This document shows positions 1-64,000 of a DNA stretch of 64,000 bases, piece after piece. The notes beneath the pieces were generated by a model. The model was not told the DNA's origin. It did not search any database and worked only from the letters and a program-made list of their open reading frames with translations. Origin of the DNA: Thecamonas trahens ATCC 50062. Its lineage: Eukaryota > Protista > Apusomonadida. The DNA lies in contig NW_013657660.1 of NCBI RefSeq assembly GCF_000142905.1, positions 396,056 to 460,055 on the forward strand, written 5' to 3'. Within the stretch, counting starts at the first letter, position 1. Each line of letters begins with the position of its first letter. The position numbers were made by a program, and so were the translations under genes.

Positions 1-614
1 GCCAGGCGGGCAGCAGCGGCAACAAGGCCGGCAGCAGCGCGGCGCAGGCGCGCAAGGCCGACGGCTCGGTCCTCACCAACCTCGTCTCGTCGGTCTCGTC
101 GCTGTTTGGCGCCACGGGCGGCTCGCCACACGGCAGTTCCACAGTGCCGCGGCTCTCTAAGCCCGGCTACTTTACCGAGCCGTCGATGGCAGAGCTCGCG
201 CGCATGACCGAGGACCAGCTGCGGGCGGTGCCGAACTTTGTCATCGGCTGCAAGGGTCTCGGCTCGATCCGGTTCGCCGGCACCACCGACGTCGTTGGCC
301 TCGACCTCGACTCGCTCGTCGAGTTTGAAAACTCTGCTGTCACCGTGTACCCGGACGGCGTAGTCAAGCACCAGCACGGCGAGAAGCTCAACAAGCCCGC
401 CGAGGTTCGGCTCCACTCATACCCCAAGTCCAAGGCCAAGTCGCGGAGCAAGAGCCGGACGAGCGCAGGCGTGTCCAGCAAGCGCATTGCCAAGCATCGC
501 GAGCGGCTCCGCAAGGCCACTGAGCGCGCCGGTGCCGAGTTTATCTCCTATGACGCTGATGACCGCAAGCCCGAGGGGCTCTGGGTCTTCCGCGTCGACA
601 GCTTTGACTCGTAA
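1..614 (+). CDS. NUP98: Nup98-family nucleoporin, C-terminal autoproteolytic (peptidase S59/Nucleoporin2) domain; 5' partial
   Basis: The frame is open from base 3 to TAA at 612-614. Motifs match the Nup98/96 autoproteolytic domain: PRLSKPGYFTEPSMAEL, VPNFVIG..GLGSIRF, DLDSLVEF...VTVYPD, GEKLNKPAEVRL and GAEFISYD..G.WVFRV. Confidence 0.8.
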   Translation, partial: QAGSSGNKAGSSAAQARKADGSVLTNLVSSVSSLFGATGGSPHGSSTVPRLSKPGYFTEPSMAELARMTEDQLRAVPNFVIGCKGLGSIRFAGTTDVVGLDLDSLVEFENSAVTVYPDGVVKHQHGEKLNKPAEVRLHSYPKSKAKSRSKSRTSAGVSSKRIAKHRERLRKATERAGAEFISYDADDRKPEGLWVFRVDSFDS

Positions 615-670
615 ACTACAAACGAACAAAGCGGGCGATGGATGAGGGCCGAGCCGGCAAAGCTCAACGT

Positions 671-2680
671 TTAAGACTCCCCACTCAGAGAGGTGGCCTC
701 CGACGAGAGCTCGCCGTCGTCGCGCGAGAGCCGAGAAACCCGCGACATTTGCGAGTCGTCGTCGGAGCCCGAGACAGAGGTTGGCGCACCAGCGCACACA
801 ACCTCATCATCATAGTCATAGTCGGACGACTCTGAGTTGACGCCGGCCTCCACCCGAGCCTTGTACTGCGAGTGGAGATCAGCCATCGAGACAAAGGTAG
901 AAATGGCGCCCACCTGCGAGGCGGCAAGCCTGCGGAGGTGGGCAATGACCCTGTCTTCAGAGGCGATGGCAGCCTCGAGTGTGTCAACACGCGCAGTAGC
1001 GTCGGCGATGGCAGAGGTTTCAGCGTGGAGAACGGCCTGAAGGCGGGCAACCTCCTTGCGCAACAGCTTCTGCACAAACTTGGGATCTGACGCCGGCGCT
1101 GTGCCGGCAAAGACCGAAGGCCGCAAGTCCTTGAACCGCCCGATGGCCTTGGAGAGCGCGGTCGAGCCGTCAGATTCTCCACAAGTCTCGCCGAGCCGCT
1201 TTCGCTGGCGCGTTGCCTCGGCCGAAGCCTGGAGCTTAGCTGAGATCCGGCGCATGATCTTGCCGGCAACCACCCGCTCGTTGCGGGTCGACTCGTGCGA
1301 GGCGACTACGTGCGAGGCCGAGAGGAGCCAGAGCCTCTGCTTTGGCCCGACCTTGAGGAACAGGTTCATCGAGTGGATGTGGTGGTGACGGACCGAGAAG
1401 ACGCGGACATGGTTGGCAATGTCAAAGGCGAGCTTGTGAACTTTGTCGCGGAGGAACTCGTCCGACTCTCGGAGCGCCCACGGGACAGCGACAGACGGTG
1501 GGTTGCGGCCCTCGAAAACCTGCAGCCTGGTTGCGAGATCGACGTTGTCATCTTCAAACGCGTGGACGTTGCGGCGGCGCTCGAGGGTGGTGTCGAGGCC
1601 GGCGTAGGCGACTTTGATGGTCTCGTTGTGCACGCCGTGCGGATCGACAAACCGCTGCAGCACCATGTACTGGGTCATGGCCGACTCTTCAAAGGCCTCG
1701 TCAAACGACTCGGCGGTGAGGTACTTGACCGACATAAACGACTCGTCGCCGCCAACGTTGTGCCGGACCTTGGTGAGGGTGGCGAGCACAGGCCCGCGCC
1801 GGTACGAGGTCTCTCGCATGAGCGCCGCCCGCACAGTTGAGAGTCGGAGTCGGTCCTGCCGCTTCTTGAGAATGCGCCCGTCCTTGGACATGAAGAGCCA
1901 CTCGGCGGGCGCGCCGTCGATAAACAGCACCGTGTCTGGAATGAGGACGCCAGGGCACGACTCGAGATCGTCGTTCTTGAGATAGACGTAGTGCAGAAAG
2001 TTGGGCACCATTCGCTGCGTCTCCATCCCGGCCAGCGAGTGGTACTCGACGTCGATGCAGGCAAAAGCCGAGTTGAGGGCGGTTGTCGACCCGCCACGCC
2101 CAAACTGGCCGCGGATCCGCGACTCAAAGGCGAGCGTCGTCTCGGACCTGCGCGAGATCAGCCCCTCGCCAGGCCTCGCCACATCGGCTGCTGTCTTGCG
2201 CTTTCGCCGCCGCCGCCGCCGCTGCCGTCCGCTACTTAAGCCACGGGCCGGCACGCCGTCGCGCCCGCCACCGTCGTCGTCGTCATCGGACCAAAGCGCG
2301 GAGCCCTGGCGGACCATCAGATAGTCGATCTGGCCAACCGAGCAGTTGAGCGCGTTTGGCGGCTGCAACCGCATGCCGCCGCCGTCGGCCGAGTACGCTG
2401 AGTCGTAGCCCGAGTACGCGTACGAGTACGAGTCGTTCGACCCATCGCCGGGCGCTGGCGTGAACGACACATGCCGCACCCTATCACGAGCCGTGTCTGT
2501 GATCCGCCGCATCGAGGCGTCTGACGAGCCCGAGCCCGAGCCTGAGCCTGAGCCCATACCTCCAGCCTCTGTCTCGAGTGTCATCCGTGACCCACGCTGC
2601 GAGAGTGAGCGAGTCCGCGGCGAACGGACAGCTGCCGAGCGTGGCCTCCGCGAGACCGGGCGCAGCCGCCGAGGAACCAT
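671..2680 (-). CDS. Conserved hypothetical protein (669 aa); central globular domain, possibly ATP-grasp-like, plus C-terminal coiled coil
   Basis: Long ATG-started ORF with a low-complexity N-terminus. Globular core PGVLIPDTVLF...VLQRFVDPHG.HNETIKV...LERRRN, then heptad-rich LLRKEVARLQAVL...LEAAIASE. The fold call is a weak resemblance only. Confidence 0.7.
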   Translation of the reverse strand: MVPRRLRPVSRRPRSAAVRSPRTRSLSQRGSRMTLETEAGGMGSGSGSGSGSSDASMRRITDTARDRVRHVSFTPAPGDGSNDSYSYAYSGYDSAYSADGGGMRLQPPNALNCSVGQIDYLMVRQGSALWSDDDDDGGGRDGVPARGLSSGRQRRRRRRKRKTAADVARPGEGLISRRSETTLAFESRIRGQFGRGGSTTALNSAFACIDVEYHSLAGMETQRMVPNFLHYVYLKNDDLESCPGVLIPDTVLFIDGAPAEWLFMSKDGRILKKRQDRLRLSTVRAALMRETSYRRGPVLATLTKVRHNVGGDESFMSVKYLTAESFDEAFEESAMTQYMVLQRFVDPHGVHNETIKVAYAGLDTTLERRRNVHAFEDDNVDLATRLQVFEGRNPPSVAVPWALRESDEFLRDKVHKLAFDIANHVRVFSVRHHHIHSMNLFLKVGPKQRLWLLSASHVVASHESTRNERVVAGKIMRRISAKLQASAEATRQRKRLGETCGESDGSTALSKAIGRFKDLRPSVFAGTAPASDPKFVQKLLRKEVARLQAVLHAETSAIADATARVDTLEAAIASEDRVIAHLRRLAASQVGAISTFVSMADLHSQYKARVEAGVNSESSDYDYDDEVVCAGAPTSVSGSDDDSQMSRVSRLSRDDGELSSEATSLSGES

Positions 2681-2711
2681 GGCGAGCAGAGGAGGGCAAG
2701 GGGGGGGAGGG

Positions 2712-2717
2712 GGGGAG

Positions 2718-2752
<35 letters not shown>

Positions 2753-2757
2753 CGAGA
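2712..2757. repeat. (GA)n microsatellite next to a G-rich tract
   Basis: gagagagaga... run directly visible. Confidence 0.85.
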
Positions 2758-2764
2758 GGAGGCG

Positions 2765-3373
2765 TCAGACCAGCGAGTGGCTGCTTGCAGTTAGCCGCCG
2801 CTGTCGAGACAAGTGCGAAGTTTGGTCGTGGTTGGCCCTCGACCTCACACGGTGGTGACACGACCGTTGGCCGGCAGCCCGAGCGGCAGCCGCGGCTCGG
2901 CGCGACTGGCGGGCTCCGGGGCGGATGACTCGAGGGATGGGTCGACGAGGCGAAGAGGAAGCGTTGTTGGTGGATGGGTGGCTCGCCCGAGCATGGGCAG
3001 ACGGTGGAGCGGCCGAGAGGTCGGCGTGGAGCGCGTCGATGTCGCCAAGGAAGCGCAGCGTGGCGCTGTCCGACTCGCTCCGGCAAGGGAGTGGCGAGCC
3101 TGTCGAGGCGGACGAGCGCAGGGCTGGGAACGGGCGCGGGACGCGACGTACCTGGCGGGAAAGCCGCCGGTGGAGGACAGCCGAGTGCAACTCAGCGGCG
3201 AGAAGGTCGTGGACCTCTTTGCGCATGGCAGCATCGAGGTCCTTGACCATCCGCTTCGCCCGTCGTGCCCGCTTTCGCTCGGTCTCGAGCTTGTTGGTCA
3301 GCTCGCACAACACGCCGCGATCGCGCGCAAAGTCCACAGGCCGAGGCCATGAGAAAGTTGCCTCCATACGCAT
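2765..3373 (-). CDS. Hypothetical protein with a short coiled coil (probable start MRMEATFSW)
   Basis: Part of ORF 2765..3529. The helical segment ELTNKLETERKRARRAKRMVKDLDAAMRKEVHDLLAAEL looks coding; the 3' end is uncertain. Confidence 0.4.
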   Translation of the reverse strand: MRMEATFSWPRPVDFARDRGVLCELTNKLETERKRARRAKRMVKDLDAAMRKEVHDLLAAELHSAVLHRRLSRQVRRVPRPFPALRSSASTGSPLPCRSESDSATLRFLGDIDALHADLSAAPPSAHARASHPSTNNASSSPRRPIPRVIRPGARQSRRAAAAARAAGQRSCHHRVRSRANHDQTSHLSRQRRLTASSHSLV

Positions 3374-3571
3374 CGGCGGATGATAGACAAGTAGCTGAAG
3401 GAGTATGGGGTTAGAGAAACAACAATAGCTGTGTGGCGTCGAGTGTTGTGGCGCAAAGAGGAAGAGATCGGGGCAGGAGTCCCGAGTGGGGGGTTTAGGA
3501 GCGGGGCGGGAAGCGGGGAGGCAAAGCAATGCTGCGTATAAATTAGTGTATTCTCCTCTTCACCTTCAACA

Positions 3572-3645
3572 GCCTCCATAGCTCAGTTCGGTAGAGCGAC
3601 AGACTCTTAATCTGTCGGCCGTGGGTTCGAGCCCCACTGGGGGCT
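3572..3645 (+). tRNA. tRNA-Lys(CTT)
   Basis: Acceptor stem GCCTCCA/TGGGGGC; D-arm GCTC-AGTTCGGTA-GAGC; anticodon arm ACAGA-CTCTTAA-TCTGT; T-arm GTGGG-TTCGAGC-CCCAC; followed by an oligo-T Pol III terminator. Confidence 0.97.
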
Positions 3646-3647
3646 GA

Positions 3648-3655
3648 TTTTTTTT
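3648..3655 (+). terminator. RNA polymerase III oligo-T terminator
   Basis: T-run immediately 3' of the tRNA gene. Confidence 0.85.
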
Positions 3656-4233
3656 GCCTCCCCGTCGACCCTCCTCCCAGCTTCATCACAATAGTCCGCT
3701 ACCTTCCAGCGAGAGCGATAGCTGGCACAGTCTAGATGCAGTAGCAGCCAGTTGTGCAATGCGCAGGTATAAGTACGGGTGATCATGGGGTGAGAGGTTG
3801 ATTACTCGCCGCAAGGTGCGCCCGAGATGGACGGAAAGCGGAGCAGCAGCCGGCGAGCCCAAGCCTCGCGGGCGAACCAAGGCACGGGGAGGAAGGAGGA
3901 TGCCAAGGGAGGTGACACCTCACGTGGTGAAGCAGGACGGGTACCCGCGAGTTCACAGGGTAAGCACGGGAACATTAACGAAGAGGAGGAGGGGCCAGAG
4001 GGTGGGTGGTATGGTGGAAAGCAGTGGGGGGGGGGAGGGGGGCTGGCTTGGCGCGCGCGCCAGACGGCGTGTGGGGCTGGCGGGCGGGCGGGGGAAAAAT
4101 GGGCGCGGAGAGCACGGTGGGCATGGGGAAGGACGAGGAACGGGGAGGGGGTACAGGGGGTGCGCAGGGGAGGCGAGAGCGAGGGAGAAGCTCACACCGG
4201 TACTGGGCACGTGTGGGCGACAGAGGCAGGAGG

Positions 4234-5700
4234 ATGGACAGTGGAGCTGATGCGCTGCTCCAGACGGAGATGTTGGACCTTATTGCCGACTCGGGACTCG
4301 CCGAGCTGGCCAAGGACTCGGGCCTAGTCTCGGCCTCGGGCATGCTCAATACGCCCGGCTCCAGCCGTGGTCAATCGACTCAAGCACAGGATCCGCCCGC
4401 TTCTCGTACGTGATGCTGCCACCAGAGTGCCCCCCTTCCCCCCCCCCCCCCCTCCCTTCCCCCCTCCCCCTCCCCTTCCGCCGAGTGTGACTCACCTCCA
4501 TCGTACTTGTGTATGGGCGCGGGTGATGGAACCATCAGTCGATCATATCAATCTGCCGATGCTGCCGCCGCTGGGCGGACTGCCGGGCTCGCCGCTTGTT
4601 GGCAGCGGGAAGAAGCGTGGGCGCGAGGGTGAGGATGAAGTGAGAGTCGGGCGGGGCTCACTGGAGGAGGTGGCAACGGCAGCGCTGGTGGCAAGCTCGC
4701 GGCGGGCGTCTGTGGCATCGACACCGACGCCTCGGCGGCGGAAGCGATCCTCATCCAAGGCGCCCGGCTCAACGGCCAAGAACGCCGGGCTGCGGCACTT
4801 TTCGATGCGTGTGTGCCAAAAGGTGCGGCAGAAGGGCCAGACGACGTACGACGAGGTGGCGACCGAGCTGGTCAACGAAATTGTGGCGGCCGAGGCGGCC
4901 GAGGGCAAGACCAACTCGAACCAGAAGAACATCCGGCGGCGGGTGTATGATGCGCTCAACGTGTTGATGGCGATGGACATCATCTCGCGCGAGAAAAAGG
5001 TCATCTCGTGGCTTGGTCTCCCGTCGAGCGAAGTCGGCGAGTGCGACCAGGTCCGCAAGCGCATTGCAGCGAGGACGGCGTCGATTGCCCAGAAGAAGCA
5101 CCATCTGCAAGAGCTGTTGACCCAGGTGGTGACGCTTAACAACCTTGTCGAGCGCAACACCAATCGGCGGCGCAAGCTGCAGCGCAATCTTGCGGGCAAC
5201 GCCGTGGCGTCCAGCATCCGGTCTGGAGGGCGGTCGACGGTTGCGCTCGACATGGGTCCCCTCTTCGCGTCGTCCCCGAACGAGTCACCGGTCTCGTCGC
5301 CACGGCGGTCGTCGCGGAGACGAGCGTCGTCGCCGGTGGCGGAGGAGCCGGTGGCGGAGAAGGGGGGGTGGCGGTGGTTGAGGACGCAGCGTCGCTTGTT
5401 GACGAGCTCGACGCCGGCTTTACGGCCGAAGACGATGCCGAGCAGAACCGGCTCTACCTCCCGTTCATTGTCGTCAACACACCACGTGACACGGTGATTG
5501 ACTGCGAGATGGCGGTTGACCGCTCAGACTTTTTCTTCAACTTTTCCCAGCCATTTGAAATCCACGATGACAACGAGATTCTCAAGCGCATGGGCCTGCA
5601 GTTTCTCACCTCTCAAGTCCGCGACACGTACATTCCCAAGGAGCTGCAGAACTTTCTGCCGGCTTCGCTGGTAGTTGCCGATCCCGCACCGTCCGAGTGA
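4234..5700 (+). CDS. TFDP: DP transcription factor (E2F dimerisation partner); predicted intron 4406-4538; apparent frameshift at the G7 run 5362-5368
   Basis: Winged helix GLRHFSMRVCQKV...TTYDEVATELV...KNIRRRVYDALNVLMAMDIISREKK.ISWLGLP. The DP C-terminal domain LPFIVVNT...IDCEM..DRSDFFFNFSQPFEIHDDNEILKRMG lies in ORF 5368..5700. The intron GTACGT...GACTCAC...CATCAG is phase-compatible with exon 1 MDSGADALL. Confidence 0.92.
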
Positions 5701-5751
5701 TCGCTTGGAGCGTCGACAACGTGCGGCTATTAACATCATCATCGGAAACAG

Positions 5752-7887
5752 CTACATCGAGTCCGAGTCTGACAGCGCAAATGACATGTTGCCTGCTGCC
5801 GCCGGAGCCGGCTCTGTAGCCGGCGCTCCGTCGGGCTCAGAGTCTGAGTCGGAAAGCACGTAGCCGGACTCGCCCCCGGTAGTCGGCGCTCTGGTCATCG
5901 GCGCTCCACCATCATCCGAGTCTGACTCGGAGAGCACATAGCCCGAGGCGCTGGAAGGTGGCGCAGGCTTCTGTCGCGGCGTCATCGGCGGCGACGGCGA
6001 GAGCGAGATGTCGAGGACCGACGGCGCCCGAGTCGACGGCGGCGAGAGCGGAGGCGACCGCGACCGCGACTGCGACAGCGACCGCGACCGGGTCATGCCA
6101 CCCTGCTGCTCCGGCGACGAGCCTGCGACTGCCCGTGCGGCGTCCAGCTGGGCCTGCAGCGCGACAATGCAGGCCTCGAGCTGGCTGCGCTCAGCCTCGG
6201 CGCGCCCGGCACGCTGCTCGGCGACGTCAAGACGGGCCCGGAGGCTCTGGATTTCAGAGGCCGGCGCTGGAGACGGGGCAGCAGCCTCAGCGGCCGCCGC
6301 CTTGGTCGCCTCGCACTCGGCCTTGAGCTTGCGGATTTGGCCGGACAGCTGGTTTCTTGTCCGCCGGAGCGCATCGCGGGCCTTCTTCTCGGCCGCTTTG
6401 CTTGCCGCTTGATGCTGGCTGAGCTTGGAAGTGAGGGCGTCATACTGCTTGCGCCCGGCTGCAAGCTTGTCTTTGAGCCGGCCAACAGCGGTCATCAAGT
6501 CGCGCTTGTCTTGCTTGAGGGTGAGGAGCGTCAGCGACTCTTGCGACGATTGGGCGGCGGCAAGGGCTTTGGCCAGATTACTGCTCTGGCGCTTTTCGCG
6601 GACAAGAGCAGCGCGGAGCTCGCGAACCCTGGCACGAGCCTTTTTGTACTCTTCCTGTGCCCGCCACTTGATCCTCGTGTGCTCGCGAAGGAGCGAGCGC
6701 TGCCACTCATCAAGCGCAGCCGCGAGCTGGTCGTCGGTCTCGATCTGCCCGCCACAAGATGGGGCCCGTGCATGAGCAGCCTTCAGGAGTGCAACTGCCT
6801 CCTGCGGCTCGAGGCCTACTTGAGCCAGCCTACGGCGTGCCAGCTCGCGTGCCTTCATCACCATCAGCTCGCCGACCAGTTCGCGGTTGGCCGCCTCTTG
6901 CCGCTCTAGAAGCAACCGCGAGCGCGTGAGTTTGCGGGCGAGCTCAGATGGCGCGCTCCGCAGCTTGCTCCCACTCTTACCTCCATGTACGTTTTCCTCG
7001 TTGGCAACCATGGTGAGAATGCCATCGCGAAGCTCATCGAGCACGTCATAAAGCTCTGCCAGCTCGTCGAGCGAAGCGTGAGACGACGACATCGACAGGT
7101 CGTGCGCAGCCGTAGTGCTGTGCTGTGGCTTGGAAGCAGGCGCAGCTAGAGGCTCCGGCTCAAGATCCTCGCTTTGCAGTGCCGTCGACGGTGTCATGAA
7201 CACAAGATTGCGGGCGAGGGGAGCGCTTCCGTGGCTGCCATCGCTGGCAGGAGTGGCCGGAGGCAGCGACTCGTCAAGCGCGAGGCTGTCATCGACGGCC
7301 GACAAGGGCGAGAGGGTGACGTCGAGCGGAGACGTCAAAGCTGGCGGAGGAAGTGTGTCGTCAAGCACCAGCGAGTCATCGTCAGTGTCGTCTGCCGGTG
7401 GCAGCGTGTCGTCCATCGGCGGCAGTGTCTCGTCGAGCTCCGGCTGGAGGGAATCGTCGCCGGCATTGGGCTCGACGGAAATGAGCGGCGCAGAGACGGC
7501 TGCGACTGCGGCAGCCATAGAGTCGAAATCGAGCGAATGAGTGGGAACCGGCTCGGGCACGAGCGCAGGCGCGGGCGCATGTGTGAGAGCGGGTCGAGGT
7601 GCAGGCGCCGACGCGGGCGGAGGGGCGGATACAGGCGCAGGCGCTGGATCGAGCAGTGGTTGGGCGGGCGCCGGCGATGGCGGGACATGCGACGGCGGCT
7701 CAATGCCTGCCGAGCGCATGGCGTCGACGAGCGAAGGTGTTGGTGGGAGGGCGAGGTCAAAGTCGTCGAGGCCGGCACCGAGGCCGAAGCCGTCGACTTC
7801 GTCACCGCTGCGGGAGTCACCCGAGTCCGACGGCAGCGCAAAGAGCTCGCCCGTGTTGATAGTCTCCACAGACTCGCTGTCCGACAT
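5752..7887 (-). CDS. Hypothetical coiled-coil protein (711 aa) with Pro/acidic disordered ends
   Basis: Long ATG ORF with extensive heptad region (approx. aa 270-585), repeated DDTLPP motifs and repeated (Y/F)xLSxSDS motifs. Confidence 0.8.
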   Translation of the reverse strand: MSDSESVETINTGELFALPSDSGDSRSGDEVDGFGLGAGLDDFDLALPPTPSLVDAMRSAGIEPPSHVPPSPAPAQPLLDPAPAPVSAPPPASAPAPRPALTHAPAPALVPEPVPTHSLDFDSMAAAVAAVSAPLISVEPNAGDDSLQPELDETLPPMDDTLPPADDTDDDSLVLDDTLPPPALTSPLDVTLSPLSAVDDSLALDESLPPATPASDGSHGSAPLARNLVFMTPSTALQSEDLEPEPLAAPASKPQHSTTAAHDLSMSSSHASLDELAELYDVLDELRDGILTMVANEENVHGGKSGSKLRSAPSELARKLTRSRLLLERQEAANRELVGELMVMKARELARRRLAQVGLEPQEAVALLKAAHARAPSCGGQIETDDQLAAALDEWQRSLLREHTRIKWRAQEEYKKARARVRELRAALVREKRQSSNLAKALAAAQSSQESLTLLTLKQDKRDLMTAVGRLKDKLAAGRKQYDALTSKLSQHQAASKAAEKKARDALRRTRNQLSGQIRKLKAECEATKAAAAEAAAPSPAPASEIQSLRARLDVAEQRAGRAEAERSQLEACIVALQAQLDAARAVAGSSPEQQGGMTRSRSLSQSRSRSPPLSPPSTRAPSVLDISLSPSPPMTPRQKPAPPSSASGYVLSESDSDDGGAPMTRAPTTGGESGYVLSDSDSEPDGAPATEPAPAAAGNMSFALSDSDSM

Positions 7888-8064
7888 GGTGCGGGTGCGT
7901 GTCGGGTGGGCGCGTGGGCGGGGTGAGGTGGCTCTCGATCCAGCAAGTTGCCACGGGTGGTTGGCGCCAAATCAAGTGAAGCCATGCGGTGGCACCGGCG
8001 GTTTGCGTGGCAGGGGGGGAGGGGGGAGGGTCGCCTTTCATGCCAAAAAAAAGATCAAATCATC

Positions 8065-8138
8065 AGCCCCCAGTGGGGCTCGAACCCACGGCCGACAGAT
8101 TAAGAGTCTGTCGCTCTACCGAACTGAGCTATGGAGGC
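8065..8138 (-). tRNA. tRNA-Lys(CTT), copy 2
   Basis: Exact reverse complement of 3572-3645; the A-run at 8045-8052 forms the minus-strand terminator. Confidence 0.97.
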
Positions 8139-8164
8139 AATTAATGATGATTTGAAAAAGAAGC

Positions 8165-8238
8165 AGCCCCCAGTGGGGCTCGAACCCACGGCCGACAGAT
8201 TAAGAGTCTGTCGCTCTACCGAACTGAGCTATGGAGGC
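8165..8238 (-). tRNA. tRNA-Lys(CTT), copy 3
   Basis: Identical to copy 2 and offset by exactly 100 bp; a T5 terminator lies in the spacer on the minus strand. Confidence 0.97.
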
Positions 8239-8546
8239 TGTTGAGTTGGAGCGGTGAAAGTCTACATTTTTACTAGTACATTGCTTTGTAAGCTGAGAAC
8301 AATGGATCGACCTGCCATGACTCGCCTACGGAGAACGTGGCGCCCGTCGTCGAGCGCGTCGTGCGCCGGACGCGCAGCAGGCGCAGGCAGCGCCGTGAGC
8401 GTGGTCGCTCTTACGCCCGGACCGCGGGCGCTGGCGCTGGCCACCTGGGCGGGAGCGATGACGCGAGGTGCTGGATGCCTGGATGCCTGTCCGCACGCCT
8501 CAGCAGCAAAGAGGCGACGGCAGGTCTCAAAGCGAAGCCTAGCTAG

Positions 8547-9212
8547 CTACGGATAGAAGATGGTGGGATCGGCGTCGTCTCCACTTGGCAGGCCATTGCG
8601 GATGGTGTCGGCGGCGACGGTGATGGTGCTCGCCAACTCATCAACAACCTTGCCGATGATCGACTTGCTTGCGGCGGTGGGCGAGGTTGGAGAGAGAAGC
8701 GTCGGTGCCGAGTCTGACAGCGGCGACGACGGGGCGCTGCTCGACGCGCCGCCACTGTCGCCGCCGTCGCCAGAGGTGTCGAGACTGAGGTTCCAGTCTG
8801 TGTGCGGCGACGAGGCAGCAAAGATGGCCTGCGCCTCGATGCCGTCGAGAACACCATGGATCCAGGCTGGATCCTTCATGGCGCCAGCAGCAGTCGAGCC
8901 GAGATGCGCCGAGTCAACCTTTGGCATGTGTTCGTTGCCAAGCGCGTCGACGACGGCCCGTGAGCCCAGGCCTGAGCCCAGGCCGGGGCCCGGAGCCCAT
9001 CCGGCTCCGCCGGGTCCTGCACCAATGCGGCCGTTGCGGCCTCCGATGTTCGCAGCTTGAGCCATGACGTGATCTTGTTCTCTTACCTCTGTGTCGAGTC
9101 GAGTGTGGCGGCGTTGAGCGCGAGAGAGTTCTTCACGAACAATCCGCCTTTTGACTCCTTCCCCGTGGCGCCCGGACTTATCGGCCTTCTGCGCCGACCC
9201 CTCTGCATCCAT
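8547..9212 (-). CDS. Hypothetical protein, possibly the spliced continuation of the upstream DCX-domain gene
   Basis: ORF 8547..9242 with first ATG at 9212 (MDAEGSAQK); the frame stays open upstream towards about 9360. Confidence 0.5.
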   Translation of the reverse strand: MDAEGSAQKADKSGRHGEGVKRRIVREELSRAQRRHTRLDTEVREQDHVMAQAANIGGRNGRIGAGPGGAGWAPGPGLGSGLGSRAVVDALGNEHMPKVDSAHLGSTAAGAMKDPAWIHGVLDGIEAQAIFAASSPHTDWNLSLDTSGDGGDSGGASSSAPSSPLSDSAPTLLSPTSPTAASKSIIGKVVDELASTITVAADTIRNGLPSGDDADPTIFYP

Positions 9213-9418
9213 TAGTAGCCGGCGGTGGGAGAAGTATGCCACACTGGTAGAGAGGGCATGCAGAGTGCGTGATGACGGTGTCGTTTCCCGTGCTTGTGGA
9301 GCCTGGCGTGGCGTTTGCGCGCGGAGGATGGGTTCAGGTGCCCAGGCCCGATCAGCAACCTGCCACGGGCCACGGCATGCCAGTCGGCAATCTCACCTGT
9401 TGGCACTCTCAACAGACA

Positions 9419-9736
9419 TCAGCTCCCTATGATGTTGGCATCGGCTGTGCTACCAGCGTCGGTGGCCTGGGCAGCAGCCGGCGACGAGAGCGGATGGCGG
9501 CACCCGGGCTCATCGCCGCAGGCAACGTACAGGTGTCCCTCGCGCAGCTCGTCGGTCCGCTCCACAGCCCTGCCCGAGACGGCGTCCACAAGGCGGACAA
9601 CAGTTCCGGTGATACACCAGCGACCAGCAGTGGTGAGGCCGACAAGGACGTCCGCCAGCGCAGCACCACCGTCAACAAAGACCACCTCGCCGTCGTCGGC
9701 AGCGTCGCCGTCCCGGACAAGGCGGACAGCAGGCAT
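9419..9736 (-). CDS. Doublecortin (DCX) domain protein
   Basis: MPAVRLVRDGD..DDGEVVFV...LADVLVGLT...GTVVRLVDAVSGRAVERTDELREGHLYVACGDEP fits the DCX consensus (RNGD...V.RL....G..V..L.EL..G..YVA.G.E.). Confidence 0.75.
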   Translation of the reverse strand: MPAVRLVRDGDAADDGEVVFVDGGAALADVLVGLTTAGRWCITGTVVRLVDAVSGRAVERTDELREGHLYVACGDEPGCRHPLSSPAAAQATDAGSTADANIIGS

Positions 9737-9927
9737 AGCGCTTCCTCCAGCAACCGACCAACAACAAGATTGGCTGCGGTGTGGCTGGCTACCGCACAGT
9801 ATGTCTGCGGGCGTAGCGTGAGGTGAAGTGGTGTTCCTCTGGAGACGGAGCCTGCTGTTTCCTGCCAACGGCGTGGCGCGCCAACTGCTCTCAGGCACCC
9901 CGACTGATACACGGGGGAGGGGCCATG

Positions 9928-11156
9928 TTACTCGTCATCCTCACTGTCAGCAACACGCATGAGCATCCGCTTGGCGGCCTCGTAGATGCCAAAGAAGACA
10001 AAGCCGCCGATAGAGATCCACATGACCCGCGGCTGGATGCCGGCAAAGAGGGCACGGGCGCCCTCGTCGCGGGCAATGGTACGGATGGTTGATATCGTCG
10101 ACGGAGGGCCAGCCGCGGACGCCTCGGCGAGCATAATGCGGGTCTTGGCCACGTCAAGCGGGGTGGTGATAGCAGCGGCAATGCCACCGGCCACAGAGCC
10201 GCATGCTGCTGCCTCAACTGACGACGGCGCGGACCGGTCGCCCACGGCGGCGAGCCGGACCTTGAACGCCTCGTAGAGCGGAAACTGGATAAAGGCAAAC
10301 GGGATCTCGCGCATGACCGTTGTGCCGTAGCCGCGGAAAAAGGCGCGGATGCCCTCGGCCTTCCACGCAGCCCGCGCAGCGTCGACCAGTCGATCGTACT
10401 GCCGCGTCTGCAGCCGCTGCTTCATCACCTCGGTAGGGACCCGGACGCAGCACGCTGCCACTTCGCCCAGCGATGCTGCCGTCATGTGGGTCACTGGCCC
10501 GCCGCCTAGCAGCGGCGTAAGATGGCTTTTTGCCGTCTCGTACGTGGTGAAGAACAGCGCGGCGCCCGGCGCAGACCCGATGACCGCCGACGATAGCCCG
10601 CGGTACACCCCCGAGAACCCGCCCGCCGCCCGGAAGCCCTCCTTGCTCTGCAGCCTCGTCTTGATCGTGTCGATCGGATACAGCGCCACGTCCACGCCTG
10701 TCCCAGCCATCCCCCCGGCCTATCCCACGATGTGCTCGTCAGTTCCGGCTGCCGCTCCCTACCGCTGCCGCCCCCCCCCCCCCTCCCCCCACCCACCCCC
10801 CCATACAATCACAACCACTGAAATCCTGGAGCGCCCGGGAAAGGAACTTCTGGCCGATTGTGTCCACCTGGCTGCTGCCCTCTTCCCGCGCTGCAGAGAT
10901 GGGTCCCCCCCGTCGACGGAGACACTNNNNNNNNNNNNNNNNNNNNNNNNNNNNNNNNNNNNNNNNNNNNNNNNNNNNNNNNNNNNNNNNNNNNNNNNNN
11001 NNNNNNNNNNNNNNNNNNNNNNNNNNGTTACCGGCTCCGTCGCCGCCGTCCCTACCCGCCTCGCCGCCCCCCCCCTCCCCCCCCACCCCCCCCACCCCCA
11101 CACACACACACACCACCTACCACCAGCGCCACCGAGAACGGAACCTCGGTCGCCAT
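9928..11156 (-). CDS. SLC25A26: Mitochondrial S-adenosylmethionine carrier (SLC25 family); exon 1 11121-11156, intron 10720-11120 spanning an N gap
   Basis: Three PxD/ExxKxR carrier signatures (PIDTIKTRLQ, PTEVMKQRLQ, PLDVAKTRIM) plus GSAPGAALFF, REIPFAFIQFPLYE and PRVMWISIGG, typical of SAMC/Pet8. Exon MATEVPFSVALV|GTAGGT joins in phase to TAG|AGGMAG. Confidence 0.93.
10927..11026. other. Assembly gap (100 N)
   Basis: N run. Confidence 1.
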
Positions 11157-11432
11157 GTCTGCTTCGGTCTGGCACTCTCTTCCGCTGCTGCCGCGGAGAT
11201 GGGTGCTCCTCGCACTGGTACCCTTGCTCTACAGTGGACTCGCTAGCTTTGAGCCGACAGTGTCGCGCTTGGGCTGACGACCAAATCTCGGCATGAAGAG
11301 GACAACATGATCTCTTTCATTAGTCTTGATCCTCGGTATCATCTCTCCATCTACTGTCATTCCGCCGCCTTACTTGGCCAACTGTGCCTCTTCAGCGAGG
11401 CCGCCAGCAGCTTGGCTCGGATCGGCGACAAT

Positions 11433-11933
11433 CTACACTCGCTTGTCGGAAAACGTGACGATGGCGACGACAATGAGACCCGCAGCGCCGAGTGCAAAGC
11501 CAAGGACCACCGGGCCGTACGCATCGTAGATGCGAGAAAACGGATCGTGATCCGGGCCAACATCCTCGCCGACCAGCACATACGCCCGGACAGTGAACCG
11601 CCATATTGTGTAGACCAGCAGCGCAATGACAAGGAGCCACAGCGCAACCGAGAGACCGAGCCCGTCGACGCCCAGCCAGGTAAGGACAAAGGTGGCGCCC
11701 GCGCCGATCTCCAGCGATCGCGAGACCCACTTGAGCGCCGTCCGCTCGTTTGACAGATGCCGCTTCGGCGCCGATAGCTTGATCTGCTGCTTCGCTCGCT
11801 CCAGCTGCGCCTCCAACGAGAGCCCCTCCTCCGACCCATTCTCGGACTTGGAGCCGCCGCTCCCCTCCTCGCCGCCCCACCATCGTCTCCACACCCTGCT
11901 CCCGTTGCCATCGCTACCACTGTCATCCGCCAT
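11433..11933 (-). CDS. Vtc1-like / DUF202 small membrane protein (vacuolar polyphosphate complex)
   Basis: PKRHLSNERTALKW resembles PKxFFANERTFLxW; three TM helices; YDAYGP resembles YDDxxGP. Start is uncertain (ATG at 11933). Confidence 0.7.
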   Translation of the reverse strand: MADDSGSDGNGSRVWRRWWGGEEGSGGSKSENGSEEGLSLEAQLERAKQQIKLSAPKRHLSNERTALKWVSRSLEIGAGATFVLTWLGVDGLGLSVALWLLVIALLVYTIWRFTVRAYVLVGEDVGPDHDPFSRIYDAYGPVVLGFALGAAGLIVVAIVTFSDKRV

Positions 11934-12280
11934 CGCCCCACCCACGTTCTCCTCGCCGTTTAAGTCCACCTCGCTGCTGCCCCCCCCCCCCCCTACCCAC
12001 CTCGCACACCCTCCATACGCACGACACATGCACACCACGCATGCGTACCCTACCTCGGGAACAACTTTGGACCTATGTCTTGACACGGGTCAGGTGCTTG
12101 CACTTGCCTTGCACTTGCCCTCCTCTGCCCTCACGCGCATTCACACCCACGCCACCGCCCCAATCGTTGATCAGTCAATGGCAGGTGGCCACTCATGTGT
12201 GCGACACATACTCGGACACGTATACTCACATTCACTCACACGTCTCACCCTGCTCTTCCTCTCCTGACAGCTTCTTAGTC

Positions 12281-14905
12281 ATGGGCCGGAGAAGAGGACG
12301 AAAGTCGCACTCACCCATACACCCCTCCGCATCTGTTCCTACGGCTGCACGCCCTGCTACTTCGATGCCGACTGCTCCCACGTCGCCGACGCCTGCACCG
12401 CCATCGCCGAGGTCAGCAACACCACCATCGGCAGCGGCAGAGCCATCGCTGGAAAACTCGTTTGGGCTCAAGGCCAAGGTTGCATCGCTGGTGGCAACTG
12501 GCATGACCTTTGCGCTCATCCAGCTCTCCACCTCGGCATCGTCGCTGGTCAAATGGCTCCTCTCACTGCTGTGGAATGACGTCCTTCTCCCGCCGCTCAC
12601 CAGGCTCGCCGACACATACATTGTCGCCTGGTTCACATCACTCTCTGAGGCTCAGATCTTCACGGCGCTCGGGGTCATCACCGTGCTCGGAAGCATTGGC
12701 CTCGCAATCACGTATTACTTGGCCGAAGTTGTGGCCGCGATGCTGGCCTCGCTGGTAGCGCTTCCTCTCTGTGCAGTGGCACTCGCCTGGCGGCTGCCGC
12801 TGCCGTACGGATGGGCGCAAAGCCTTGCTGGGCTCCATCCCTTGGCGGCGACATCGTCCATGCTTCTTCTACCCAGCGTATTGATTGCGGTCCCGCGGCT
12901 TGATCGACCGGTCCAGCTAGCGGTGGCTCTCTGGGCCGCGCTCGCGGTCTTGCCGTGGCCGTTCATGCTGCAGGCGGTGCTCCCAGCAGAGATTGTTGGG
13001 GCAGTCATGTCACACCTCTCGTATCCGTTCCCATGTGTTGCGGCCGGTGGCGGTCGGGCGCTGTGCCGGTTTGTGTCGGATCCTGCCTCGCCACTGCACC
13101 TCAACGTTATTGCCAACGCCCCGCTCCCGCTCGGCGACCTCCTTGCCCGGATGGATGCACCGCAGCTCGCCGCTTCGCGCAATGTGACGCTTGCAGTTGT
13201 TCATCTCGGTCCACTGGCTCTTGCACACTGGTCGCGCCTCGTCCCGCTCCTCATAGCCTCTGCTGTTCTCCTTCTACTCTCGCAGCGAGTGCAGCGGCAC
13301 GCTTCTACCGCCGTGATGAGCGCAATGTGCCTCATGATTGTCGTCTGCGGTGCGCTCATGCTCTCATCGCTCACCGGTGTTACTACTGGTCCACCTGTTG
13401 CCCTTGCGCAGCAGCTTGAGTGTTCACAAGCGGTGGCGGTTCTACGCGAGACGCATCGCGTGCCGGAGGCGTTCTGGGCCATCCCCAACGCAGGAAACTA
13501 CACTGGAAACGCGCTGGCAACGTCGCGCGAGTCACGATGGTACGGGCGATCGCTGGCCCATGGCCGCGGGACCGTGACGCTGGCACTCCCTCACGTTGCT
13601 CCTCACCTCATTGTCGCGCTGCGAGGCGAGTGGGAGACCGGGCGGCTTGTCTATGGCCGTGTGGAGCTCAACTGGACAATGAGCTGCAACGAGACCGAGA
13701 CACTTCGCACCCAAGCGATCGCTGCGGTCCTTGATGAGGCCTTGGACGCGCTTGGCTCACTCTGGACGCCGGAGCGCGGGCGAGTCTTCAGCTTTGGCGC
13801 TGACGGGCCTGCCGCGTCGTCGCGACCGCCGGCGTTCTTTACGCAAGCGCTCCCGGCATCGCTGCCGAGCCTTGCGTGCGAGGCCAGTAGCGAGTGGACG
13901 AGCGGGAGACTGAATATCATGCTCACGGCGGCTGTCGCTAACGGGCGTGTGAGCGTGTCGAGTGGCCGTGGCGCTTCGCCTCTCTCCATCACGCTGCGCT
14001 CGGATGGTCCGGGATGGCGACTGGGTGGTCTGATCTCTGCGCCCATGGGTGATGTGGTGGCGTGGCATTTGGCGCTGCCGAGCGGTGGCGGTGAGCTGGA
14101 GTATGAGGGCGGGTTTGGAGTCGATGGGCCGGCCGGTGAAGGCTTTGTTGCTCTCCATGCTTTTGACGAGGGTGGCGGTCACATTCCAGGCTTTGCCTTT
14201 GTTCTCGATCCGCCACGGATTGCCTCCGAGTTTGCGCGGACAAGCGCAAGGCCTAACCGGTACGCCGACCGGATTCCGCTGGCGGACAGCCCGACGTCGG
14301 CCACTGGCGACGGGCGGGCGGTGCTCGAGGTCCACCATCTTCAGTTTGTGGGTCTCTTTGCCGAGGCGCTTCCGCTGCTGCGGTACGACGCCTACGGCGC
14401 GGCAGGACTCGAGGGGTGGCGGGCAGTGGTGCACCGTGGATGGCTCCGGCTCGGCTCGCCGCTCTGGCTAGCGCCGCTGATGGAGAGCCTACCCGCCGGC
14501 GAGTTTGCAGGGTTCTCTGCCAACACGATTGTGTCGGCTGGCGGCAATGTGACGTGTGCACTGGCCAAAGACTCGGCTCTTGGGTGCGGCGGCGGCGTCG
14601 TGGTGGCTGCCGACGATGGGTACGTGTTCCGTGGGCGGATCAAGGGCTCGCAGACACACGGTGCCGGCGTGCTCTCCCATCCACGGTCTGAAGATGCGGC
14701 GTACGGGTACTGGAATGCTGGACTTCGCAACGGGCAGTTTGTGTTGTACGACCCGGTCCGTGGCCGCTGGGAGTCGGTCCGCTACCGCTCCGGCGTCGTC
14801 CTCTCGTCGAAATCGGTGAAGCGATCAGGGTCAACAGCATCACACGAGGAGCAGATCGTTGAAGCGTTTGTGGCGCGAGTCCTTGCTGATGCAGGAAGCG
14901 CCTGA
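12281..14905 (+). CDS. Hypothetical multi-pass membrane protein with C-terminal MORN-like repeats
   Basis: ATG at 12281 (MGRRRGRKS), several hydrophobic helices, then YEGGFGVDGPAGEG, FRGRIKGSQTHGAG and YGYWNAGLRNGQF, which resemble MORN repeats. Confidence 0.7.
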   Translation: MGRRRGRKSHSPIHPSASVPTAARPATSMPTAPTSPTPAPPSPRSATPPSAAAEPSLENSFGLKAKVASLVATGMTFALIQLSTSASSLVKWLLSLLWNDVLLPPLTRLADTYIVAWFTSLSEAQIFTALGVITVLGSIGLAITYYLAEVVAAMLASLVALPLCAVALAWRLPLPYGWAQSLAGLHPLAATSSMLLLPSVLIAVPRLDRPVQLAVALWAALAVLPWPFMLQAVLPAEIVGAVMSHLSYPFPCVAAGGGRALCRFVSDPASPLHLNVIANAPLPLGDLLARMDAPQLAASRNVTLAVVHLGPLALAHWSRLVPLLIASAVLLLLSQRVQRHASTAVMSAMCLMIVVCGALMLSSLTGVTTGPPVALAQQLECSQAVAVLRETHRVPEAFWAIPNAGNYTGNALATSRESRWYGRSLAHGRGTVTLALPHVAPHLIVALRGEWETGRLVYGRVELNWTMSCNETETLRTQAIAAVLDEALDALGSLWTPERGRVFSFGADGPAASSRPPAFFTQALPASLPSLACEASSEWTSGRLNIMLTAAVANGRVSVSSGRGASPLSITLRSDGPGWRLGGLISAPMGDVVAWHLALPSGGGELEYEGGFGVDGPAGEGFVALHAFDEGGGHIPGFAFVLDPPRIASEFARTSARPNRYADRIPLADSPTSATGDGRAVLEVHHLQFVGLFAEALPLLRYDAYGAAGLEGWRAVVHRGWLRLGSPLWLAPLMESLPAGEFAGFSANTIVSAGGNVTCALAKDSALGCGGGVVVAADDGYVFRGRIKGSQTHGAGVLSHPRSEDAAYGYWNAGLRNGQFVLYDPVRGRWESVRYRSGVVLSSKSVKRSGSTASHEEQIVEAFVARVLADAGSA

Positions 14906-14964
14906 AACTTTGCTTGCGCTGGCAATCGTGGGTTTGTTGAAGAGTTTACGGACATGCCCGAGGA

Positions 14965-16052
14965 TCATCTCCGCATGGGCAAGAGAACACCATGAATGTT
15001 TGGAATGACGCCTCCGCCTGCCAAGCAGACCTTGTGGAACATGCGCTCAAGCTCCATGTCGTTGCCGATGGCAAGTTTGACGTGGCGAGCGGTAAGGCGA
15101 CCAGCTTTGGTGTCGCGCATGGCATTGATGGCCAACTCGAGGACCTCACTCACCACAAACTCGACGGCGGCGGCGACTGCCGGCAGCGTCTCACGGTTGT
15201 AGATCGGGGCGAGGAGCTCCTGCGACTCGAAGACCTGCTTGACGTGGGAAAGATGGAGAAGGACTGGGACGCCTGAGCCAGCGGCGAGCGAGCTTAGTGT
15301 GCGTGCCACATCAGCTGCCGCATACTTGGCCACCTCGCCCGGGAAGTGCAGCTTGATGGCCGAGACGACGTCGTCGGCAATGAACGCAGAACGCTTGTTC
15401 ATCTTGGCCAACGGCACCATTTCCCGATACAAGCTGGCAATGATGTCGTCAATGAGATCAGCGAGCAGAGCAGCGGCTCCCTTGGACAGTGAGACTCTAG
15501 TGGGCGCGCTTGTCTCGGCAGCTGTGGCTCCTCCGGCCCCGGCCTGCGCTGTGGTTACCTTCTTGACCAGAGCACGCAAGCTCTTAATCCACGCTGCTGG
15601 CCTGTCGGCCGACTTGAAGACGCCGCCCGAGGCCTCGGCCACCCTGCGGGCTTCTGCCAGCGCTTCGACCTCCTCGGCGGTGTAGATGCCGTCGACAGAG
15701 CCCAGAACTGGAGCCACAAACGCCAGATCGTCGTCGTCCGGCCCGTCGCCTACGTCAGAGGCCGAGTCGCTCACTGCCCCTTCGTCGCCACCAGACGCCG
15801 ATGCCCCAGCCTGCGGGGAAAAAAAGCTTGAGATCCCAGTTTGCGCAGCCTGCCATTGTCCGTGTCCGTCCGCCGGGTGGCGCCTCCGTGAGTATGTCGT
15901 CGCGGGCAGGAGTAGACCTTCCATTGGCCAGTACGTGCGTGACGAGAGGGCACAGGGAAGGGAGGCAAGAAAAGAACGTTGATGCCCGTCACGCCCCCCT
16001 CCTCCCCCTCTCCCCCTTCCCCCCCTTCTCCTCCCCTAATTTGACTTACCAT
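14965..16052 (-). CDS. Single-chain histone H2B-H2A doublet; ATG-only exon 16050-16052, predicted intron 15850-16049
   Basis: H2B fold: SLSKGAAALLADLIDDIIASLYREMVPLAKMNKRSAFIADDVVSAIKLHFPGEVAKYA. It is followed in frame by an H2A fold and docking domain: AAAVEFVVSEVLELAINAMRDTKAGRLTARHVKLAIGNDMELERMF.KVCLAGGGVIPNIHGVLLP. Start context GCCATG|GTAAGT gives both a Kozak and a splice donor. Confidence 0.9.
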
Positions 16053-16278
16053 GGCTTGCTCACCAAAACAGCGTGGAGTGGCAATGGTCTCTCTGATGGT
16101 GCCTGCTGGTGCCGGCGCCGACAGCGAGATTCGACCGGGCTGGCGGCTGCCGAGCCATGGACGGTGGCGAGCCCACCGCCGTCGCCTCGGCCCTCTCCGC
16201 CGGCCTCGGCCCCCTCCGCCGGGTGAGGCCGACCACCGCTCTGCAGTGCTCTTGGCGGACAGGCGGAGGGGAGGCAAG

Positions 16279-19200
16279 ATGTTCCACGCACAGCAACCGA
16301 ACCCAAACAAACCACCGGACGAGAACTCGCTGCGGATTGGGGTGGCGTTTGCGCCGGTGGCGGAGGGTGAGCGCCTGCGGGAGCGCGGCCAACCGCCGTT
16401 TGTGACCCACACGACAGCGCAGCGGCAGGCGGCGTCTGCGGCAGACAGCGGGTCGTCGCGGGCAGCGGCAGCGGCAGCAGCGTCTGCAGCAGCGGCAGCG
16501 GTACCGGTCAACGCGGTGTCGGTCAAGGACCCGCTGGGCGAGGTGCCCGACACGCTGTTCTCGTTTGACGTGGTGGGCGAGGCGGGGACGCCGCTCAGCG
16601 AGCTGTACACCGAGTTGGTCAAGCCGTTGTCGTCGGCGGTGGTGGGCGGGACGTCGTGTGTGGCGTTTGTGTTTGGCCAGTCCGGCTCGGGACGGGCAAC
16701 AGCGCTGGTCGGCGGACTCGACGGCTCGCCGCGTGGCCTCGTTCAGCTGGCAGCCAGCGATCTGCTTGCCGAGATTGCCAAGTTCAAGGCGCAGCGGGCG
16801 ACGCTGCTGGCACGGTCTGGCTCGGCATCGTCACTTCTACTGGAAGATACCGAAGGAGTGTCGGCGACAGGGCGGATTCGGCGGGCGGGCTCGCGGTCGC
16901 TGCTGTCCTCGGCTTCGCTTTCGGACGTGCGAGCCATGACGCTCACGCTGTCGGCAATGGAGATCCACTGCGAGCACGTGTCCGACTTGCTCGAGCCGTA
17001 CATGGAGCCACTCGGGGCGGGCCTGGATCTCAGCCCGCCGACCGAAGCGAGTGAGTGCACGGCCCCGGCGCGCGACTTTGAGATGCGCAAGCCGCTTTCG
17101 GATCGGAGCGTTGCGGGCGGCCGGACGCTGGCGTCGGCCAAGTCGTCGACGAGTCTTTCGGCCGCGCGGCGGAGTATGTCGGGCACCCATGCCATGCGCT
17201 CGATTCGCAAGCAGCTCTCGGTGGCGTCGATGGCGACAAACAGCGAACTGCGGACGCCGCGGCGGATCTCGCCGGTCGAGCTTGCCGACTCGACCATTGC
17301 ATTCCCCAAGCTCGCCAAGGTTAAGTTGAGCTCGATGGCCGAGGCCGAGGCTGCGGTTCATGAGGCACTGGCCAACCGCGGGCTGCCGCTCTCGCGGACG
17401 TCTTACGACCGGCGCAATGCACACGCGGTCATCCAGCTCTCGCTCGAGCGCGAGCTCCTGCGCGACTCGACCGGCGACTCGGTCACCGTCTCGTCGTCGC
17501 TCTTCTTTGTTATTATGGCCGGCTCAGAGCTCCTGACCCAGGACCGGGCCAACTTTGCGCCGGAGCAAGCGTCAGCGTACAAGGTGCTCGACTCGACGTC
17601 GTCGATTCTGTCTGCGCTCTCGAAGCGGAACCTGACGTACGGCGCGTACGACGGCGCGCTTCTCACTCGCATGCTCCGGCCGTACCTCGGCCTGCAATCG
17701 CATGTGGCGGTGGTGGGTACCGTCCTTCCCTCGGTCTCCAACTTTGAAGAGTCGCTGGTCACGCTCCGGCTCTTGGGCGACATGCACAAGTCGATGCAGC
17801 ACAACACCGGGCTCGGAGCTACCGAGGCGCTCATTCGTGACAAGGATGCTACCATCCGACACCTCATCAAGGAGCTGGCCGAGGTGAAGGAGGATCTTGC
17901 GGTGGCCAAGGAGACAAACTTGAACCAGCGAATGCAGATCTCGCACTTGTCTCGGCCGGGCTCGCGCGGTGGGCGCGGCGGGCTCGGTGATGGGCTTGGT
18001 GGGCGCGGTGGCGGCGATAGCCTGCCGCGGTCCGATTCGGACGCGTCGGGCTCGTGGCTCGAGCCGACGCGCTCAAACCGGTCGCGGTCCGGTCGATCTG
18101 GTGGCGGTGGTGGCGGCTCGGCGTCGGTCGGGATCTCGCTCTCGGGTCCGGAGCCGTCGTTGCAGAGCTATGAGACGCTCAAGGATCTCATTGCGCAGCT
18201 GCAGGCGGAGAAAAAGTTGCTGTATGAGACGCTGCAGAAGCACAAGGCCCAGTTTGAGAGCGTCCAGCTCGAGATGCGGCGGAAAGAGGCCGAGATCTCA
18301 GTCGAGGTTGCCGGGTACAAGCGCTCGCTTCGGAGCGTTCAGGCCGAGCTCGACGAGTCAGTCCGCCGACACGAGGCTGAGACAGCGGCGCTTCACGAGA
18401 GCCACGCGCGCGATGTCCGCAAGCTGCTGGAGAACCACGCCAAGTCGCTGGAGCGGATGCGAGCGGCGCAGGAGGCCAAGCTCTCGTCGATTCCGCCGGC
18501 ATCGATGGCCGACGCGTCCAAGATTGATTATGTCGAGGCGCTGGTTAAGGCGCGGAGCGAGTACAAGGCTGCAGTGGGTGAGATGGAGGACGCGGCATCT
18601 CGCCAGGCGCGGGCGCTCGAAGACAAGATTGCGTCACTGCAGTCGGAGCTGACTTCGGTGACCAACTCGCTCGCGGCGTCACAGGCGAGTGTGGCGAGCG
18701 CCAAAGATGCGTACAAGCGTGACATGGGCCTTTTCCTTGACTACGCGACCACCTTTCAGCACGTGGTTGAGCGGGCGCTGGCGCGATCGTACCCGGTCGA
18801 CGCGCCGCAGCTCGAGTCGTTCTTCCTCCCCAAGGCTCTGACCTCGACGGATGAGCTTGTGCAGCGGCTGCCGAACCTGGTCACTGCGCTCAAGGGCGTT
18901 GTGACCAAACTGCACCCGCTCGACGTTGTGGCTGAGACCAAGATGGCGAGCCCGCGGCAGACGTCGTCGGCGCCGGACGCGCTTGATCTCCACGCCAACC
19001 TGCTGGCTATGGGTGACCGCGCGCTCCGTGCCGAAGTCCGCAAGCTTCGCAGCTACATTGCCGACAAGCGGGCGGGCGACGAGACAAAGTTTGCCGCCCG
19101 CGTCCGCGAGGCTGTCTTCAAGGAGCTCGCCTCGGATAAGACAGTGCAGTACATTGCGTCGCTGGAGGACTCGCTTGCTCGCCTCCGCAAGGACCTGGCC

Positions 19201-19395
19201 CGCGAGCGGTCCCGCCGGCGCGAAGTCGAGGTCTCCAGCCGCTACCGCCCGAGCGAAGGCCCCAACCGGCGCAGCCTTCGCTCGGCTCGCTCATCGCGGA
19301 GCCCGTCGCAAGCTCAGAGCCGCCTCGTCGACTCGGTTGTCGCCGCGCTGGTGGCCGAGGAGGACGTGTCAGGCCCCGCGCGCCGGCACAGCTGA
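16279..19395 (+). CDS. Divergent kinesin-like protein (N-terminal motor-like domain, long coiled coil)
   Basis: FSFDVV, VFGQSGSGRAT (P-loop), SAMEIHCEHVSDLL, HAVIQL, IMAGSE, LTRMLRPYLG and FEESLVTL appear in kinesin order, followed by a coiled coil. Start chosen at ATG 16279. Confidence 0.85.
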   Translation: MFHAQQPNPNKPPDENSLRIGVAFAPVAEGERLRERGQPPFVTHTTAQRQAASAADSGSSRAAAAAAASAAAAAVPVNAVSVKDPLGEVPDTLFSFDVVGEAGTPLSELYTELVKPLSSAVVGGTSCVAFVFGQSGSGRATALVGGLDGSPRGLVQLAASDLLAEIAKFKAQRATLLARSGSASSLLLEDTEGVSATGRIRRAGSRSLLSSASLSDVRAMTLTLSAMEIHCEHVSDLLEPYMEPLGAGLDLSPPTEASECTAPARDFEMRKPLSDRSVAGGRTLASAKSSTSLSAARRSMSGTHAMRSIRKQLSVASMATNSELRTPRRISPVELADSTIAFPKLAKVKLSSMAEAEAAVHEALANRGLPLSRTSYDRRNAHAVIQLSLERELLRDSTGDSVTVSSSLFFVIMAGSELLTQDRANFAPEQASAYKVLDSTSSILSALSKRNLTYGAYDGALLTRMLRPYLGLQSHVAVVGTVLPSVSNFEESLVTLRLLGDMHKSMQHNTGLGATEALIRDKDATIRHLIKELAEVKEDLAVAKETNLNQRMQISHLSRPGSRGGRGGLGDGLGGRGGGDSLPRSDSDASGSWLEPTRSNRSRSGRSGGGGGGSASVGISLSGPEPSLQSYETLKDLIAQLQAEKKLLYETLQKHKAQFESVQLEMRRKEAEISVEVAGYKRSLRSVQAELDESVRRHEAETAALHESHARDVRKLLENHAKSLERMRAAQEAKLSSIPPASMADASKIDYVEALVKARSEYKAAVGEMEDAASRQARALEDKIASLQSELTSVTNSLAASQASVASAKDAYKRDMGLFLDYATTFQHVVERALARSYPVDAPQLESFFLPKALTSTDELVQRLPNLVTALKGVVTKLHPLDVVAETKMASPRQTSSAPDALDLHANLLAMGDRALRAEVRKLRSYIADKRAGDETKFAARVREAVFKELASDKTVQYIASLEDSLARLRKDLARERSRRREVEVSSRYRPSEGPNRRSLRSARSSRSPSQAQSRLVDSVVAALVAEEDVSGPARRHS

Positions 19396-19547
19396 AAAGG
19401 ACTTGAAGGAAATCGATTGCAAGTATAGAGCAGTTGTTGCATGTTGTCATTCATCCTGACTGCTAGCGCGTGATAGAGGGAGATGGAGGTAGTAGAGCTC
19501 AAGCGAGGACGCTTGCTAGGAGAGGTCGATCGATCCGAGGAGGACAT

Positions 19548-19720
19548 CTAAAACTACTAGAAACAAGTCATCCAATTTGAAACTATAGAGTTATATAAAA
19601 CTACAACTATAAAACTATTAAACCCAGAAAACATACACATTCTTTAAAAATCACATACAAATACAGTCACAAGTAATATAAAGACATTAAATTTGTTCAA
19701 TTATATATAATTTTTATTGA
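19548..19720. other. Strongly AT-rich island
   Basis: About 170 bp dominated by A/T (e.g. ttatataaaactacaactataaaactatta) in an otherwise GC-rich window. Confidence 0.9.
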
Positions 19721-19986
19721 AATGGCTTGTGGTTCACAGTGTCGTCCTCGTCGGCTGCCCTTGGCGAGACGAGACCGTCGTTTACGGCTTTGATGGGGTG
19801 TCTACCGCCCGCTTCGTGGTATGTGTAGCTGGCGTAGGGTGTGAACTATCTGTTGATGCGCAGGACTGGCTTGAGAACGGCTTGGATCCCATCATACACT
19901 GCAAAATGCCGTTTGTATCACCCCCCCCCCCCCCCCCCCTCCCCAGCTCTAACCCCCCCACCTCTCGCCACGCCAAAGCCACGCCC

Positions 19987-22125
19987 ATGCCGGCAACCAC
20001 AGCAGCAGTTCTGCTGGTGCTACTACTTGTTGCAGCGCCTGCAGTGACGGAGGCACGATTCGCTTTCGTCGTCCTCCACTACGAGGGCACTCCCGCCGAC
20101 GATGCGTACGTGCTTGGCACGCAGGTGACCATAGCCACGGTGCTGGAGCAGCACCCGGACCCGGCCATTGATGTGGTGGTACTGGCGGTCCACGGCGTGC
20201 GGCCCGAGGTCAAAGCCCGGTTTGCGGCGACCGATCCGAGGCGAGTGGTGGTGAGGGAGGTGCCGGACATCGGCAATCCGTTTGGCCACGCCAAGCCACG
20301 CTTCCGCAAGTCGCTCAACAAGCTGCACGCCTGGGCGCTGGTCGACTACGAGCGGGTCGTCTTTCTCGACTCGGACACGGTTGCGCTCCACGACATGTCG
20401 GCCCTCTTCCGCTGCGGTCACTTTTGCGTTGTCTACCTCAATCCGACCCGATTCCACACTGCGCTCATGGTCATCAAGCCCGACGTTACCGTCTTTAGCG
20501 ACATGCGCGCCGCCCTGCGCCGTTCACCGTCGGATCCAAACGCGCCGGCCTCGCACGACGGTGCCGACCAGGGCTTTCTCAACTGGTACTTTGCCCACGC
20601 ACGCGCCGGCCCGCTATTTGACGTCTACCTTGGCGGACCTGACGGCGGCGAGCGCTTCGAGCACCCGGCCATGCGGCTCACCATCGCCCACGCCATGCAC
20701 CACATCTACTTTTACGAGCACGGGACGTGGGACGGCTACCGCGTGGCAGGTGCACACCCTGAGGTAATTGCCGCCGATCCGCCGGCGCTCTCCATCTCCT
20801 TTCCCGGCCCGACGTGGACCAAGCCGTGGGACTGGCGCGGCTACCTGTTCTTTGTTGGTAACTGGCTCTGGGCCGATGCTCGTGCCCGGCTCCCTTCCGA
20901 CTTGGTATCACCGCCGCAAATTGCTAGTGCAGCGCTGGCCTACGTCGTGATTCCGGCGGCGCTTACGGGAGTCTTCTACGCTCTCGCCCCGGCGCATGGC
21001 GGCACCGGACTGAGCCCGGCCAGCGGCCGCGGTCTCGTCCTTGCCGGCACCGCCGTCACCGCCACGACGTACGGCGTGTACGTAGCTGCCGAGCTGGTCT
21101 CCCCATTTGCCCATCCCTACGCTGGCTTTGCCATTGTCCTCTCCACTGAGATGGTTGCTCAGCACGCCATCCGTCTTGTGGGCGTGTGGATGCTGACGGG
21201 GCATCCGCCGCGGGCTGTGCGCTCACCGCTGTGGCCCACCGTCCTCGCCCTCGCGGCGCGCCTTGCGGTCATCGGCATCGGTGCGTGTCTCTTTCACTTT
21301 GTGCTTAAGGTCCTGCTGCTTGGCGCAGGTATCCTCGCCTCGCTTGCGCTCTCGATAGCGTCGTGGGGCGTGGTCCGCGTTTCCTCGGCACCGGAAGCTC
21401 GCCCGCGCTGCGACGCGGCCAGCCCGCGCCCGTGGGGCTCGTTTCCGGCGTTTCTGACAGGCTTTGCCGTCTTTTGTGTTGGCTCGCTTGTCAACGTCAC
21501 GGGCATGTCGGTAGCCGAGCTGGCTGTCGACCTCGCGCGGCCGCCGCTTGTCGACGTTGTCCACGCACGCTGGCCTGATGCGCAGACTGGAGCCATCGGC
21601 GAGGTCCTTCTCCTCGCCGCCATTGTCACGCCTGTGTTCGTCGGAGTCGTTTACAACAGATTTGCAGATGGGTTTACCATTCTCGGTCGGGTATTTGCCA
21701 GCGTCGGCGCCGTGTACGTTGTCCGCGGAGTGGCCGTGGGCGTCACCGACATTCCGGTGCCGAACAACCACTGCCGCGCATGGGACGGGTGGCGGAGCGA
21801 CGACGACACCCATTGGTCGAACATAGCCGTCGGCCTGAGAACGCTCGGCACAGATCCGCACTGTGGTGATCTGATCCTCTCTGGCCACACCATCGTCGTC
21901 GTAGTCGCCACCGCTGTCATGGTCTCATACTACGCGCGGCTGGTGCCGACAACAACGCTAGCGTCATGCGCGCTTGCACTGGTGGCGAGCGCCTCATTTG
22001 TCCTCTCGCACAACCACTATACTGTCGACGTGTGGCTGGCAGCGGTTGTCACCACTCTGGTGTGGCACTCGCTCCCAGCGGTCTGGCCCTGGCCGGTCGG
22101 CGGCATGTTTCCTTCTTGCTCTTGA
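19987..22125 (+). CDS. Fusion protein: signal peptide + GT8 glycosyltransferase (PGSIP7/8-like, related to IPUT1) + TM block + IPC/sphingomyelin synthase (PAP2_C) domain
   Basis: GT8 motifs: HYEGTP.D, LNKLHAWALVDYERVVFLDSD (DxD), FRCGHFC..YLNP..FHT, DGADQGFLN, FPG..W.KPW.W. SMS/IPCS motifs: PPLVDVVH, R...VT.IPVPN.HC, CGDLILSGHT, HNHYTVDV. One uninterrupted ORF. Confidence 0.9.
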   Translation: MPATTAAVLLVLLLVAAPAVTEARFAFVVLHYEGTPADDAYVLGTQVTIATVLEQHPDPAIDVVVLAVHGVRPEVKARFAATDPRRVVVREVPDIGNPFGHAKPRFRKSLNKLHAWALVDYERVVFLDSDTVALHDMSALFRCGHFCVVYLNPTRFHTALMVIKPDVTVFSDMRAALRRSPSDPNAPASHDGADQGFLNWYFAHARAGPLFDVYLGGPDGGERFEHPAMRLTIAHAMHHIYFYEHGTWDGYRVAGAHPEVIAADPPALSISFPGPTWTKPWDWRGYLFFVGNWLWADARARLPSDLVSPPQIASAALAYVVIPAALTGVFYALAPAHGGTGLSPASGRGLVLAGTAVTATTYGVYVAAELVSPFAHPYAGFAIVLSTEMVAQHAIRLVGVWMLTGHPPRAVRSPLWPTVLALAARLAVIGIGACLFHFVLKVLLLGAGILASLALSIASWGVVRVSSAPEARPRCDAASPRPWGSFPAFLTGFAVFCVGSLVNVTGMSVAELAVDLARPPLVDVVHARWPDAQTGAIGEVLLLAAIVTPVFVGVVYNRFADGFTILGRVFASVGAVYVVRGVAVGVTDIPVPNNHCRAWDGWRSDDDTHWSNIAVGLRTLGTDPHCGDLILSGHTIVVVVATAVMVSYYARLVPTTTLASCALALVASASFVLSHNHYTVDVWLAAVVTTLVWHSLPAVWPWPVGGMFPSCS

Positions 22126-23095
22126 CCTCGGCCAGCTCCTTGGCCAGCCTCTCGGCCCGCGGATCGGCGACACCGGCTCCCGCCATCGCGTCAACCGCAG
22201 CCGCAACAATGTTGTGCGTCCAGATAACGTTGGCTCCAAGGAGCAGCGCCAGCAAAGCGAGTGCAACATATCCAACGTGGTGATCAAAGCCGGCTTGCAG
22301 ACACCCGAGTGATACACTGTACCGTTCGCTCACTACGTCTTTGAGCGCAAACACATCAAAGGCATCGGCGTCCCAGAACAAGACACCAAACGAGAGCAAG
22401 TGACCCAGCACAATAAACGCCGGGAAGATGACCATGCGAGTCACCATCCATACCGAGACAAAGGCACCAAACAGGAGGTGCACCAACCACGCCGGCACAA
22501 CCTCGAGGTACCGCACCACAATGGTGGCGTCCAGGATTGGATCGGCGGCGGCGTGGAGGAGCAGAACAAACACGCCATGGACAGACATGTGCGCCGCCGT
22601 ACTGAGAACAACCAGCACAAGTGTCACAGCATGATGCGCCACCATCAGCCCCCAGTCCCACTCGAGCGTATTGCCGACCAAAGCGTCTGTCCCCATGCCG
22701 CCCAGCTCGCTCGAGAACCACACCATCGCCGCCAGCAGTGCCGGGTCAACATCAACAGTTCGACTAGTCTCGTTCCGCCGCAGCGCGTCCGCGCACCGCG
22801 CCGACTCTACGTCCCACACACCAAATACAGAAGCATCAACAGCGGCGGCGACACTCTCCGTCGGCACCAGCGCAGCCTCAGCCCACAGCCGACGCGCACT
22901 GGAGAGCGCCAGCACCAGGACCACCATCGAGCCCAGCCACATCCAGCTGTGCCTCGCTACTGCCAGCTGCCGCGACCTGCGTTCCACCCCGCCATACTCG
23001 GCCCAGCGACGCAAGCCTGCCACCGCCACCGCCCGCACCGCCACCCCTCCCGCCGCCCCTGCCGCCCACCACACTGCCGCTTCGTCGACTCGCAT
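22049..23095 (-). CDS. Lag1/TLC-domain ceramide synthase-like protein
   Basis: Lag1p-like motif DWGLMVAHHAVTLVLVVLS.....VHGVFVLLLHAAADPILD, then F..F..VW..TRM..FP, L..L...NVIW...I and C-terminal DPRAE (cf. DxRSD). First ATG at 23095; the frame is open upstream to 23182. Confidence 0.8.
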   Translation of the reverse strand: MRVDEAAVWWAAGAAGGVAVRAVAVAGLRRWAEYGGVERRSRQLAVARHSWMWLGSMVVLVLALSSARRLWAEAALVPTESVAAAVDASVFGVWDVESARCADALRRNETSRTVDVDPALLAAMVWFSSELGGMGTDALVGNTLEWDWGLMVAHHAVTLVLVVLSTAAHMSVHGVFVLLLHAAADPILDATIVVRYLEVVPAWLVHLLFGAFVSVWMVTRMVIFPAFIVLGHLLSFGVLFWDADAFDVFALKDVVSERYSVSLGCLQAGFDHHVGYVALALLALLLGANVIWTHNIVAAAVDAMAGAGVADPRAERLAKELAEVKSKKETCRRPARARPLGASATPEW

Positions 23096-23231
23096 CCGCC
23101 TTGTGTCCACCGTCTCGTTCGATCGCGCCGTCGCCTTGACTTGGTCACGGACGAGGAACTCCGCCTGTAGGCGTTCCAGCACAGATGCTCGGCCGGGCCG
23201 AGGTCTTTGACCACACCTGCAAGAGAGTGGG

Positions 23232-23259
23232 AGAGAGAGAGAGAGAGTGTGTGTGTGTG
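23232..23259. repeat. (GA)n(GT)n compound microsatellite
   Basis: Directly visible. Confidence 0.8.
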
Positions 23260-23414
23260 AGCGAGTGAGAGTGTCGGTTCCTGCCGACGTAGCTTGCTGA
23301 CAACAGGCTCAGAGTGAGGTGACGCTGTCATGGGTATACGCGTGAGGTGACTCCTCTCGACCATGGCATCAGCAACGGGGCACAGACGTGTTCATCCACA
23401 ATGTTCACTCTCCA

Positions 23415-26400
23415 TCACACCACGCTATCCAACCCGCCGCCACCACCGCTCTCTATCATCTCGGCAGAACCCAGCATCGATCGCTCGCTCAGGATCGGGC
23501 TCTGACTGGTGCCCAGCGGGCCCGATCCGACATAGCTCACTGTGGCCTGCGACGCAAGCGGCGTTCCTACGTCGCTCATCAGGTTGTCGAGGTGAACGTC
23601 GTTGGTCATGGTGGTCAGGTCTTCGCGGGCAAGGTCAGGATCAAGGCCGGCCATGTCGGCGTCAAACCCGGCCTCAGCCCGCTTCTCGCGGCGCGCGATG
23701 AGCCAAAAGTCGGCCATCACGCCGCCAATGATGAGCGCAACATTGCTGACGATGCCGATATGAATGCCGGCGCTCCGCAGCCCGCCGTCATCAAAGGTGC
23801 CCGAGTACAGCACTAGCGTCGTTGCCGCAAGAACCGCCACAGAGAGTCCGTTGTGGAGTGGCGAGCCGTACGGCCTCTGAAAGATGAGCTGTCCAAGAGC
23901 AGAGACAAGAACAACTACACCAGCGTTGGCCTTGCTCTTATCAGTAAAAAACAGCGCCATGCAGAGGACGACTCCAAGTTTGCGCGCCATGATCGCCGTC
24001 TCAAACCACCACGCTGTCGGCACAAATCGGCCGACTAGAAAGCCGAACTTGATCGTAAACGTGAGTTCGTCTCCCAGCACCTCCCGCTGCCGGCGTAGGA
24101 CCAGCCAGACTACCGCAGGCACACCGATGGCGTAGCACAACACTGCCGCCATGGCCACCGGAAACAGCCCCACCCACCATGCGCTGTTGTAGCAGCTCCG
24201 CGCCGGATCGGCATCGAGCACCCACCGCCCACCCACCTCGCGGCGACACCCAAACGGCGCCATGGCCGCCCGCGCCAGTGGCAGATACAGCAGCACCAGC
24301 AGCTGGAACAGCGTCCGCCCGCACCCGCCCATCAGCTGCGCCAAGTTATCTGCCCGCCGCAGTTTGCCAGGCAGCAGCATCAGCGGCGCTACAGCCACCA
24401 CAGCTGCAGCCGCAAAGACAGGCAGTGCAAGAGTGAGGCCCCACTTGAGCGCCCATGTGTCGGTCCCGGCCGCGGCCGCGCACTCGGGGCTGGTCAGCTC
24501 AAAATCGACGTTGACCGCGCTCGCCACGTCAAAGTACACTTGCGCCAGTCCGCCCCACGCAAGATCGAGCTTGCCGTACATTGCGCTGATCTGCAGCGCG
24601 TTGAGCCCGATCATCGCCGCGGCAAACTTGTACCGCAGGCTCTGGGCAAGGTTGAACATCAGCAGCGCAGCCGTGATCACCAGCAGTCCAACAACCAGAC
24701 ACGCCACAATCGCAGCATTGCGCCCAGCTGCACACTTGCGGCAGCTCGACCCGAGTCGGTAGTAGTTGGGGGCGCATTGGGCGCACAGCCGCGCCGTGTA
24801 ACCCGGTGCGCACTGCCCGTCGAGCAAGCAAGCCGATGCCGTCGGGCATGCCACAAACAGCGTCGGGTCTGTCTCGTCCGGAAAGAAGCCCGGTCCCGAG
24901 ACAGGCTGAGCACTCCCACCGGTGCACACACCGCCGCTAGGACACGGCAAGCAGCCGTCCGCACCGATGACTCCGTCCTGGACCCAAAAGTTGCGCTCGC
25001 ACGAGCACGCGCCCATCGCGTCGCCGCCGAGCCGCACTGCGTTGGCTGGACAGGCCGACAACGCCACGCACTGTGCCAGCGGCCCGGCGCTTTGCTGCGT
25101 CCCCTCACCACACTCGGCACAGACGACAACGCTCGTCGCAGACCCGCTCCCAGCCACTGTGCCCGATCCGGCCCGACATCCGGTGATGTTGACTGTAGCG
25201 CGAAGCGCCGGCACTGCCAGCCCACGGCTGCTCACGCCACCAGCCTCAATCATGGTGTGCGCCGTGAGCGGAATCAGGCTCGCTCCGCCGCCGTCGCCAA
25301 TTGCGCTTGCCACAATCTGGACGGTCAGGTCCGGCAGCGAGACCGCCGTCGACTCGAGCGCCATCGAGCTCGACCCGACCGTGGCCAGGGCGGGATCGGC
25401 CTCATACCGCATCCGCAGCACAATTCGCGGCTCAACCAGCGGCTGGCCGAGCCAATCCACCCCGCGCACTGCGCCAGACGCCGACAAGCCCGGCTCGAGC
25501 GATCCGCTCGGCCCACTCGCCCACGCCATCGACGCTAGTGGCCCGGCCATCACCGCCGTCCCAAGCGTGCCAAACGCTGCAGCGTCGGCACGCAACCACG
25601 GCAGCTTGGCTCGGTCGCTGCGCCCAACCTGGGAGAGGGCAACGCCTGCGCCAGCGCACAAAAACACGTCATTTGCCCGCCGATCCGCGCCACTCACGCC
25701 GCCACTCATCAGCGTCCCAGAGCCTACAAGACTCACCCGCGCCCCGCACACCAGAGCATTGCCGCCGAGGTAGTTGGCCTCCGACATCTCAAGCCGCACA
25801 TCCACTAGCACAATCGTCGGCGGAGCAGGCCCGCTCAGCGGTCCTTCACCGCTGGCGACAGGAACCTCGACTGAGGTCTGGGCCGATGCAAGCTCGACGT
25901 GAAGGTCCGCGGCAACCACCGCAAGCCCGCCACCCGAGCCGCCGGCGCTGTTGCGGCGAATGCTTGTGCCGTCCAGCTGGACTGTTGCGGGCGCCACAAT
26001 CAAGACTCCGCCACCGAGCCCAGCCAGCGCCACAGTGTTGTCCTCGATCGTCGTCGCGCCACGGAGCGTCAGGCTCGCGCCGTTTGCCGCATACAGCCCG
26101 CCGCCGCCGTTGATCGCGGTCGAGCTGGTGATGAGCGAGTCTGCCACAAGTAGCGACGCACCGGTGGCAACCGTCACGCTCCCGCCGAGATTGCCTGCCT
26201 CGTTGTCACGAAACGTGCACGCCTCGAGCGTTGCAGACGATCCCACACCACGCACGTGAAGCGCACCGCCCGAGCTCGCTGAGCTCGCCTTGAACGTCGA
26301 CCGGCGCGCCTCGAGTGACGCCCCGCTCAGCACCAAGACAGCGCCGCCGCGTCCAACAGAAAAGTCCGACTCGTCGGTCCGCGGCGCGGCCGAACATCCC

Positions 26401-29258
26401 TCAAACGTCATGCCGTCAAGGACCAAGCGCGCACCCGAGCCGCCAACTCTTACACCCGGCCCACCAATGAGCGACGTCCGTGCCACACCTGTACCACGCA
26501 CCGTCATGTTGGCGAGGACAAGCTCGCCGATCGACATCCCGGAGGCATCCGGTCCGACGTGGAACAAGACCCCAGCGCTGCCGCACTCAAACACCGTTCC
26601 GGCACTTCCTGCAATCGTCATGGCATTCGAGACAAGGGCGTGCGAGTCTCGCGAGCAGTTGTACTGCGCCGGTGGCAAGTTGACCGTGTCATGGGTGCAG
26701 CGCGATGTGGTGCGGAGACTTGCGCGCACGCACTCGAATGAGCCGCGGCTTCCTGTCTCGCACGCCTTGTCACGAGTCCGGAGGCCACGATGCGTCGGCG
26801 CAAAGACGTGCATTGGCCCGCGAAGCAGGCGTGCCACCCAACCAAACTGGCCGAGCGATCCCGAGCTGGTAATCACGTCAATGTCGCCGTCACCGTCAAC
26901 GTCATCGAGCGAGGCAAAGGTCGTCATTGATGCCGACGCCAGAGTAAGAACTGCACCAAAAGTGCCACTGCCCGAGTTGAGCGCCATGTCGACGTCAGAG
27001 TTGGACATGATCGCAACAAGATCGACATGGCCATCGCCGTCCATGTCTCCGAGCGAGAGCTGGATGGCACCCGCAGCCTTGAGCGTAGCCACTGCCGTCG
27101 GCGTGTTGAACGTGCCGGGCACGCCACCCTGGGTGATGCGCTTGACTACAGTCGAGCTAGTGTCCATGACGAGGATGTCGTTCCGACCATCACTATCGAT
27201 ATCGTCGACCAAAAGCTGCTCGGTCAGACCCGTCGGCGCGTAGATGACAGCGCTCGCGGCAAAGCTCCTACCCGAAGGAAACTCGTTCTCGAACCAGGTG
27301 AGCTCGTCGGTCATGGTGTCGATGACAACCAAATCCGGCGCGCCATCGGAGTTGATATCGCGTAGAACCACAACATCCGCGCCGACGCCCAGTACCGAGG
27401 TAGGCAACGGGAAACTGCCATCTCCGGCATTGAGCGCCCAGACCAAGGTGTCAGACTGGCTCACAGCCACAAAGTCGCGCGCTCCGTCACCGTTGACGTC
27501 GACAACGTCAAAGTGGGCATATGGCGGCGACGGGGTGGTGACCACCGGCTGGCGGGGGCCAAATCGTCCAACGCCGTTGTTGGCCGCCCACACTGGGCCG
27601 CTCGAGACCCATGCAACAACATCGGTGTCACCGTCGCCGTCCATGTCCACAGCCTTGATGTAGCGGACAGCCTGGGCGTCGAAAACTGGCTGGGCCGGGC
27701 CGAAGTTGCCGGCGCCGTCAAAGTTGGCGAACCAGAGTGCGCCAGAACTGGTGCCAACAACAACATCGACGAAGCCATCGGCATTGATGTCGGCGGGCGC
27801 ATGCTCAAAGCTGTCAAGCATGCCACTTGCTGCCACATGCACGGTGGCGCTCGGCGCGACCGCGCTCGAAGTGGGCCACCGCTGCAAGACAGTGTCGTCG
27901 AGCGAGACAAAGTCGAGGCTCGGGCCACTTGCGTAGTTGCCGGCGCAGACATGAAGGAAGCCCAAGCCGAGTGTGCCGACTACCAAGCGCGGGCCAAATC
28001 GCCCACCACCATCGACGTTTTCATGCCAGACCACGTCCTTGGTCTCGACGTGGGTGAGCGCAATGTCGAGGTCGCCGTCGGCGTCGATGTCGGCGAGGGT
28101 GAGGTCGCCAGGAGAGTCGACGGCGGCCTCGATGGCCCGCGGCGGGTAAAACCCTCCTGCACCATCGGAACTTTGGAGCCAGCCAAAGGCTGACTGCCAT
28201 GAAAAGGCAAAGACAAGGTCGATCATGCCGTCGCCGTTGACATCGCCGGCGCGGACATGGCTCGACGAAAAGACCGAGCCGGCGCCGAGCGAGACCAGGT
28301 TGGCCGGAACTCCGCTCGTCCCGTCTTTCATCCATGTCAGCGTGCCGTCGGCGACATCGCTCCATAGAATGTCATTGATCGCGTTGCCGTCGATGTCGAC
28401 AATCAAGACCGATTGCAGGTACGAGCCATAGGTGGTGATGGTGGCGGCAGAAGCAAACGAACCTGCGCCGTCGGTGTTCTCCATCCAGAACATCAGGTGG
28501 CGGGAATCGTGGGTAGTCACCACGATGTCGTCGTCGCCGTCCGAGTCGACGTCACCGACTGCCACTTCATCGAGATCAAACTCCGAGGTCGAGTGGACGT
28601 TGACGCCGGCGGTAAAGCTCGGGCCTGCGGTCTGGCGGAACCAAAGAACCTCGTCGAGGGTGGCTACCGCAACATCAACGAGCGAGTCGCTGGAGAGCTT
28701 CCCGATCGCCACACCGACAATGTTGGCGATACCAGTGCCAACGGTGACAGAAGAGAAGCCGCCGACACCGTTTCCGCGGAACAGCTGCACATCGCTGCTA
28801 CCACGCCGCGCGACGACAACGTCGTCGACGGCGTCGCTGTCCACTCGGCCGCAGATCACGCCCCTTCCAGACGAAACGGCTACGATGGGCACCGGCGAGA
28901 GCGGCACCTCGGGCTTGCACTGCGGAATGTTTGGTCTACCCAGAACCGGGTCCAGTAGCACATCGACCGTCGCCGCTTGCGTGCCGAGCGGCTCCACCAC
29001 CAATGTCACCACCGCTGCCGCCAGCAACGCCCATACCGCCAGCCGGCGCCAGCCGTCATTGCAACGCCCAGCGCCCCGAATCAGCCTCCCACTGTTCGCT
29101 TCCCAGCCCATCACTCGCCTGCATGGGTCAGCTCCTGCGCCACTGCCCGTCATAGTCTGCACTCGGACCCTGGCCCGCTTCAAGTGAAGTGTACCAGAAT
29201 TGCCGCTCGTTGCGCCTGCTCCCATTTCGTGCCGCATTTCGTCAAATCTTACCCGCAC
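23415..29258 (-). CDS. Giant adhesion-receptor-like protein: FG-GAP/VCBS repeats, GGA-type beta-helix repeats, Cys-rich repeats, C-terminal ~7TM domain (paralogue A)
   Basis: Hydrophobic signal; many D(V/I)(D/N)GDG.D motifs; F..N.A...GG repeats; C..C..G Cys-rich units; hydrophobic helices with LYLP, C...W and FLVGRF...WWFE...M.RK. True ATG is uncertain (29237, 29153 or 29111). Confidence 0.88.
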   Translation of the reverse strand: MRVRFDEMRHEMGAGATSGNSGTLHLKRARVRVQTMTGSGAGADPCRRVMGWEANSGRLIRGAGRCNDGWRRLAVWALLAAAVVTLVVEPLGTQAATVDVLLDPVLGRPNIPQCKPEVPLSPVPIVAVSSGRGVICGRVDSDAVDDVVVARRGSSDVQLFRGNGVGGFSSVTVGTGIANIVGVAIGKLSSDSLVDVAVATLDEVLWFRQTAGPSFTAGVNVHSTSEFDLDEVAVGDVDSDGDDDIVVTTHDSRHLMFWMENTDGAGSFASAATITTYGSYLQSVLIVDIDGNAINDILWSDVADGTLTWMKDGTSGVPANLVSLGAGSVFSSSHVRAGDVNGDGMIDLVFAFSWQSAFGWLQSSDGAGGFYPPRAIEAAVDSPGDLTLADIDADGDLDIALTHVETKDVVWHENVDGGGRFGPRLVVGTLGLGFLHVCAGNYASGPSLDFVSLDDTVLQRWPTSSAVAPSATVHVAASGMLDSFEHAPADINADGFVDVVVGTSSGALWFANFDGAGNFGPAQPVFDAQAVRYIKAVDMDGDGDTDVVAWVSSGPVWAANNGVGRFGPRQPVVTTPSPPYAHFDVVDVNGDGARDFVAVSQSDTLVWALNAGDGSFPLPTSVLGVGADVVVLRDINSDGAPDLVVIDTMTDELTWFENEFPSGRSFAASAVIYAPTGLTEQLLVDDIDSDGRNDILVMDTSSTVVKRITQGGVPGTFNTPTAVATLKAAGAIQLSLGDMDGDGHVDLVAIMSNSDVDMALNSGSGTFGAVLTLASASMTTFASLDDVDGDGDIDVITSSGSLGQFGWVARLLRGPMHVFAPTHRGLRTRDKACETGSRGSFECVRASLRTTSRCTHDTVNLPPAQYNCSRDSHALVSNAMTIAGSAGTVFECGSAGVLFHVGPDASGMSIGELVLANMTVRGTGVARTSLIGGPGVRVGGSGARLVLDGMTFEGCSAAPRTDESDFSVGRGGAVLVLSGASLEARRSTFKASSASSGGALHVRGVGSSATLEACTFRDNEAGNLGGSVTVATGASLLVADSLITSSTAINGGGGLYAANGASLTLRGATTIEDNTVALAGLGGGVLIVAPATVQLDGTSIRRNSAGGSGGGLAVVAADLHVELASAQTSVEVPVASGEGPLSGPAPPTIVLVDVRLEMSEANYLGGNALVCGARVSLVGSGTLMSGGVSGADRRANDVFLCAGAGVALSQVGRSDRAKLPWLRADAAAFGTLGTAVMAGPLASMAWASGPSGSLEPGLSASGAVRGVDWLGQPLVEPRIVLRMRYEADPALATVGSSSMALESTAVSLPDLTVQIVASAIGDGGGASLIPLTAHTMIEAGGVSSRGLAVPALRATVNITGCRAGSGTVAGSGSATSVVVCAECGEGTQQSAGPLAQCVALSACPANAVRLGGDAMGACSCERNFWVQDGVIGADGCLPCPSGGVCTGGSAQPVSGPGFFPDETDPTLFVACPTASACLLDGQCAPGYTARLCAQCAPNYYRLGSSCRKCAAGRNAAIVACLVVGLLVITAALLMFNLAQSLRYKFAAAMIGLNALQISAMYGKLDLAWGGLAQVYFDVASAVNVDFELTSPECAAAAGTDTWALKWGLTLALPVFAAAAVVAVAPLMLLPGKLRRADNLAQLMGGCGRTLFQLLVLLYLPLARAAMAPFGCRREVGGRWVLDADPARSCYNSAWWVGLFPVAMAAVLCYAIGVPAVVWLVLRRQREVLGDELTFTIKFGFLVGRFVPTAWWFETAIMARKLGVVLCMALFFTDKSKANAGVVVLVSALGQLIFQRPYGSPLHNGLSVAVLAATTLVLYSGTFDDGGLRSAGIHIGIVSNVALIIGGVMADFWLIARREKRAEAGFDADMAGLDPDLAREDLTTMTNDVHLDNLMSDVGTPLASQATVSYVGSGPLGTSQSPILSERSMLGSAEMIESGGGGGLDSVV

Positions 29259-29936
29259 TCGCAGACAAAGCCAACCACATCCGCCCGAGCCGCCTGAGCG
29301 AGCCGCCTGAGCTGCCCGAGCTGCTTGTTGCAGCTACATTGGAGCATGATGGGGGTAGTTGATGAACATGGTCTCGTTGAGCCAACCATCAGTCGACAAC
29401 TAACCCGTTTGGACCACAAAATGCTAACCCATGACCACCCATGACTACCCATGAATACCAATGATTGACCCTATGAATACCATCGATTAACACATGATTG
29501 CCGCCCGCCCACCCTTTCTGATGACGATGCGCGACGACGACGACGGGCGCCCTCTGGACGCCCAATTCTAACCTTGATCTCGTGTGTATGCGAGCTATTG
29601 ATGGGCGCTCTTATCCACACGTGAGTCCCGTGCCGATTGGCACGATGTGCTGACAAAGATGGCCAGCACAGTAACGGCGAGGAAATCTCCAAGCCGGTGA
29701 GCCATCGGAGTGACCGCTCGGCCCGCAACCGAGAGTGCTGAACAGCTGGCCGAAGAGCCCACCACAGACCACCCATTTGCCAACAACAAAGCAATCCGTT
29801 CGCATGATTAGACAACGGTCGCCAACCCCCCCCCCCCCCCCCCCCCCCTCCCTCACCACTTCAGCCATAGCCATTGTCACTCCTCCCTCCCCCACATGGA
29901 GTACGCCCCCCTCCTCCCCCCTCCCCTCCTCCTCCC

Positions 29937-30222
29937 NNNNNNNNNNNNNNNNNNNNNNNNNNNNNNNNNNNNNNNNNNNNNNNNNNNNNNNNNNNNNNNN
30001 NNNNNNNNNNNNNNNNNNNNNNNNNNNNNNNNNNNNNNNNNNNNNNNNNNNNNNNNNNNNNNNNNNNNNNNNNNNNNNNNNNNNNNNNNNNNNNNNNNNN
30101 NNNNNNNNNNNNNNNNNNNNNNNNNNNNNNNNNNNNNNNNNNNNNNNNNNNNNNNNNNNNNNNNNNNNNNNNNNNNNNNNNNNNNNNNNNNNNNNNNNNN
30201 NNNNNNNNNNNNNNNNNNNNNN
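29937..30222. other. Assembly gap (286 N)
   Basis: N run flanked by poly-C-rich sequence. Confidence 1.
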
Positions 30223-30238
30223 CCCTCCCCCTCCCATT

Positions 30239-33200
30239 ATGCGCACGACCCCCCTCCCGCCCGAGCCCGCAGGGTACGAGGGGACCACGCCTGCGCTGGT
30301 CCCACCGCCTGCAGCAGGGCCTCCGTCGACAGCGGCCGGGGCGAACTCGTCGTCGGCGGCAGTGGTGGTGGCTGTGGCGGCGGCGGCGGCAGAGGCGGCG
30401 CAAAGACCCAATGCGGCGTCGGAAGTCTTTGCCCGCTCGCGCAAGGGCGTGGTGTCCAAGGTGGAGACGGCCGGTGAGGTGCTGCTGCGGCGCAAAGCCC
30501 AGGCCCGCCAGGGCTGGAACACCTTCTCGCGCAAGGGCAAGAAGCGAGCATACGAGCCACTGGGTGAGCCGCTACCTGCTGATCGGGTCATCTTCCGCGA
30601 CTCGCGCCGCAAGGCCAACATCGAGGCCATCTTCGCCTGGGCCACAGCCGCGCTCTCAGAGTCGGCCAACCGCGCCGCCGAGGCCTCGCGCCGCAAGATT
30701 GCCCACGCCGCTGCAGCAGCAAGATCCAACTCGGGCGTGCTCTCGGCTGGAGCTGGTGTCCCCGCTGACGCGCGGCTTCCGGCACCGCCGCCCGGCCCGC
30801 CGCCGGCTGACGGCCGCCCGCGGCCGCCCGCTTCGCACCGTCACCGCCGCAAGCTCCGAGAGCTGCCGGACACCCACGACATGTTTGCCAACGGCTCCAA
30901 GGCTTTGCACGCCAAGGTCGCCGAGTCGACCGCCCGAGTCATCGCCGTCCGCTCTGGCCAGCATGTCCTCAACGTTGTGCCATCGGTCGAGTGGATTGCT
31001 CCGCCCGACGCCGAGGTCACCGTTGCGCTCGGCGTCTCGTCCGAGCCAGTGTACGCTGTCGATCTCACAGTTGCCGGCAACGTCTTTCGCGCAGATCAGT
31101 CGGCGACGCTGACCAATGTTGCGCTGGTCATCGCCATTCCGCCGTCGGCGCTGTCGCACGCCTCAGCCCCGCCGCCGGCGCCGCCAACCGAGCCCATGCC
31201 TGCTGCCGGCCGAGCGCCGCGGGCCTCTGTCTTTCTCACCCAGGTCCTCCCCTCGGCCCCCTCCACCGCCAGCCTGGCGGCCTCGGTCCGCGACGCTGAG
31301 TCGGGCCCGGGCTCGCCAGTCTCACCGCTGTCTCTGGTCCCGCCGCCACCGCCGGGCCGTATTGTCTACTACGTCTATGAGGGACGCGAGCTCGCAGGTC
31401 GCTACACTTTGGTGGCTGAGACGCTCTCTGCAGCCGCGCTTTCTCCCGGAGCCGTCGGTCCTGTACCGTCCGAGCCGCTCGCTGTCAAGCTATCCAAGGG
31501 CATGCACTATGCAGTTGTTGCACGCTGGCCTGAGGATGCGCTCGGCGTCGTCGCCCGCGGCCTTGCCATCGACGAGACGCTGCCGTCGCCGCGTGAGCTC
31601 ATCACGCTCGAGACCGGAATCAGTTCGCTGCCTGGTCTCGGGCGTGCCGAGGTAAGCAACCCCACCGCGCACGCGCTACCGTTTCGCATGCAGCTGGACC
31701 TTGTTTCGCGGCCGATGATGACCCACCGCAAACGCGCTGCGCACGTGGCCTCGCTCTCGCAGTCGGAGCTCTCGTCGCGAATCCCGGCCAAGGTCAAGCT
31801 CCTGCACTCGCGTGCTGCCGCCACTGTCGAGGGCGCCATGAAGACCTTTGGCAACATGGTCGACTCGGCAGCATCGCAGGCCCGAGCTGCCGGCCGACCT
31901 GACACCTCGCACGTGCCAGATCCACGCGGCCGGCCGCACTACATCATTGGCAAGCGGCGAACGATCCGCCGCCACAACTCCGAGCGCTGGTCCGACGACT
32001 CGGCTGGCCCATCGCGATCGTCGTCACGGGCGCGGTCACGGTCGCGGCTCTCGCGATCGCGGTCGCGGTCGGCCATGCGCCGCTCACGGTCGAGCTCGCG
32101 CGTCGGCGATGATCGATCAGCCCGCGGCGGCGGCGTTGCCACTCTCTCCATGGACGTCCTCTCGCTCCTCACCATCGGAAACTCCAGTGACAGCCCAGTC
32201 ACCCGTCCAGAGCCGCTTGATGCTCGCATTAATGCCGGTGCCCGTGCCGGCTCCAAGTGGAAGCGCCGTGCTCTCATCAACATCAAGGAAGATGACTCGG
32301 ACAACGAGCCCGACTCGCCAAGCGGCCACCTCGGCTCGACATCGGCCGCTGGCCTCAACGCGTCGCGCTCGTCGATCGCGCTCCGGAAACCACCGTTTGT
32401 GGCCAAGGCCTCGTACCTCGACCGCAAGACCAAGTACGAGCTCGCCCTCGCACAGCACCTCATGTACGAGTTCCAGGTCGCCGCCGCCAAAGCTGCTGGG
32501 CCAGGCGCGGACGCCGACCACGTGTCATCGTCGTCGTCGTCGTCGTCGCTCAGCGAGTCGTCAGCCGCCGACAACGCGGTGGAGCAGGCAGCAGGCCGCA
32601 GTAGCGGTGCAGCCCCGCGTCGGCGTGCACGCCGACCTGCGGGCGTCCCGCGCCTGCCCATTGACAAGCTCCTCACCCGCCGTCGCATGCTGCAGCGAGT
32701 CCGCAAATCGCTCACTTCGCGGTCGTTCCGCGCCCCGCCACCCAAATCGCAGGGCGTTCTCGGCCTCCAGTCGACGTTTGAGATCGCCGGAAGCGCCGCC
32801 GAGCTCGGCTTCACGGCTGACGTCCGCAAGCGGCGGCGCAAACACCGCAAAAAGCGCAGGCAGGCCGGCGACCGCAGGCCGGCAACCTCGGCTCACGCCA
32901 GCACTGCGCGTGGGCGGCTGCAAGGTGTAGCAGGCAAGGACAGTTCGGGCTCGGGCGGCTGGGACTCGGAAAGCTCAGGCTCAGACTCGTCGGGCTCGTT
33001 TGACTTTATTTCGTCCAAGGCCGCCCGTGACGAGTACCACGGCGTCAAGCACCAGCTCGTCCGTGCCGCTGCCGCGAGCCGCCATGAGCGGGCGTCGTCG
33101 ACGTGGACCATTCCCGAGCGTCGGATGCCCGGCTCAGCCCGTCAGGCGTCCGAGAACGCGCTTAAGGCCCGCGCCTTTGCTGAGTTCCAGCGCTCGGTCG

Positions 33201-33976
33201 AGTCGCGGAGGCTTAAGCTTACCCGCAAGTATGGCGTCAAGATGCACGCGCTCCTTCGGGCGCTTGCTGATCGCGATCCCCACCTCGATGCCTCGACTCG
33301 TTTCGCTGACCTCCTCACCAACCTGCAGGCCTCGCGGCGGCGGCTGATCAACGGCCTGCATGCTGCACTCGAGGACAAAGACGTCGAGCGCTCCGGCAAG
33401 CTCGCCCGCAAGTACGATGCACTCAGCGAAGTTCTCCGCATGGCCAGCGGCGCATTCCACTCGGACCAGGACATGGACCTCGTCCGCGACGTAGCGGAGG
33501 CAGCCGCACTCGAGCGCGCTGTCGCAGTAGAGGCCTCGGACGGCTACGCCTGGTTTGCTGCCCTGGTTGCTGACGTCGTCACCCGTGCAGGCTCGGCCGG
33601 TCACGTCAGCGCCGAGGAGCACGCCGTACTCATCAAGCTCAAGCGCGTTCTCCACGCCTCGGGTGGCAAGTTTACTCGCGACGATCTTCGGCGCGTCCTC
33701 GGCTCAATCGCTCAGGAGGACTTTCGGCAGGAGGGTGTCCAGTACATCCTCCTCAAGGTTCGCGTCGGCCTCCAGATCCAGCCCTCGGCCTACCACGCAC
33801 TCCTCAAAGAAGCCGCTCTTCCGGTGCCCAAGGAGGTGCTCGACCAGATGATCGCCGCTCCGTTCAACAAGCGCTTCCCCACGCTCCGCGCTATCGTCGG
33901 CGAAAACGTTCAGCCTGAGGCTCTCCAGGCCTACAAGATGGTGACCGCCAACATGGAGTCTGCAGCACTCGCCTAA
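30239..33976 (+). CDS. Large hypothetical protein (~1245 aa) with RS-rich and basic tracts and a helical C-terminus; 5' end obscured by the gap
   Basis: Long open frame; SRSSSRARSRSRLSRSRSRS and KRRRKHRKKRR tracts; no family recognised. Confidence 0.75.
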   Translation: MRTTPLPPEPAGYEGTTPALVPPPAAGPPSTAAGANSSSAAVVVAVAAAAAEAAQRPNAASEVFARSRKGVVSKVETAGEVLLRRKAQARQGWNTFSRKGKKRAYEPLGEPLPADRVIFRDSRRKANIEAIFAWATAALSESANRAAEASRRKIAHAAAAARSNSGVLSAGAGVPADARLPAPPPGPPPADGRPRPPASHRHRRKLRELPDTHDMFANGSKALHAKVAESTARVIAVRSGQHVLNVVPSVEWIAPPDAEVTVALGVSSEPVYAVDLTVAGNVFRADQSATLTNVALVIAIPPSALSHASAPPPAPPTEPMPAAGRAPRASVFLTQVLPSAPSTASLAASVRDAESGPGSPVSPLSLVPPPPPGRIVYYVYEGRELAGRYTLVAETLSAAALSPGAVGPVPSEPLAVKLSKGMHYAVVARWPEDALGVVARGLAIDETLPSPRELITLETGISSLPGLGRAEVSNPTAHALPFRMQLDLVSRPMMTHRKRAAHVASLSQSELSSRIPAKVKLLHSRAAATVEGAMKTFGNMVDSAASQARAAGRPDTSHVPDPRGRPHYIIGKRRTIRRHNSERWSDDSAGPSRSSSRARSRSRLSRSRSRSAMRRSRSSSRVGDDRSARGGGVATLSMDVLSLLTIGNSSDSPVTRPEPLDARINAGARAGSKWKRRALINIKEDDSDNEPDSPSGHLGSTSAAGLNASRSSIALRKPPFVAKASYLDRKTKYELALAQHLMYEFQVAAAKAAGPGADADHVSSSSSSSSLSESSAADNAVEQAAGRSSGAAPRRRARRPAGVPRLPIDKLLTRRRMLQRVRKSLTSRSFRAPPPKSQGVLGLQSTFEIAGSAAELGFTADVRKRRRKHRKKRRQAGDRRPATSAHASTARGRLQGVAGKDSSGSGGWDSESSGSDSSGSFDFISSKAARDEYHGVKHQLVRAAAASRHERASSTWTIPERRMPGSARQASENALKARAFAEFQRSVESRRLKLTRKYGVKMHALLRALADRDPHLDASTRFADLLTNLQASRRRLINGLHAALEDKDVERSGKLARKYDALSEVLRMASGAFHSDQDMDLVRDVAEAAALERAVAVEASDGYAWFAALVADVVTRAGSAGHVSAEEHAVLIKLKRVLHASGGKFTRDDLRRVLGSIAQEDFRQEGVQYILLKVRVGLQIQPSAYHALLKEAALPVPKEVLDQMIAAPFNKRFPTLRAIVGENVQPEALQAYKMVTANMESAALA

Positions 33977-34009
33977 GCAAACGTACGTACGCCAACAACA
34001 CGCAGCGTC

Positions 34010-34966
34010 TTACGACTGCTTCACCTTGTTGGCCTTACCCTTGCCCTTGCCCTTGCCCTTGCCCTTGCCCTTAGCCTTGGCGTTCTTGCTTGCGGACGCA
34101 GCGCCATCAGCAAACTCAACAGTGTCTGGCGACGGGTTCTCGCGTGGCTCGCCCCAGGCAATGCCGTCGGAGCGAGCCGGCAGGTCAAAGTATCGGGCGA
34201 CGGAGGCTTCATCAAAACGAGCGCCCTTTGCGACGGCGCGGCGGGCCGAGGGCTCAGCAGGCGGCGGGCCAGCCCAGGCCGGAAGGCGAGCCAGCTCCTG
34301 GCCGCCGTGGAAGAGAATAAGGGTGGGCAGCTGGCTCGAACTCGTCGAAGTGTCGATGGCAAACTTGCGGGCGATGACCGGGGCGTTGGTCAGGTTGACG
34401 AGGCCAAAGTGGAGCGAGGGCGAGGCGAGGGCGTTGGAGAGGGCGGCAAAGACAGGGATAAAGGCCGAACACGGCGGGGCCCAGTAGACAGTAAAGAGCA
34501 CGATCCAGAAGCCGTCCTCAGGCGGAGCGGCGAGGACGGCCGACGAGAGTGTGGCGCCCTTGAGCAGGCGGACCTGGGTCGGCCCCGAGTAGGCCGGCTG
34601 CGGAAAGGTGATGGCGGCGAGGAGGGCGGCAGCGGCGTAGGCAGCCGGAGCCAGCCACGAGTCGACCAGGAGGCAGAAGGCGACGGCGATCTTGCCAAAG
34701 AGAAAGACGTTGAAGAGCCAGCCATCGATAGAAGTGGCAGCCTTGGCCTTGAGCGCCAGGAGGACCGCGAGGCAACCAGCCAGCTGGACCTCGCCCGACA
34801 GCCGGAGCATCGAGTTGCCGCTGAACAGCTCAGAGTCGCCCGGAATGACGGCAGACCGGAGCCAGAGCGGATACACCGCAAGCAGCGCTACGTTGGCTGC
34901 GTAGTACGGCGCCAGGAACCGCACCACCGGGTGCCGTGCCACCTGTTCGCTCTCGTCAGTGCTCAT
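34010..34966 (-). CDS. TMX2: Thioredoxin-related transmembrane protein 2
   Basis: N-terminal TM helices, QPAYSGP, WIVLF..YWAPPC..F.PVFA.LS, LHFG.V, SQLPTLILF.GG.E..RLP, and a C-terminal KxKxx ER-retrieval motif (KVKQS). Confidence 0.88.
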   Translation of the reverse strand: MSTDESEQVARHPVVRFLAPYYAANVALLAVYPLWLRSAVIPGDSELFSGNSMLRLSGEVQLAGCLAVLLALKAKAATSIDGWLFNVFLFGKIAVAFCLLVDSWLAPAAYAAAALLAAITFPQPAYSGPTQVRLLKGATLSSAVLAAPPEDGFWIVLFTVYWAPPCSAFIPVFAALSNALASPSLHFGLVNLTNAPVIARKFAIDTSTSSSQLPTLILFHGGQELARLPAWAGPPPAEPSARRAVAKGARFDEASVARYFDLPARSDGIAWGEPRENPSPDTVEFADGAASASKNAKAKGKGKGKGKGKGKANKVKQS

Positions 34967-35090
34967 AGTGAGGTGTGGAGGAGGAGTGGGTGGGAGGGAG
35001 GGGGGGGGGGGGGGATCGTGATCGTGATCGTGATCGATCGCTGCGGAGTCGAGTTTTGGGAGGGGGAGGGGGGGGGGGAGGCCTTCACTT

Positions 35091-38000
35091 TTACCCAGAC
35101 ACGCTGCCAGACAATGTCAGCTCGCCATCGTCCATCGAAGAGTCCGGGATCTGCTCACCCTTGCCCGGCCACGACGGCGTTGAGCTCATGATCTCGGCAA
35201 GCCGCTCCGCATCCTGCCGGAGCGTAACAGGCCGCCCGCTCGAGTACGGCGAGCCGGCGTGCGGCGTCCGCGGGTTGTGGGTGGGGAGCGGCGTCGATGC
35301 CGTGCCCACCACAGATGCAGGATGCACTGCAGCCGGCGCCGGCGCTGGCGCGATCGACAAAGAATCAGTCACGTAGTTCTCGCGCGACGACAGCGGCTGC
35401 GACGCAAGTACATCGAGCTCGGCAAGCTGCTTCTGGAGGACAGAGTGGAGTGACATGTCCGACATGCCCGCCAGGCTCGACGAACTGGCATCCAGCTGCC
35501 GCTGGATGTGCTCCGGGATGAAGAGAGCTGCCGATGATGACGCTGCCGGAGGCGAGTTCTCCATCGGCTGCACCGGGCTCGGTTTTCGGCATCCATCTGC
35601 TGCAGCACCACCTCGTCGCCGTTGGCTGCGGTTGCCAGCTCGGACTCGACCGGGGCGCGGGCCACCGGAGCCCGTCGCCGAATCGCCCGCTCCGGCACAA
35701 CTCGAACGAGGACCTGCCCGCGGAGTCGCGAGTGCGCGTCGACCACATGGTACCACCCGTGGACCTGCGCAAGTCCACTGAGCAGAGGCGCAACATCCAC
35801 AAGCGCCACACCGAGTAGCACCTCGCTGCCGGGCGAGCTCACGTGCCACACCTCGATCTTGACCGCCTCGTCGGCAAGGACCGCAGCCGTCGGCACCGTC
35901 ACTGTTGTGCGGAACTCGAGCCGTGGAGAGACCGAGGCCACAGTTGCAGGCTCCGAGGTACCGCCAACATGCTCGCCAAGCGAGACAACAACGCATGCGT
36001 GCGGTGCCACCGCATCTACAGTTTGCGAGTGCACTGCAGGCACCTTGGGCAGATGCAGCGCTTCCTCCACTGCGATCCGCAGTGTCACGGCCTCAGCTTC
36101 GTGCCTAGCTCGTCCAGACCCCGCTGCCATCGTTCCGTGCCGCTCGTGCTCGGACACAATGTCACCGAACAGCCGTCGCGGCTCGGCCTCGGCCTCGTAC
36201 TCATGCCAGCCCGGCGAGGCCGGTGCATCCGGCACCTCGCTCCGCCGCTCCGCAGCATGCGTCCGCACTTGGCGCGGACTCGCAGGCCGCATCGCGGAAG
36301 CCTCCACTGCATGCAGTAGCGCCCGGACCTTGACCGCGCCCATCACCTTGCGCGTTGCCACGCCGGACACAAAAAGCTTGCGTTGACCCATGCCGGCTCG
36401 TCCGTCACCCGCGGCGCACCCACAAACCGGTCCATCAGCTCCCACAGCCAGAGCCACGCCGTACCGACATGCTCTGCCCCGTCGTCGCCCCCGCTCCGCC
36501 ATACTTCCACGGCCATCGGTGCCGCAAGCATTCGCTCCAGCAGTGCAGGTCCGAGGTCGTGGAAGACAGACCGGTGCCGCATCGGCACCACAGCGGCACC
36601 CGGCTCGGCAGAGTACGTCTTGGACTGCGTCTGAGGAAGCGTCCCGTGCGGCTGGTACGTCACAAAGTACCCGCCACTTGCACTCTCCTCAAACAACTCC
36701 AGTTCGTCCACAAGCAGCGTCAGCTTGGCTCCCACCTCGGCAGGCAGCCGTCCGCCCGCCCGCAGCAGCGGGTCAGACCGCACAGGCGCCGCAAGCCGCA
36801 TTCTCAGCGTTGCATGCACCATGCCACCCGCCCGCCCAGCACGCTGGAGCGGAAGCCACCCAGACACGCTGCCAGGTGCGTGGCTCTCCTCCGTCCATCC
36901 CACAAGGAACGCACGGAGTGGAAGCCGCACATTCCCCAGCACAGAGTCCTCAATCAGCACCGCACCGTTTGTCGTCAGCGCCTCCAGCGTGTCGGCACCC
37001 ACCAGCGTGGCCGTCCGACCCTCGACCGCTTCGTCGTGACCCCACCGCACACTCGAGTTCGGCCCGCTTCCGCCTGCAAGCTCCAGCCGCGCCTCCAACT
37101 CGCCGGGCGTCACAGCACCCGGGCCAACCACGTCCGACACGTGCAACTCTATCTCGGTCCGCAACTTGTCACCCGCCGCGGGAAGAAGCGCTCGCGACAC
37201 TCGCGGTGCCGCGTGCAGTACAATCTTGAGGTATCCCATAAAGCCAGGCCGGTCACCTGACGGCACAATCGCAAGCGTAAACGCTCCGCGCACAGGTTCG
37301 TCTACCCCAACCTCATCCACAAGGCCCAGAAAGTCCTCCGCAGGGAGAATAGCACGCCCTAGAACTGCATCCTGCCCACGCAGCGTCGGCTGCTTGAGCG
37401 TAAACGTGATCGCGTCTACACCGTTGCGCGGAAGAAACACGCTCCACGGCGCGGACGCCGGCTTGAGCACCGAGCACGTCGCCTTGTGGCCGATCTTGAC
37501 ACTCGGCGCACATATCATCGCCGATGTCGCCACCTTGCCCTCGGTCCCCGGGAACTCGTACTGCACGTAAAACTGCGGATCGCCGGTCTCGCCCGAGCCC
37601 GGCGCTGCGAGGTTGAGCCATCGCAGCGACGCCGCGGACTCAATCGCCACCTCAAACACGTGGTGGTCCACTGAGCCGTCGACGCCCGACCCCGACGACC
37701 CAATGATGGCAGCAGTCTCGTCGCTGCGCCGACTCGGGCCACTCACCATCTGCGCCTTGGCCGGCGTCGCCCACTCGATGTCACCCGAGTTCAGCGACGT
37801 TTCCAGCGCCGCAAGCGGCACAAGGCTCGACGGCGCGCCCGAAACCGTCCGGATCCGTGCCTGAAGGGTCCGGATCTGCGGCAGCATTCCCATCGCCAGC
37901 ACGCACTCGAGCGAGCCGCGCGTCGCCCCGGTTCGCATATCCACAATCGGATACGCCTCGTTCGCGGCGCATACAGGCAGCCGTTCGCCGAGAAATGCCC

Positions 38001-39759
38001 CACGTGAGAGCTCGTCGCGGAAGGAGACAAAAAACTGGTGGAACGGAAGCTTGACAAGGCCCACAAGCACATCATCGTCCTTGGGCCGAACCATCTCCCC
38101 GCCATCGTGCCCACTCTCGCGTACAGGCCGGTGCCAGACCTCCACAATCAAACTCGAGTTCTTCAGATACGTCAGGAACATCGGCGTGACCGCCACCGGC
38201 ACGGTGTGCTCAAAGTCAAAGTTCGGCGCACGCTCTCCATATGCCACACGCGTCGCCACAGAGTCATCGCGCCGGAACAGCTTGCACGCCAGGTAGAGCG
38301 ACGGCGGCGCATCCTCGCCCCATCCGCCACTTGCCAGGTCGAGGTTGGTCACGCGTCCCAGCCGCACAAGCGTGTACAGCAGTGGCGCCGGTGGCGGCAT
38401 CGGCTGTGCTGCTAGTGCCGTGCTATCGGCGTCGCCGTTGTTGCTGCTCTCCTCGCCGTCATCCTCGCCGTCATCGTCCTTGGCGAAAAACAGCTCTTCA
38501 AGCAAAGCGTCTTCCTCCGCCAGGTTCGATTCAGTCTCGGAAATGCCGGACGTGTTGAGCTGTGCCACCGCGTCGACGAGCGGGAACGCATCGACAGCTT
38601 CCGAAGCCTGCGACGGCCATCCCGTCCCTTCGTTGTTCGACTCCGGTTCACCAGCGGCTGTGCCGATAGCCGCTACAAGCTCATTGTCAAGCGCAGCAGC
38701 TGTCGGCCGCGCCATCGCCGACGCCAGCCGCGCTTTCAGCTGGTGTCCGCGCTGCCACAGATCGTCGAGAAGAACCTTGGCCTGCTCGGCCTTATGTCTG
38801 CTCGCTGCATCGTCCACGTTCGCCGCCACCGGCGCTGACGCCTGACAAGCGCCAGTTTTCGCTCGTGCGCCACGGCTCACCTGCGCTTGCGGCAGTGGCG
38901 GCGACTCGTTGGGCACCAGCTGGATCGGAATCATGACGGCATCCACCGCACCCGGAATGCCGCGGTGGGCCGGTGACGAGCCGCCACCGTTAGCATCATC
39001 GTCCAAGCCCTCGTTGTCAGAGCTTTCCGCCTCCGACTCGGTCGCCGAGTTGTTGGCAGCTTCTAGAGCCTCGATCTCATCATCGAGCGCCTCGAGCTCC
39101 AGATCGCGGCGAAAGAGCTGGCCTGGGTGCTCCGGCGACTCGACCACCAGCGCTGGATCGATAAACGCCTGCGGCGACTTTGCCGGCGATGGGTGGGCAG
39201 CGAGGTCAGCCTTGGGAGGCGACGCCGAGTTCCCTCGGGCAAAGCCCTGCGGTAGGTCTGGCGCCCGCGACGCGCCGGGCGGCTGCAGGCGGAGCGCCAG
39301 CCGCATGACTCCAAGCTTTGTCCCCTGCGGCGAGAGCAGCGGCAGGTTCCACACATAGTGCCTCCGTGGGCGGACCGAGTCGAGACGCTTCTGCGCCGAG
39401 GCCACCACCACATGATGCGGGCCGTAGAGGGCGATGACCAGCGGGCCCATGTCGCGCAAATAGGCGGCGAGCCGCTTGGGCGAGGAGCGGAGGGCGTAGA
39501 CCAGCGGACGGGAAGCCTCGCTCTCTACCTCGCCCACCATCGGCGCCTTACTTCCTTGCGCATACATAGGAGGTACACGCTTGGCCCCGTCCCCACGCTC
39601 GCCCCACCACTTGACCACAACATGCTTGGGCGCCAGACTCTGCACTCCGGCCGGAGGACTTGCCACTCGCACCTCGGCCACATGCAGCCAGAGCTCTCCA
39701 CGGACCTCGCCCTTGACCCCAGGCGGGAGTGACACCCTTTCGTACTCGCTCTCGCTCAT
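35091..39759 (-). CDS. C2CD3: C2 domain-containing protein 3 (distal centriole/cilium); two apparent frameshifts (~36373, ~35585)
   Basis: The N-terminus LPPGVKGEVRGELWL...VKWWGE...YALRSSPKRLAAYLRDM matches C2CD3. Multiple C2 domains follow (IVEVW..D.LVGLVKLPFHQFF.SF; IAVEEALHLP; GLAQVHGWYHVVD...RGQVLV). ORFs 36343..39963, 35369..36502 and 35091..35996 join with +1 base at each junction. Confidence 0.85.
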
Positions 39760-40611
39760 CCCCTCACACTCTGTCCGCAATGTACAAAGTCGGGTGTCTC
39801 GTCCCACTCCCACACTCCGCCCTTCTTCCCTCCCCTCCCTTTCCTCCCTCCTGCCTGCCTCTGCCCGTCGCCCTCCCCGCCAACTTTGCGCGCGAAACCC
39901 AAATGGCGCCATTTTTGGCCGGCCGTCGTCCAATCGATCGTCCCATGGATCGACCACTCTCACCTCCCATGCACCTCCTCGGCCACCTTTCAGGGCGCCA
40001 CTTGTCCATTTAGATACAGATCGGACCGCAATCGAAGAACGAGATGGGAGATATTATGTAATAATACGCAGGCAAGGCATGAGCTTGACTCGTCGTCGTC
40101 GCTGTGGTGGGGGGGGTGTAGAGTGCAATGCTCACATCAATGCGATCGCCTTTTCTGGCGACGTCTGTCCGTGCAACCTGCTCACAATCCGAGTCCCCCC
40201 CCCCCCCCCCCCCCCGCCCTCTATGCGTCCACCCCCTATACATCCAAAAGATGTCACAGCCATTGTCCCGATCCCTCTCATCCCCGTTCACAGTTTTATC
40301 ATTCTCTGCGCTCCCCAACCGCTCCTGGCCACCTTTGCTGACCTTGATCAACACCGGGACGGACCCCATCGTTTGCCACAAGTTGATTGGCGCGTGCCTG
40401 CACGCCTCAATTCCCCGCGCTCTCCTCGTCGACCTAACTCACACGCGCGCTTGCCTCTCGTTCCGCGTCGTACGACTCCTCTTGGGCCTCCCCCCCCCCC
40501 TCGTGCCCCCCCCCCTTTCCCTCCCCCCCGTTTAGAGTGATTTCTCTCCGCTTCTTTACAAGAGCGTTACGTTTCCCCCTGGCGCCGCGACTCTACGATT
40601 AAGGAGTTTAC

Positions 40612-40711
40612 NNNNNNNNNNNNNNNNNNNNNNNNNNNNNNNNNNNNNNNNNNNNNNNNNNNNNNNNNNNNNNNNNNNNNNNNNNNNNNNNNNNNNNNNN
40701 NNNNNNNNNNN
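40612..40711. other. Assembly gap (100 N)
   Basis: N run. Confidence 1.
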
Positions 40712-40844
40712 GACGCTTCCCCCCTCCTCTCTCTCTCCCCCCTTTCCTCGTCTTTTCCCTTCTCATCCTTTCCATAGGTCTTTGCCACGCTCCGCAAGGC
40801 CTCTTCTATCTCCTTCCCTTCCTTCTTCTTGCTCGCCTCTCGTC

Positions 40845-43800
40845 ATGGCGGCTGGCTCTGGCTGTCTGGCTACAACCTCACTGCCGGTGATGGTCATGGT
40901 CATGATGGTACTCTTCCTTAACGTTTTCCGACAAACGGAAGGAGCTTCGTCAACTGCTCCCTGTCCGCCCTTTGTCACCGCTGCTAATCGCTATGGTTCC
41001 ACCTACGTTAACAAATGGTCGGCTCGGGCTGCCTTTAACTCGGTCTGGGAGGACGTTGATGTCGATCAAGATGGTCTGGTGGAGAACTACTACGTCGTCG
41101 GATCGATGTGGACAGAGTTTGCGTCAACCTCATTCCTTCCGGCTTGGGTCTCATCCGACTGCACCTCTATCGCCACAGTGAGTTCGTTGCACTTTGATCT
41201 CACCACGCAAGGTACCGCTATCGGTACCAACAGCATCACCCACTCGGTCGTCGACAAAGACCTGACCGGAGACGGCTTTCCTGACGCCGTCATCTCGACC
41301 GCCAACGGTGTTCATCTGGTGCCCAACTCGGCGCTCTCCTCGCCGTACTGGGTCGCCAACGACACTGTGGCTGCCTCCAACATCTGGACCGCAGCCAGTT
41401 CTACCGGCACCATCCACGTGCTGGAGGACATGGATCTCGATGGCGATCTGGACATGGTGTTCTGGCACTACTCTTCGAGTGCCGATGCGACGTGGTACCC
41501 CAACATGGGCAACGGCACGTTCTCGGTCAACCCGATCATCATCCATGCCACACCCGGCTCGTACTACTGCTACGGACCAGCGTTTGGCGACTTTACCGGC
41601 GACGGGATTCGTGATTTTGCGGCCGGACGGACTGATCATCGAGTGGTGCTGATTGCGGCGAATGGAGCGGGCATCATTTCCGACGCCATCACGACGCCGG
41701 TTCTGATCTCGTACTCGAGCGTGTACACGCCCGGAAACGTGGGGATCGGCGATTTTGATGGCGACGGTGACAGTGATCTCGCTATCTTGTTCCATGGCAC
41801 TCGGGCATGGGGCTTTACGGCAGTGCGCAACGTGGCGACCGGCCCGGGGCCGTTTGTGGCCGGGGCGACCGAGTGGTTCAAGCGCGACTGCCGAGACTGC
41901 CGTGGGCTGGCCACATACGACGTGGACGGCGACGGACGGATGGACGCGTTGTATTCGTCGGTGCGGTACGACCAGTTCTTCTACACGCGGTGGGACGGAA
42001 CCGAATTTACGACACACACGATCGGGTCGGGTGTTGAGGCGTACTTTATCAAGTTTGTTGACATCGACAAGGACGGCAAGATTGATGTGCTGGCGGGTGA
42101 CGGATTCCGGCTCCGAATCTACGGGTTTGACTCGATCACCAGCTTCCCGCTGTGGTACAATCAGGAGATCCGATACGGACAGCGGAGCGCCGGGCGTGGG
42201 CAGTTTGACGTGGTGGACGTGGATGGCGACACGTGGATGGATGTCGTCTCACCAGGCTCGAACGGGATCTACATCATGTACAATGCTGGGCCTGCAAGCG
42301 CGCGGCCTGGAGCGGACGAGCTGTTCCCGCGGTCCAAGATGGTGCGAGCGATGGGCGATCCCGTGGTGACGTCGTGGGGCGTGGCGTCTGTGATCGGCGA
42401 CATCAACGGCGATGGGATGTTTGAGATCCTTGGGTTTACGGGCACGGCGGCACCGTACTCGATGGTGGCTGTGCGGCCTGCCACGAACGACGGGTACGCA
42501 CCGAACCAGTATGTGGCACCCGGCAGCGGGGTGTTTGGGTACAAGAGCGATGCGGCGATTGCACTGTCCGAGGCGTCGTTCACGGCGATGCACGCCATGG
42601 CTGTGGTTGACATTGACTACGACGGCGACTACGATGTGGTGTTCTCGGCACGCAACGGGAGCGAGGCCGGGGCGTTGTGGCTGGCGCGCAACCGGTACGT
42701 GGAGGACGGACTGAGCGGAACGACGAGCACCGTGTTTGACGAGCTGTTGCGACTGGGCTGGGGCCATAGCACGGGTGACTATGTGACCGAGTTTGAGATT
42801 GGCGACCTGAACAACGACGGGCAGCTGGAGATTGTGATGATCTGGTACGACAGTGAGCGGATCGACATTCTCTCGACGTCTGTGCCAGGGTATGGCGGGC
42901 CTGTGATCAACGGGAGCTATGCGACGGGAGGATCCGAGCTCGTGAGCCTGCAGATTGTGGACCTCAACATGGACGGATCGGACGATGTGCTGTTCCTGCG
43001 GAACAGGCGGTATGTGCGTGCGCTGTTTGGACAGGCGCCCGGGGCCGACTACGAGCATTTTCACTACATGACGGAAGTCGAACTGTACGACGCGGGGCGT
43101 GAGACGTATTGGGTGACAGCGGGACAGCTCAACGGACCGGACGATGCGTATGTGGACATTGCAGTTGTTCGGTACAACGATCCTGTAATCTGGCTGGTGG
43201 GCCAGGACGGGAGCGGGACCAACTATGCTGCGCGCAGCGTGGGCGGGATCCCGGCGCTGACCAACAGCCACTACCGAGGCACGCACGCGGTGGCGCACTT
43301 TCGGGACGTGAACGGTGACGGGTACGACGACGTGGAGTTTACGTCTACACAGTACATCTACTACATGCCATCGTACGGGTTCAACGGGGCGTACAACTAC
43401 CACTGGTCGTCATCGTATCTATATTACACATACGGCATGGTTGTGGCGGACGTCAACGGCGACTCACTCCCGGAGATGATCTCGCCGAACCACAACGGGC
43501 CGGTGGCATCGACGTGCACTACACGACGAACCGGTTCACGAGCATCAGCCTACAGCGGACGAGTCTTTCACGCGATGTGGACAACTCGCGGATGATTGAC
43601 TGGAATCTGGATGGGCGGCCTGACCTGTTCTCGCTGACGACGGTGGGCGGAGTGGCGACGGTGAGCTTGCATGTACACAACCCGGCAGCGGTGTGGCAGG
43701 CGTACACAGACGCAGACCGGGAGGAGTTCAATCTGCCCTGGTGCAACCCGATGCGTGATCCTCTGATGCATGATCTGACGGGGTCTGGGCTGGTGGACGT

Positions 43801-46800
43801 GTTCATGGCGTGCAATAACGACAACACGATGGCGATGCTGTCGCGCGAGTTTGCCGCGAATGCTGTGCTGGAGCCTGTGGTGACAGTGGTGGACCTCCGG
43901 AAGGACATGGGGACGTCTGCCTGCAATGTGTGGCTGTACTTTGAGTGGGTGGACTTGCGGGCTGGCGGATACGACGAGCTGCTTGTGTCATGCTCATCAG
44001 GCGGCGGGATTGTGCTGATGGACGTGGTGGCTGCATTTGCGGGGGCAGACATGGGCAACGTGACAAACCTGCGGCTGTCCGACGGCGAGTCACTAGCATT
44101 GTTCACGGCATCCTCGTCGTACCAGGGTGTGCGGTGCTTTGACGTGGATGGCGACTCGCTGCTGGACCTTGTGATTGGCGACTCGACAGGGGTGCAACTC
44201 TCGTACATTCTCAACTCGGGCAGCAGCAGCGGGCCCGTGTTCAACGAGACGGTGCGTGTGCCGCTGCAGACGCACATTTCGCGTGAGGCGACGACGCAAG
44301 GGACGATGTACTCGTTGGCGGCAGAGGATGTGGACAACGACGGGGCCATGGACATTGTTGTGTCGACAACCAACGCAGGCACGTTTGTGCTGTACAACCA
44401 GTCGCCGATGGGCGGGCCGTTCAACGAGAGTGGGTTGGTGCTGTCGACGCGGTTTGCGCCGCGGACGCTCGCATCCGTGGGCGGGCTGCGATCGTCTGTG
44501 CGGCATCCTGTGGTTGTGGCGGATCTCGATGGCGACGGATGGCGCGACCTGGCGTTTGCGTATGACCGGTACGTGGGGATGTTCATCGACAACAACCGGG
44601 TGAATAGCCCGACGACGAATCCACCCGAGACGTTCCGCGTGGACGTGAAACGGTGTGGGTACACGATGGCATGTGTGATGGACACGATCACCCGACTGCC
44701 CGGGTACTGCTCACTTGACTCTGTGGTGATGCCTGCGGGGACGTACACCGGGTGCTACCAGGTGAAGCCTGCGGAGCTCCGCAAGTCGATCCATCTGATT
44801 GGCGAGGGGGGTCCGGGAGCACAGTGATCGACTGCGGGCGTGGACCGGCTGGACCGGCAGGCTCTGGCCACTACGGGTACCAGGTGAAGGAGGCATCTGT
44901 GGCTGTGACGATCACCGGGGTGACGTTCAAGAACTTTTACACCGACTCGACCGGGTTTGGCGGCGGCGCGCTGCAGGTGACTGATGGCGGGACGCTTGAG
45001 CTCCACGACGTGGTGTTTGAGGGGTGCGAGGCACGGGCGTTTGCGCAAGCGTCTGTGCGATCACCGCTGCTTGGGTTCGGGTCTGCGATTCTTGTGTATG
45101 ACGGCGGGATTGTCGAGGGCGACGGGCTGCGGTTCTCTGACAACTCGGCGGGGCATTCCGGTGGAGCGATTGCGGTGCTAGGCGATGCGAACAGCGTGAG
45201 ACTGAGCAACACGGTGTTTGAGCGTAACGTGGCGGTGTACTCGGGCGGAGCGCTGTTCTTTGAGCAGACGGAGGGCTCGAACAGTCTGAGCTTTGTGGAC
45301 GTGCAGTTCAACGAGAACCGAGCCGTTGGCGATCCAAAGCGAAGCGAGGTGCTCGCGCGCGGCGGGGCGGCAGTGTTCATTGTGTACGGCGGGAGCCTGA
45401 GCGTGGCGCTTAGCGGGACGACGTGGGCTCGCAACGATGCGATGAATGAGGCCGGAGCGCTTCAAGTTGTGACGACGCTCGACTCGAGCGCGAGCGTGGA
45501 CATGACGAACACTCGGTTTGTGGACAACAGTGCAAGTGAGTCTGGTGGAGCGGTGTTTGTGTCTGTGGTGGATGCGTCGACGGCAACGATCAACCTGCAG
45601 GGCGGGGTGGTGTTCTCGGGCAACAGCGCAGGCGGGTCGGGCGGAGCGCTGTTTGTGTCTGCGTCATCTGACGCACCGAACCAGGCGCTTGCGCCACGGG
45701 CGGTTGTGAGCGGAGTGGCGGGCGATCTTTTGTTTGAGAACAACAAGGCGTCAATTCATGGCGGAGCTGTGGGCCTGCGAACGGAAGGCGGCGAGGACGC
45801 CGCGCTTGCGCCGATCGAGTTCACGACAAGCGGGGCTCAGTTCCGCGGCAACGATGCCGGGCGGATCGGTGGCGGTGTGGCCGGGCTTGGACGGCCTGTT
45901 GTGACTGTGAGCGGCGGCGACTTTTCGTACAATACGGCGACGTTTGGAGCCGCAGTGGGCAGTGCGCGGGCGAGTGGGTACATGCAGGGAGCACAAAGCG
46001 CGACCGGGTTCACGATTGAGGCGTCGTCTGCGTCGCTGCCGCTCGCGTCGTACGATGCGGCGAGTGCGAGCGGGGGATGTGGCGCGGTGCGGCGCGGGGT
46101 GATGGAGATCAAGGGCGGGACGGCGCTGGCGGACAACGTGGCAGCGTACGGGCCCGTGGCATTTACGTGCGAGAATCTTGTTGTGCTCAACTCGCTCGGA
46201 TCGCTCTCGCTTGGAGTGCAGTCACCGGTGGGCGGAGTGGTGTTTGAGTGCGCGACGACGCTCGACTGTAGCGGGAGCGGCGATCCTTGCTGCAGCAGCG
46301 GGTCGGGAGGATCGCTGCTTGCAGGCACGCCATGGGTGGCACTCGATAGCGGGGCGTCTGCGGTTGTGAATGCGACAGCAAACGCGCTGCAGAACGCGGT
46401 GTCATACGGGCCGTACCGTGCGACGCCTGCTGTGCGGATGCAGTTTGTGTCACCGTTCCCCGAGTCTGTGTCGACAGGACTGCCGTTTGGACGTGGCGGG
46501 GTGCTTGTGGTGTACGACGCGTTTGATCAGCTTGTGGTTGACTCGAATGTGGTGGCAGAGTTGGCACTAGATTCAGGATCGACGACAAACTTCAAGTTTT
46601 CAGGAGGGGCACAGCAGCAGCTGCTTGCGACATCGCCGGTGTCGTTTTCGGCGTCCAAGCTCTCGCTGACATCCGAGGCCGGGATCGGGACTGCGGCGAG
46701 CTTTGTGGTGCGGATGGTCAAGTCAGCTGTACCGGCGACGTCACTGCTGTACCCACAGCTTGAAGGATCGACGACTGTGGCACCGTGTCTGCCCGGTGCC

Positions 46801-49062
46801 GGTGTCGTTGCTCGACCTGGCTCGGATGTGCTGGAGTGTGCAGAGTGTGTGGAGGGGACGTTCTCGAACGACACATCGCTGGATCCATGCCAAGCATGCC
46901 CTGCTGCCGAGTTCCTGACGGGTACAGGGGCAACCGAGTGTCTGCTCTGCCCCAAGGGAACGACACTTGTGGGCGGGCTGTTTGACCCGGACGTCGGGCT
47001 CAACTGCACATGCTTGCCCGGATACTGGCACCGATTTGCGGCGTACAACGAAGAGTGCGAGGAGTGCCCGCCAGGTGGGTTCTGCAAGGGTGGGACGGCG
47101 GTTCCTGTGGCGAAGCGTGGCTACTATCCGACACAAGAGGCGGATGTGTTCCTGGAGTGTCCGAACTCGGGAGCGTGCGTGGGCGGATTCCCGTTCCAGT
47201 GTGCGGAGGGGTACAAGGACCGGCTGTGTGCGGCATGCAAGCGCGGGTACTATGCGCTGTCTGGGCGATGCTACAGGTGTGATGACCGGACGATTCCGAT
47301 CATGTGCCTGATCATTCTGCTCTCGTTTGGACTCGTGTTTCTGCTTGTGTGGCTCAACTCAAAGGAGGAGCTGAGCTACCGGTTTGCGGCTGTGATGATT
47401 GGGTTTAACTCGCTGCAGATCAGTGCAATGTACGGGCGGCTGGAGCTGCCGTGGTCGGACTTTGCACGTCAGTTCTTTGACATTGTGTCTTTCCTCAATC
47501 TCAACTTTGATCTGAGCTCGCCCGAGTGCGCGACGGTGACAGAGGATGTGTGGCTGCTCAAGTGGTGGATCACGATGATGCTGCCACTGCTGTTCTGCAT
47601 TCCGTTCCTGTCTGTGTTTGGCGGATGGACACTGTACATCAAGTGGGGTGCGGCCAAGCTAGAGCGGACGGCGGAACTGACGGTAGGCTCACTGGCAGAT
47701 GCATGCCGGCGTGGGTACTTTCAGCTCATGGCGCTGTTGTATCTGCCGCTGACAGCGATGACGATGAGCTACTTTAACTGCCATCAGAACGACGAGGGGC
47801 GGTGGGTGCTCCAGGCAGCGCCATCGAAGAGCTGTTATGGGGTGTGGTATTGGAACTACTTTGGTGTTGCAGTTGCCGGGTCTGTAGCGTACTGCATCGG
47901 GATCCCATCGTTTGTGTACTGGCTGCTGTCGCGTGCGCGGCGGCGGAACCCGGAGGAGTATGCGATTTTTGCGTTGCGATACGCGTTCCTTGTGGGGCGA
48001 TTTGACGCGGACAATTTCCGGTTCGAGGTGTGGATCATGGTGCGCAAGTTTGGGGTTGTGTGTGTGATGACGTTGTTTGCGTCAACAGTTGTACGAGCGC
48101 ACATGGCGACACTTGTGCTGACGGGATCGCTGATGCAGCTTGTGCGGTTCCTGCCGTACATGTCGCTGTTCCACAACTCGCTTGCGGTGCTGTGCCTGGC
48201 GTCGTGCACGGGGATCCTGTGGGCAGGGACGTTTGGGCCGTCGCGAGCGCGCGACATGGGAGTGATGGTTGCGATTATTGTCAACATCTGCGCGATTGTG
48301 GTCGGTAATGTGATCGACTTGATCATCATCTACCGGACACGGCGCGAGGCCGAGAAGGAGTTTCTGGCGGATGAGGCGGACGATCTGAAGGAGGCTGGCA
48401 CGTTTACAACGTTTGGTGACGGCGGGTGTGCGGGTGGCAACGAAGTGGAGCTGTCTGTACTTGGCCAGACGCTGGGCTCTGCGATTATGACGACAATGGA
48501 GTCGCCGATATTGAGCGGAGTTGACTCGGACAAGTTTGGGTCGGTGAGTGTGGTGAACCCTGTGTTTGGTCGGGAGGGTGCGATGATGCGGCTCGACTCT
48601 GTGCAGTCGATGGGTGACGGAAGCGTTGCGTACTCGATGAATCCGGCGTTTTCGGCAGGGGTTGAGTCGAACTCTGCTATGTTTGGATCCGAAGACGGTG
48701 CAAACGACCTTGTGACTCCACCGCCGGCGATGCCGTTGCCGCCGGCTTCTGGGATCACCGAGCCAATGGCGCTGTCGGCAGAACTTGAGTGCGTGGATGA
48801 CGATGCGGCGATGTACAACGGACCGGGATCTTTGTCCTCACCAACGCATTCGTTGGCACTTCCAACCAAGCCGGCGTTGCCGGCGCCGCTCCCGACCAAG
48901 CCAGCGATGCCAGCTCCGCCGCCGCCGCGGCCTGCTCTGCCGTTGAAGCCTGCGCTACCACCAGCATTGCCGGGCAAGGCGGGGCTCCCGCCGCCGGCCA
49001 AGCAGCCGCTGTCACCGATCTCGTCTTCATCATCTTCGTCGTCGTCGTACTATTCGTCGTGA
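40845..49062 (+). CDS. Giant FG-GAP/beta-helix/Cys-rich/7TM receptor-like protein (paralogue B, ~2740 aa); two apparent frameshifts (~43498, ~44808)
   Basis: Three consecutive ORFs (40782..43595, 43514..44827, 44752..49062) give the same domain order as paralogue A. They share the block YRFAAVMIGFNSLQISAMYGRL / YKFAAAMIGLNALQISAMYGKL and also L.SPECA and FLVGRF. Confidence 0.87.
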
Positions 49063-49122
49063 CTCGATGAGATAAATGGATTCATTTGAGAAGCAGAGGA
49101 CGGCAGAAGAGATGGGAAGGAT

Positions 49123-51555
<2,433 letters not shown>

Positions 51556-52108
51556 CTACTTTCCAAGTCAAGTCTGTCTTCTTTCTCGTCATATGCCGTT
51601 GTGGGTGACGGGGCAAGCGGCAGAGAGCGGGTGGAGGGGGAGGGGGGACGGGGGACGGTGCGGGTGAGCGAACAAAAGGCGAACGAACAAAAACAACGAC
51701 CAACAAATGAAGGTTCAAACGAATGTGAAGCATGAGCGAGTCAACGAACAAACGTAGGAATATTTGGACGAGCGAACGAACGAAGGAACATAAACGAAAC
51801 GAGCGAACGAACGAAGAAAACGAATTGTGAGCGACGTCCCACACTTTGTGTGACTGCTGAGGTCACACGTCAGTGTCAGTGGTATGGTGATGTGGAAGGG
51901 GGGGGGGGGGGGGGAGCGATGAGCAGGGGAGGGGGCTGTGCGGCGACTCGGGAAGGGATAATTTTCGCTTGTTTGTGTATGTGTTGGATGGATGAGGTGA
52001 TTCGGGCGAGTGCGGCGAGTGCGTCCGCTGCGAGCTGGTCGCGGTAGGCATCACCTGACTTGTTGTGAGGGAGGGCAACGAGCTGAACTCTGGCCGACGT
52101 TGTTGTTC

Positions 52109-52957
52109 ATGGCGGCTTTGGATCGAGAGATCGAGCTCGATAGTGGGGCAGCAGTCCGAGTGGCGCAGGATCTGGATCTTGGGCTCGGCGGCTCGGTGTG
52201 GGATGCCTCTATCGTGCTCGCAAAGTACCTCGATCACATCCAGCTGGACGGCTTGATGTACCCAACTGCGCTTGGTGCCGGCGTTGGCGGCGACGTCGGT
52301 GAGGGCTCCGGCCCAGGGTTGGCCCCGGGAGTCCAGAACCCGTCGAGTCCAAGCCCGAGCGTGCCGGGCCCCGCAGATACGCTCTGGCTGGAGATCGGAG
52401 CCGGGACGGGAGTGCTCGGGCTGGCGGTGGCCGAGCTCCTTCGCGGGATGGCGAGGAGCGGCAGCGGAGCAGTGGATGTGGTCGTCACCGACATCCCACC
52501 GGCTCTCGCGCTGCTGGAGAAGAACGTGGCAAACTACGTGGCCGAGCACGGGCTGGAGACGGTCACCCTTGCTTGCGGCGAGTTGCCGTGGAGCGTCGAG
52601 CCGGGCAAGGTCGAGGTCGCAGTGGCTGGCATCCCGGGCTTGGCCGACAAGCTTGCCAACGCCCCCGGGCTTGCCGTCCTCGCGGGGGCTTGCGTGTACG
52701 AGGCCGACGACTTTCCTGCTCTCCTCTGCACGCTCGCCACGCTATGTGCTGCTCTTCCGCTCGGTGCGCCCGTGAGCGTGGTTATGGCTACCGAGCTCCG
52801 CGGCCAGGGCGAGATCGGGTTCTTCCGCCAGGCGCGCGGGCTCGGGTGGAACGTGCGGTACATCGAGGCCGACGCGCTGCATCCGGACTGGGTTGCCGAC
52901 GACATCGTCGTCGTGGTCCTCACCAATGAGCTGGGCGCGCCTGTGACGGGATGCTGA
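52109..52957 (+). CDS. METTL21/VCPKMT-like protein-lysine methyltransferase (Methyltransf_16)
   Basis: GGSVWDASIVLAKYL, LEIGAGTGVLGL, VVVTD, L..NV.., LPW and ACVY (cf. DxxY). Confidence 0.85.
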   Translation: MAALDREIELDSGAAVRVAQDLDLGLGGSVWDASIVLAKYLDHIQLDGLMYPTALGAGVGGDVGEGSGPGLAPGVQNPSSPSPSVPGPADTLWLEIGAGTGVLGLAVAELLRGMARSGSGAVDVVVTDIPPALALLEKNVANYVAEHGLETVTLACGELPWSVEPGKVEVAVAGIPGLADKLANAPGLAVLAGACVYEADDFPALLCTLATLCAALPLGAPVSVVMATELRGQGEIGFFRQARGLGWNVRYIEADALHPDWVADDIVVVVLTNELGAPVTGC

Positions 52958-53009
52958 CCGCGCGCATCGAGTTCAGTGTGTTTAGTGCTGTGATGGCGGC
53001 GTGGCAGAG

Positions 53010-53576
53010 TTAGAGGACCGGGCGCGGGTTGATCCAGTCGAGAAACTCGTTGAATGAGATGTAGCCGTCGTTGTTGGCATCGACGGTGTTGGCCAAGGCG
53101 AGGATGTCGGCCTCATCGATGCCTTCGGAGACGTCAAGGACGGTGTCGGGCATGTGCTTGAGCATCTGGCGGTACTCGTCGACAGGAATGGCGCCGGTGT
53201 TGTTCGGATCAAACTCGCGGAAGAGTCGGATGGCAGCAGCGAGGGCGTGCGAGTTATCGGCATGGAGACGCTCAAACTTGCCGCCGTCCTGCATCCACCA
53301 CGTGCGAAACTCTTCAAACTCGATCGCACCCGACCCGTCGGCATCCATAAAGGCCATAGCGTTGACAAGCTCTTGCTCTGAGAGATAGAGTCCCTTGTCA
53401 TAGCAAAGGTTGTGGAACTCGTCCATCTCCAGATTGCCCGTGTTTGATGCATCGTACTCATCAAACAGATTGCGGAGAATGACTTCAGAGAGCGACGAGA
53501 GTCCGTGCACGTCCGGCCGAGGAAAGTCAGGCTCGTCCTCGAGCGCCTCAATCCGCATCCCTGCATACCACCGCAT
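53010..53576 (-). CDS. Four-EF-hand calcium-binding protein
   Basis: Loops DASNTGNLEMDE, DADGSGAIEFEE, DPNNTGAIPVDE and DANNDGYISFNE. Start at 53576 or 53558. Confidence 0.92.
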   Translation of the reverse strand: MRWYAGMRIEALEDEPDFPRPDVHGLSSLSEVILRNLFDEYDASNTGNLEMDEFHNLCYDKGLYLSEQELVNAMAFMDADGSGAIEFEEFRTWWMQDGGKFERLHADNSHALAAAIRLFREFDPNNTGAIPVDEYRQMLKHMPDTVLDVSEGIDEADILALANTVDANNDGYISFNEFLDWINPRPVL

Positions 53577-54065
53577 CCCCGCACATGCCGCCGCGCTTCC
53601 TACAAGACCCTGTCCTCCCCACACATCCAGCCACCCGGTCCCTCATCATCCAAGTAAGTGCCCGCAACCTTCCACCGCCCGGAAAAGGTCGTCAACAGCC
53701 CCAATAGTGATCGATCACCACTTTGCCTGCTTGTGACCCAGAGCAACCCACCTGGACCGTCCCCTCCCCCCCCCCCCCCTTCCCCAACGCGTACGCTTCG
53801 TGAGGCAAGTACAGCTGAAGCAAAGCGAAGCATGACAAGTAATAGAGAAGGTGTAGACTACAAGGGACAACCGTGTAGCTATCGTGCGCAAGCTGCGATC
53901 AAGACGAGTGCCGCACACACGCCGCTAGCCGCGATCATCGCAGTCGACAGGTGGAAGCGGCAGGAAAAAGCCGTGGAAGCGGCAAGCCGTGCGGCGATCG
54001 ATCACAGGCAACGTTTGTTCCCCACAGCTACCACAGCCACCCTCACTACTCACCAGCATCAGGGC

Positions 54066-54653
54066 ATGGCCAACGAGAGCGAGAGTGGGGAGAGCGTGTG
54101 GGAGGCATGGGAGCAGGTTCTCTGCGGTAGCACTCCTTGGACGCTCGGTATGGAGCGGGCGGCTGTGCTCGACGGCTCGTACCGAGCCTGGACAGACAAC
54201 GACAATCAGATGCATCTCGTTCATCTGCCTTATCTCAAGCCGATGGGTGCCGACGTCGTGCTCGACGAGTCGCAGCGAAGCGAGCTGATCGACCGCATCG
54301 CAGCGGTGATTCGTGCTGCAGGTGCAGAGGCCGTATCGTCTGGACTAGTTCACCTCGGTCGGCCTAAAGGCCGCTGCAAGGGCAAGGTCTATCTCAAGAT
54401 CGAGCCAAGCGATGATAGCGCCGGTGTCCTCGCCATGTCGTGGTCATATATGAGACCGCCGGGCGGGATGAAGGCCACATCAGCCGCGCTGTGGGAGACC
54501 ATGGATCGATGGCTGCCACGTGGAGCGGGCGGGAGCGACGAAGAAGTCGGCGAGCGGAACGATGATGACATCGGCGAGTGCAACGACGACGAGCTCGACT
54601 TTGGACGTATCCAGCCGATGTCAAACGTGGCTGGAAATCGCAACTGGGTGTAG
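54066..54653 (+). CDS. Hypothetical protein
   Basis: ATG MANESESGES within ORF 53658..54653; globular-looking composition; no family recognised. Confidence 0.5.
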   Translation: MANESESGESVWEAWEQVLCGSTPWTLGMERAAVLDGSYRAWTDNDNQMHLVHLPYLKPMGADVVLDESQRSELIDRIAAVIRAAGAEAVSSGLVHLGRPKGRCKGKVYLKIEPSDDSAGVLAMSWSYMRPPGGMKATSAALWETMDRWLPRGAGGSDEEVGERNDDDIGECNDDELDFGRIQPMSNVAGNRNWV

Positions 54654-54694
54654 GCATGACCGGCCGATATGTGCGAGCGGGCGCAAACAAGGAG

Positions 54695-56176
54695 CTAAAC
54701 GCGATCATCGGAGCGGGAGCGGGAGCGGGAGCGGGAGCGGGAACGAGCGCCACCGCGCTGGAAGAACTGCGAGAAGACACCGTCCGAGCTCTCCGAGCCC
54801 GATTCAGAGCTTTGGGCGATAGACGATGGCTCTGGAGCAATGCGCTGGGCGCGGGCCTCGGCGCGCGAGATGGGATCGATGGGTGGAACGGTGACGCCGT
54901 TGCGGTTGTAGGCAGTCGGGCGTGCGTGCGTGAGGAAGCGGAACATGAGCGGGAACTTGAAGATGAGAAAAGGAAAGGAGAGCAGGCCGTAGAGAACCTT
55001 GCACCAGTAGACGACGGCACGGAACTTGGCGTTGCTCTCAAAGCCGCGCTCGAGCAGCGACTTGGAGCCCGTGGTAAAGGCAGCAGCGATGATGGCGAGC
55101 GAGACGAGAGAGAAGACGATAAAGTCGTAAACAAGGAGCGGACGGATGAGGCCGCCACGACCGCGGTATCTGCGGGCACCACAGCAGGTCGGGGGCGGGT
55201 CGTCGATTCGGGTCGAGCTCCGCGGTGGGTCCTCGTCATCATCGGCGCGGGCGAGCTCGGCGCGGATGCGGACCATGCGGTCGGCCTCGTCAGCGTCGAG
55301 TGTGCCGTCACCATCGAGATCGTACCCGCCGTCGGCTGAGGTGAGCGTCTCGTACCGCTTGCCGCCCTTCTTGCGGGTGTACGGCAGGCGAACGTAGGCG
55401 AACCAGACGAGGAGGACTTGGAGGACGAAAAAAGCGAGGAGCCAGAGTGGCTCCTGGCCCGGCCCGGTCCGGATGCACTCGTTACGCTGGCGATGGGTGA
55501 GGAGGACGACGTCGTCGTCTCTCCCGTCCGAGTCGGCAAAGTACAGGCAGAGAAAGTACTGCATGGCACCGCGGACGGCCGGAAAGACGCCAGCAGCCAA
55601 AAAGGCGACGCCCTTAAAGGCGATGACGTAGGCGCAGACCTGATACTCGTCCGAGGTATCCTTGGCGAGGAGGACAATGAGGTAGAAAATCTGCGAGATG
55701 CCGTAGACGGGAACCAGCGAGATGAGGGTGAGGAGCCACCAGATGGGATCCCGCAGCTGGCGCCAGATGGAACGATCGTATGGATAGAGCTTGTACAGTA
55801 GCCATGCGGTGGGTGGAGAGAGCGGGTTGGGACAGAACGATGGCGGCGAGCCGTGATCGACGGGCAACGGCTTGCGGATGGCGCCAAGGACCGACTCGAC
55901 GACCTCGTACTTGACCTCGACCCACATGTCATCGACGGCAGCATCAATTGACGATTGCAAGAACATGGGCATGTCCGGATCTTTGGCTCCGGCTTTGACC
56001 ACCGTTTTTGCCCGATCCAGCCCTGCATGCACCTTGCGCTCGACCAAGTGTGAGGCGTACGCTCTCACTTGCTTCTTCTTGAGCGTCAGAGTCTCGTCCC
56101 ATTGAGCTCGAGCGCCTGCCACCCGCACACTCGCCGTATTGCTCGCCTCATTGAGCTTGGCTCTTGCCCGCCGCAT
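54695..56176 (-). CDS. Multi-pass membrane protein of unknown function with one EF-hand loop and an RS tail
   Basis: About 6 hydrophobic helices; motifs LYKLYPYDRSIW, DEYQV..YVIAFKG and LTHARPTAY; loop DLDGDGTLDADE. Confidence 0.8.
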   Translation of the reverse strand: MRRARAKLNEASNTASVRVAGARAQWDETLTLKKKQVRAYASHLVERKVHAGLDRAKTVVKAGAKDPDMPMFLQSSIDAAVDDMWVEVKYEVVESVLGAIRKPLPVDHGSPPSFCPNPLSPPTAWLLYKLYPYDRSIWRQLRDPIWWLLTLISLVPVYGISQIFYLIVLLAKDTSDEYQVCAYVIAFKGVAFLAAGVFPAVRGAMQYFLCLYFADSDGRDDDVVLLTHRQRNECIRTGPGQEPLWLLAFFVLQVLLVWFAYVRLPYTRKKGGKRYETLTSADGGYDLDGDGTLDADEADRMVRIRAELARADDDEDPPRSSTRIDDPPPTCCGARRYRGRGGLIRPLLVYDFIVFSLVSLAIIAAAFTTGSKSLLERGFESNAKFRAVVYWCKVLYGLLSFPFLIFKFPLMFRFLTHARPTAYNRNGVTVPPIDPISRAEARAQRIAPEPSSIAQSSESGSESSDGVFSQFFQRGGARSRSRSRSRSRSDDRV

Positions 56177-56302
56177 GACTATCTTGGCGAGTCAAGTGTG
56201 CGTGTGAGTGGCGCGCGTGGTTGCTGCTTGTGTCTCAGCGCGCACCGTTAGGGAGTAAGAATGAAGAGTGTGGTTTTGTGTGGTATCGCAGGAAGCAGGG
56301 GA

Positions 56303-56348
56303 TGAGAGAGAGAGAGAGTGTGTGTGTGTGTGTACGTGTGTGTGTGTG
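56303..56348. repeat. (GA)n(GT)n compound microsatellite
   Basis: Directly visible. Confidence 0.85.
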
Positions 56349-56446
56349 GGAGATGGGAGGGCAGCGTCCCGATTGTGTTGTGGGGCATCGTATGAGTGCA
56401 TGGGTTCCACGTGGGAGGCGCAGGACCGATGGTGGGCGGGACCAGC

Positions 56447-57583
56447 TTAGCGACGCGGCGAGAGAACGAGGTTAGGGATCTCGATGACAGGCCAGGGATC
56501 GTTGTAGTTGGAGGGGAGCAGTGCCTCCTCGTACTCGTTCTTCCAGTGGTAGTGGGTCTCCTTGGCCTTTGCGTATGCAAGGAGCTCCTTCTGGGTGGCG
56601 GCCTCGAGGTCGAGGGCGACAGGGAGGGCAGCGCGGAAGCCCGAGCCGTCGAGTGTGGCGACGGTAAAGGAGCCCGAGTGTGAGCGTAGGACGGTGCCGT
56701 CGAGGCGCTCGACATTGATGCGGACGGCGATGACGACGACGTGGCGGCGGACGTAGACCGGGGTGGCCTCGAGCTCAACCATGTCGGAGAGGAAGATGGG
56801 GACGGAGAAGGTCATTTCAGACATGGCGATGGTGTAGACGTAGGGGTTGCGGGCAAAGGCCTTGGCGGTTGTCCGGGCTGCGCGCTCCATCCACTTGAGC
56901 AGGTCGCCGCCAAAGATGGTCTTGTTGATGTTGAGCGAGCGCGGGAGGAACTGCTTGCGGAAGTACATGGTGGCAGCATCCATGGTGATGGACTCGAGGA
57001 TGTGGTCAGAGCCGATAGACGAGTCGTAAACGTCGGCGGCGGTGAGCTCGCCAGCGGCGGCGGCGGCCTCGAGCGCCTTGATCTTGATCTTGAGCGCAAG
57101 GCTCGCCTTCTTGCGGTTGGCCACAAACTCGGCGCAAGCGGCATCGTTGCCATCGGGCAACATGGGGAGGCCCTTGCGCGGTCGAAGGTCCTCAGTGAGG
57201 GCGACCATGGTGACGAGGCAGTACTGGACGGGGATGTAGCGGCGAGTGTTGAGCTCCCACTTGTAGACGCGGATCTCGACGAGCATGGACGACGAGCCGA
57301 CGCGGACAACTTGGCCATCCATGCGAACCATGTCGCCATGGAGAATAGGGCAGGTGATCTGAACGGAATCAAAGTTAACCGTCGCCACACGACCGCCCGA
57401 GTAAGCAGCAGTAATGCGACCAGCGAGCGAGTCGACCAAATCTAGTATGGTCCCCGCATCAGTCCGCTGTCCCGCCAGGCTCTCTTCGCCAACCACATCG
57501 GTAAGGAACGATTTGTAGGTACCAGGGAGAGCCTCGCCCAGACCAACAAGTTTCTTCTCAGCCTCAGCGGGTGTAGAAGCCAT
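56447..57583 (-). CDS. Double-hotdog acyl-CoA thioesterase (ACOT7/YciA-like)
   Basis: First hotdog domain AGTILDLVD...VATVNFDSV...PILHGDMV...VGSSSMLV; second NINKTIFGGDLLKWME...F.VPI...D.V. Confidence 0.88.
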   Translation of the reverse strand: MASTPAEAEKKLVGLGEALPGTYKSFLTDVVGEESLAGQRTDAGTILDLVDSLAGRITAAYSGGRVATVNFDSVQITCPILHGDMVRMDGQVVRVGSSSMLVEIRVYKWELNTRRYIPVQYCLVTMVALTEDLRPRKGLPMLPDGNDAACAEFVANRKKASLALKIKIKALEAAAAAGELTAADVYDSSIGSDHILESITMDAATMYFRKQFLPRSLNINKTIFGGDLLKWMERAARTTAKAFARNPYVYTIAMSEMTFSVPIFLSDMVELEATPVYVRRHVVVIAVRINVERLDGTVLRSHSGSFTVATLDGSGFRAALPVALDLEAATQKELLAYAKAKETHYHWKNEYEEALLPSNYNDPWPVIEIPNLVLSPRR

Positions 57584-58351
57584 GAGTACCTTGGGTGGAG
57601 TACTCTCTCTCCTCAGCGCCTTCCTCTCCTTTGCTTCCCGCTTTGGTTTTGTTCGCTCCACCCCTCCACGTCACTGCCGATGTTCCGCCGACCCGCCGAT
57701 ATGTGACCGCCTCGCATCAGCAGCACGGATTTGTGGCTCGGGTGCGTGATATACTGCTACGATGGGAACTTGCAGCACATCGTTGTGTAGATCACTGCAT
57801 GTACTAACTGACGATATTGTTGATGAGTGTGTAGCATAGAGTGGTAGGGAAGGAGGGCTCTGCGGGAGTTCATTCCAGTTTCTCCGCGCCACCCATCTCA
57901 TCTCCCGCAATTTGGCTGGTAATTGACGTGGCGCGGCGTCGGCTACCATTCGAGAAGCATGGCCTTGTCTTGTCGCACATGCGCTTAGCCTTTCTTGGAA
58001 TCGAGTGAAGCTGTCGGCCTCCAGGCGCAGGACTGAGGTCATCGTCAGCAAGCGATGGGCAGTTGCGGGCTGCGGAGTTTGATCGCCCCCGCCCTCCCCC
58101 TCCCCCCTCCCCCTCCCCCCCCCCCCCCTCCCCCCTCCCCCTCACCCGCACCCTCACCCGCACCCTCACCCTCACCCTGGCCACTGGTCGACCACTCGCC
58201 AATCAATGACCTTCACCATGCCCACCGTGCGCGGCAGTCGACTCCTCTGTCGCCAGCGTGACGAATTCGGCGCAGCGACCGGCCGAGGCTCAACCGAGCA
58301 CTGCAAGCCGTTCGCTGTACAAGGCACTCTCGACTGTCACCACCACTGAGG

Positions 58352-59773
58352 ATGGATGGAGGGAGTGGAGTGGCAGCAGCATCAGCCGACCATGTCGTGG
58401 TGGTGGCTGGGGTTGTTAAGGGGGAGTCTGCTGAGGTGGACGAGTCGGTATGTGTCGTCAGGGGGGGGGGGGGGGGGGAAGGGGAGGTCACCTCGTCGTG
58501 GGAGCGGGGCAGGAGAGGGGGGGGAGGAGGGGGCAACTGGGTATGGCAATAGACTGATGATGGTATGGGCTGTGCGGTGGGTGGGAATTGGATTGGGATC
58601 GGGGATGTGGGGATCGATGTGGTGGGACGAATGGTGGTGCGTGGCTCGGCTCGGGCGCAATGGCGGTGATCTGTGGTTCGGGCGCAATGGCGGTGATCTG
58701 TGGTATGGGCGCAATGGCGGTGATCTGTGGTTCGGGCTCAATGGCGGTGATCTGTGTTATGGGCGCAATGGCGGTGATCTGCGGCTCGGGCGCAATGGCG
58801 GTGATCTGCGGCTCGGGCGCAATGGCGGTGATCTGTGGTATGGGCGCAATGGCGGTGATCTGCGGCTCGGGCGCAATGGCGGTGATCTGTGGCTCGGGCG
58901 CAATGGCGGTGATCTGTGGTTCGGGCTCAATGGCGGTGATCTGTGTTATGGGCGCAATGGCGGTGATCTGCGGCTCGGGCGCAATGGCGGTGATCTGCGG
59001 CTCGGGCGCAATGGTGGGGATCTGTGGTTTGGGCGCAATGGCGGTGATCTGCGGCTCGGGCGCAATGGCGGGGATCTGTGGTTTGGGCGCAATGGCGGTG
59101 ATCTGCGGCTCGGGCGCAATGGCGGTGATCTGTGGCTCGGGCGCAATGGCGGTGATCTGTGGCTCGGGCGCAATGGCGGTGATCTGCGGCTCGGGCGCAA
59201 TGGCGGTGATCTGTGTTATGGGCGCAATGGCGGTGATCTGCGGCTCGGGCGCAATGGCGGTGATCTGTGGTTTGGGCGCAATGGCGGTGATCTGCGGCTC
59301 GGGCGCAATGGCGGTGATCTGTGGCTCGGGCGCAATGGCGGTGATCTGGCTTGGAAACAACGGTCTGATCGATGTGGTCGGAATGATGGTTGGTTGTGGG
59401 GACATGTCCGCCGCCACAGATTGAGCTTTTGTTCATCCGGCGTGGCTTGATCTTGTTTGCTGTTCAGCTCATATGTATCTTTCTGGCATGGCGTTTGCTG
59501 CGTGGTGCTATCTCGAGAGTACTCAACTATACCTCTGACATGAGCTCCAGAAGCGGCACGAACAACATGGCCGACAGGGCCGGCAGCCCAGATAGAGTTG
59601 CTGGCGTTGCTACATCTACTCAGCGATCGTCTTCGGGTTCACATCTCCGCCAGAGGCGCGCATCTTCGGCCGGTCATCGTATGTCGACGCTGCGTGCTGA
59701 GGCCCGACCTGATCCGGGCAGCCTGCTCTCTCCAAGCACAGCCGAGCTTGAGCGCCAATGTGGACGCGGATAA
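58352..59773 (+). CDS. Tentative small single-TM protein whose intron (58448 or 58541 to 59419) contains the minisatellite
   Basis: ATG 58352; phase-0 donors GTATGT (58448) and GTATGG (58541); acceptor CCACAG at 59419, in frame with IELLFIRRGLILFAVQLICIFLAW. Confidence 0.35.
58653..59348. repeat. 27-bp minisatellite, 26 copies (GGGCGCAATGGCGGTGATCTG + variable hexamer)
   Basis: Counted from the sequence and from the 9-aa repeat translations (GRNGGDLxx / ITAIAPEPQ). Confidence 0.97.
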
Positions 59774-60208
59774 CTGTCAGCGTACCCGTGCTGTGGTAGT
59801 ATATATCACCAATGAACCTCCTCGCCCTGCCTCGGGCTTCACATCACCCATCTTCCGCCTCGGCCGCAACCAATCGTCCAGCAAAGCCAGCGAGTTGCCC
59901 AACTCGGCTCGCTGCGACAGCCAGCAAGATCAACCGGCCAACAACCCACCAACTCGCCCTTCCTCACCCTCCGGATCTTGCCAAATCAGAGTACCCGGGC
60001 CCCTTTCCTCCAAATCGACTGGTGATCGAGTACGGAGTGTCGGGCGAGTCAGCGAGTTGGCCGACTCAACTCGGGCGTCAGCCGGCAGGGACGAGGACAA
60101 GAGCAAGGGCAAAAAGGGGCAAGACACGTCTCGTGAGGAGAGCAAGAGACGAGACGAGCGAGAAGGAAGAGTTGAGAGCAGGAAGGAGGTCAAGGAGGAA
60201 CACGTAGT

Positions 60209-60880
60209 ATGGACGCGTCTCGGTTTGTCAAGTCGGCCGAGTCGCGGTCTCTGTGGAACTACACGCTCTCGCCCGGGTGGACCGATGCCGAGGTCGACAT
60301 CCTCACAAAGTGCATGATGAAGTATGGTGTGGGCAATTGGTCGCTGTACAAGAAATTGGGCGTTCTTCCGGGGAAAACAACGGCTCAGCTGAATACTCAG
60401 ACTCAGCGCTTGCTTGGCCAACAATCGACGGCGGCTTTTACCGGACTCCACATCGATCCAAAGGCTGTCTTCATGGACAACGCCTTGAAGCAGGGCGAGC
60501 AGTACGTCCGCAAGTCGGGCGTGCTCATCAACACAGGTGGGCGACTGACTCGGGAGGAGATCGAGGCTCTCCGCCAGCAGAACATGGAAAAGTACGGCAT
60601 CAAGAAGGAGGTCTACGACGCCATCACCATCCCGACGCCTAACGACGACGCCGCTCTCCTTGCACAGATCGAGGACATCCAGGCTCACAACTACCTCGTC
60701 GACGCCAAAATCGAGGTCAAACGCAAGGAGCTCGAGGCCAAGATGGCCCGGGTGCAGCGCATCCGCGACCTCATTGTCGCCAAGGGCGGCACGCTCCCCA
60801 CACCGCCGGCACCCGCCGAAGACGGGCCAGCGGCGAAGCGGACCAAGACGCTCGACGGGAACGCAGCGGCGTCGAGCTGA
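60209..60880 (+). CDS. Myb/homeodomain-like protein resembling the p1 (AMTP1) subunit of the MTA1c/AMT1 6mA DNA methyltransferase complex
   Basis: NYTLSPGWT..EV.IL...MMKYGVGNW.......LPGKT..QLN.QTQRLLGQQS.A.F.GLH......F.DN..K...RK....INTG closely follows the ciliate p1 sequence as I recall it. Confidence 0.8.
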   Translation: MDASRFVKSAESRSLWNYTLSPGWTDAEVDILTKCMMKYGVGNWSLYKKLGVLPGKTTAQLNTQTQRLLGQQSTAAFTGLHIDPKAVFMDNALKQGEQYVRKSGVLINTGGRLTREEIEALRQQNMEKYGIKKEVYDAITIPTPNDDAALLAQIEDIQAHNYLVDAKIEVKRKELEAKMARVQRIRDLIVAKGGTLPTPPAPAEDGPAAKRTKTLDGNAAASS

Positions 60881-60910
60881 GAAGCGTTTGGTACAGTTAA
60901 TATGATCCAT

Positions 60911-61945
60911 TTACATGCAGTTGTCAAGGATGTCGCGCTCGCCGTTGGCGATCTTGATCTTGAGATGACCGTAGAGAATGACGCCGGCCATTGCGACGGC
61001 GACGCCGAGCAGGTTCTTTGCCGCGCCTTCTGCCGATTCGACTTGGGTAAAGAAGAGGAAGCCAAAGGTGAGGACGAGGATGGTCTTGAGGTGGCCGACA
61101 ACCTGGTAGGTGACCGGCGAGGTCTTGCCGATGAGGGCAAAGGAGACGAGGTTGACCGCAATAGCCCCCAGGCACGAGAGCACGATGAGAATAAAGGCCG
61201 GCGCGGTGAGCCGAAAGTTGAGGACCGAGTCCTCGCCAGGCACCTCCACCATGAGGGCCACAAGCAGTGTGAGGACCGACTGGTACGGGGTGATGGCCGC
61301 AGTTGCCTGGACCGACGTCACGCCGTACTCGGACTGGCAAGAGCCCTGGTAGATCTGGAACTGGGCGGTGGCAATTGTGGCGGCGAGGCCGTACATGATG
61401 CCGGTCGAGCTGATCTGGACGTCGGTGACGGTGGCAATGCCGACGCCGGTCAACAGGATGAGCAGCGCAACCGTGATCTTGCGGGAGATGGTCTCGCCAG
61501 TCTTGACAAACTTGAGAACGAGAATGGCCGGGACACAGAGAAGCTTGAACAGCTGGTACGTGCCGAGCGAGTTCGAGTACATGGAGAGGTTCATGAGGCC
61601 AATCGAGCCGACACCAAAGGCCGCGATGGAGAGGGAGACGTTGAGCGGGAGTGTCCGGAGCTCGAACCAGCCAAAGACGTTGGCCACGATGCGAAGGAGA
61701 ACGGCAGTAACCGTCAGATGAAGAAATGTGAGGGTGAAGACGTAGCGGAAGCCAAAGTACTGCATTAGCGACTTGTTGACCAGGATGAGCGAGACGCTCG
61801 AGGCGATCGATCCCAAACACAGCAGCGCCACACGAGCCGGCGACAGAGGTGCCGCCGCCACCGTTGTATTGGCTGCCATCTTGCCCTTGGGCTGAGATGG
61901 AATGCCCAGCCTAGACTCGATGTCTCCCGTTGAAGAGCCCGACAT
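60911..61945 (-). CDS. Nucleotide-sugar transporter (TPT family; SLC35E3/UXT/URGT-like)
   Basis: SSVSLILVNK.LM...GF, LTFLH, MNLSM.SNSLGTYQLFKL, GVGIATVTD and VNLVSF.LIGKTSPVTYQVVGHLKT. Start uncertain. Confidence 0.92.
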   Translation of the reverse strand: MSGSSTGDIESRLGIPSQPKGKMAANTTVAAAPLSPARVALLCLGSIASSVSLILVNKSLMQYFGFRYVFTLTFLHLTVTAVLLRIVANVFGWFELRTLPLNVSLSIAAFGVGSIGLMNLSMYSNSLGTYQLFKLLCVPAILVLKFVKTGETISRKITVALLILLTGVGIATVTDVQISSTGIMYGLAATIATAQFQIYQGSCQSEYGVTSVQATAAITPYQSVLTLLVALMVEVPGEDSVLNFRLTAPAFILIVLSCLGAIAVNLVSFALIGKTSPVTYQVVGHLKTILVLTFGFLFFTQVESAEGAAKNLLGVAVAMAGVILYGHLKIKIANGERDILDNCM

Positions 61946-62103
61946 CACCTGCAAACGTTTGCAACGGTAGGAACCCGAGCCAGAGCGATTCCACCAGCAA
62001 CCGAGAGTAGTGATGACAAAGGCCGACAGCGAGCACCACAGCATAACCACAATTGTCAACATGCCCATCATCATCATGATTGCCATCCATCACGGCAGCC
62101 ATC

Positions 62104-62158
62104 CATCATCATCATCACCGTCATAGTTGTCATAGTTGTCATAGTTGTCGTCATCATC

Positions 62159-62208
<50 letters not shown>

Positions 62209-62214
62209 CATCAT
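62104..62214. repeat. (CAT/ATG)n microsatellite with an embedded 9-bp GTCATAGTT x3
   Basis: Directly visible. Confidence 0.92.
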
Positions 62215-63379
62215 GAGTACAGAGTCAGGATCCGCCACCCAAACGGATTCCTCATCCCTTCTCCCCACCAGACATGGCGACAGTGACAGCGGCAGAGGCA
62301 GCGACAGCGATAATGGCAGAGACCGAGACCAAGAGACCCCCCCCTCCCCCCCCCCACACACACAGAGAGAGAGAGAGAGAGAGATAGCAGAGAGTGCGTG
62401 ATGTGGTACAAAACCAACAGACTCACACACACATATAGCAACAGTAACCATACCAGCATGTACGCGTTCTACAGCTCAGCCATGACCATGACTACCACCG
62501 AGTGGCGGCGAAATGAGGGAGGGCAGGATCGATCCCTTAGCGGGACAGGTTAGCCCCCTTCCCACTCTACCTACCCAGAGCCATGGAGAATGACCACATG
62601 ACACTATCACACTTAAAACCATACCATGATGTAGTATACAAAGTAAACTACACCATCTGTATATATATAGTGGTCATAACCAACACAATGCACTTTCTCT
62701 CATACGTACAAGTTTGGTCCGTGCTGCCGGCAGAGAGCTGTCCAAGCGTCGCACTCGCTCTCCGTCCGCATACCGGCCGGATAGCCGACTCATACGGTCA
62801 TCATCCGCGTCATCGGATCATCACACCACAGTGACCACCAGGTAGTGTTTGAAGTGAGAGGGCGTGGATGTGGATGTGGAGGTGCAGGGTGCTGGCGGGA
62901 GTGGGCGATGGGCTTGGTCGGGGCAAAGGACGGCTCCTGCCGATAGACAGCGCAGCGCGCTCATCCGCTTTGTCAAGCCATCGGTCCACAATGGACGTGA
63001 TGGAGCCTTTGCAGCGAAAGAAACAGACGCATAGTTGGCCGGCCATGTGTTGATGCATTGCGTGCGAGATGGAGCGGTCTGATCCTCTCCCTGCTCGGCA
63101 CCGTTCTCGGGCGCACGACGTAGACAACCAGCAACCACACACACACCCTCGCACCAAGCAAGCGCAAGCGCAAGCGCAAGCGCAAGCGCAAACGCGCGAG
63201 CGGCTACAATCCAAGCAAAGCGGCTACGCCGATGGTGACTATCACAGGCACAGCGCTAATGTTGACGATTACAACGACTGCACTGATGCTGACAATGACT
63301 CACACGGATCACCTCGCCGCAGTCCGGTCTCATCTTCCGAGTCGGACACGAGCACCACTGCACTCCTCGCAGCAGCACG

Positions 63380-64000
63380 ATGGATGGGTTCAAGGCCGCG
63401 CTCGCCTCTCGCAAGAGCCAACTGTCACAGGTCGAGACGCGAGTCCGGCGAGCTGATGGACGAGTCCAAGTCGAACGAGTGGCGGTTGACGGTGGCGCTG
63501 CGGCGGAGCAGCTCGTGTGCGATGCTGGAGAGACCATTCCCGGCTCTGGAGGCGCGTTCATGGTGGTGGATACTTCGCCCGATGAGGATCTATGTCCTGT
63601 GCTGGCGGGCGAGCTGTTTCTCGGCTCTCAGGATGCGGCGTGTAATGTCGATGGCATCGCTGCGGCGGGCGTGGCCGTCATCGTCAACCTGGCTGTCGGC
63701 GTCCCGTGCTTCTTTCGCCGCGACGAGGGCGTTGATGGTGGCAACGAGGACGAGCGGCCGGAGATCGAGTACGGCGAGTGGCCGTTGCTGGACCTACCGT
63801 CGCAGAGCATCGACGTCATTGTCGACGAGGTCATTCCGTTTATGGCCGCGGCGCTCGATGCAGGTCGGCCGGTGCTTGTCCATTGCAACGCAGGCGTGTC
63901 GCGGTCGGCAACGGCAGTCCTCGCCTACCTCATTGTCGAGCGCGGCATGAGCTACGACGAGGCGATGGCGATGGTCCGGGCAGCGCGGCCGGCGAGTAAG
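63380..64000 (+). CDS. DUSP19: Atypical dual-specificity phosphatase, DUSP19-like; 3' partial and absent from the supplied ORF track
   Basis: My translation from ATG 63380: MDGFKAALASRKSQLSQVETRVRRADG...VVDTSPD...LFLGSQDAA...IVNLA...LLDLP...VLVHCNAGVSRSAT...YL...VRAARP, which contains the HCxxGxSR catalytic motif. Confidence 0.88.
   Translation, partial: MDGFKAALASRKSQLSQVETRVRRADGRVQVERVAVDGGAAAEQLVCDAGETIPGSGGAFMVVDTSPDEDLCPVLAGELFLGSQDAACNVDGIAAAGVAVIVNLAVGVPCFFRRDEGVDGGNEDERPEIEYGEWPLLDLPSQSIDVIVDEVIPFMAAALDAGRPVLVHCNAGVSRSATAVLAYLIVERGMSYDEAMAMVRAARPASK

What the first reader, a model, noticed from the sequence alone, without database searches (positions are those of the whole stretch)
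14965..16052. Cellular single-chain H2B-H2A histone doublet
Seen: complete H2B and H2A folds fused in the order H2B-H2A. The docking domain and most acidic-patch residues are kept (E..E..E, ND.E). There are no basic tails, there is a ~20-aa insertion in H2B loop 1, H2A helix-1/L1 arginines are lost, and the K118/K119 ubiquitin site is replaced by MRR-stop. Known: H2B-H2A doublets are characteristic of Marseilleviridae and related giant viruses and are uncommon as stand-alone nuclear genes. This gene has host-like GC, a predicted spliceosomal intron and no viral neighbours. Inference: a domesticated or independently fused variant forming weakly DNA-bound nucleosomes, or acting as a decoy or chaperone.
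Basis: partly seen in the sequence, partly recalled or inferred. Interest (0 to 1): 0.85.

Follow-up and report, generated by a model that had tools for sequence, protein, structure and literature searches.

The report
Cellular fused H2B-H2A histone gene
The marine flagellate Thecamonas trahens has a real, spliced and transcribed nuclear gene that joins histones H2B and H2A in one chain behind an acidic head. It belongs to an old family of fused histones carried by the cell itself, a format so far tied mainly to giant viruses.

Summary
Window 14965-16052 (minus strand) in Thecamonas trahens encodes a single-chain H2B-H2A histone. It is filed at NCBI as "histone H2A", XP_013758406, under a 271-aa model.

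Environmental RNA contigs tile the coding region. One contig crosses a 200-nt GT-AG intron that sits directly after the ATG, giving a 295-aa protein instead of 271 aa.

The fold matches engineered single-chain H2B-H2A dimers. The H2A docking domain and most acidic-patch residues are kept. Both basic tails and the H2A helix-1/loop-1 arginines are gone. An acidic N-terminal extension (net charge -12) replaces the H2B tail.

Neighbours, GC and GC3 are host-like. The gene lacks the 3' stem-loop of the canonical histone genes.

It is not a lone oddity. The genome holds at least six fused histone genes, all among host genes. Three types, including this one, have counterparts in an uncultured marine close relative with conserved gene neighbourhoods. 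These six proteins form one clade (98/95) apart from giant-virus doublets.

The most likely function, which is inferred, is a replication-independent, fast-evolving variant H2A-H2B module with weakened DNA contacts. The origin (cellular fusion or ancient viral exchange) is unresolved.

Other readers of this scan noted other members of the family on other DNA of this genome.

The parts
16050..16059 (-). End of exon 1: 5' UTR (seen at least to 16059) plus the start codon ATG at 16052-16050. It lies head-to-head with the kinesin ORF on the plus strand.
   Evidence: The RNA contig X1 record 2 carries a 9-nt overhang ATGGCTTGC, which equals window 16051-16059.
15850..16049 (-). Spliceosomal intron of 200 nt, GTAAGT...GGCAG, placed directly after the ATG.
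   Evidence: The junction 15849|16050 is read from the RNA contig. The GT-AG ends and the length were computed.
14965..15849 (-). Exon 2: 294 codons plus the stop codon (14965-14967). The whole protein is 295 aa.
   Evidence: Translation. RNA contigs from four runs of three studies lie at 14936-15154, 15173-15323, 15481-15708, 15484-15634 and 15602-15850.
15604..15849 (-). Acidic N-terminal extension that replaces the basic H2B tail. The first 85 protein residues have net charge -12 and pI about 4.
   Evidence: Charge count. The AF2 model has low confidence here, apart from a helix at exon-2 residues 58-73.
15670..15747 (-). Conserved acidic-aromatic motif (D-rich run, L-A-F, then V-D-G-I-Y). 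F44, D53 and G54 are invariant in the two doublet types.
   Evidence: Alignment A1; coordinates.
15286..15603 (-). H2B histone fold: helix 1, loop 1, helix 2, loop 2, helix 3 and the C-terminal helix.
   Evidence: PDB alignment; H2B profile hit at E 1.5e-13; AF2 helices with pLDDT mostly above 90; coordinates.
15493..15555 (-). Insertion of 21 aa, rich in Ala, Gly and Thr, in H2B loop 1.
   Evidence: Gap columns against the C2-type doublets, and a shorter insertion in P0002. pLDDT is 73-83 here.
15271..15285 (-). Five-residue linker (AAGSG) between the H2B C-terminal helix and the H2A part. There is no H2A N-terminal tail or N-terminal helix.
14968..15270 (-). H2A histone fold plus docking domain, ending LLPMRR. 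Acidic-patch E/E/E and D.E are kept. The helix-1/loop-1 basic residues are lost. Loop-2 K..R and RH are kept.
   Evidence: Pfam PF16211 and PF00125; 51% identity to Thecamonas canonical H2A over the last 69 residues; match-state alignment; AF2 pLDDT 90-98.

Best explanation
Shown:
- This is a nuclear gene of Thecamonas trahens for a single-chain H2B-H2A histone of 295 aa, transcribed and spliced.
- It belongs to an old cellular family of fused histones, and it is the most divergent type in its clade.

Inferred mechanism:
- The two halves fold onto each other as a permanently linked H2A-H2B dimer.
- Because the docking domain and most of the acidic patch are kept, this dimer can take the place of a canonical H2A-H2B dimer on an H3-H4 tetramer.
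- It would hold DNA less tightly. It has no basic tails, the H2A helix-1/loop-1 arginines are lost, there is a 21-aa insertion at the H2B loop-1 DNA contact, and the core charge is +5 instead of about +20.
- It cannot carry the usual tail marks or the H2A K118/K119 ubiquitin.
- The gene lacks the histone 3' stem-loop, so it would be supplied outside S phase, as replacement variants are.
- The acidic N-terminal extension, with two conserved acidic-aromatic elements 12 residues apart, is proposed to act as a built-in shield or handle for the DNA-binding face, in the way acidic cap-anchor segments of H2A-H2B chaperones do. This last step is the weakest.
For: Identity and fold:
- PDB phmmer and Pfam.
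- AF2 model with mean pLDDT 81.8 and the core above 90.
- The best Foldseek matches are single-chain H2B-H2A chimeras, with TM-score normalised to the target 0.80-0.85.

Expression and splicing:
- RNA contigs from three studies, one of which spans the intron.

Host context:
- Neighbouring genes and GC/GC3.

Variant-type regulation:
- The canonical 3' stem-loop is found only at the canonical H2A/H2B pairs, never in the window.

Docking domain:
- PF16211 is above its cut-off here.

Charge and lost contacts:
-.

Family and age:
- Paralogs in the same genome.
- Counterparts P0002, P0006 and P0044 lie on GC-rich marine contigs. Their neighbouring genes are 58-82% identical to Thecamonas genes and are neighbours there too.
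- The six proteins form a clade at 98/95 that holds when either long branch is left out. The clade is also recovered with each half alone.

Chaperone precedent:
- Acidic cap-anchor and double-anchor segments bind the DNA face of H2A-H2B (PMC6101569).
Against: - There is no direct evidence of nuclear or chromatin location.
- The accession was not found in the parts of the Thecamonas histone-proteomics tables that are held.
- The whole protein is acidic (pI 5.4), which is unusual for a nucleosome component.
- AF2 does not place the conserved N-terminal motif with confidence (pLDDT below 50 for residues 36-55).
- The H2B tyrosine that receives the chaperone anchor is R here and H in P0002, so a literal cap-anchor contact is doubtful.
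- Identity to P0002 is only 36-42%, while the neighbouring genes are 58-82% identical. This means very fast change or paralogy and could reflect relaxed constraint.
Confidence: 0.5

Rival explanations
1. It is a soluble mimic that is not part of nucleosomes. The linked dimer keeps the acidic patch and the chaperone- or importin-facing surfaces but has lost DNA affinity. It would therefore act as a decoy or buffer for factors that bind H2A-H2B, such as chaperones, remodellers, acidic-patch readers or proteins of giant viruses. Alternatively it could be a histone-fold subunit of another complex.
For: - The protein is acidic overall (pI 5.4), the core charge is strongly reduced, and the H2A helix-1/loop-1 arginines are lost.
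- The acidic patch is kept.
- It has diverged very fast relative to its neighbours, as is often seen in conflict genes.
- Non-chromatin double histone folds do exist. The SOS histone domain is a weaker structural match, TM-score 0.77.
Against: - The docking domain that contacts H3-H4 is kept and passes Pfam's cut-off. A pure decoy for patch binders would not need it.
- The loop-2 DNA-contact residues of both halves are kept (H2B KRS; H2A K..R and RH).
- No extra domain links it to another complex.
Confidence: 0.25
2. It is a gene captured from a giant virus (an endogenised viral histone doublet) that has been adapted to the host, and the whole apusomonad clade goes back to such a transfer.
For: - The H2B-H2A order in one chain is typical of Nucleocytoviricota (on 10.1101/2021.11.30.470311; on PMC11222145).
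- Viral doublets are structural matches.
- Another fused gene of this genome, the C20 triplet, groups weakly with a triplet from a clearly viral contig.
- The backbone of the doublet tree is unresolved, so the root is unknown.
Against: - There are no viral genes around this gene or around the other fused genes examined.
- It has host GC and GC3 and a spliceosomal intron.
- The clade is separate from the giant-virus metagenome-assembled (GVMAG) doublets at 98/95, and those viral loci have GC 0.37-0.41.
- Three paralog types were already present before the split from a close relative, with conserved gene neighbourhoods.
Confidence: 0.15
3. It is a decaying or neutrally drifting duplicate with no function of its own.
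For: - It has the longest branch of the family and only 22-38% identity to the canonical halves.
- Two of the four environmental variants are non-synonymous.
Against: - The 295-codon frame is intact, and the gene is correctly spliced and transcribed in samples from three studies.
- The invariant fold and docking residues are kept.
- The fold is predicted with confidence.
- A counterpart with the same private motifs is kept in a relative.
Confidence: 0.1

Closest known systems
Engineered single-chain H2B-H2A dimers used in structural work (for example PDB 6W4L, 8YJM chain G, 6K00 chain D)
   Same: They have the same order of halves and a short linker from the H2B C-terminal helix into H2A. They are the best sequence and structure matches (E 3e-22; TM-score normalised to the target 0.80-0.85).
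   Different: Those are laboratory constructs made from canonical histones. This one is a natural gene with an acidic N-terminal extension, a loop-1 insertion and lost basic contacts.
Giant-virus H2B-H2A doublets (Marseilleviridae such as Melbournevirus 7N8N chain B, pithovirus-like genomes, and giant-virus metagenome-assembled genomes (GVMAG))
   Same: One polypeptide with H2B before H2A. The docking-type C-terminus is often kept. They are structural matches and 28-32% identical.
   Different: They are encoded in AT-rich viral genomes among viral genes. This gene is host-embedded, GC-rich and intron-bearing, and its clade is separate from them at 98/95. The viral doublets seen here start with basic N-termini, while this clade has acidic ones.
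Other fused histones of Thecamonas trahens: the C2 doublet, the C26 GTPase-FG-zinc finger-H2B-H2A-H3 protein, the C29 H2B-HMG-H2A protein, the C3 four-fold repeat and the C20 triplet
   Same: They are in the same genome and in host context. The C2 and C26 types share a clade, the invariant W at the start of H2B helix 1 and the acidic region ahead of H2B.
   Different: The window gene is the most divergent. It has the lowest core charge and a private H2A helix-1 motif (ESQELLAP.Y) shared only with P0002. C29, C3 and the C20 triplet do not join the clade.
Replacement H2A variants with weak DNA wrapping (short H2A variants such as H2A.B)
   Same: Fast evolution, lost basic contacts, missing C-terminal tail, and a gene that is not of the replication-dependent type. 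The first three are taken from established knowledge of those variants, not tested here.
   Different: Short H2As have lost the acidic patch and part of the docking domain. This protein keeps both and is fused to its H2B partner.
Non-chromatin double histone folds: the SOS histone domain and the ABTB2/BTBD11 histone-like domain
   Same: Two histone folds in one chain. SOS 1Q9C is a structural match with TM-score 0.77.
   Different: There is no Pfam Histone_ABTB hit at E up to 1, and no DH-PH, Ras-GEF, BTB or ankyrin parts. Sequence identity to true H2A reaches 51% in the docking half.

Membership tests
Histone H2A | Histone fold followed by the H2A C-terminal docking domain | tested here: met
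   Pfam PF16211 scores 32.1 bits (cut-off 20) and PF00125 scores 30.8 bits (cut-off 26.4). The last 69 residues are 51% identical to Thecamonas canonical H2A. AF2 helices have pLDDT 90-98.
Histone H2A | Acidic patch (E56, E61, E64, D90, E91, E92 in human numbering) | tested here: met
   Five of the six are kept; the E91 position is M (alignments). Of the H2B partner residues, the first is E (in GEV) and the second is D.
Histone H2A | Basic N-terminal tail and helix-1/loop-1 arginines that contact DNA | tested here: not met
   There is no tail. The canonical R/K positions read H, Q, E, L and I. The H2A part has net charge +1 against +13 for the canonical protein.
Histone H2B | Histone fold plus the C-terminal helix, pairing with H2A | tested here: met
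   End-to-end alignment with the H2B part of PDB chimeras. H2B profile hit at E 1.5e-13. Foldseek matches.
Histone H2B | Basic N-terminal tail | tested here: not met
   It is replaced by an 85-residue extension with net charge -12.
Giant-virus H2B-H2A doublets | H2B and H2A in one polypeptide, in that order | tested here: met
Giant-virus H2B-H2A doublets | Encoded by a viral genome or a viral insertion (viral neighbours, viral base composition) | tested here: not met
   The neighbours are an E2F/DP factor, a mitochondrial carrier, a kinesin, PAP2_C, TLC, FG-GAP, thioredoxin and C2CD3 genes. GC3 is 0.71, like the neighbours. A spliceosomal intron is present.
Giant-virus H2B-H2A doublets | Nested among viral doublets in trees | tested here: not met
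   The six apusomonad-type rows form their own side of a branch at 98/95, and the giant-virus metagenome-assembled (GVMAG) rows lie elsewhere. The root is unknown, so shared deep ancestry is not excluded.
SOS / ABTB2-type non-chromatin double histone folds | Match to the family's own profile, or the accompanying domains | tested here: not met
   There is no PF26281 hit at E up to 1 and no other domain. SOS is a weaker structural match than true H2B-H2A.
Replication-dependent canonical histone genes of this genome | Conserved 3' stem-loop element after the stop codon | tested here: not met
   The element occurs seven times, all at the canonical H2A/H2B pairs on C9, C14 and C32. There are zero matches in the window even with three mismatches.
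Apusomonad-type fused histone clade (defined here) | Acidic region ahead of H2B, an invariant W at the start of H2B helix 1, a fused H2A with docking domain, and a counterpart in the marine relative | tested here: met
   Alignment A1, charges and trees.
Nucleosomal histone (functional sense) | Found in chromatin, or forms nucleosome particles with H3-H4 and DNA | not testable with these tools
   No multimer modelling, proteomic hit or experiment was available. The proteomics tables that are held do not list the accession.

The most novel reading that the evidence does not exclude
Apusomonads keep an ancient cellular set of fused histones (doublets, triplets and a four-fold repeat) that shares ancestry with the histone repeats of giant viruses. 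It would be either their cellular source or a surviving relic of a fused stage in nucleosome evolution. Within this set, the window gene would be a self-chaperoned, fast-evolving H2A-H2B module shaped by conflict, for example with viruses that bring their own histones.
Probability: 0.2. Interest if true: 0.9.

Novelty: new variant of a known kind. Interest (0 to 1): 0.72.

Why it matters
Histone repeats joined in one chain are used as an argument in the debate on how nucleosomes arose. A 2024 study treats them as viral relics taken from stem eukaryotes, and it notes how rare such repeats are in eukaryotes (PMC11222145).

A free-living relative of animals and fungi that carries a whole family of them bears directly on that argument. 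The genes are expressed, carry introns and are inherited with their gene neighbourhoods. This gives a cellular reference point for rooting the viral repeats.

It also gives a culturable organism in which to ask what a permanently linked, tail-less and weakly basic H2A-H2B dimer does in real chromatin.

The finding also corrects the public gene model (295 aa, not 271 aa) and its name; "histone H2A" hides the H2B half.

Tried and rejected
- Word-indexed protein searches with the whole ORF, with the fold part and with the family alignment found no further members of this type. The protein is too divergent at the 5-residue word level.
- The one metagenome scan returned mainly canonical H2A genes and unrelated doublets. 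L048 turned out to be an H2A-H2B fusion in the other order.
- I first read the MutS gene beside P0002 as a giant-virus marker. I rejected this after it proved 58% identical over its full length to a Thecamonas gene, whose neighbouring kinase (76%) and carboxyl transferase (82%) are also shared.
- Recent gene conversion from canonical H2A into the fused genes was tested. DNA identity is only 67-80% over 98-209 nt, so there is no support.
- I looked for a remnant doublet in the Thecamonas C43 gap that corresponds to the relative's locus. None was found.
- Purifying selection from the three contigs that carry P0002 could not be judged. They are over 99% identical, which is uninformative.
- The held proteomics tables of 10.1101/2021.11.30.470311 lack the accession, and they were cut when stored.
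- No paper names XP_013758406, KNC48993 or A0A0L0DCF7, and none was found that links apusomonads with fused histones.
- The careful tree of the H2A half alone did not finish in time. Only its quick version is reported.

Full report
**What is in the sequence**

The minus strand of window 14965-15924 holds a 319-codon open frame. A sequence search of the PDB aligns residues 145-318 end to end with engineered single-chain H2B-H2A proteins; the best is 6k00_D at E 3e-22. Canonical H2A chains match only the last 70 residues.

Pfam gives Histone_H2A_C at 32.1 bits (cut-off 20) and Histone at 30.8 bits (cut-off 26.4). It gives no hit to the ABTB histone-like family. The exact protein is on record as "histone H2A" of Thecamonas trahens ATCC 50062 (XP_013758406, KNC48993, A0A0L0DCF7) under a 271-aa model. 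The window is G000:C20:396056-460055.

**Gene model and expression**

I laid contigs of four environmental RNA libraries from three studies on 13500-17500. They tile the coding region at 14936-15154, 15173-15323, 15481-15708, 15484-15634 and 15602-15850, with at most two mismatches each.

The last contig matches 249 nt without a mismatch and then carries nine letters, ATGGCTTGC. These equal window 16051-16059. The RNA therefore joins 15849 to 16050. On the minus strand this removes a 200-nt GTAAGT...CAG intron (16049-15850) that follows the ATG at 16052-16050 directly.

The protein is then M plus the 294 codons of exon 2, which makes 295 aa. The same contig runs unbroken through the stretch that the public model treats as an intron, so that model is not supported.

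The joined model was not sent to any tool. A single M was prefixed only inside a script that counted charges.

No contigs lay on the 1.4 kb of the upstream neighbour. Contigs cannot show expression level or strand.

**Anatomy** (coordinates)

- Residues 1-85 are acidic (net -12, pI about 4) and take the place of the basic H2B tail.
- The H2B fold follows (window 15603-15286). It has a 21-residue Ala/Gly/Thr-rich insertion in loop 1 (15555-15493).
- A five-residue linker leads straight into H2A helix 1. There is no H2A tail and no N-terminal helix.
- The H2A fold and docking domain run to LLPMRR-stop.
- Compared with Thecamonas canonical H2A, the basic positions of helix 1 and loop 1 read H, Q, E, L and I. 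Loop 2 keeps K..R and RH, and H2B loop 2 keeps KRS.
- The H2A acidic-patch residues are kept except the middle one of the D-E-E triad.
- The double fold has net charge +5, against about +20 for the canonical H2B core plus H2A. The whole protein has pI 5.4.

An AlphaFold2 model built on 67 doublets has mean pLDDT 81.8, with above 90 through nearly the whole double fold, and a low-confidence N-terminus apart from a helix at exon-2 residues 58-73. Its best PDB matches are single-chain H2B-H2A chimeras (TM-score normalised to the target 0.80-0.85). These rank ahead of the SOS histone domain (0.77) and the Melbournevirus doublet (0.72). Viral doublets lead the viral structure library.

**Context**

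The neighbours are ordinary eukaryotic genes: an E2F/DP factor, a mitochondrial carrier, a kinesin placed head-to-head with the doublet, PAP2_C, TLC, FG-GAP, thioredoxin and C2CD3 genes. GC is flat across the window. The gene's GC3 of 0.71 lies within the neighbours' 0.67-0.81.

The canonical H2A and H2B genes of this genome end with a conserved stem-loop element. That element occurs seven times, only at the canonical pairs, and never in the window even with three mismatches. The doublet is therefore built like a replacement-variant gene, not like a replication-dependent one.

**A family, not a singleton**

Searching the genome with the fold part found further fused genes, and notes from this scan pointed to two more:

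- A second doublet on C2.
- A protein on C26 that joins a Ras/Ran-type GTPase, FG repeats, a RanBP2 zinc finger, and H2B, H2A and H3. The H3 part continues in another frame.
- An H2B-HMG box-H2A protein on C29 that is close to canonical.
- A repeat on C3 with H2B and H2A followed by two further regions that I read by eye as H4-like and H3-like. The H2B and H2A parts are confirmed by profile; the last two rest on my reading and on an earlier first-reader note.
- A triplet on C20, only 23 kb from the window gene.

The C2, C26 and C29 genes sit among host-type genes such as a kinesin, HAUS4, Med14 and gelsolin/RCC1/Arf genes. The flanks of the C3 and C20 loci were read only briefly; one ORF beside the C20 triplet looks like a serine/threonine phosphatase by eye.

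**Relatives elsewhere**

An exhaustive profile-free search of 1.84 billion representative proteins gave 3824 hits. Ninety-nine of the best 150 are H2B-H2A doublets.

The best non-self hit is P0002 (E 3.6e-33). It shares the whole architecture with the window protein, including the N-terminal motif and a private H2A helix-1 motif. P0006 matches the C2 doublet in the same way, and P0044 matches the C26 protein.

All three lie on marine metagenome contigs with GC 0.60-0.63. These contigs come from a cell, not a virus:

- P0006 is followed by an asparagine synthase gene, exactly as the C2 doublet is in Thecamonas.
- The three genes around P0002 are a kinase, a MutS homologue and a carboxyl transferase. 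They are 76%, 58% and 82% identical to three Thecamonas genes that lie within 12 kb of each other on C43.

By contrast, the doublets fetched from giant-virus contigs are 28-32% identical and have GC 0.37-0.41.

**Trees**

On 37 doublets and 223 columns, a careful IQ-TREE run puts the three Thecamonas types and their three marine counterparts on one side of a branch, with ultrafast bootstrap 98 and SH-aLRT 95. Each pair is supported: window with P0002 at 98/93, C2 with P0006 at 100/95, and C26 with P0044 at 100/100. The window type is sister to the C2 type at 93/80. The bootstrap had not fully settled, so its values are rough.

For reference, that tree included a pseudo-doublet joined in a script from the canonical Thecamonas H2B and H2A. 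It falls with C29, away from the clade.

- The clade is recovered in a larger quick tree (support 86) and with the H2A half alone (81).
- With the H2B half alone it also appears (86), though one long-branch environmental doublet, P0103, falls inside it there.
- It survives when either of the two long branches is left out (89-90).
- C29, the C3 repeat and the C20 triplet do not join it. The C20 triplet groups weakly with a triplet from a clearly viral contig.

The three types therefore arose before Thecamonas and its marine relative split, most simply from one fusion. The root of the doublet tree is not known. A deep link to the viral repeats is neither shown nor excluded.

**Rate**

The window type is only 36-42% identical between the two organisms. 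The C2 type is about 60% identical, and the neighbouring genes are 58-82% identical. The lineage is either evolving very fast or the two genes are old paralogs of one type. In Thecamonas the locus that corresponds to the relative's holds no histone remnant.

**Mechanism**

I commit to a variant H2A-H2B module. It is a permanently linked dimer that can dock on H3-H4, because the docking domain and acidic patch are kept. It would hold DNA more weakly and carry none of the usual tail marks, and it would be supplied outside S phase.

The acidic N-terminus has two conserved acidic-aromatic elements 12 residues apart (F44, and D53-G54 followed by Y56). It resembles the cap-anchor and double-anchor segments with which chaperones cover the DNA face of H2A-H2B (PMC6101569). 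I propose it works as a built-in shield or handle. This step is weak. AF2 does not place the motif, and the H2B tyrosine that receives the anchor is not conserved here.

A soluble decoy role is the main rival.

**Literature**

No paper found names the accession or describes fused histones in apusomonads. The chromatin-evolution study that sampled Thecamonas reports doublets for viruses only in the text I could read. [quoted passage not shown]

**Scan context and rules**

Other readers and agents of this scan have already noted other members of this family on other DNA of the same genome.

Noticed in passing
window 16050-16053 and 16051-19395: The doublet's ATG (minus strand, 16052-16050) and the first ATG of the 1114-codon kinesin ORF (plus strand, 16051) overlap in one CATG. 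The two genes are head-to-head with almost no spacer, which suggests a shared bidirectional promoter. The true kinesin start may lie further downstream, since an RNA contig lies at 16246-16396.
   Followed up: partly
window 15775-15924: The public 271-aa model (ME, then an intron, then VSDSAS...) conflicts with an RNA contig that runs unbroken through 15602-15850 and splices to 16050 instead. The supported protein is 295 aa.
   Followed up: yes
L035:2318-3753 (G000:C20:387317-388752), minus strand: A second fused histone lies 23 kb from the window gene. H2B is in one frame and H2A plus H3 are in another, which means a frameshift or a short intron. It has no recognisable H2A docking domain. Its H2A part groups weakly with a triplet from a contig that carries dUTPase, Rpb5, UDG and ribonucleotide reductase genes.
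   Followed up: partly
L003:868-2900 with L019:7374-9146 (G000:C26): A Ras/Ran-type GTPase, FG repeats, a RanBP2 zinc finger, and H2B, H2A and H3 in one reading direction. The last two H3 helices are in a shifted frame. The marine counterpart P0044 (736 aa) has the whole protein in one frame.
   Followed up: partly
L012:712-1959 (G000:C3), minus strand: An open frame with an H2B part (it starts inside helix 2, so an upstream exon is likely), an H2A part, and then two further regions that I read by eye as H4-like and H3-like. Only the H2B and H2A parts were confirmed by profile.
   Followed up: partly
L008:1459-3117 (G000:C29), minus strand: A near-canonical H2B and H2A separated by about 140 residues. 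By eye, that stretch holds an HMG-box-like segment and an acidic stretch; no domain search was run on it.
   Followed up: no
L005:1720-1860 and six other places on G000 C9, C14 and C32: The canonical H2A and H2B genes share a 3' element: a 7-bp stem with a 4-nt loop (GCGCTCT-TNTT-AGAGCGC), followed by a conserved GAGGGCAGAATAACACA box about 20 nt downstream. It is reminiscent of the animal histone stem-loop and downstream element.
   Followed up: partly
P0125 cluster: A 944-aa environmental protein with H2B and H2A folds (by profile), an H3-like C-terminus (by eye) and long spacers. It clusters at 90% identity with a transcript filed under the choanoflagellate Bicosta minor in EukProt. This is either another cellular case or viral RNA in that culture.
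   Followed up: no
P0014, P0019, P0020: Environmental H2B-H2A doublets that begin with a ubiquitin-like domain and carry Gly/Phe-rich ends. Their origin (cell or virus) is unknown.
   Followed up: no

What the first reader, a model, noticed from the sequence alone, without database searches (positions are those of the whole stretch)
19987..22125. GT8 glycosyltransferase fused to an IPC/sphingomyelin synthase: Rosetta-stone clue for the PGSIP7/8 family
Seen: one ORF with a signal peptide, a lumenal GT8 domain (DxD at ~20368), a TM block and an SMS/IPCS domain with intact catalytic motifs CGDLILSGHT (21862-21891) and HYTVDV (~22015-22032). Known: in plants IPCS makes inositolphosphoceramide and the GT8 enzyme IPUT1/PGSIP6 adds GlcA. 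The motifs here (Y.GTP.D, LNKL.AW, NP..FHT, FPG..W.KPW) look closer to PGSIP7/8, whose acceptor I do not know to be established. Inference: a bifunctional enzyme channelling ceramide to a phospho-headgroup ceramide and then to a glycosylated product, implying that PGSIP7/8 act on such lipids.
Basis: partly seen in the sequence, partly recalled or inferred. Interest (0 to 1): 0.9.

Follow-up and report, generated by a model that had tools for sequence, protein, structure and literature searches.

The report
Glycosyltransferase fused to sphingolipid headgroup synthase
A marine single-celled eukaryote encodes one membrane protein that joins a plant-PGSIP7/8-like sugar transferase to a sphingomyelin/IPC-synthase-like enzyme, next to a ceramide-synthase-like gene; this rare natural fusion gives a testable clue that this orphan sugar-transferase family decorates phospho-sphingolipid headgroups.

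Summary
Window 19987-22125 (+) is one uninterrupted 712-aa ORF with a hydrophobic N-terminus, a GT8 domain (DSD at 20368-20376), five TM helices, a 24-aa linker and a six-TM SMS/IPCS-type PAP2_C domain with intact D3 and D4 motifs.

The fusion looks real:
- A 52%-identical, fully collinear 758-aa orthologue lies on a marine metagenome contig.
- There is no stop codon.
- The window has no Met from which a six-TM SMS protein could start separately.

It is rare. In an exhaustive search of 1.84 billion representative proteins, only these two cover both domains.

In both loci an orthologous, divergent TLC (ceramide-synthase-like) gene is the immediate neighbour.

The GT8 part sits in a well-supported protist clade joined to the clade holding plant PGSIP7/8. 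It shares their (S/T)FP…KPW motif in place of the canonical GT8 histidine. It is not a strict PGSIP7/8 orthologue, and I could not obtain a named IPUT1 sequence to place in the tree.

With five TM helices between the domains, both active sites fall on the lumenal side.

Function, headgroup and sugar are inferred, not shown.

The scan had already noted this same stretch (s1-756530), but nothing like it on other DNA.

Verdict: a new architecture built from known enzyme families, and a useful hypothesis generator.

The parts
19987..22125 (+). Complete CDS (712 aa plus stop) of the GT8-TM-SMS fusion protein
   Evidence: The ORF is uninterrupted. It is identical to the called protein P0001. It is collinear with the 758-aa orthologue P0002 over residues 26-700.
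19987..20058 (+). Hydrophobic N-terminus (residues 1-24), either a signal peptide or a signal anchor
   Evidence: Kyte-Doolittle peak of 2.26. It is a helix at residues 2-15 in the AF2 model. P0002 and the paralogue L008 also have hydrophobic N-termini.
20059..20901 (+). GT8 (GT-A fold, retaining) catalytic domain, residues 25-305
   Evidence: Searches support the domain and fold. 38 of 42 family-conserved columns are kept. It is 64% identical to P0002.
20368..20376 (+). DxD motif (DSD, D128/D130)
   Evidence: Located. The column is invariant across 82 standalone relatives.
20800..20829 (+). FPGPTWTKPW motif, the PGSIP7/8-type replacement of the canonical GT8 H-x-x-G-x-x-KPW
   Evidence: In the alignment, the fusion pair, protist group B and plant PGSIP8 all have (S/T)(F/Y)P…KPW. 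Only a nematode/Corallochytrium clade keeps the His.
20911..21369 (+). Five-helix TM block (residues 309-461), equivalent to the C-terminal PGSIP7_C domain of PGSIP proteins
   Evidence: AF2 helices at 309-333, 344-370, 377-404, 416-434 and 438-461. The Atlas structural alignment of residues 1-467 to the PGSIP8/PGSIP7_C cluster gives TM 0.67. Relatives carry 4-6 hydrophobic segments after the GT8 domain.
21370..21441 (+). Arg-rich linker (residues 462-485), predicted cytosolic, poorly conserved
   Evidence: It is 20% identical to P0002, whose linker is longer in the same frame and carries extra DPVSE-type repeats. It has 4 Arg. It contains no Met.
21442..22083 (+). SMS/IPCS-type six-TM PAP2_C domain (residues 486-699)
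   Evidence: Pfam PF14360 at 1.5e-17. It aligns with SMSr 8ijq across TM1-TM6. The Atlas structural search gives TM 0.8 to SMS1-type clusters.
21541..21555 (+). D1-like motif PPLVD (SMS family consensus PLPD) in the first lumenal loop
   Evidence: It aligns to PPLPD of SMSr. P0002 has PPLFD.
21862..21891 (+). D3 motif CGDLILSGHT (catalytic His)
   Evidence: It is invariant in P0002.
22015..22032 (+). D4 motif HYTVDV (catalytic His and Asp)
   Evidence: P0002 has HYVVDV.
22049..23182 (-). Adjacent convergent TLC-domain (ceramide-synthase-like) gene, whose non-conserved 3' tail overlaps the fusion CDS by 77 nt
   Evidence: Pfam PF03798 at 1.5e-14. It is 41% identical to the TLC gene next to the fusion on L001. 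It aligns with the Lag1p motif of human CerS6; the HH pair is kept and LHD..D is changed to LHA.AD in both orthologues.

Best explanation
The gene encodes a two-enzyme Golgi/ER membrane protein.

Shown:
- It is a single ORF, conserved in two lineages.
- It consists of a complete PGSIP7/8-type protein (N-terminal hydrophobic signal, GT8 domain, five-helix membrane block) joined by a short Arg-rich linker to a complete six-TM SMS-family phospho-headgroup transferase.
- The family-conserved catalytic residues of both halves are kept.

Inferred:
- The SMS-type half transfers a phospho-alcohol headgroup from a glycerophospholipid to ceramide at the lumenal leaflet.
- The headgroup is most probably phosphoinositol. 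Phosphocholine and phosphoethanolamine offer no hydroxyl to glycosylate.
- The tethered lumenal GT8 half then adds the first alpha-linked sugar from a UDP-sugar to that headgroup. This is the job that IPCS and IPUT1 do as two separate proteins in plants.
- An odd number (5) of helices between the halves puts both active sites on the same lumenal side.
- The neighbouring divergent TLC gene plausibly supplies or remodels the ceramide.
For: Architecture and motifs.

The fusion is real:
- The orthologue P0002 is collinear and 52% identical: GT8 64%, TM block 47%, SMS 50%. The linker is only 20% identical, differs in length, and stays in frame.
- There is no stop codon.
- In the window the first Met after the TM block lies inside SMS TM1.
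- A contig from a separate run of the organism is identical across 21177-21871, which spans the junction.

Rarity: only P0001 and P0002 cover both domains in the exhaustive search. Other long hits lack PAP2_C.

Catalytic competence:
- 38 of 42 GT8 family-conserved columns are kept, including K112, D128/D130, the DGADQGF motif and KPW.
- The SMS D2-D4 motifs and the His-His-Asp triad are kept.

Topology: five plus six helices, with Arg-rich cytosolic loops at 405-415 and 462-485.

Sphingolipid link:
- An orthologous TLC gene is adjacent in both loci although its side and orientation differ.
- That TLC has only a very weak match (E 0.0025) among the nine other G000 TLC loci compared.

Pathway context in the genome:
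- myo-Inositol-phosphate synthase and a UDP-glucose-dehydrogenase-type gene are present.
- No AUR1-type IPC synthase scores above its cut-off.

Precedent: plant IPUT1, a GT8 with C-terminal TM helices, glycosylates IPC (PMC8890496).
Against: - No activity, lipid or transcript data exist for this protein.
- RNA-library contigs cover only 21686-22048, and they could be DNA carry-over.
- The canonical third metal ligand (His before KPW) of GT8 enzymes is absent. This is true of the whole PGSIP7/8-type group, whose activity has never been shown.
- The PAP2_C family also includes PDCT, which acts on diacylglycerol rather than ceramide.
- The genome has five further PAP2_C loci and a standalone PGSIP-like gene, so the fusion is not the only possible route.
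- Standalone relatives of the GT8 half show no sphingolipid neighbours.
- The TLC neighbour has an altered Lag1p motif and may not be a ceramide synthase.
Confidence: 0.5

Rival explanations
1. Both halves are active enzymes, but the pathway is not ceramide-based. The PAP2_C half would act like PDCT or another headgroup exchanger on diacylglycerol or glycerophospholipids. The GT8 half would glycosylate a glycerolipid (for example PI, or the DAG released) or a membrane-proximal glycan.
For: - The PAP2_C family includes plant PDCT. The Atlas neighbours of the C-terminal part include clusters carrying AtPDCT1_2.
- G000 paralogues and viral homologues match PF24788 weakly.
- The acceptor of the PGSIP7/8-type clade is unknown (PMC12971971).
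Against: - The fusion itself gave no PF24788 match.
- It aligns end to end with SMSr, including the D1-D4 motifs.
- The conserved neighbour is a TLC/CerS-like gene, which points to ceramide.
Confidence: 0.2
2. Only one half is catalytic. The other serves as a membrane anchor, substrate sensor or regulator, in the way SMSr is chiefly a ceramide sensor. Alternatively the His-less GT8 is a lectin-like or pseudo-enzyme module.
For: - The canonical Mn-ligand His is missing from the GT8 half.
- The D1 motif is PLVD rather than PLPD, and one of the two D2 arginines is lost.
- The fusion pair sits on a long stem in the GT8 tree (1.04 substitutions per site), which indicates accelerated change.
Against: - DxD, the conserved Lys, the DQG motif and KPW are kept in both orthologues, as is the His-His-Asp triad of the SMS half.
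- Loss of the His is shared by about 70 standalone relatives that otherwise conserve the active site, which argues for a functional variant rather than decay.
Confidence: 0.15
3. The fusion is a gene-model artefact. Two adjacent genes are read as one ORF because stop codons are rare in this 63% GC genome.
For: - In the same genome a 982-aa open frame joins PAP2_C with PIH1 domains, which may be such a read-through.
- No RNA contig bridges the junction in a library known to be RNA.
Against: - The same continuous frame is found in an orthologue only 52% identical, across a linker that differs in length and sequence.
- The window has no Met between the end of the TM block and the middle of SMS TM1.
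- The number of helices fits a seamless topology.
- Both gene callers produced one protein.
Confidence: 0.05

Closest known systems
Plant PGSIP7 / PGSIP8 (GT8 subfamily PGSIP-C; Pfam PGSIP7_C)
   Same: - Same build: N-terminal signal, GT8 domain and about five C-terminal TM helices.
- Shared (S/T)FP…KPW motif in place of the canonical His motif, and a shared CG.FC motif.
- They are the nearest named plant proteins (E 9e-30, 36% identity).
- The Atlas structural match covers residues 1-467.
- The clade holding the fusion joins the plant clade at 98/94 support.
   Different: - The fusion's GT8 lies in a separate protist clade (99/97 support) and is not an orthologue.
- It carries an extra SMS-type enzyme at its C-terminus.
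- PGSIP7/8 have no established activity; only a pgsip7 salt phenotype has been reported (PMC12971971).
Arabidopsis IPUT1 / PGSIP6 / MOCA1 (IPC glucuronosyltransferase, GT8)
   Same: It is a GT8 with C-terminal TM helices that adds the first sugar to inositol-phosphoceramide immediately after IPCS. This is the reaction logic proposed here (PMC8890496).
   Different: - It is a standalone protein.
- The literature places it with the GUX branch, apart from PGSIP7/8 (PMC12971971).
- No IPUT1-named protein appeared among the named hits, and I could not put one in the tree.
Sphingomyelin synthase family (SMS1, SMS2, SMSr; plant and kinetoplastid IPC synthases; PDCT)
   Same: - A six-TM core with D1-D4 motifs and an intact His-His-Asp triad.
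- It aligns with the solved SMSr structure over the whole core.
   Different: - Its N-terminal partner is a complete glycosyltransferase rather than a SAM domain or nothing.
- D1 is PLVD rather than PLPD.
- Headgroup specificity is unknown.
Ceramide synthases (Lag1/CerS, TLC domain), for the neighbouring gene
   Same: It has a TLC domain. It aligns with the CerS6 Lag1p motif and keeps the HH pair.
   Different: - The first Asp of LHD..D is Ala in both orthologues.
- It has only a very weak match (E 0.0025, to L012) among the nine other G000 TLC loci compared.
- The TM region N-terminal to the motif is not matched by the Pfam model.
Giant-virus-like SMS-type gene followed by a GT32 (Sur1/Csh1-type) glycosyltransferase gene (L024, L031-L035)
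   Same: An SMS-type PAP2_C enzyme is paired directly with a DxD glycosyltransferase from the family that mannosylates IPC in yeast.
   Different: - These are two overlapping genes, not one protein.
- The glycosyltransferase family is different (GT32, not GT8).
- All contigs belong to a single virus lineage.

Membership tests
GT8 glycosyltransferases | GT-A fold similar to glycogenin and LgtC | tested here: met
   The AF2 model has pLDDT above 90 over residues 25-300. Foldseek matches glycogenin and Gat1 at E 1e-10, TM 0.7-0.8 by target. phmmer against PDB gives 1.5e-12.
GT8 glycosyltransferases | DxD motif plus the conserved Lys and D-x-x-D-Q-G sugar/nucleotide-binding residues | tested here: met
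   D128-S-D130, K112 and D191-G-A-D194-Q-G-F are all present. The corresponding columns are 93-100% conserved in 82 relatives.
GT8 glycosyltransferases | Third metal-ligand His in H-x-x-G-x-x-KPW | tested here: not met
   The query has S-F-P-G-P-T-W-T-KPW. The His is also absent in P0002, in protist group B and in plant PGSIP8. That this His is the Mn ligand comes from my own knowledge of the glycogenin and LgtC structures.
GT8 glycosyltransferases | Pfam PF01501 above its gathering score | tested here: not met
   22.0 bits against a cut-off of 24.3. The genome-frame search gave 24-24.9 bits. Plant PGSIP8 (P0016) itself scores nothing, so the model is insensitive to this subfamily.
PGSIP7/8-type (PGSIP-C) subfamily | GT8 domain followed by the PGSIP7_C multi-TM domain | tested here: met
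   There are five helices at 309-461. The Atlas structural alignment of residues 1-467 to the PGSIP8/PF28460 cluster gives TM 0.67. The PF28460 model itself is not in the local Pfam copy.
PGSIP7/8-type (PGSIP-C) subfamily | Phylogenetic placement with plant PGSIP7/8 | tested here: inconclusive
   In the careful tree the fusion is in protist group B (99/97). Group B joins the clade with plant PGSIP8, Chara and a lycophyte at 98/94, to the exclusion of the Galdieria/Protostelium and His-keeping clades. The root is assumed, and no named IPUT1 or GUX sequence is in the tree.
SMS / IPCS family (PAP2_C) | Pfam PF14360 above its gathering score | tested here: met
   64.3 bits against a cut-off of 27.
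SMS / IPCS family (PAP2_C) | D3 (C-G-D-x3-S-G-H-T) and D4 (H-Y-T-x-D-V) motifs with the His-His-Asp triad | tested here: met
   CGDLILSGHT and HYTVDV align to the same motifs of SMSr 8ijq. They are conserved in P0002.
SMS / IPCS family (PAP2_C) | D1 (PLPD) and D2 (RR…R…T) motifs and a six-TM core | tested here: inconclusive
   D1 is PLVD, and PLFD in P0002. D2 keeps one of the two leading Arg, the central Arg, the Thr and the VP. Six helices are predicted, but with low pLDDT.
SMS / IPCS family (PAP2_C) | Transfer of a phospho-headgroup from a glycerophospholipid to ceramide | not testable with these tools
   This needs an enzyme assay or lipidomics.
Ceramide synthase (neighbouring gene) | Lag1p motif with HH and the D-x-x-D acidic residues | tested here: inconclusive
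   The HH pair is present. LHD.AD reads LHA.AD in both orthologues.

The most novel reading that the evidence does not exclude
PGSIP7/8-type, His-less GT8 proteins are a eukaryote-wide family of lipid-headgroup glycosyltransferases that act directly on the product of SMS-type phospho-ceramide synthases. They occur in plants, red algae, Amoebozoa and many marine protists. On this reading, the fusion plus its TLC neighbour is a compact three-activity module for a so far undescribed glycosyl-phospho-ceramide in marine protists. Plant PGSIP7 and PGSIP8 would then be missing GIPC- or IPC-modifying enzymes.
Probability: 0.3. Interest if true: 0.8.

Novelty: new variant of a known kind. Interest (0 to 1): 0.62.

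Why it matters
PGSIP7 and PGSIP8 are conserved in plants and have relatives across eukaryotes, yet they still have no known substrate (PMC3797821; PMC12971971, 2026).

A natural fusion of a near relative to an SMS/IPC-synthase-type enzyme, kept next to a ceramide-synthase-like gene in two lineages, is classical Rosetta-stone evidence. It turns the open question into concrete experiments:
- sphingolipid headgroup profiling of pgsip7 pgsip8 plants;
- assays with IPC-type acceptors.

It also points to an unexplored glycosylated phospho-sphingolipid in marine protists. And it offers a single polypeptide with which to study substrate hand-over between a headgroup synthase and the first glycosyltransferase.

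The evidence is comparative only, and the GT8 is a sister-group member rather than an orthologue. It is a strong lead, not a result.

Tried and rejected
- **Word-index search with the SMS domain alone.** No hit at E <= 0.001. This says nothing about absence.
- **Looking for more fusions.**
  - The metagenome scan with junction and SMS patterns gave only one weak standalone viral homologue.
  - The viral scan gave seven standalone SMS-like genes and no GT8 fusion.
  - Long hits of the representative search lack PAP2_C.
- **Naming an IPUT1/PGSIP6 anchor for the tree.**
  - Thirty representatives were looked up in three calls, and none carried that name.
  - I first suspected that the His-keeping clade was IPUT1-like. 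It turned out to consist of Corallochytrium and multi-exon genes from two NCBI assemblies that I believe are nematodes.
  - That guess was dropped.
- **Gene-neighbourhood support from standalone relatives.** P0005 and P0006 have no sphingolipid genes nearby. Within G000 the standalone GT8, PAP2_C and TLC loci share no contig except this one.
- **RNA proof of one transcript.** Only short metatranscriptome contigs over 21686-22048 and over the TLC gene were found. The bridging contig comes from a run of unknown type.
- **Viral or GEVE origin of the cluster.** This was prompted by nearby histone-fusion notes and by viral PAP2_C and GT8 clusters. The window genes are ordinary cellular ones (E2F/DP, mitochondrial carrier, kinesin, C2CD3, GFAT, TPT), and GC content is even. 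Rejected.
- **Is the genome Corallochytrium?** No identical match to its protein.
- **Complex prediction and a second structure job were not used.** I make no binding claim that would depend on them.
Full report
**What is there**

Window 19717-22125 (+) is one open frame. The ATG at 19987 gives a 712-aa protein, the same product a gene caller recorded (P0001).

Pfam gives PAP2_C at 1.5e-17. Glyco_transf_8 comes in just under its threshold at 22 bits against 24.3. The GT8 assignment is nevertheless firm:
- Sequence matches to solved structures of Gat1 (1.5e-12) and glycogenin.
- An AlphaFold2 model with pLDDT above 90 over residues 25-300.
- Foldseek matches to glycogenin and Gat1 at TM 0.7-0.8 by target.

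The Pfam model is simply insensitive to this subfamily. Plant PGSIP8 itself scores nothing.

The C-terminal 230 residues align with human SMSr (8ijq) across the whole six-helix core. The correspondences are D1 PPLVD against PPLPD, D2 largely kept, D3 CGDLILSGHT against CGDYMFSGHT, and D4 HNHYTVDV against HEHYSIDV.

**Is the fusion real?**

One full-length relative exists. P0002 is 758 aa and sits on a 3974-bp Tara marine metagenome contig (L001). It is collinear over residues 26-700 at 52% identity. By region the identities are GT8 64%, TM block 47% and SMS domain 50%.

The 24-residue linker is only 20% identical. In P0002 it is longer, in the same frame, and carries extra DPVSE-type repeats. 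A non-conserved, length-variable linker that stays in frame in two diverged genomes is what a translated linker looks like. It is not what an intergenic spacer looks like.

There is no stop codon. In the window the first Met after the TM block lies inside SMS helix 1, so a separate six-TM SMS protein could not start there.

A contig from a separate run labelled with the same organism is identical over 21177-21871, which bridges the junction. Its library type is unknown.

Metatranscriptome contigs match 21686-22048 and part of the TLC gene with 0-1 differences. They do not bridge the junction and could be DNA carry-over. The single-transcript test therefore remains open. I put the artefact reading at about 5%.

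As a caution, the same genome has a 982-aa open frame joining PAP2_C and PIH1 domains, which may be a read-through.

**How rare is it?**

An exhaustive HMMER pass over 1.84 billion cluster representatives gave 1435 hits at E <= 0.001. Only P0001 and P0002 cover both domains. Any fusion would have ranked near the top because its two domain scores add.

The long hits (P0056, P0014, P0119, P0067, P0072, P0148 and others) have no PAP2_C. Pattern scans of JGI metagenomes and IMG/VR found no further fusion. Full-text searches found no paper describing it. The refutation condition 'already widely annotated' is not met.

**What is the GT8 half?**

It is a whole PGSIP-type protein, not just a catalytic domain. 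The model shows five TM helices after the GT8 domain: 309-333, 344-370, 377-404, 416-434 and 438-461. Nearly all relatives carry 4-6 hydrophobic segments in the same place. The ESM Atlas aligns residues 1-467 structurally to the 'PGSIP8 / PGSIP7_C' cluster at TM 0.67 (a lead only).

The nearest named plant proteins are grass PGSIP7/8 at E 9e-30 and 36% identity.

I built a careful maximum-likelihood tree of 53 GT8 domains. I rooted it on the only clade that keeps the canonical GT8 histidine. In that tree:
- The fusion pair (100/100, long stem of 1.04) lies in a protist-rich clade I call 'group B' (99/97).
- Group B also holds the genome's own standalone paralogue L008, Balamuthia and many marine metagenome proteins.
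- Group B joins the clade containing plant PGSIP8, a lycophyte, Chara and Cochliopodium at 98/94.
- A Galdieria/Protostelium clade and the His-keeping clade fall outside that union.

A diagnostic character agrees with the tree. The fusion, group B and plant PGSIP8 all read (S/T)(F/Y)P-x5-KPW. The other clade reads I-H-Y-T-L-G-P-x-KPW.

The protein is a sister-group member, not an orthologue.

Two limitations apply here:
- I could not obtain any sequence named IPUT1/PGSIP6.
- The root is an assumption.

Indirectly, no IPUT1-named protein appeared among the hits that carried names. A 2026 paper places MOCA1/IPUT1 with the GUX branch and PGSIP7/8 on a separate branch (PMC12971971).

**Are the enzymes likely active?**

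Of 42 columns that are at least 85% conserved in 82 standalone relatives, the query keeps 38 and P0002 keeps 39. The kept positions include K112, D128/D130, DGADQGF and KPW (the positions printed there are three too high).

The histidine that is the third metal ligand in glycogenin and LgtC (my own knowledge) is missing. It is missing family-wide, in proteins that otherwise keep the site. I read this as a variant metal site rather than decay, but it is a real caveat.

In the SMS half, the His-His-Asp triad and the D2-D4 motifs are invariant between the two orthologues.

**Topology (inferred)**

With a lumenal GT8 domain, five helices bring the chain to the cytosol at the Arg-rich linker (4 Arg). 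The cytosolic loop at 405-415 also carries 2 Arg. The SMS core then starts from the cytosol, as in the canonical SMS topology. This places D1 (loop 515-533), the acidic loop 586-627 with D3, and D4 in the lumen.

An even number of helices would have put the two active sites on opposite sides. The published description of PGSIP7 as having six helices in total (PMC12971971) fits one N-terminal helix plus five C-terminal ones.

The SMS half of my model has low confidence (pLDDT 35-55). Its helix count rests mainly on the alignment to SMSr.

**Context**

The next gene, convergent at 22049-23182 (-), encodes a TLC-domain protein (PF03798, 1.5e-14). Its non-conserved tail overlaps the fusion CDS by 77 nt. 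On L001 a 41%-identical TLC gene is also the immediate neighbour, but upstream and divergent. Adjacency has therefore survived a rearrangement.

The genome has about 15 TLC loci. Among the nine other G000 TLC loci compared, this one had only a very weak match (E 0.0025, to L012), so the two neighbours are each other's orthologues. The protein aligns with the Lag1p motif of CerS6. It keeps the HH pair but reads LHA.AD for LHD.AD in both lineages.

The rest of the window is ordinary cellular DNA: E2F/DP, mitochondrial carrier, kinesin, C2CD3, GFAT and a TPT-type transporter. GC content is even. I found no sign of a viral insert.

The 28.7-Mb genome also contains:
- a standalone PGSIP-like gene (L008, E 9.5e-66 to the GT8 half);
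- five further PAP2_C loci, the closest being L003;
- an inositol-phosphate synthase;
- a UDP-glucose-dehydrogenase-type gene.

It has no AUR1-type IPC synthase above threshold. It is a GC-rich, gene-dense marine or estuarine protist and is not Corallochytrium.

**Mechanism proposed, with odds**

Two things are shown: the architecture, and the conservation of both active sites.

The rest is inferred (about 0.5 for the chain as a whole). The SMS-type half makes a phospho-headgroup ceramide at the lumenal leaflet, and the tethered GT8 half adds the first alpha-linked sugar.

If the GT8 acts on the product of its partner, the headgroup must carry a hydroxyl. That favours phosphoinositol and an IPCS-like activity over phosphocholine or phosphoethanolamine (about 0.4 for IPC specifically).

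Rivals:
- a glycerolipid pathway, PDCT-like (0.2);
- one half non-catalytic or regulatory (0.15);
- a gene-model artefact (0.05).

**Comparison and novelty**

In logic the protein works like plant IPCS plus IPUT1 joined in one chain. By membership it is an SMS-family enzyme fused to a PGSIP7/8-type GT8.

This is a new domain architecture built from known families, so I class it as a new variant of a known kind. It gives Rosetta-stone-type support to the idea that the orphan PGSIP7/8-type family works on phospho-sphingolipid headgroups, but only by extrapolation from a sister clade.

The scan had already noted this same stretch as a 'two-gene, three-enzyme cluster' (s1-756530) and had noted the altered Lag1p motif (s1-756895). 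I confirmed both observations. Nothing comparable was on record for other DNA.

**Procedural notes**

No spliced model was used.

Noticed in passing
L024:5524-7036 (JGI contig Ga0209500_10000699); also L031-L035 (IMG/VR): In one lineage of virus-like contigs, a 239-aa SMS/PDCT-type PAP2_C gene is followed by a GT32 Gly_transf_sug glycosyltransferase (the family of the yeast IPC mannosyltransferases). The two genes overlap by 50 nt. The pair is conserved at 86-100% identity on six contigs.
   Followed up: partly
G000:C13, locus L006:979-3207 (open frame of 982 aa): One open frame holds a PAP2_C/PDCT-like domain (residues 140-207 of the translated part) and PIH1 plus PIH1_CS domains (residues 407-706). 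It is either another odd fusion or two genes with no stop between them in this GC-rich genome.
   Followed up: no
G000:C34, locus L008:1258-2937 (+): This is a standalone 560-aa PGSIP-type GT8 with a Gly/Ala/Asp-rich insert after its signal peptide. It is the closest in-genome relative of the fusion's GT8 half (E 9.5e-66). The genome has no orthologue of the plant-type PGSIP7/8 clade or of the His-keeping clade.
   Followed up: partly
window 14965-15924 (-): This 319-aa ORF has histone-fold and H2A C-terminal matches only in its last ~80 residues by Pfam. It lies head-to-head with a kinesin-like gene (16051-19395).
   Followed up: no
window 23415-29258 (-), 40782-44827 (+), 44752-49062 (+): These are several very large FG-GAP/VCBS-repeat plus beta-helix plus DUF7630 proteins with C-terminal multi-TM regions (1947 aa, 937 aa, 1436 aa). 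They look like a paralogous receptor-like family clustered in the window.
   Followed up: no
window 19906-19986: An in-frame upstream ATG at 19906 would add 27 residues (a Pro-rich stretch followed by RHAK) before the hydrophobic segment. That would turn the signal peptide into a type-II signal anchor. The poly-pyrimidine tract at 19912-19944 attracts many unrelated low-complexity RNA contigs.
   Followed up: no
P0133, P0148, P0166 (loci L036, L037): Animal (Mesorhabditis by name; the other two from assemblies I take to be nematodes) and Corallochytrium proteins combine a GT8 domain that keeps the canonical His with about five C-terminal TM helices. They form their own well-supported clade, and I know of no function for them.
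   Followed up: partly

Follow-up and report, generated by a model that had tools for sequence, protein, structure and literature searches.

Plant genes for inositol-type sphingolipid synthesis, namely those encoding IPCS, IPUT1, and ceramide synthase (CerS), are separate and unlinked. Among eukaryotic metabolic gene clusters, some fungal toxin clusters carry a CerS paralog, with housekeeping copies located elsewhere in the genome. In the plant GIPC pathway, IPCS and IPUT1-type GT8 enzymes catalyse consecutive Golgi steps (PMC9317492, PMC12971971). The catalytic residues of CerS have been assigned in human CerS6, in which His211 and His212 are the nucleophile and its partner, and in which both Asp239 and Asp242 are reported to be essential for activity, Asp239 lining the proposed amino-alcohol pocket and Asp242 binding the 3-hydroxyl of the sphingoid base (PMC11919693).

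The locus described here lies in the window, i.e. the whole stretch of 64,000 nucleotides of Thecamonas trahens ATCC 50062 that was analysed, and brings together relatives of these enzymes in two genes. A plus-strand ORF (19987-22125) converges with a minus-strand TLC ORF, and the ORF listing of the window contained both, confirming the convergent arrangement and the 77-bp overlap of the coding ends (22049-22125) given in the preliminary description. The plus-strand gene (hereafter the fusion gene) encodes 712 aa when read from the ATG at 19987 and comprises a GT8 domain, five TM helices, and an SMS/IPCS-family domain. An alternative in-frame ATG located 81 nt upstream is possible. For the TLC gene, position 23182, which had been given as its limit, stands as the mechanical 5' end of the ORF but not as the start: this codon is GTG and the N-terminus of the ortholog aligns from the Met at 23095, the first ATG, so that the coding sequence most likely extends from 22049 to 23095 (minus strand; 348 aa).

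The overlap spans the final 25 codons of each gene. On the fusion side it takes in a conserved terminal part of the last membrane helix, and on the TLC side it falls in an unconserved tail, which is mostly unstructured in the predicted model and in which the alignment with the ortholog stops 33 residues short of the stop codon. Because the window has three further pairs of long ORFs that are likely convergent, with stop codons 59, 33, and 60 bp apart, the overlap is an extreme case of a very compact genome and not a singular feature. In the only relative found (loci L017, L018, and L019), the two genes are arranged head-to-head, ~95 bp apart and without overlap; the physical interlock of the genes is therefore not conserved, and for this reason a role of the overlap as a regulatory interlock was rejected. 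The overlap is incidental, a by-product of tight packing and of the unconserved C-terminal extension of the TLC protein, and has no part in the mechanism proposed below. Genes flanking the pair encode a histone doublet, a kinesin-like protein, an FG-GAP protein, and others, with no lipid function among them. No third linked pathway gene was found among the neighbours, and what had been called a dedicated module is thus a two-gene pair. The linkage of the pair itself recurs in the relative. The GC content is fairly even across the window. Nothing in scans of viral contigs pointed to a viral origin: two distant SMS-like matches were found, neither with a TLC or GT8 gene nearby, and no relative of the TLC protein was detected.

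The N-terminal part of the fusion protein contains a GT8 domain of the PGSIP/IPUT1 type (20050-20886, plus strand), which was identified by homology, AF2, and Foldseek and is predicted to be lumenal. Its homologs are GT8-only PGSIP-like proteins (E values of 1e-55 to 3e-29), and the closest named match is plant PGSIP8 (3e-29, 32% identity), not IPUT1. The AF2 model of this domain (pLDDT ~90) has a GT-A fold, with glycogenin, Skp1 GalT, and LgtC leading the Foldseek matches (target-normalised TM of 0.56-0.80). In Pfam the domain scored 22.0 bits, below the gathering score of 24.3; this reflects divergence, because its close homologs (1e-55 to 1e-39) pass the GT8 threshold. Both Asp residues of the DxD metal/nucleotide-sugar motif (DSD; 20368-20376, plus strand) are invariant in the alignment A2. 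The domain is followed by five membrane helices (residues 309-462; 20911-21372, plus strand), which were recognised by AF2 (residues 309-336, 347-370, 377-404, 416-434, and 438-462), hydropathy, and alignment and are common to stand-alone PGSIP-type GT8 proteins. The fusion protein thus has the layout of the PGSIP type, in which several membrane helices come after the catalytic domain. The odd number of predicted helices between the GT8 and SMS domains fits a topology in which both active sites are lumenal.

The C-terminal part is a six-helix domain of the SMS/IPC-synthase family (PAP2_C; 21442-22083, plus strand; Pfam 1.5e-17). Its best match among solved structures is human SMSr (phmmer, 1.2e-8), with which the whole core aligns (SMSr residues 149-359); the full-length alignment of the six helices is given by phmmer and hydropathy, AF2 being of low confidence in this part. 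The D3 motif CGDLILSGHT (21862-21891, plus strand), which contains the catalytic His634 and is identical in the ortholog, and the D4 motif HNHYTVD (22009-22029, plus strand), which contains the catalytic His677 and Asp681 and was assigned by alignment to SMSr and comparison with the ortholog, together provide the His-His-Asp triad of the SMS/IPCS family. The domain therefore shares the six-helix core, the D3 and D4 motifs, and the triad with SMS1/2, SMSr, and the kinetoplastid sphingolipid synthases, but differs from them in following a GT8 module within a fusion protein and in being very divergent: when used alone, it yielded a single weak match in a word-based search, and its alignment (A5) gave no match in the JGI metagenomes.

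As in the plant GIPC pathway, in which the IPCS ERH1 is followed by the GT8 enzyme IPUT1/PGSIP6/MOCA1, both enzyme families are represented, the GT8 domain is accompanied by C-terminal membrane helices, and the motifs of both domains are intact. In contrast to that pathway, the two activities reside in one polypeptide, a CerS-like gene adjoins it, and the GT8 domain is nearest to PGSIP8. The three consecutive steps of GIPC synthesis accordingly stay at the level of a proposal: sequence discloses neither the head group nor the sugar, an IPC synthase as such cannot be named from it, and specificity for a phosphoinositol head group is suggested only by the fusion to a PGSIP/IPUT1-type GT8. In the literature, we found no paper describing a GT8-SMS fusion or a linkage of CerS of this kind.

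The TLC protein matches the Pfam TLC model (PF03798) above the cut-off (1.5e-14), at model positions 75-197 only, and its N-terminal third has no match to this model. In PDB, human CerS6 is its best match by sequence (5e-8), the alignment covering the Lag1p motif. All of the top seven Foldseek matches of its AF2 model (pLDDT 81) are CerS6, Lag1, or Lac1 structures (TM of 0.42-0.52), in line with a CerS fold, and the Atlas model of the ortholog P0017 matched a CerS6-like cluster with TM of 0.64-0.66. In a tree that used the TLC paralogs of this genome as outgroup in place of named TLCD, CLN8, or TRAM references, the protein fell in the CerS-type clade and was separated with an SH-aLRT of 100 from 11 TLCD-like paralogs; these carry an ExST motif in place of the HxxxD motif of the TLC protein. 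A TLCD- or TRAM-like identity was rejected on the basis of the tree and the motifs. Within the CerS clade the protein is basal, on a very long branch; its nearest named database matches are animal Hox-TLC proteins, and it contains no Hox domain itself.

Within the Lag1p-type motif region (22505-22660, minus strand; aligned to CerS6 residues 203-253), the equivalents of His211 and His212 (residues 154-155; 22631-22636, minus strand) form a His-His pair that is invariant in 55 of 55 CerS-like sequences. The sequence HAAAD (22541-22555, minus strand) retains the equivalents of His238 and Asp242, and Asp239 is replaced by Ala, as it also is in the ortholog (HALAD). Of the two Lag1p-motif aspartates, therefore, only Asp242 is kept. 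The position of Asp239 is acidic in 50 of the 55 sequences (D in 46, E in 4), Ala being found in three. The equivalents of Arg275 and Asn315 are kept as well, and all of these catalytic residues other than Asp239 are retained in both orthologs despite an overall identity of 39-45%. Near the C-terminus, DPRAE (22151-22165, minus strand; DPRSE in the ortholog) partially matches the CerS motif named DxRSDxE in a reference cited in PMC11838012, and is missing from the 11 TLCD-like paralogs. The likeness to CerS (yeast Lag1/Lac1, human CerS1-6, and plant LOH) thus comprises the TLC fold, in which TM5 is broken, as well as the His-His pair, the His238, Asp242, Arg275, and Asn315 equivalents, the partial C-terminal match DxR(S/A)E, and the clustering in the tree, whereas the Ala at Asp239, the lack of a Hox domain, the partial Pfam match, and the very long basal branch set it apart.

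The tree, motifs, and fold place the protein with the ceramide synthases, which upholds the grouping implied by the earlier term 'ceramide synthase-like'. The name 'ceramide synthase' is nevertheless premature, because one aspartate reported to be essential is missing. Synthesis of ceramide is doubtful on the same ground and because the position is acidic in so large a part of the CerS-like sequences. The loss could mean that the protein is catalytically dead and assists its partner through regulation or scaffolding, or that it is drifting to loss, and the long branch and the partial Pfam match would agree with this; such a state is very unlikely, however, given that the other catalytic residues are kept in two orthologs of such low identity, that the ORF is intact in both, and that matching contigs are present in RNA libraries. 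A second explanation is that the pair is coupled but the TLC enzyme acylates an acceptor other than a free long-chain base. Candidates could be a lyso phospho- or glyco-sphingolipid derived from the fusion enzyme (in remodelling or re-acylation), a non-sphingoid amino alcohol, or a lysolipid. A lysolipid acyltransferase activity is now being assigned to TLC proteins other than CerS (PMC11838012), TLCD1 acylating LPE and CLN8 acylating LPG/GPG (PMC11838012, PMC13661276), and the one catalytic residue replaced by Ala in both orthologs is the one placed in the proposed amino-alcohol pocket of CerS6 (PMC11919693). We nevertheless consider a change of acceptor unlikely, because Asp242, which contacts the sphingoid base in CerS6, is kept, because the protein groups with CerS and not with the lysolipid-acylating TLCD type, and because its sister protein P0019 retains Asp at the position of Asp239.

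Both genes are rare. A search of 1.84 billion representatives yielded only one close relative of the TLC protein; a word-based homolog search with the TLC protein returned no match, and neither did its alignment (A4) in the JGI metagenomes. The architecture of the fusion protein is matched by one full-length ortholog (P0002; 52% identity, 95% coverage), which was recovered from independent metagenome assemblies. This marine metagenome sequence, the only other GT8-SMS fusion found, adjoins the only other member of the TLC subfamily, so that the linkage of genes of putatively the same pathway is conserved in the relative with a change in orientation; a check of synteny had been suggested in the preliminary description. 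With this linkage and the CerS-type grouping of the TLC protein, the outcomes that the preliminary description had named as contrary to its view did not arise. For P0019, the TLC protein next in closeness, a single gene separates it from a stand-alone PAP2_C (SMS-like) gene at loci L032 and L038, in several samples; its sole match in this genome is the TLC gene of the pair, the support for this clade being weak (74).

The genome contains 14 TLC loci and six PAP2_C loci. Its two ceramide synthase genes of canonical type, like the stand-alone genes of the SMS-like (three) and GT8 (one) families, are located elsewhere and are unlinked. Separate housekeeping genes, for which the preliminary description had proposed a search, are thus present, and we count this as support for the pair being free to take a specialised role. 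No GT64 gene (GINT1/GMT1-type) was detected in the genome in a search that had no positive control. The presence of same-pathway linkage and of a specialised paralog beside housekeeping copies elsewhere resembles eukaryotic metabolic gene clusters, but the locus differs from these and from the fungal toxin clusters in consisting of two genes only, in concerning a membrane lipid, and in giving no hint of a toxin or of self-resistance.

The linkage might also carry no function, the TLC gene being simply a third, fast-evolving CerS paralog and the neighbourhood in the relative a case of neutral synteny. The exact pair is known from this genome and one independent relative, on contigs of ~4 kb, whose flanks (0.1-0.6 kb, partly microsatellite) show no similarity to the window and are too short to reveal background synteny; with 14 TLC loci some chance neighbourhoods are to be expected, and compactness explains the overlap. 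Against this, the genes stayed adjacent while their order and orientation changed between lineages, they co-occur although very large databases otherwise contain next to no trace of either, and in a third lineage the gene of the sister TLC protein is linked to one of the SMS family. Three other CerS-like genes examined as controls have no SMS-type neighbours, and two GT8-only homologs on long contigs (P0005 and P0006) have no lipid-gene neighbours. Assuming roughly 11-12 thousand genes, a number extrapolated from the gene density of this window, the chance of one TLC/PAP2_C adjacency is ~1-2%, and that for three CerS-type and four intact SMS-type genes is ~0.2%; a chance origin of the neighbourhood is therefore unlikely, and neutral adjacency as a whole appears rather unlikely.

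Near-identical contigs of both genes were found in environmental RNA libraries (four metatranscriptomes), in different runs and without quantification. These contigs are short, neither the overlap nor the domain junction is spanned by any of them, and carry-over of DNA is possible. An apparent RNA joint from 22737 to 23019 proved to be spurious, one side being 21 nt long and 68 letters being foreign, and a high RNA depth at 19912-19944 was due to low-complexity cross-matching to a proline-rich stretch.

With modest confidence, we favour the interpretation that the TLC and fusion genes are a co-inherited functional pair, coupled in a branch of complex sphingolipid synthesis that is specific to this lineage. 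In this view, the TLC protein would be an acyl-CoA-dependent N-acyltransferase of the ceramide-synthase type, with a long-chain-base pocket altered by the replacement of Asp239 by Ala, and would supply a particular ceramide or some close analogue of it. For the fusion protein, we propose a bifunctional Golgi-type enzyme: its SMS-family domain may furnish this ceramide with a phospho-head group, for which phosphoinositol is the likeliest candidate, and its GT8 domain, which the five helices place on the lumenal side as well, may then glycosylate the head group. The product is probably a special membrane lipid, which we infer to be a GIPC. Known CerS act in the ER and IPCS and IPUT1 in the Golgi, so adjacency of the genes need not mean direct coupling of the enzymes. 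A more far-reaching proposal, which we regard as rather doubtful, is that the pair descends from an old eukaryotic sphingolipid cluster: the small basal CerS-like subclade that unites the TLC gene with its marine relative and with the P0019 lineage would have been tied to SMS-family transferases since before these lineages split, and would here have been compacted, through the GT8 fusion, into an assembly line of three activities. The change of Asp239 to Ala might then mark a new acceptor, as in the re-acylation of a lyso-phosphoinositol sphingolipid, and PGSIP7/8-type GT8 enzymes might act on products of the SMS family.

To our knowledge, eukaryotes hardly ever cluster the genes of a membrane-lipid pathway, and a conserved pair of CerS-like and SMS-family genes with a fused GT8, if true, would therefore offer a rare natural indication of which enzymes cooperate. 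The fusion leads directly to a testable hypothesis on what the plant PGSIP7/8-type GT8 enzymes use as acceptor; the biochemical function of these enzymes is still unknown (PMC12971971). The TLC protein is a natural Asp239 variant of the CerS active site and may be useful for probing the selection of acceptors. If the proposed pathway is true, plant-like glycosyl-phospho-sphingolipids would extend to a heterotrophic marine protist.

The gene pair resides in a GC-rich (approximately 62%), gene-dense, and intron-poor eukaryotic genome of 28.7 Mb. In the ORF listing, the fusion ORF on the forward strand has an in-frame ATG at 19987 and ends at 22125, and the TLC ORF on the reverse strand extends over 22049..23182. 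Because the latter begins at a GTG (23182) and the alignment with its ortholog starts from the Met of the first ATG (23095), the TLC CDS is probably 22049–23095. The coding ends share 77 bp (22049–22125), confirming the overlap of convergent genes noted in the preliminary description. Elsewhere in the window, long ORFs form three more probable convergent pairs, with stops at 14905/14965, 33976/34010, and 49062/49123 (gaps of 59, 33, and 60 bp, respectively), and the 3' ends of opposing transcripts thus probably overlap routinely across this genome. Given these closely spaced stops, and because the shared stretch of the TLC gene encodes a tail that is not conserved and stays mostly unstructured in the structure model, the overlap most plausibly marks the far end of a trend towards genome compaction. 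The marine relative, a metagenome organism carrying orthologs of both genes, lacks it, so the earlier idea of a physical interlock was not supported.

In the fusion protein, Pfam identified PAP2_C (1.5e-17) and a GT8 match below threshold. Over its N-terminal 300 residues, the protein shares homology with PGSIP-type GT8 proteins that stand alone (E-values of 1e-55 to 3e-29), among which plant PGSIP8 is the sole named protein. The DxD, DQG, and KPW positions of this domain are invariant in the alignment, and its model (pLDDT of ~90) best matches glycogenin and other GT8 enzymes. Five helices follow (residues 309–462), an arrangement common to stand-alone PGSIP proteins, and then, after a short linker, an SMS-family domain, whose alignment with human SMSr (1.2e-8) spans the entire six-helix core and whose CGDxxxSGHT and HYTxD motifs are intact. 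The N-terminus of the SMS-type core is cytosolic in known members. As an odd number of helices separates a lumenal GT8 domain from a core so oriented, the helix counts predict that both active sites would be lumenal. Three metagenome contigs, each from a different sample, also carry a continuous fusion ORF (97.7% identical to one another; 52% protein identity to the window fusion), which establishes the fusion as genuine at the DNA level. Distant SMS-family-like segments, with 24–34% identity to the C-terminal domain of the fusion, were seen in two IMG/VR contigs classed as viral (L030:8001–8177 and L031:8001–8447); the surrounding 8 kb yielded neither a TLC nor a GT8 gene.

The reverse-strand protein contains a TLC domain (Pfam, 1.5e-14) and represents one of 14 TLC-domain loci in an unusually large family, comprising 11 TLCD-like (ExST-type) paralogs and 3 of the CerS type. 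The motif alignment distinguishes three signatures: canonical CerS (HH ... HDxxD) in two paralogs, HH ... ExST in eleven, and HH ... HAxxD in the window protein together with its ortholog. The CerS-like grouping originally proposed held in a maximum-likelihood tree, where the eleven ExST-type paralogs were split (SH-aLRT 100) from a CerS-type clade including the window protein, the two canonical paralogs, and database matches such as animal Hox-TLC proteins. The window protein pairs with its ortholog on a long branch that emerges basally in this clade. Human CerS6 is the best sequence match of solved structure (5e-8), and the top fold matches of the AF2 model (pLDDT of 81) are CerS6, Lag1, and Lac1 only. 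When active-site residues were mapped onto the CerS6 mechanism (PMC11919693), equivalents of the acyl-accepting His211 and of His212, His238, Asp242, Arg275, and Asn315 were all retained; alongside these residues, a dead or regulatory TLC protein appears highly improbable. The equivalent of Asp239, which lines the proposed amino-alcohol pocket of CerS6 and is reportedly essential (PMC11919693), is alanine in both orthologs, and this column is acidic in 50 of 55 CerS-like sequences. An enzyme coupled to the fusion but using a non-canonical acceptor is unlikely in our estimation. The C-terminal DPRAE (DPRSE in the ortholog) partially matches the CerS DxRSDxE motif and has no counterpart in the ExST-type paralogs. 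Given the tree, the fold, the catalytic residues kept, and the replacement of Asp239, the protein is classified here as a predicted CerS-like acyltransferase, not as a bona fide ceramide synthase.

Separate copies were found on other contigs of the genome: a pair of canonical CerS genes, three SMS-like genes that stand alone and keep their motifs intact, and a single stand-alone PGSIP-like GT8 gene. No contig carries one of these loci together with a member of a partner family. A 40-kb stretch of one contig (C57: 26855–27424, 40370–41030, and 64752–65270) contains three of the 14 TLC loci. The second of these, a canonical CerS, is matched by Pfam in two pieces in separate open frames (40370–40792 and 40782–41030, an 11-nt overlap), which may reflect a frameshift, a short intron, or an assembly error. 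A single UDP-sugar dehydrogenase-family locus (PF00984) is a candidate source of UDP-glucuronate; GT64 was not detected in the genome in a search lacking a positive control. No lipid function was found among the other genes flanking the pair. Directly upstream of the TLC gene lies the ORF at 23415–29258 (reverse strand), whose 1947-aa product carries nine FG-GAP-like repeats along with a beta-helix region and DUF7630; the stop of this ORF is ~320 bp from the TLC ATG. Towards its C-terminus, the 319-aa ORF at 14965–15924 (reverse strand) is matched by the Pfam histone-fold and H2A C-terminus models, fitting a histone doublet.

A HMMER scan covering all 1.84 billion representatives recovered a single sequence closely related to the TLC protein, and its gene adjoins the only other GT8-SMS fusion found. 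The CerS-like/fusion adjacency thus recurs in the marine relative, in another orientation: head-to-head there, with ~95 bp between start codons, and tail-to-tail in the window. By our reasoning, this conversion needs at least two rearrangements, yet adjacency was kept. The next-closest TLC protein (P0019), from a third lineage, groups weakly with the ortholog pair (SH-aLRT 74), and its sole match in this genome is the window TLC gene. In contigs from several marine samples (L032:2–3899 and L038:309–4551), the order is LicD-family gene, small ORF, CerS-like TLC gene (P0019/P0114), 300-aa gene, and stand-alone PAP2_C gene. This gene run is compact, with a GC content of ~55%, and the 300-aa protein has a hydrophobic N-terminus; the run may represent another type of gene cluster for sphingolipids or phospho-head groups. 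No PAP2_C or TLC partner lay within 8–10 kb of the control loci, namely three further CerS-like genes and two GT8-only homologs. On another protist contig (L035:8001–12786), two further genes separate TLC-domain genes of 291 and 430 aa, which are 2.6 kb apart. Neutral adjacency of the two genes is a rather unlikely explanation: the spare copies, flanking genes without lipid function, shared rarity, rearranged adjacency, third lineage, and controls jointly favour functional coupling, albeit in a small sample. A literature search found no published account of such a fusion or linkage.

Near-identical short contigs (0–1 mismatches) from seawater and subsurface metatranscriptomes match both the fusion (21686–22048) and the TLC gene (22222–22502 and 22732–22882), and none crosses the overlap or the domain junction. 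These contigs hint that both genes are transcribed, DNA carry-over being another possible source. Many unrelated high-depth contigs with poly-T loose ends match 19912–19944, where consecutive prolines are encoded shortly before the 19987 ATG; they were rejected as a low-complexity artefact.

Sequential sphingolipid synthesis by the TLC enzyme, the SMS-family domain, and the GT8 domain, in that order, is the reading that we regard as somewhat probable. The TLC enzyme would provide a dedicated ceramide-type substrate, which the SMS-family domain would turn into a phospho-sphingolipid, and the GT8 domain would then glycosylate this product in the same compartment. The proposed order within the fusion would parallel the IPCS and IPUT1 steps of plants.
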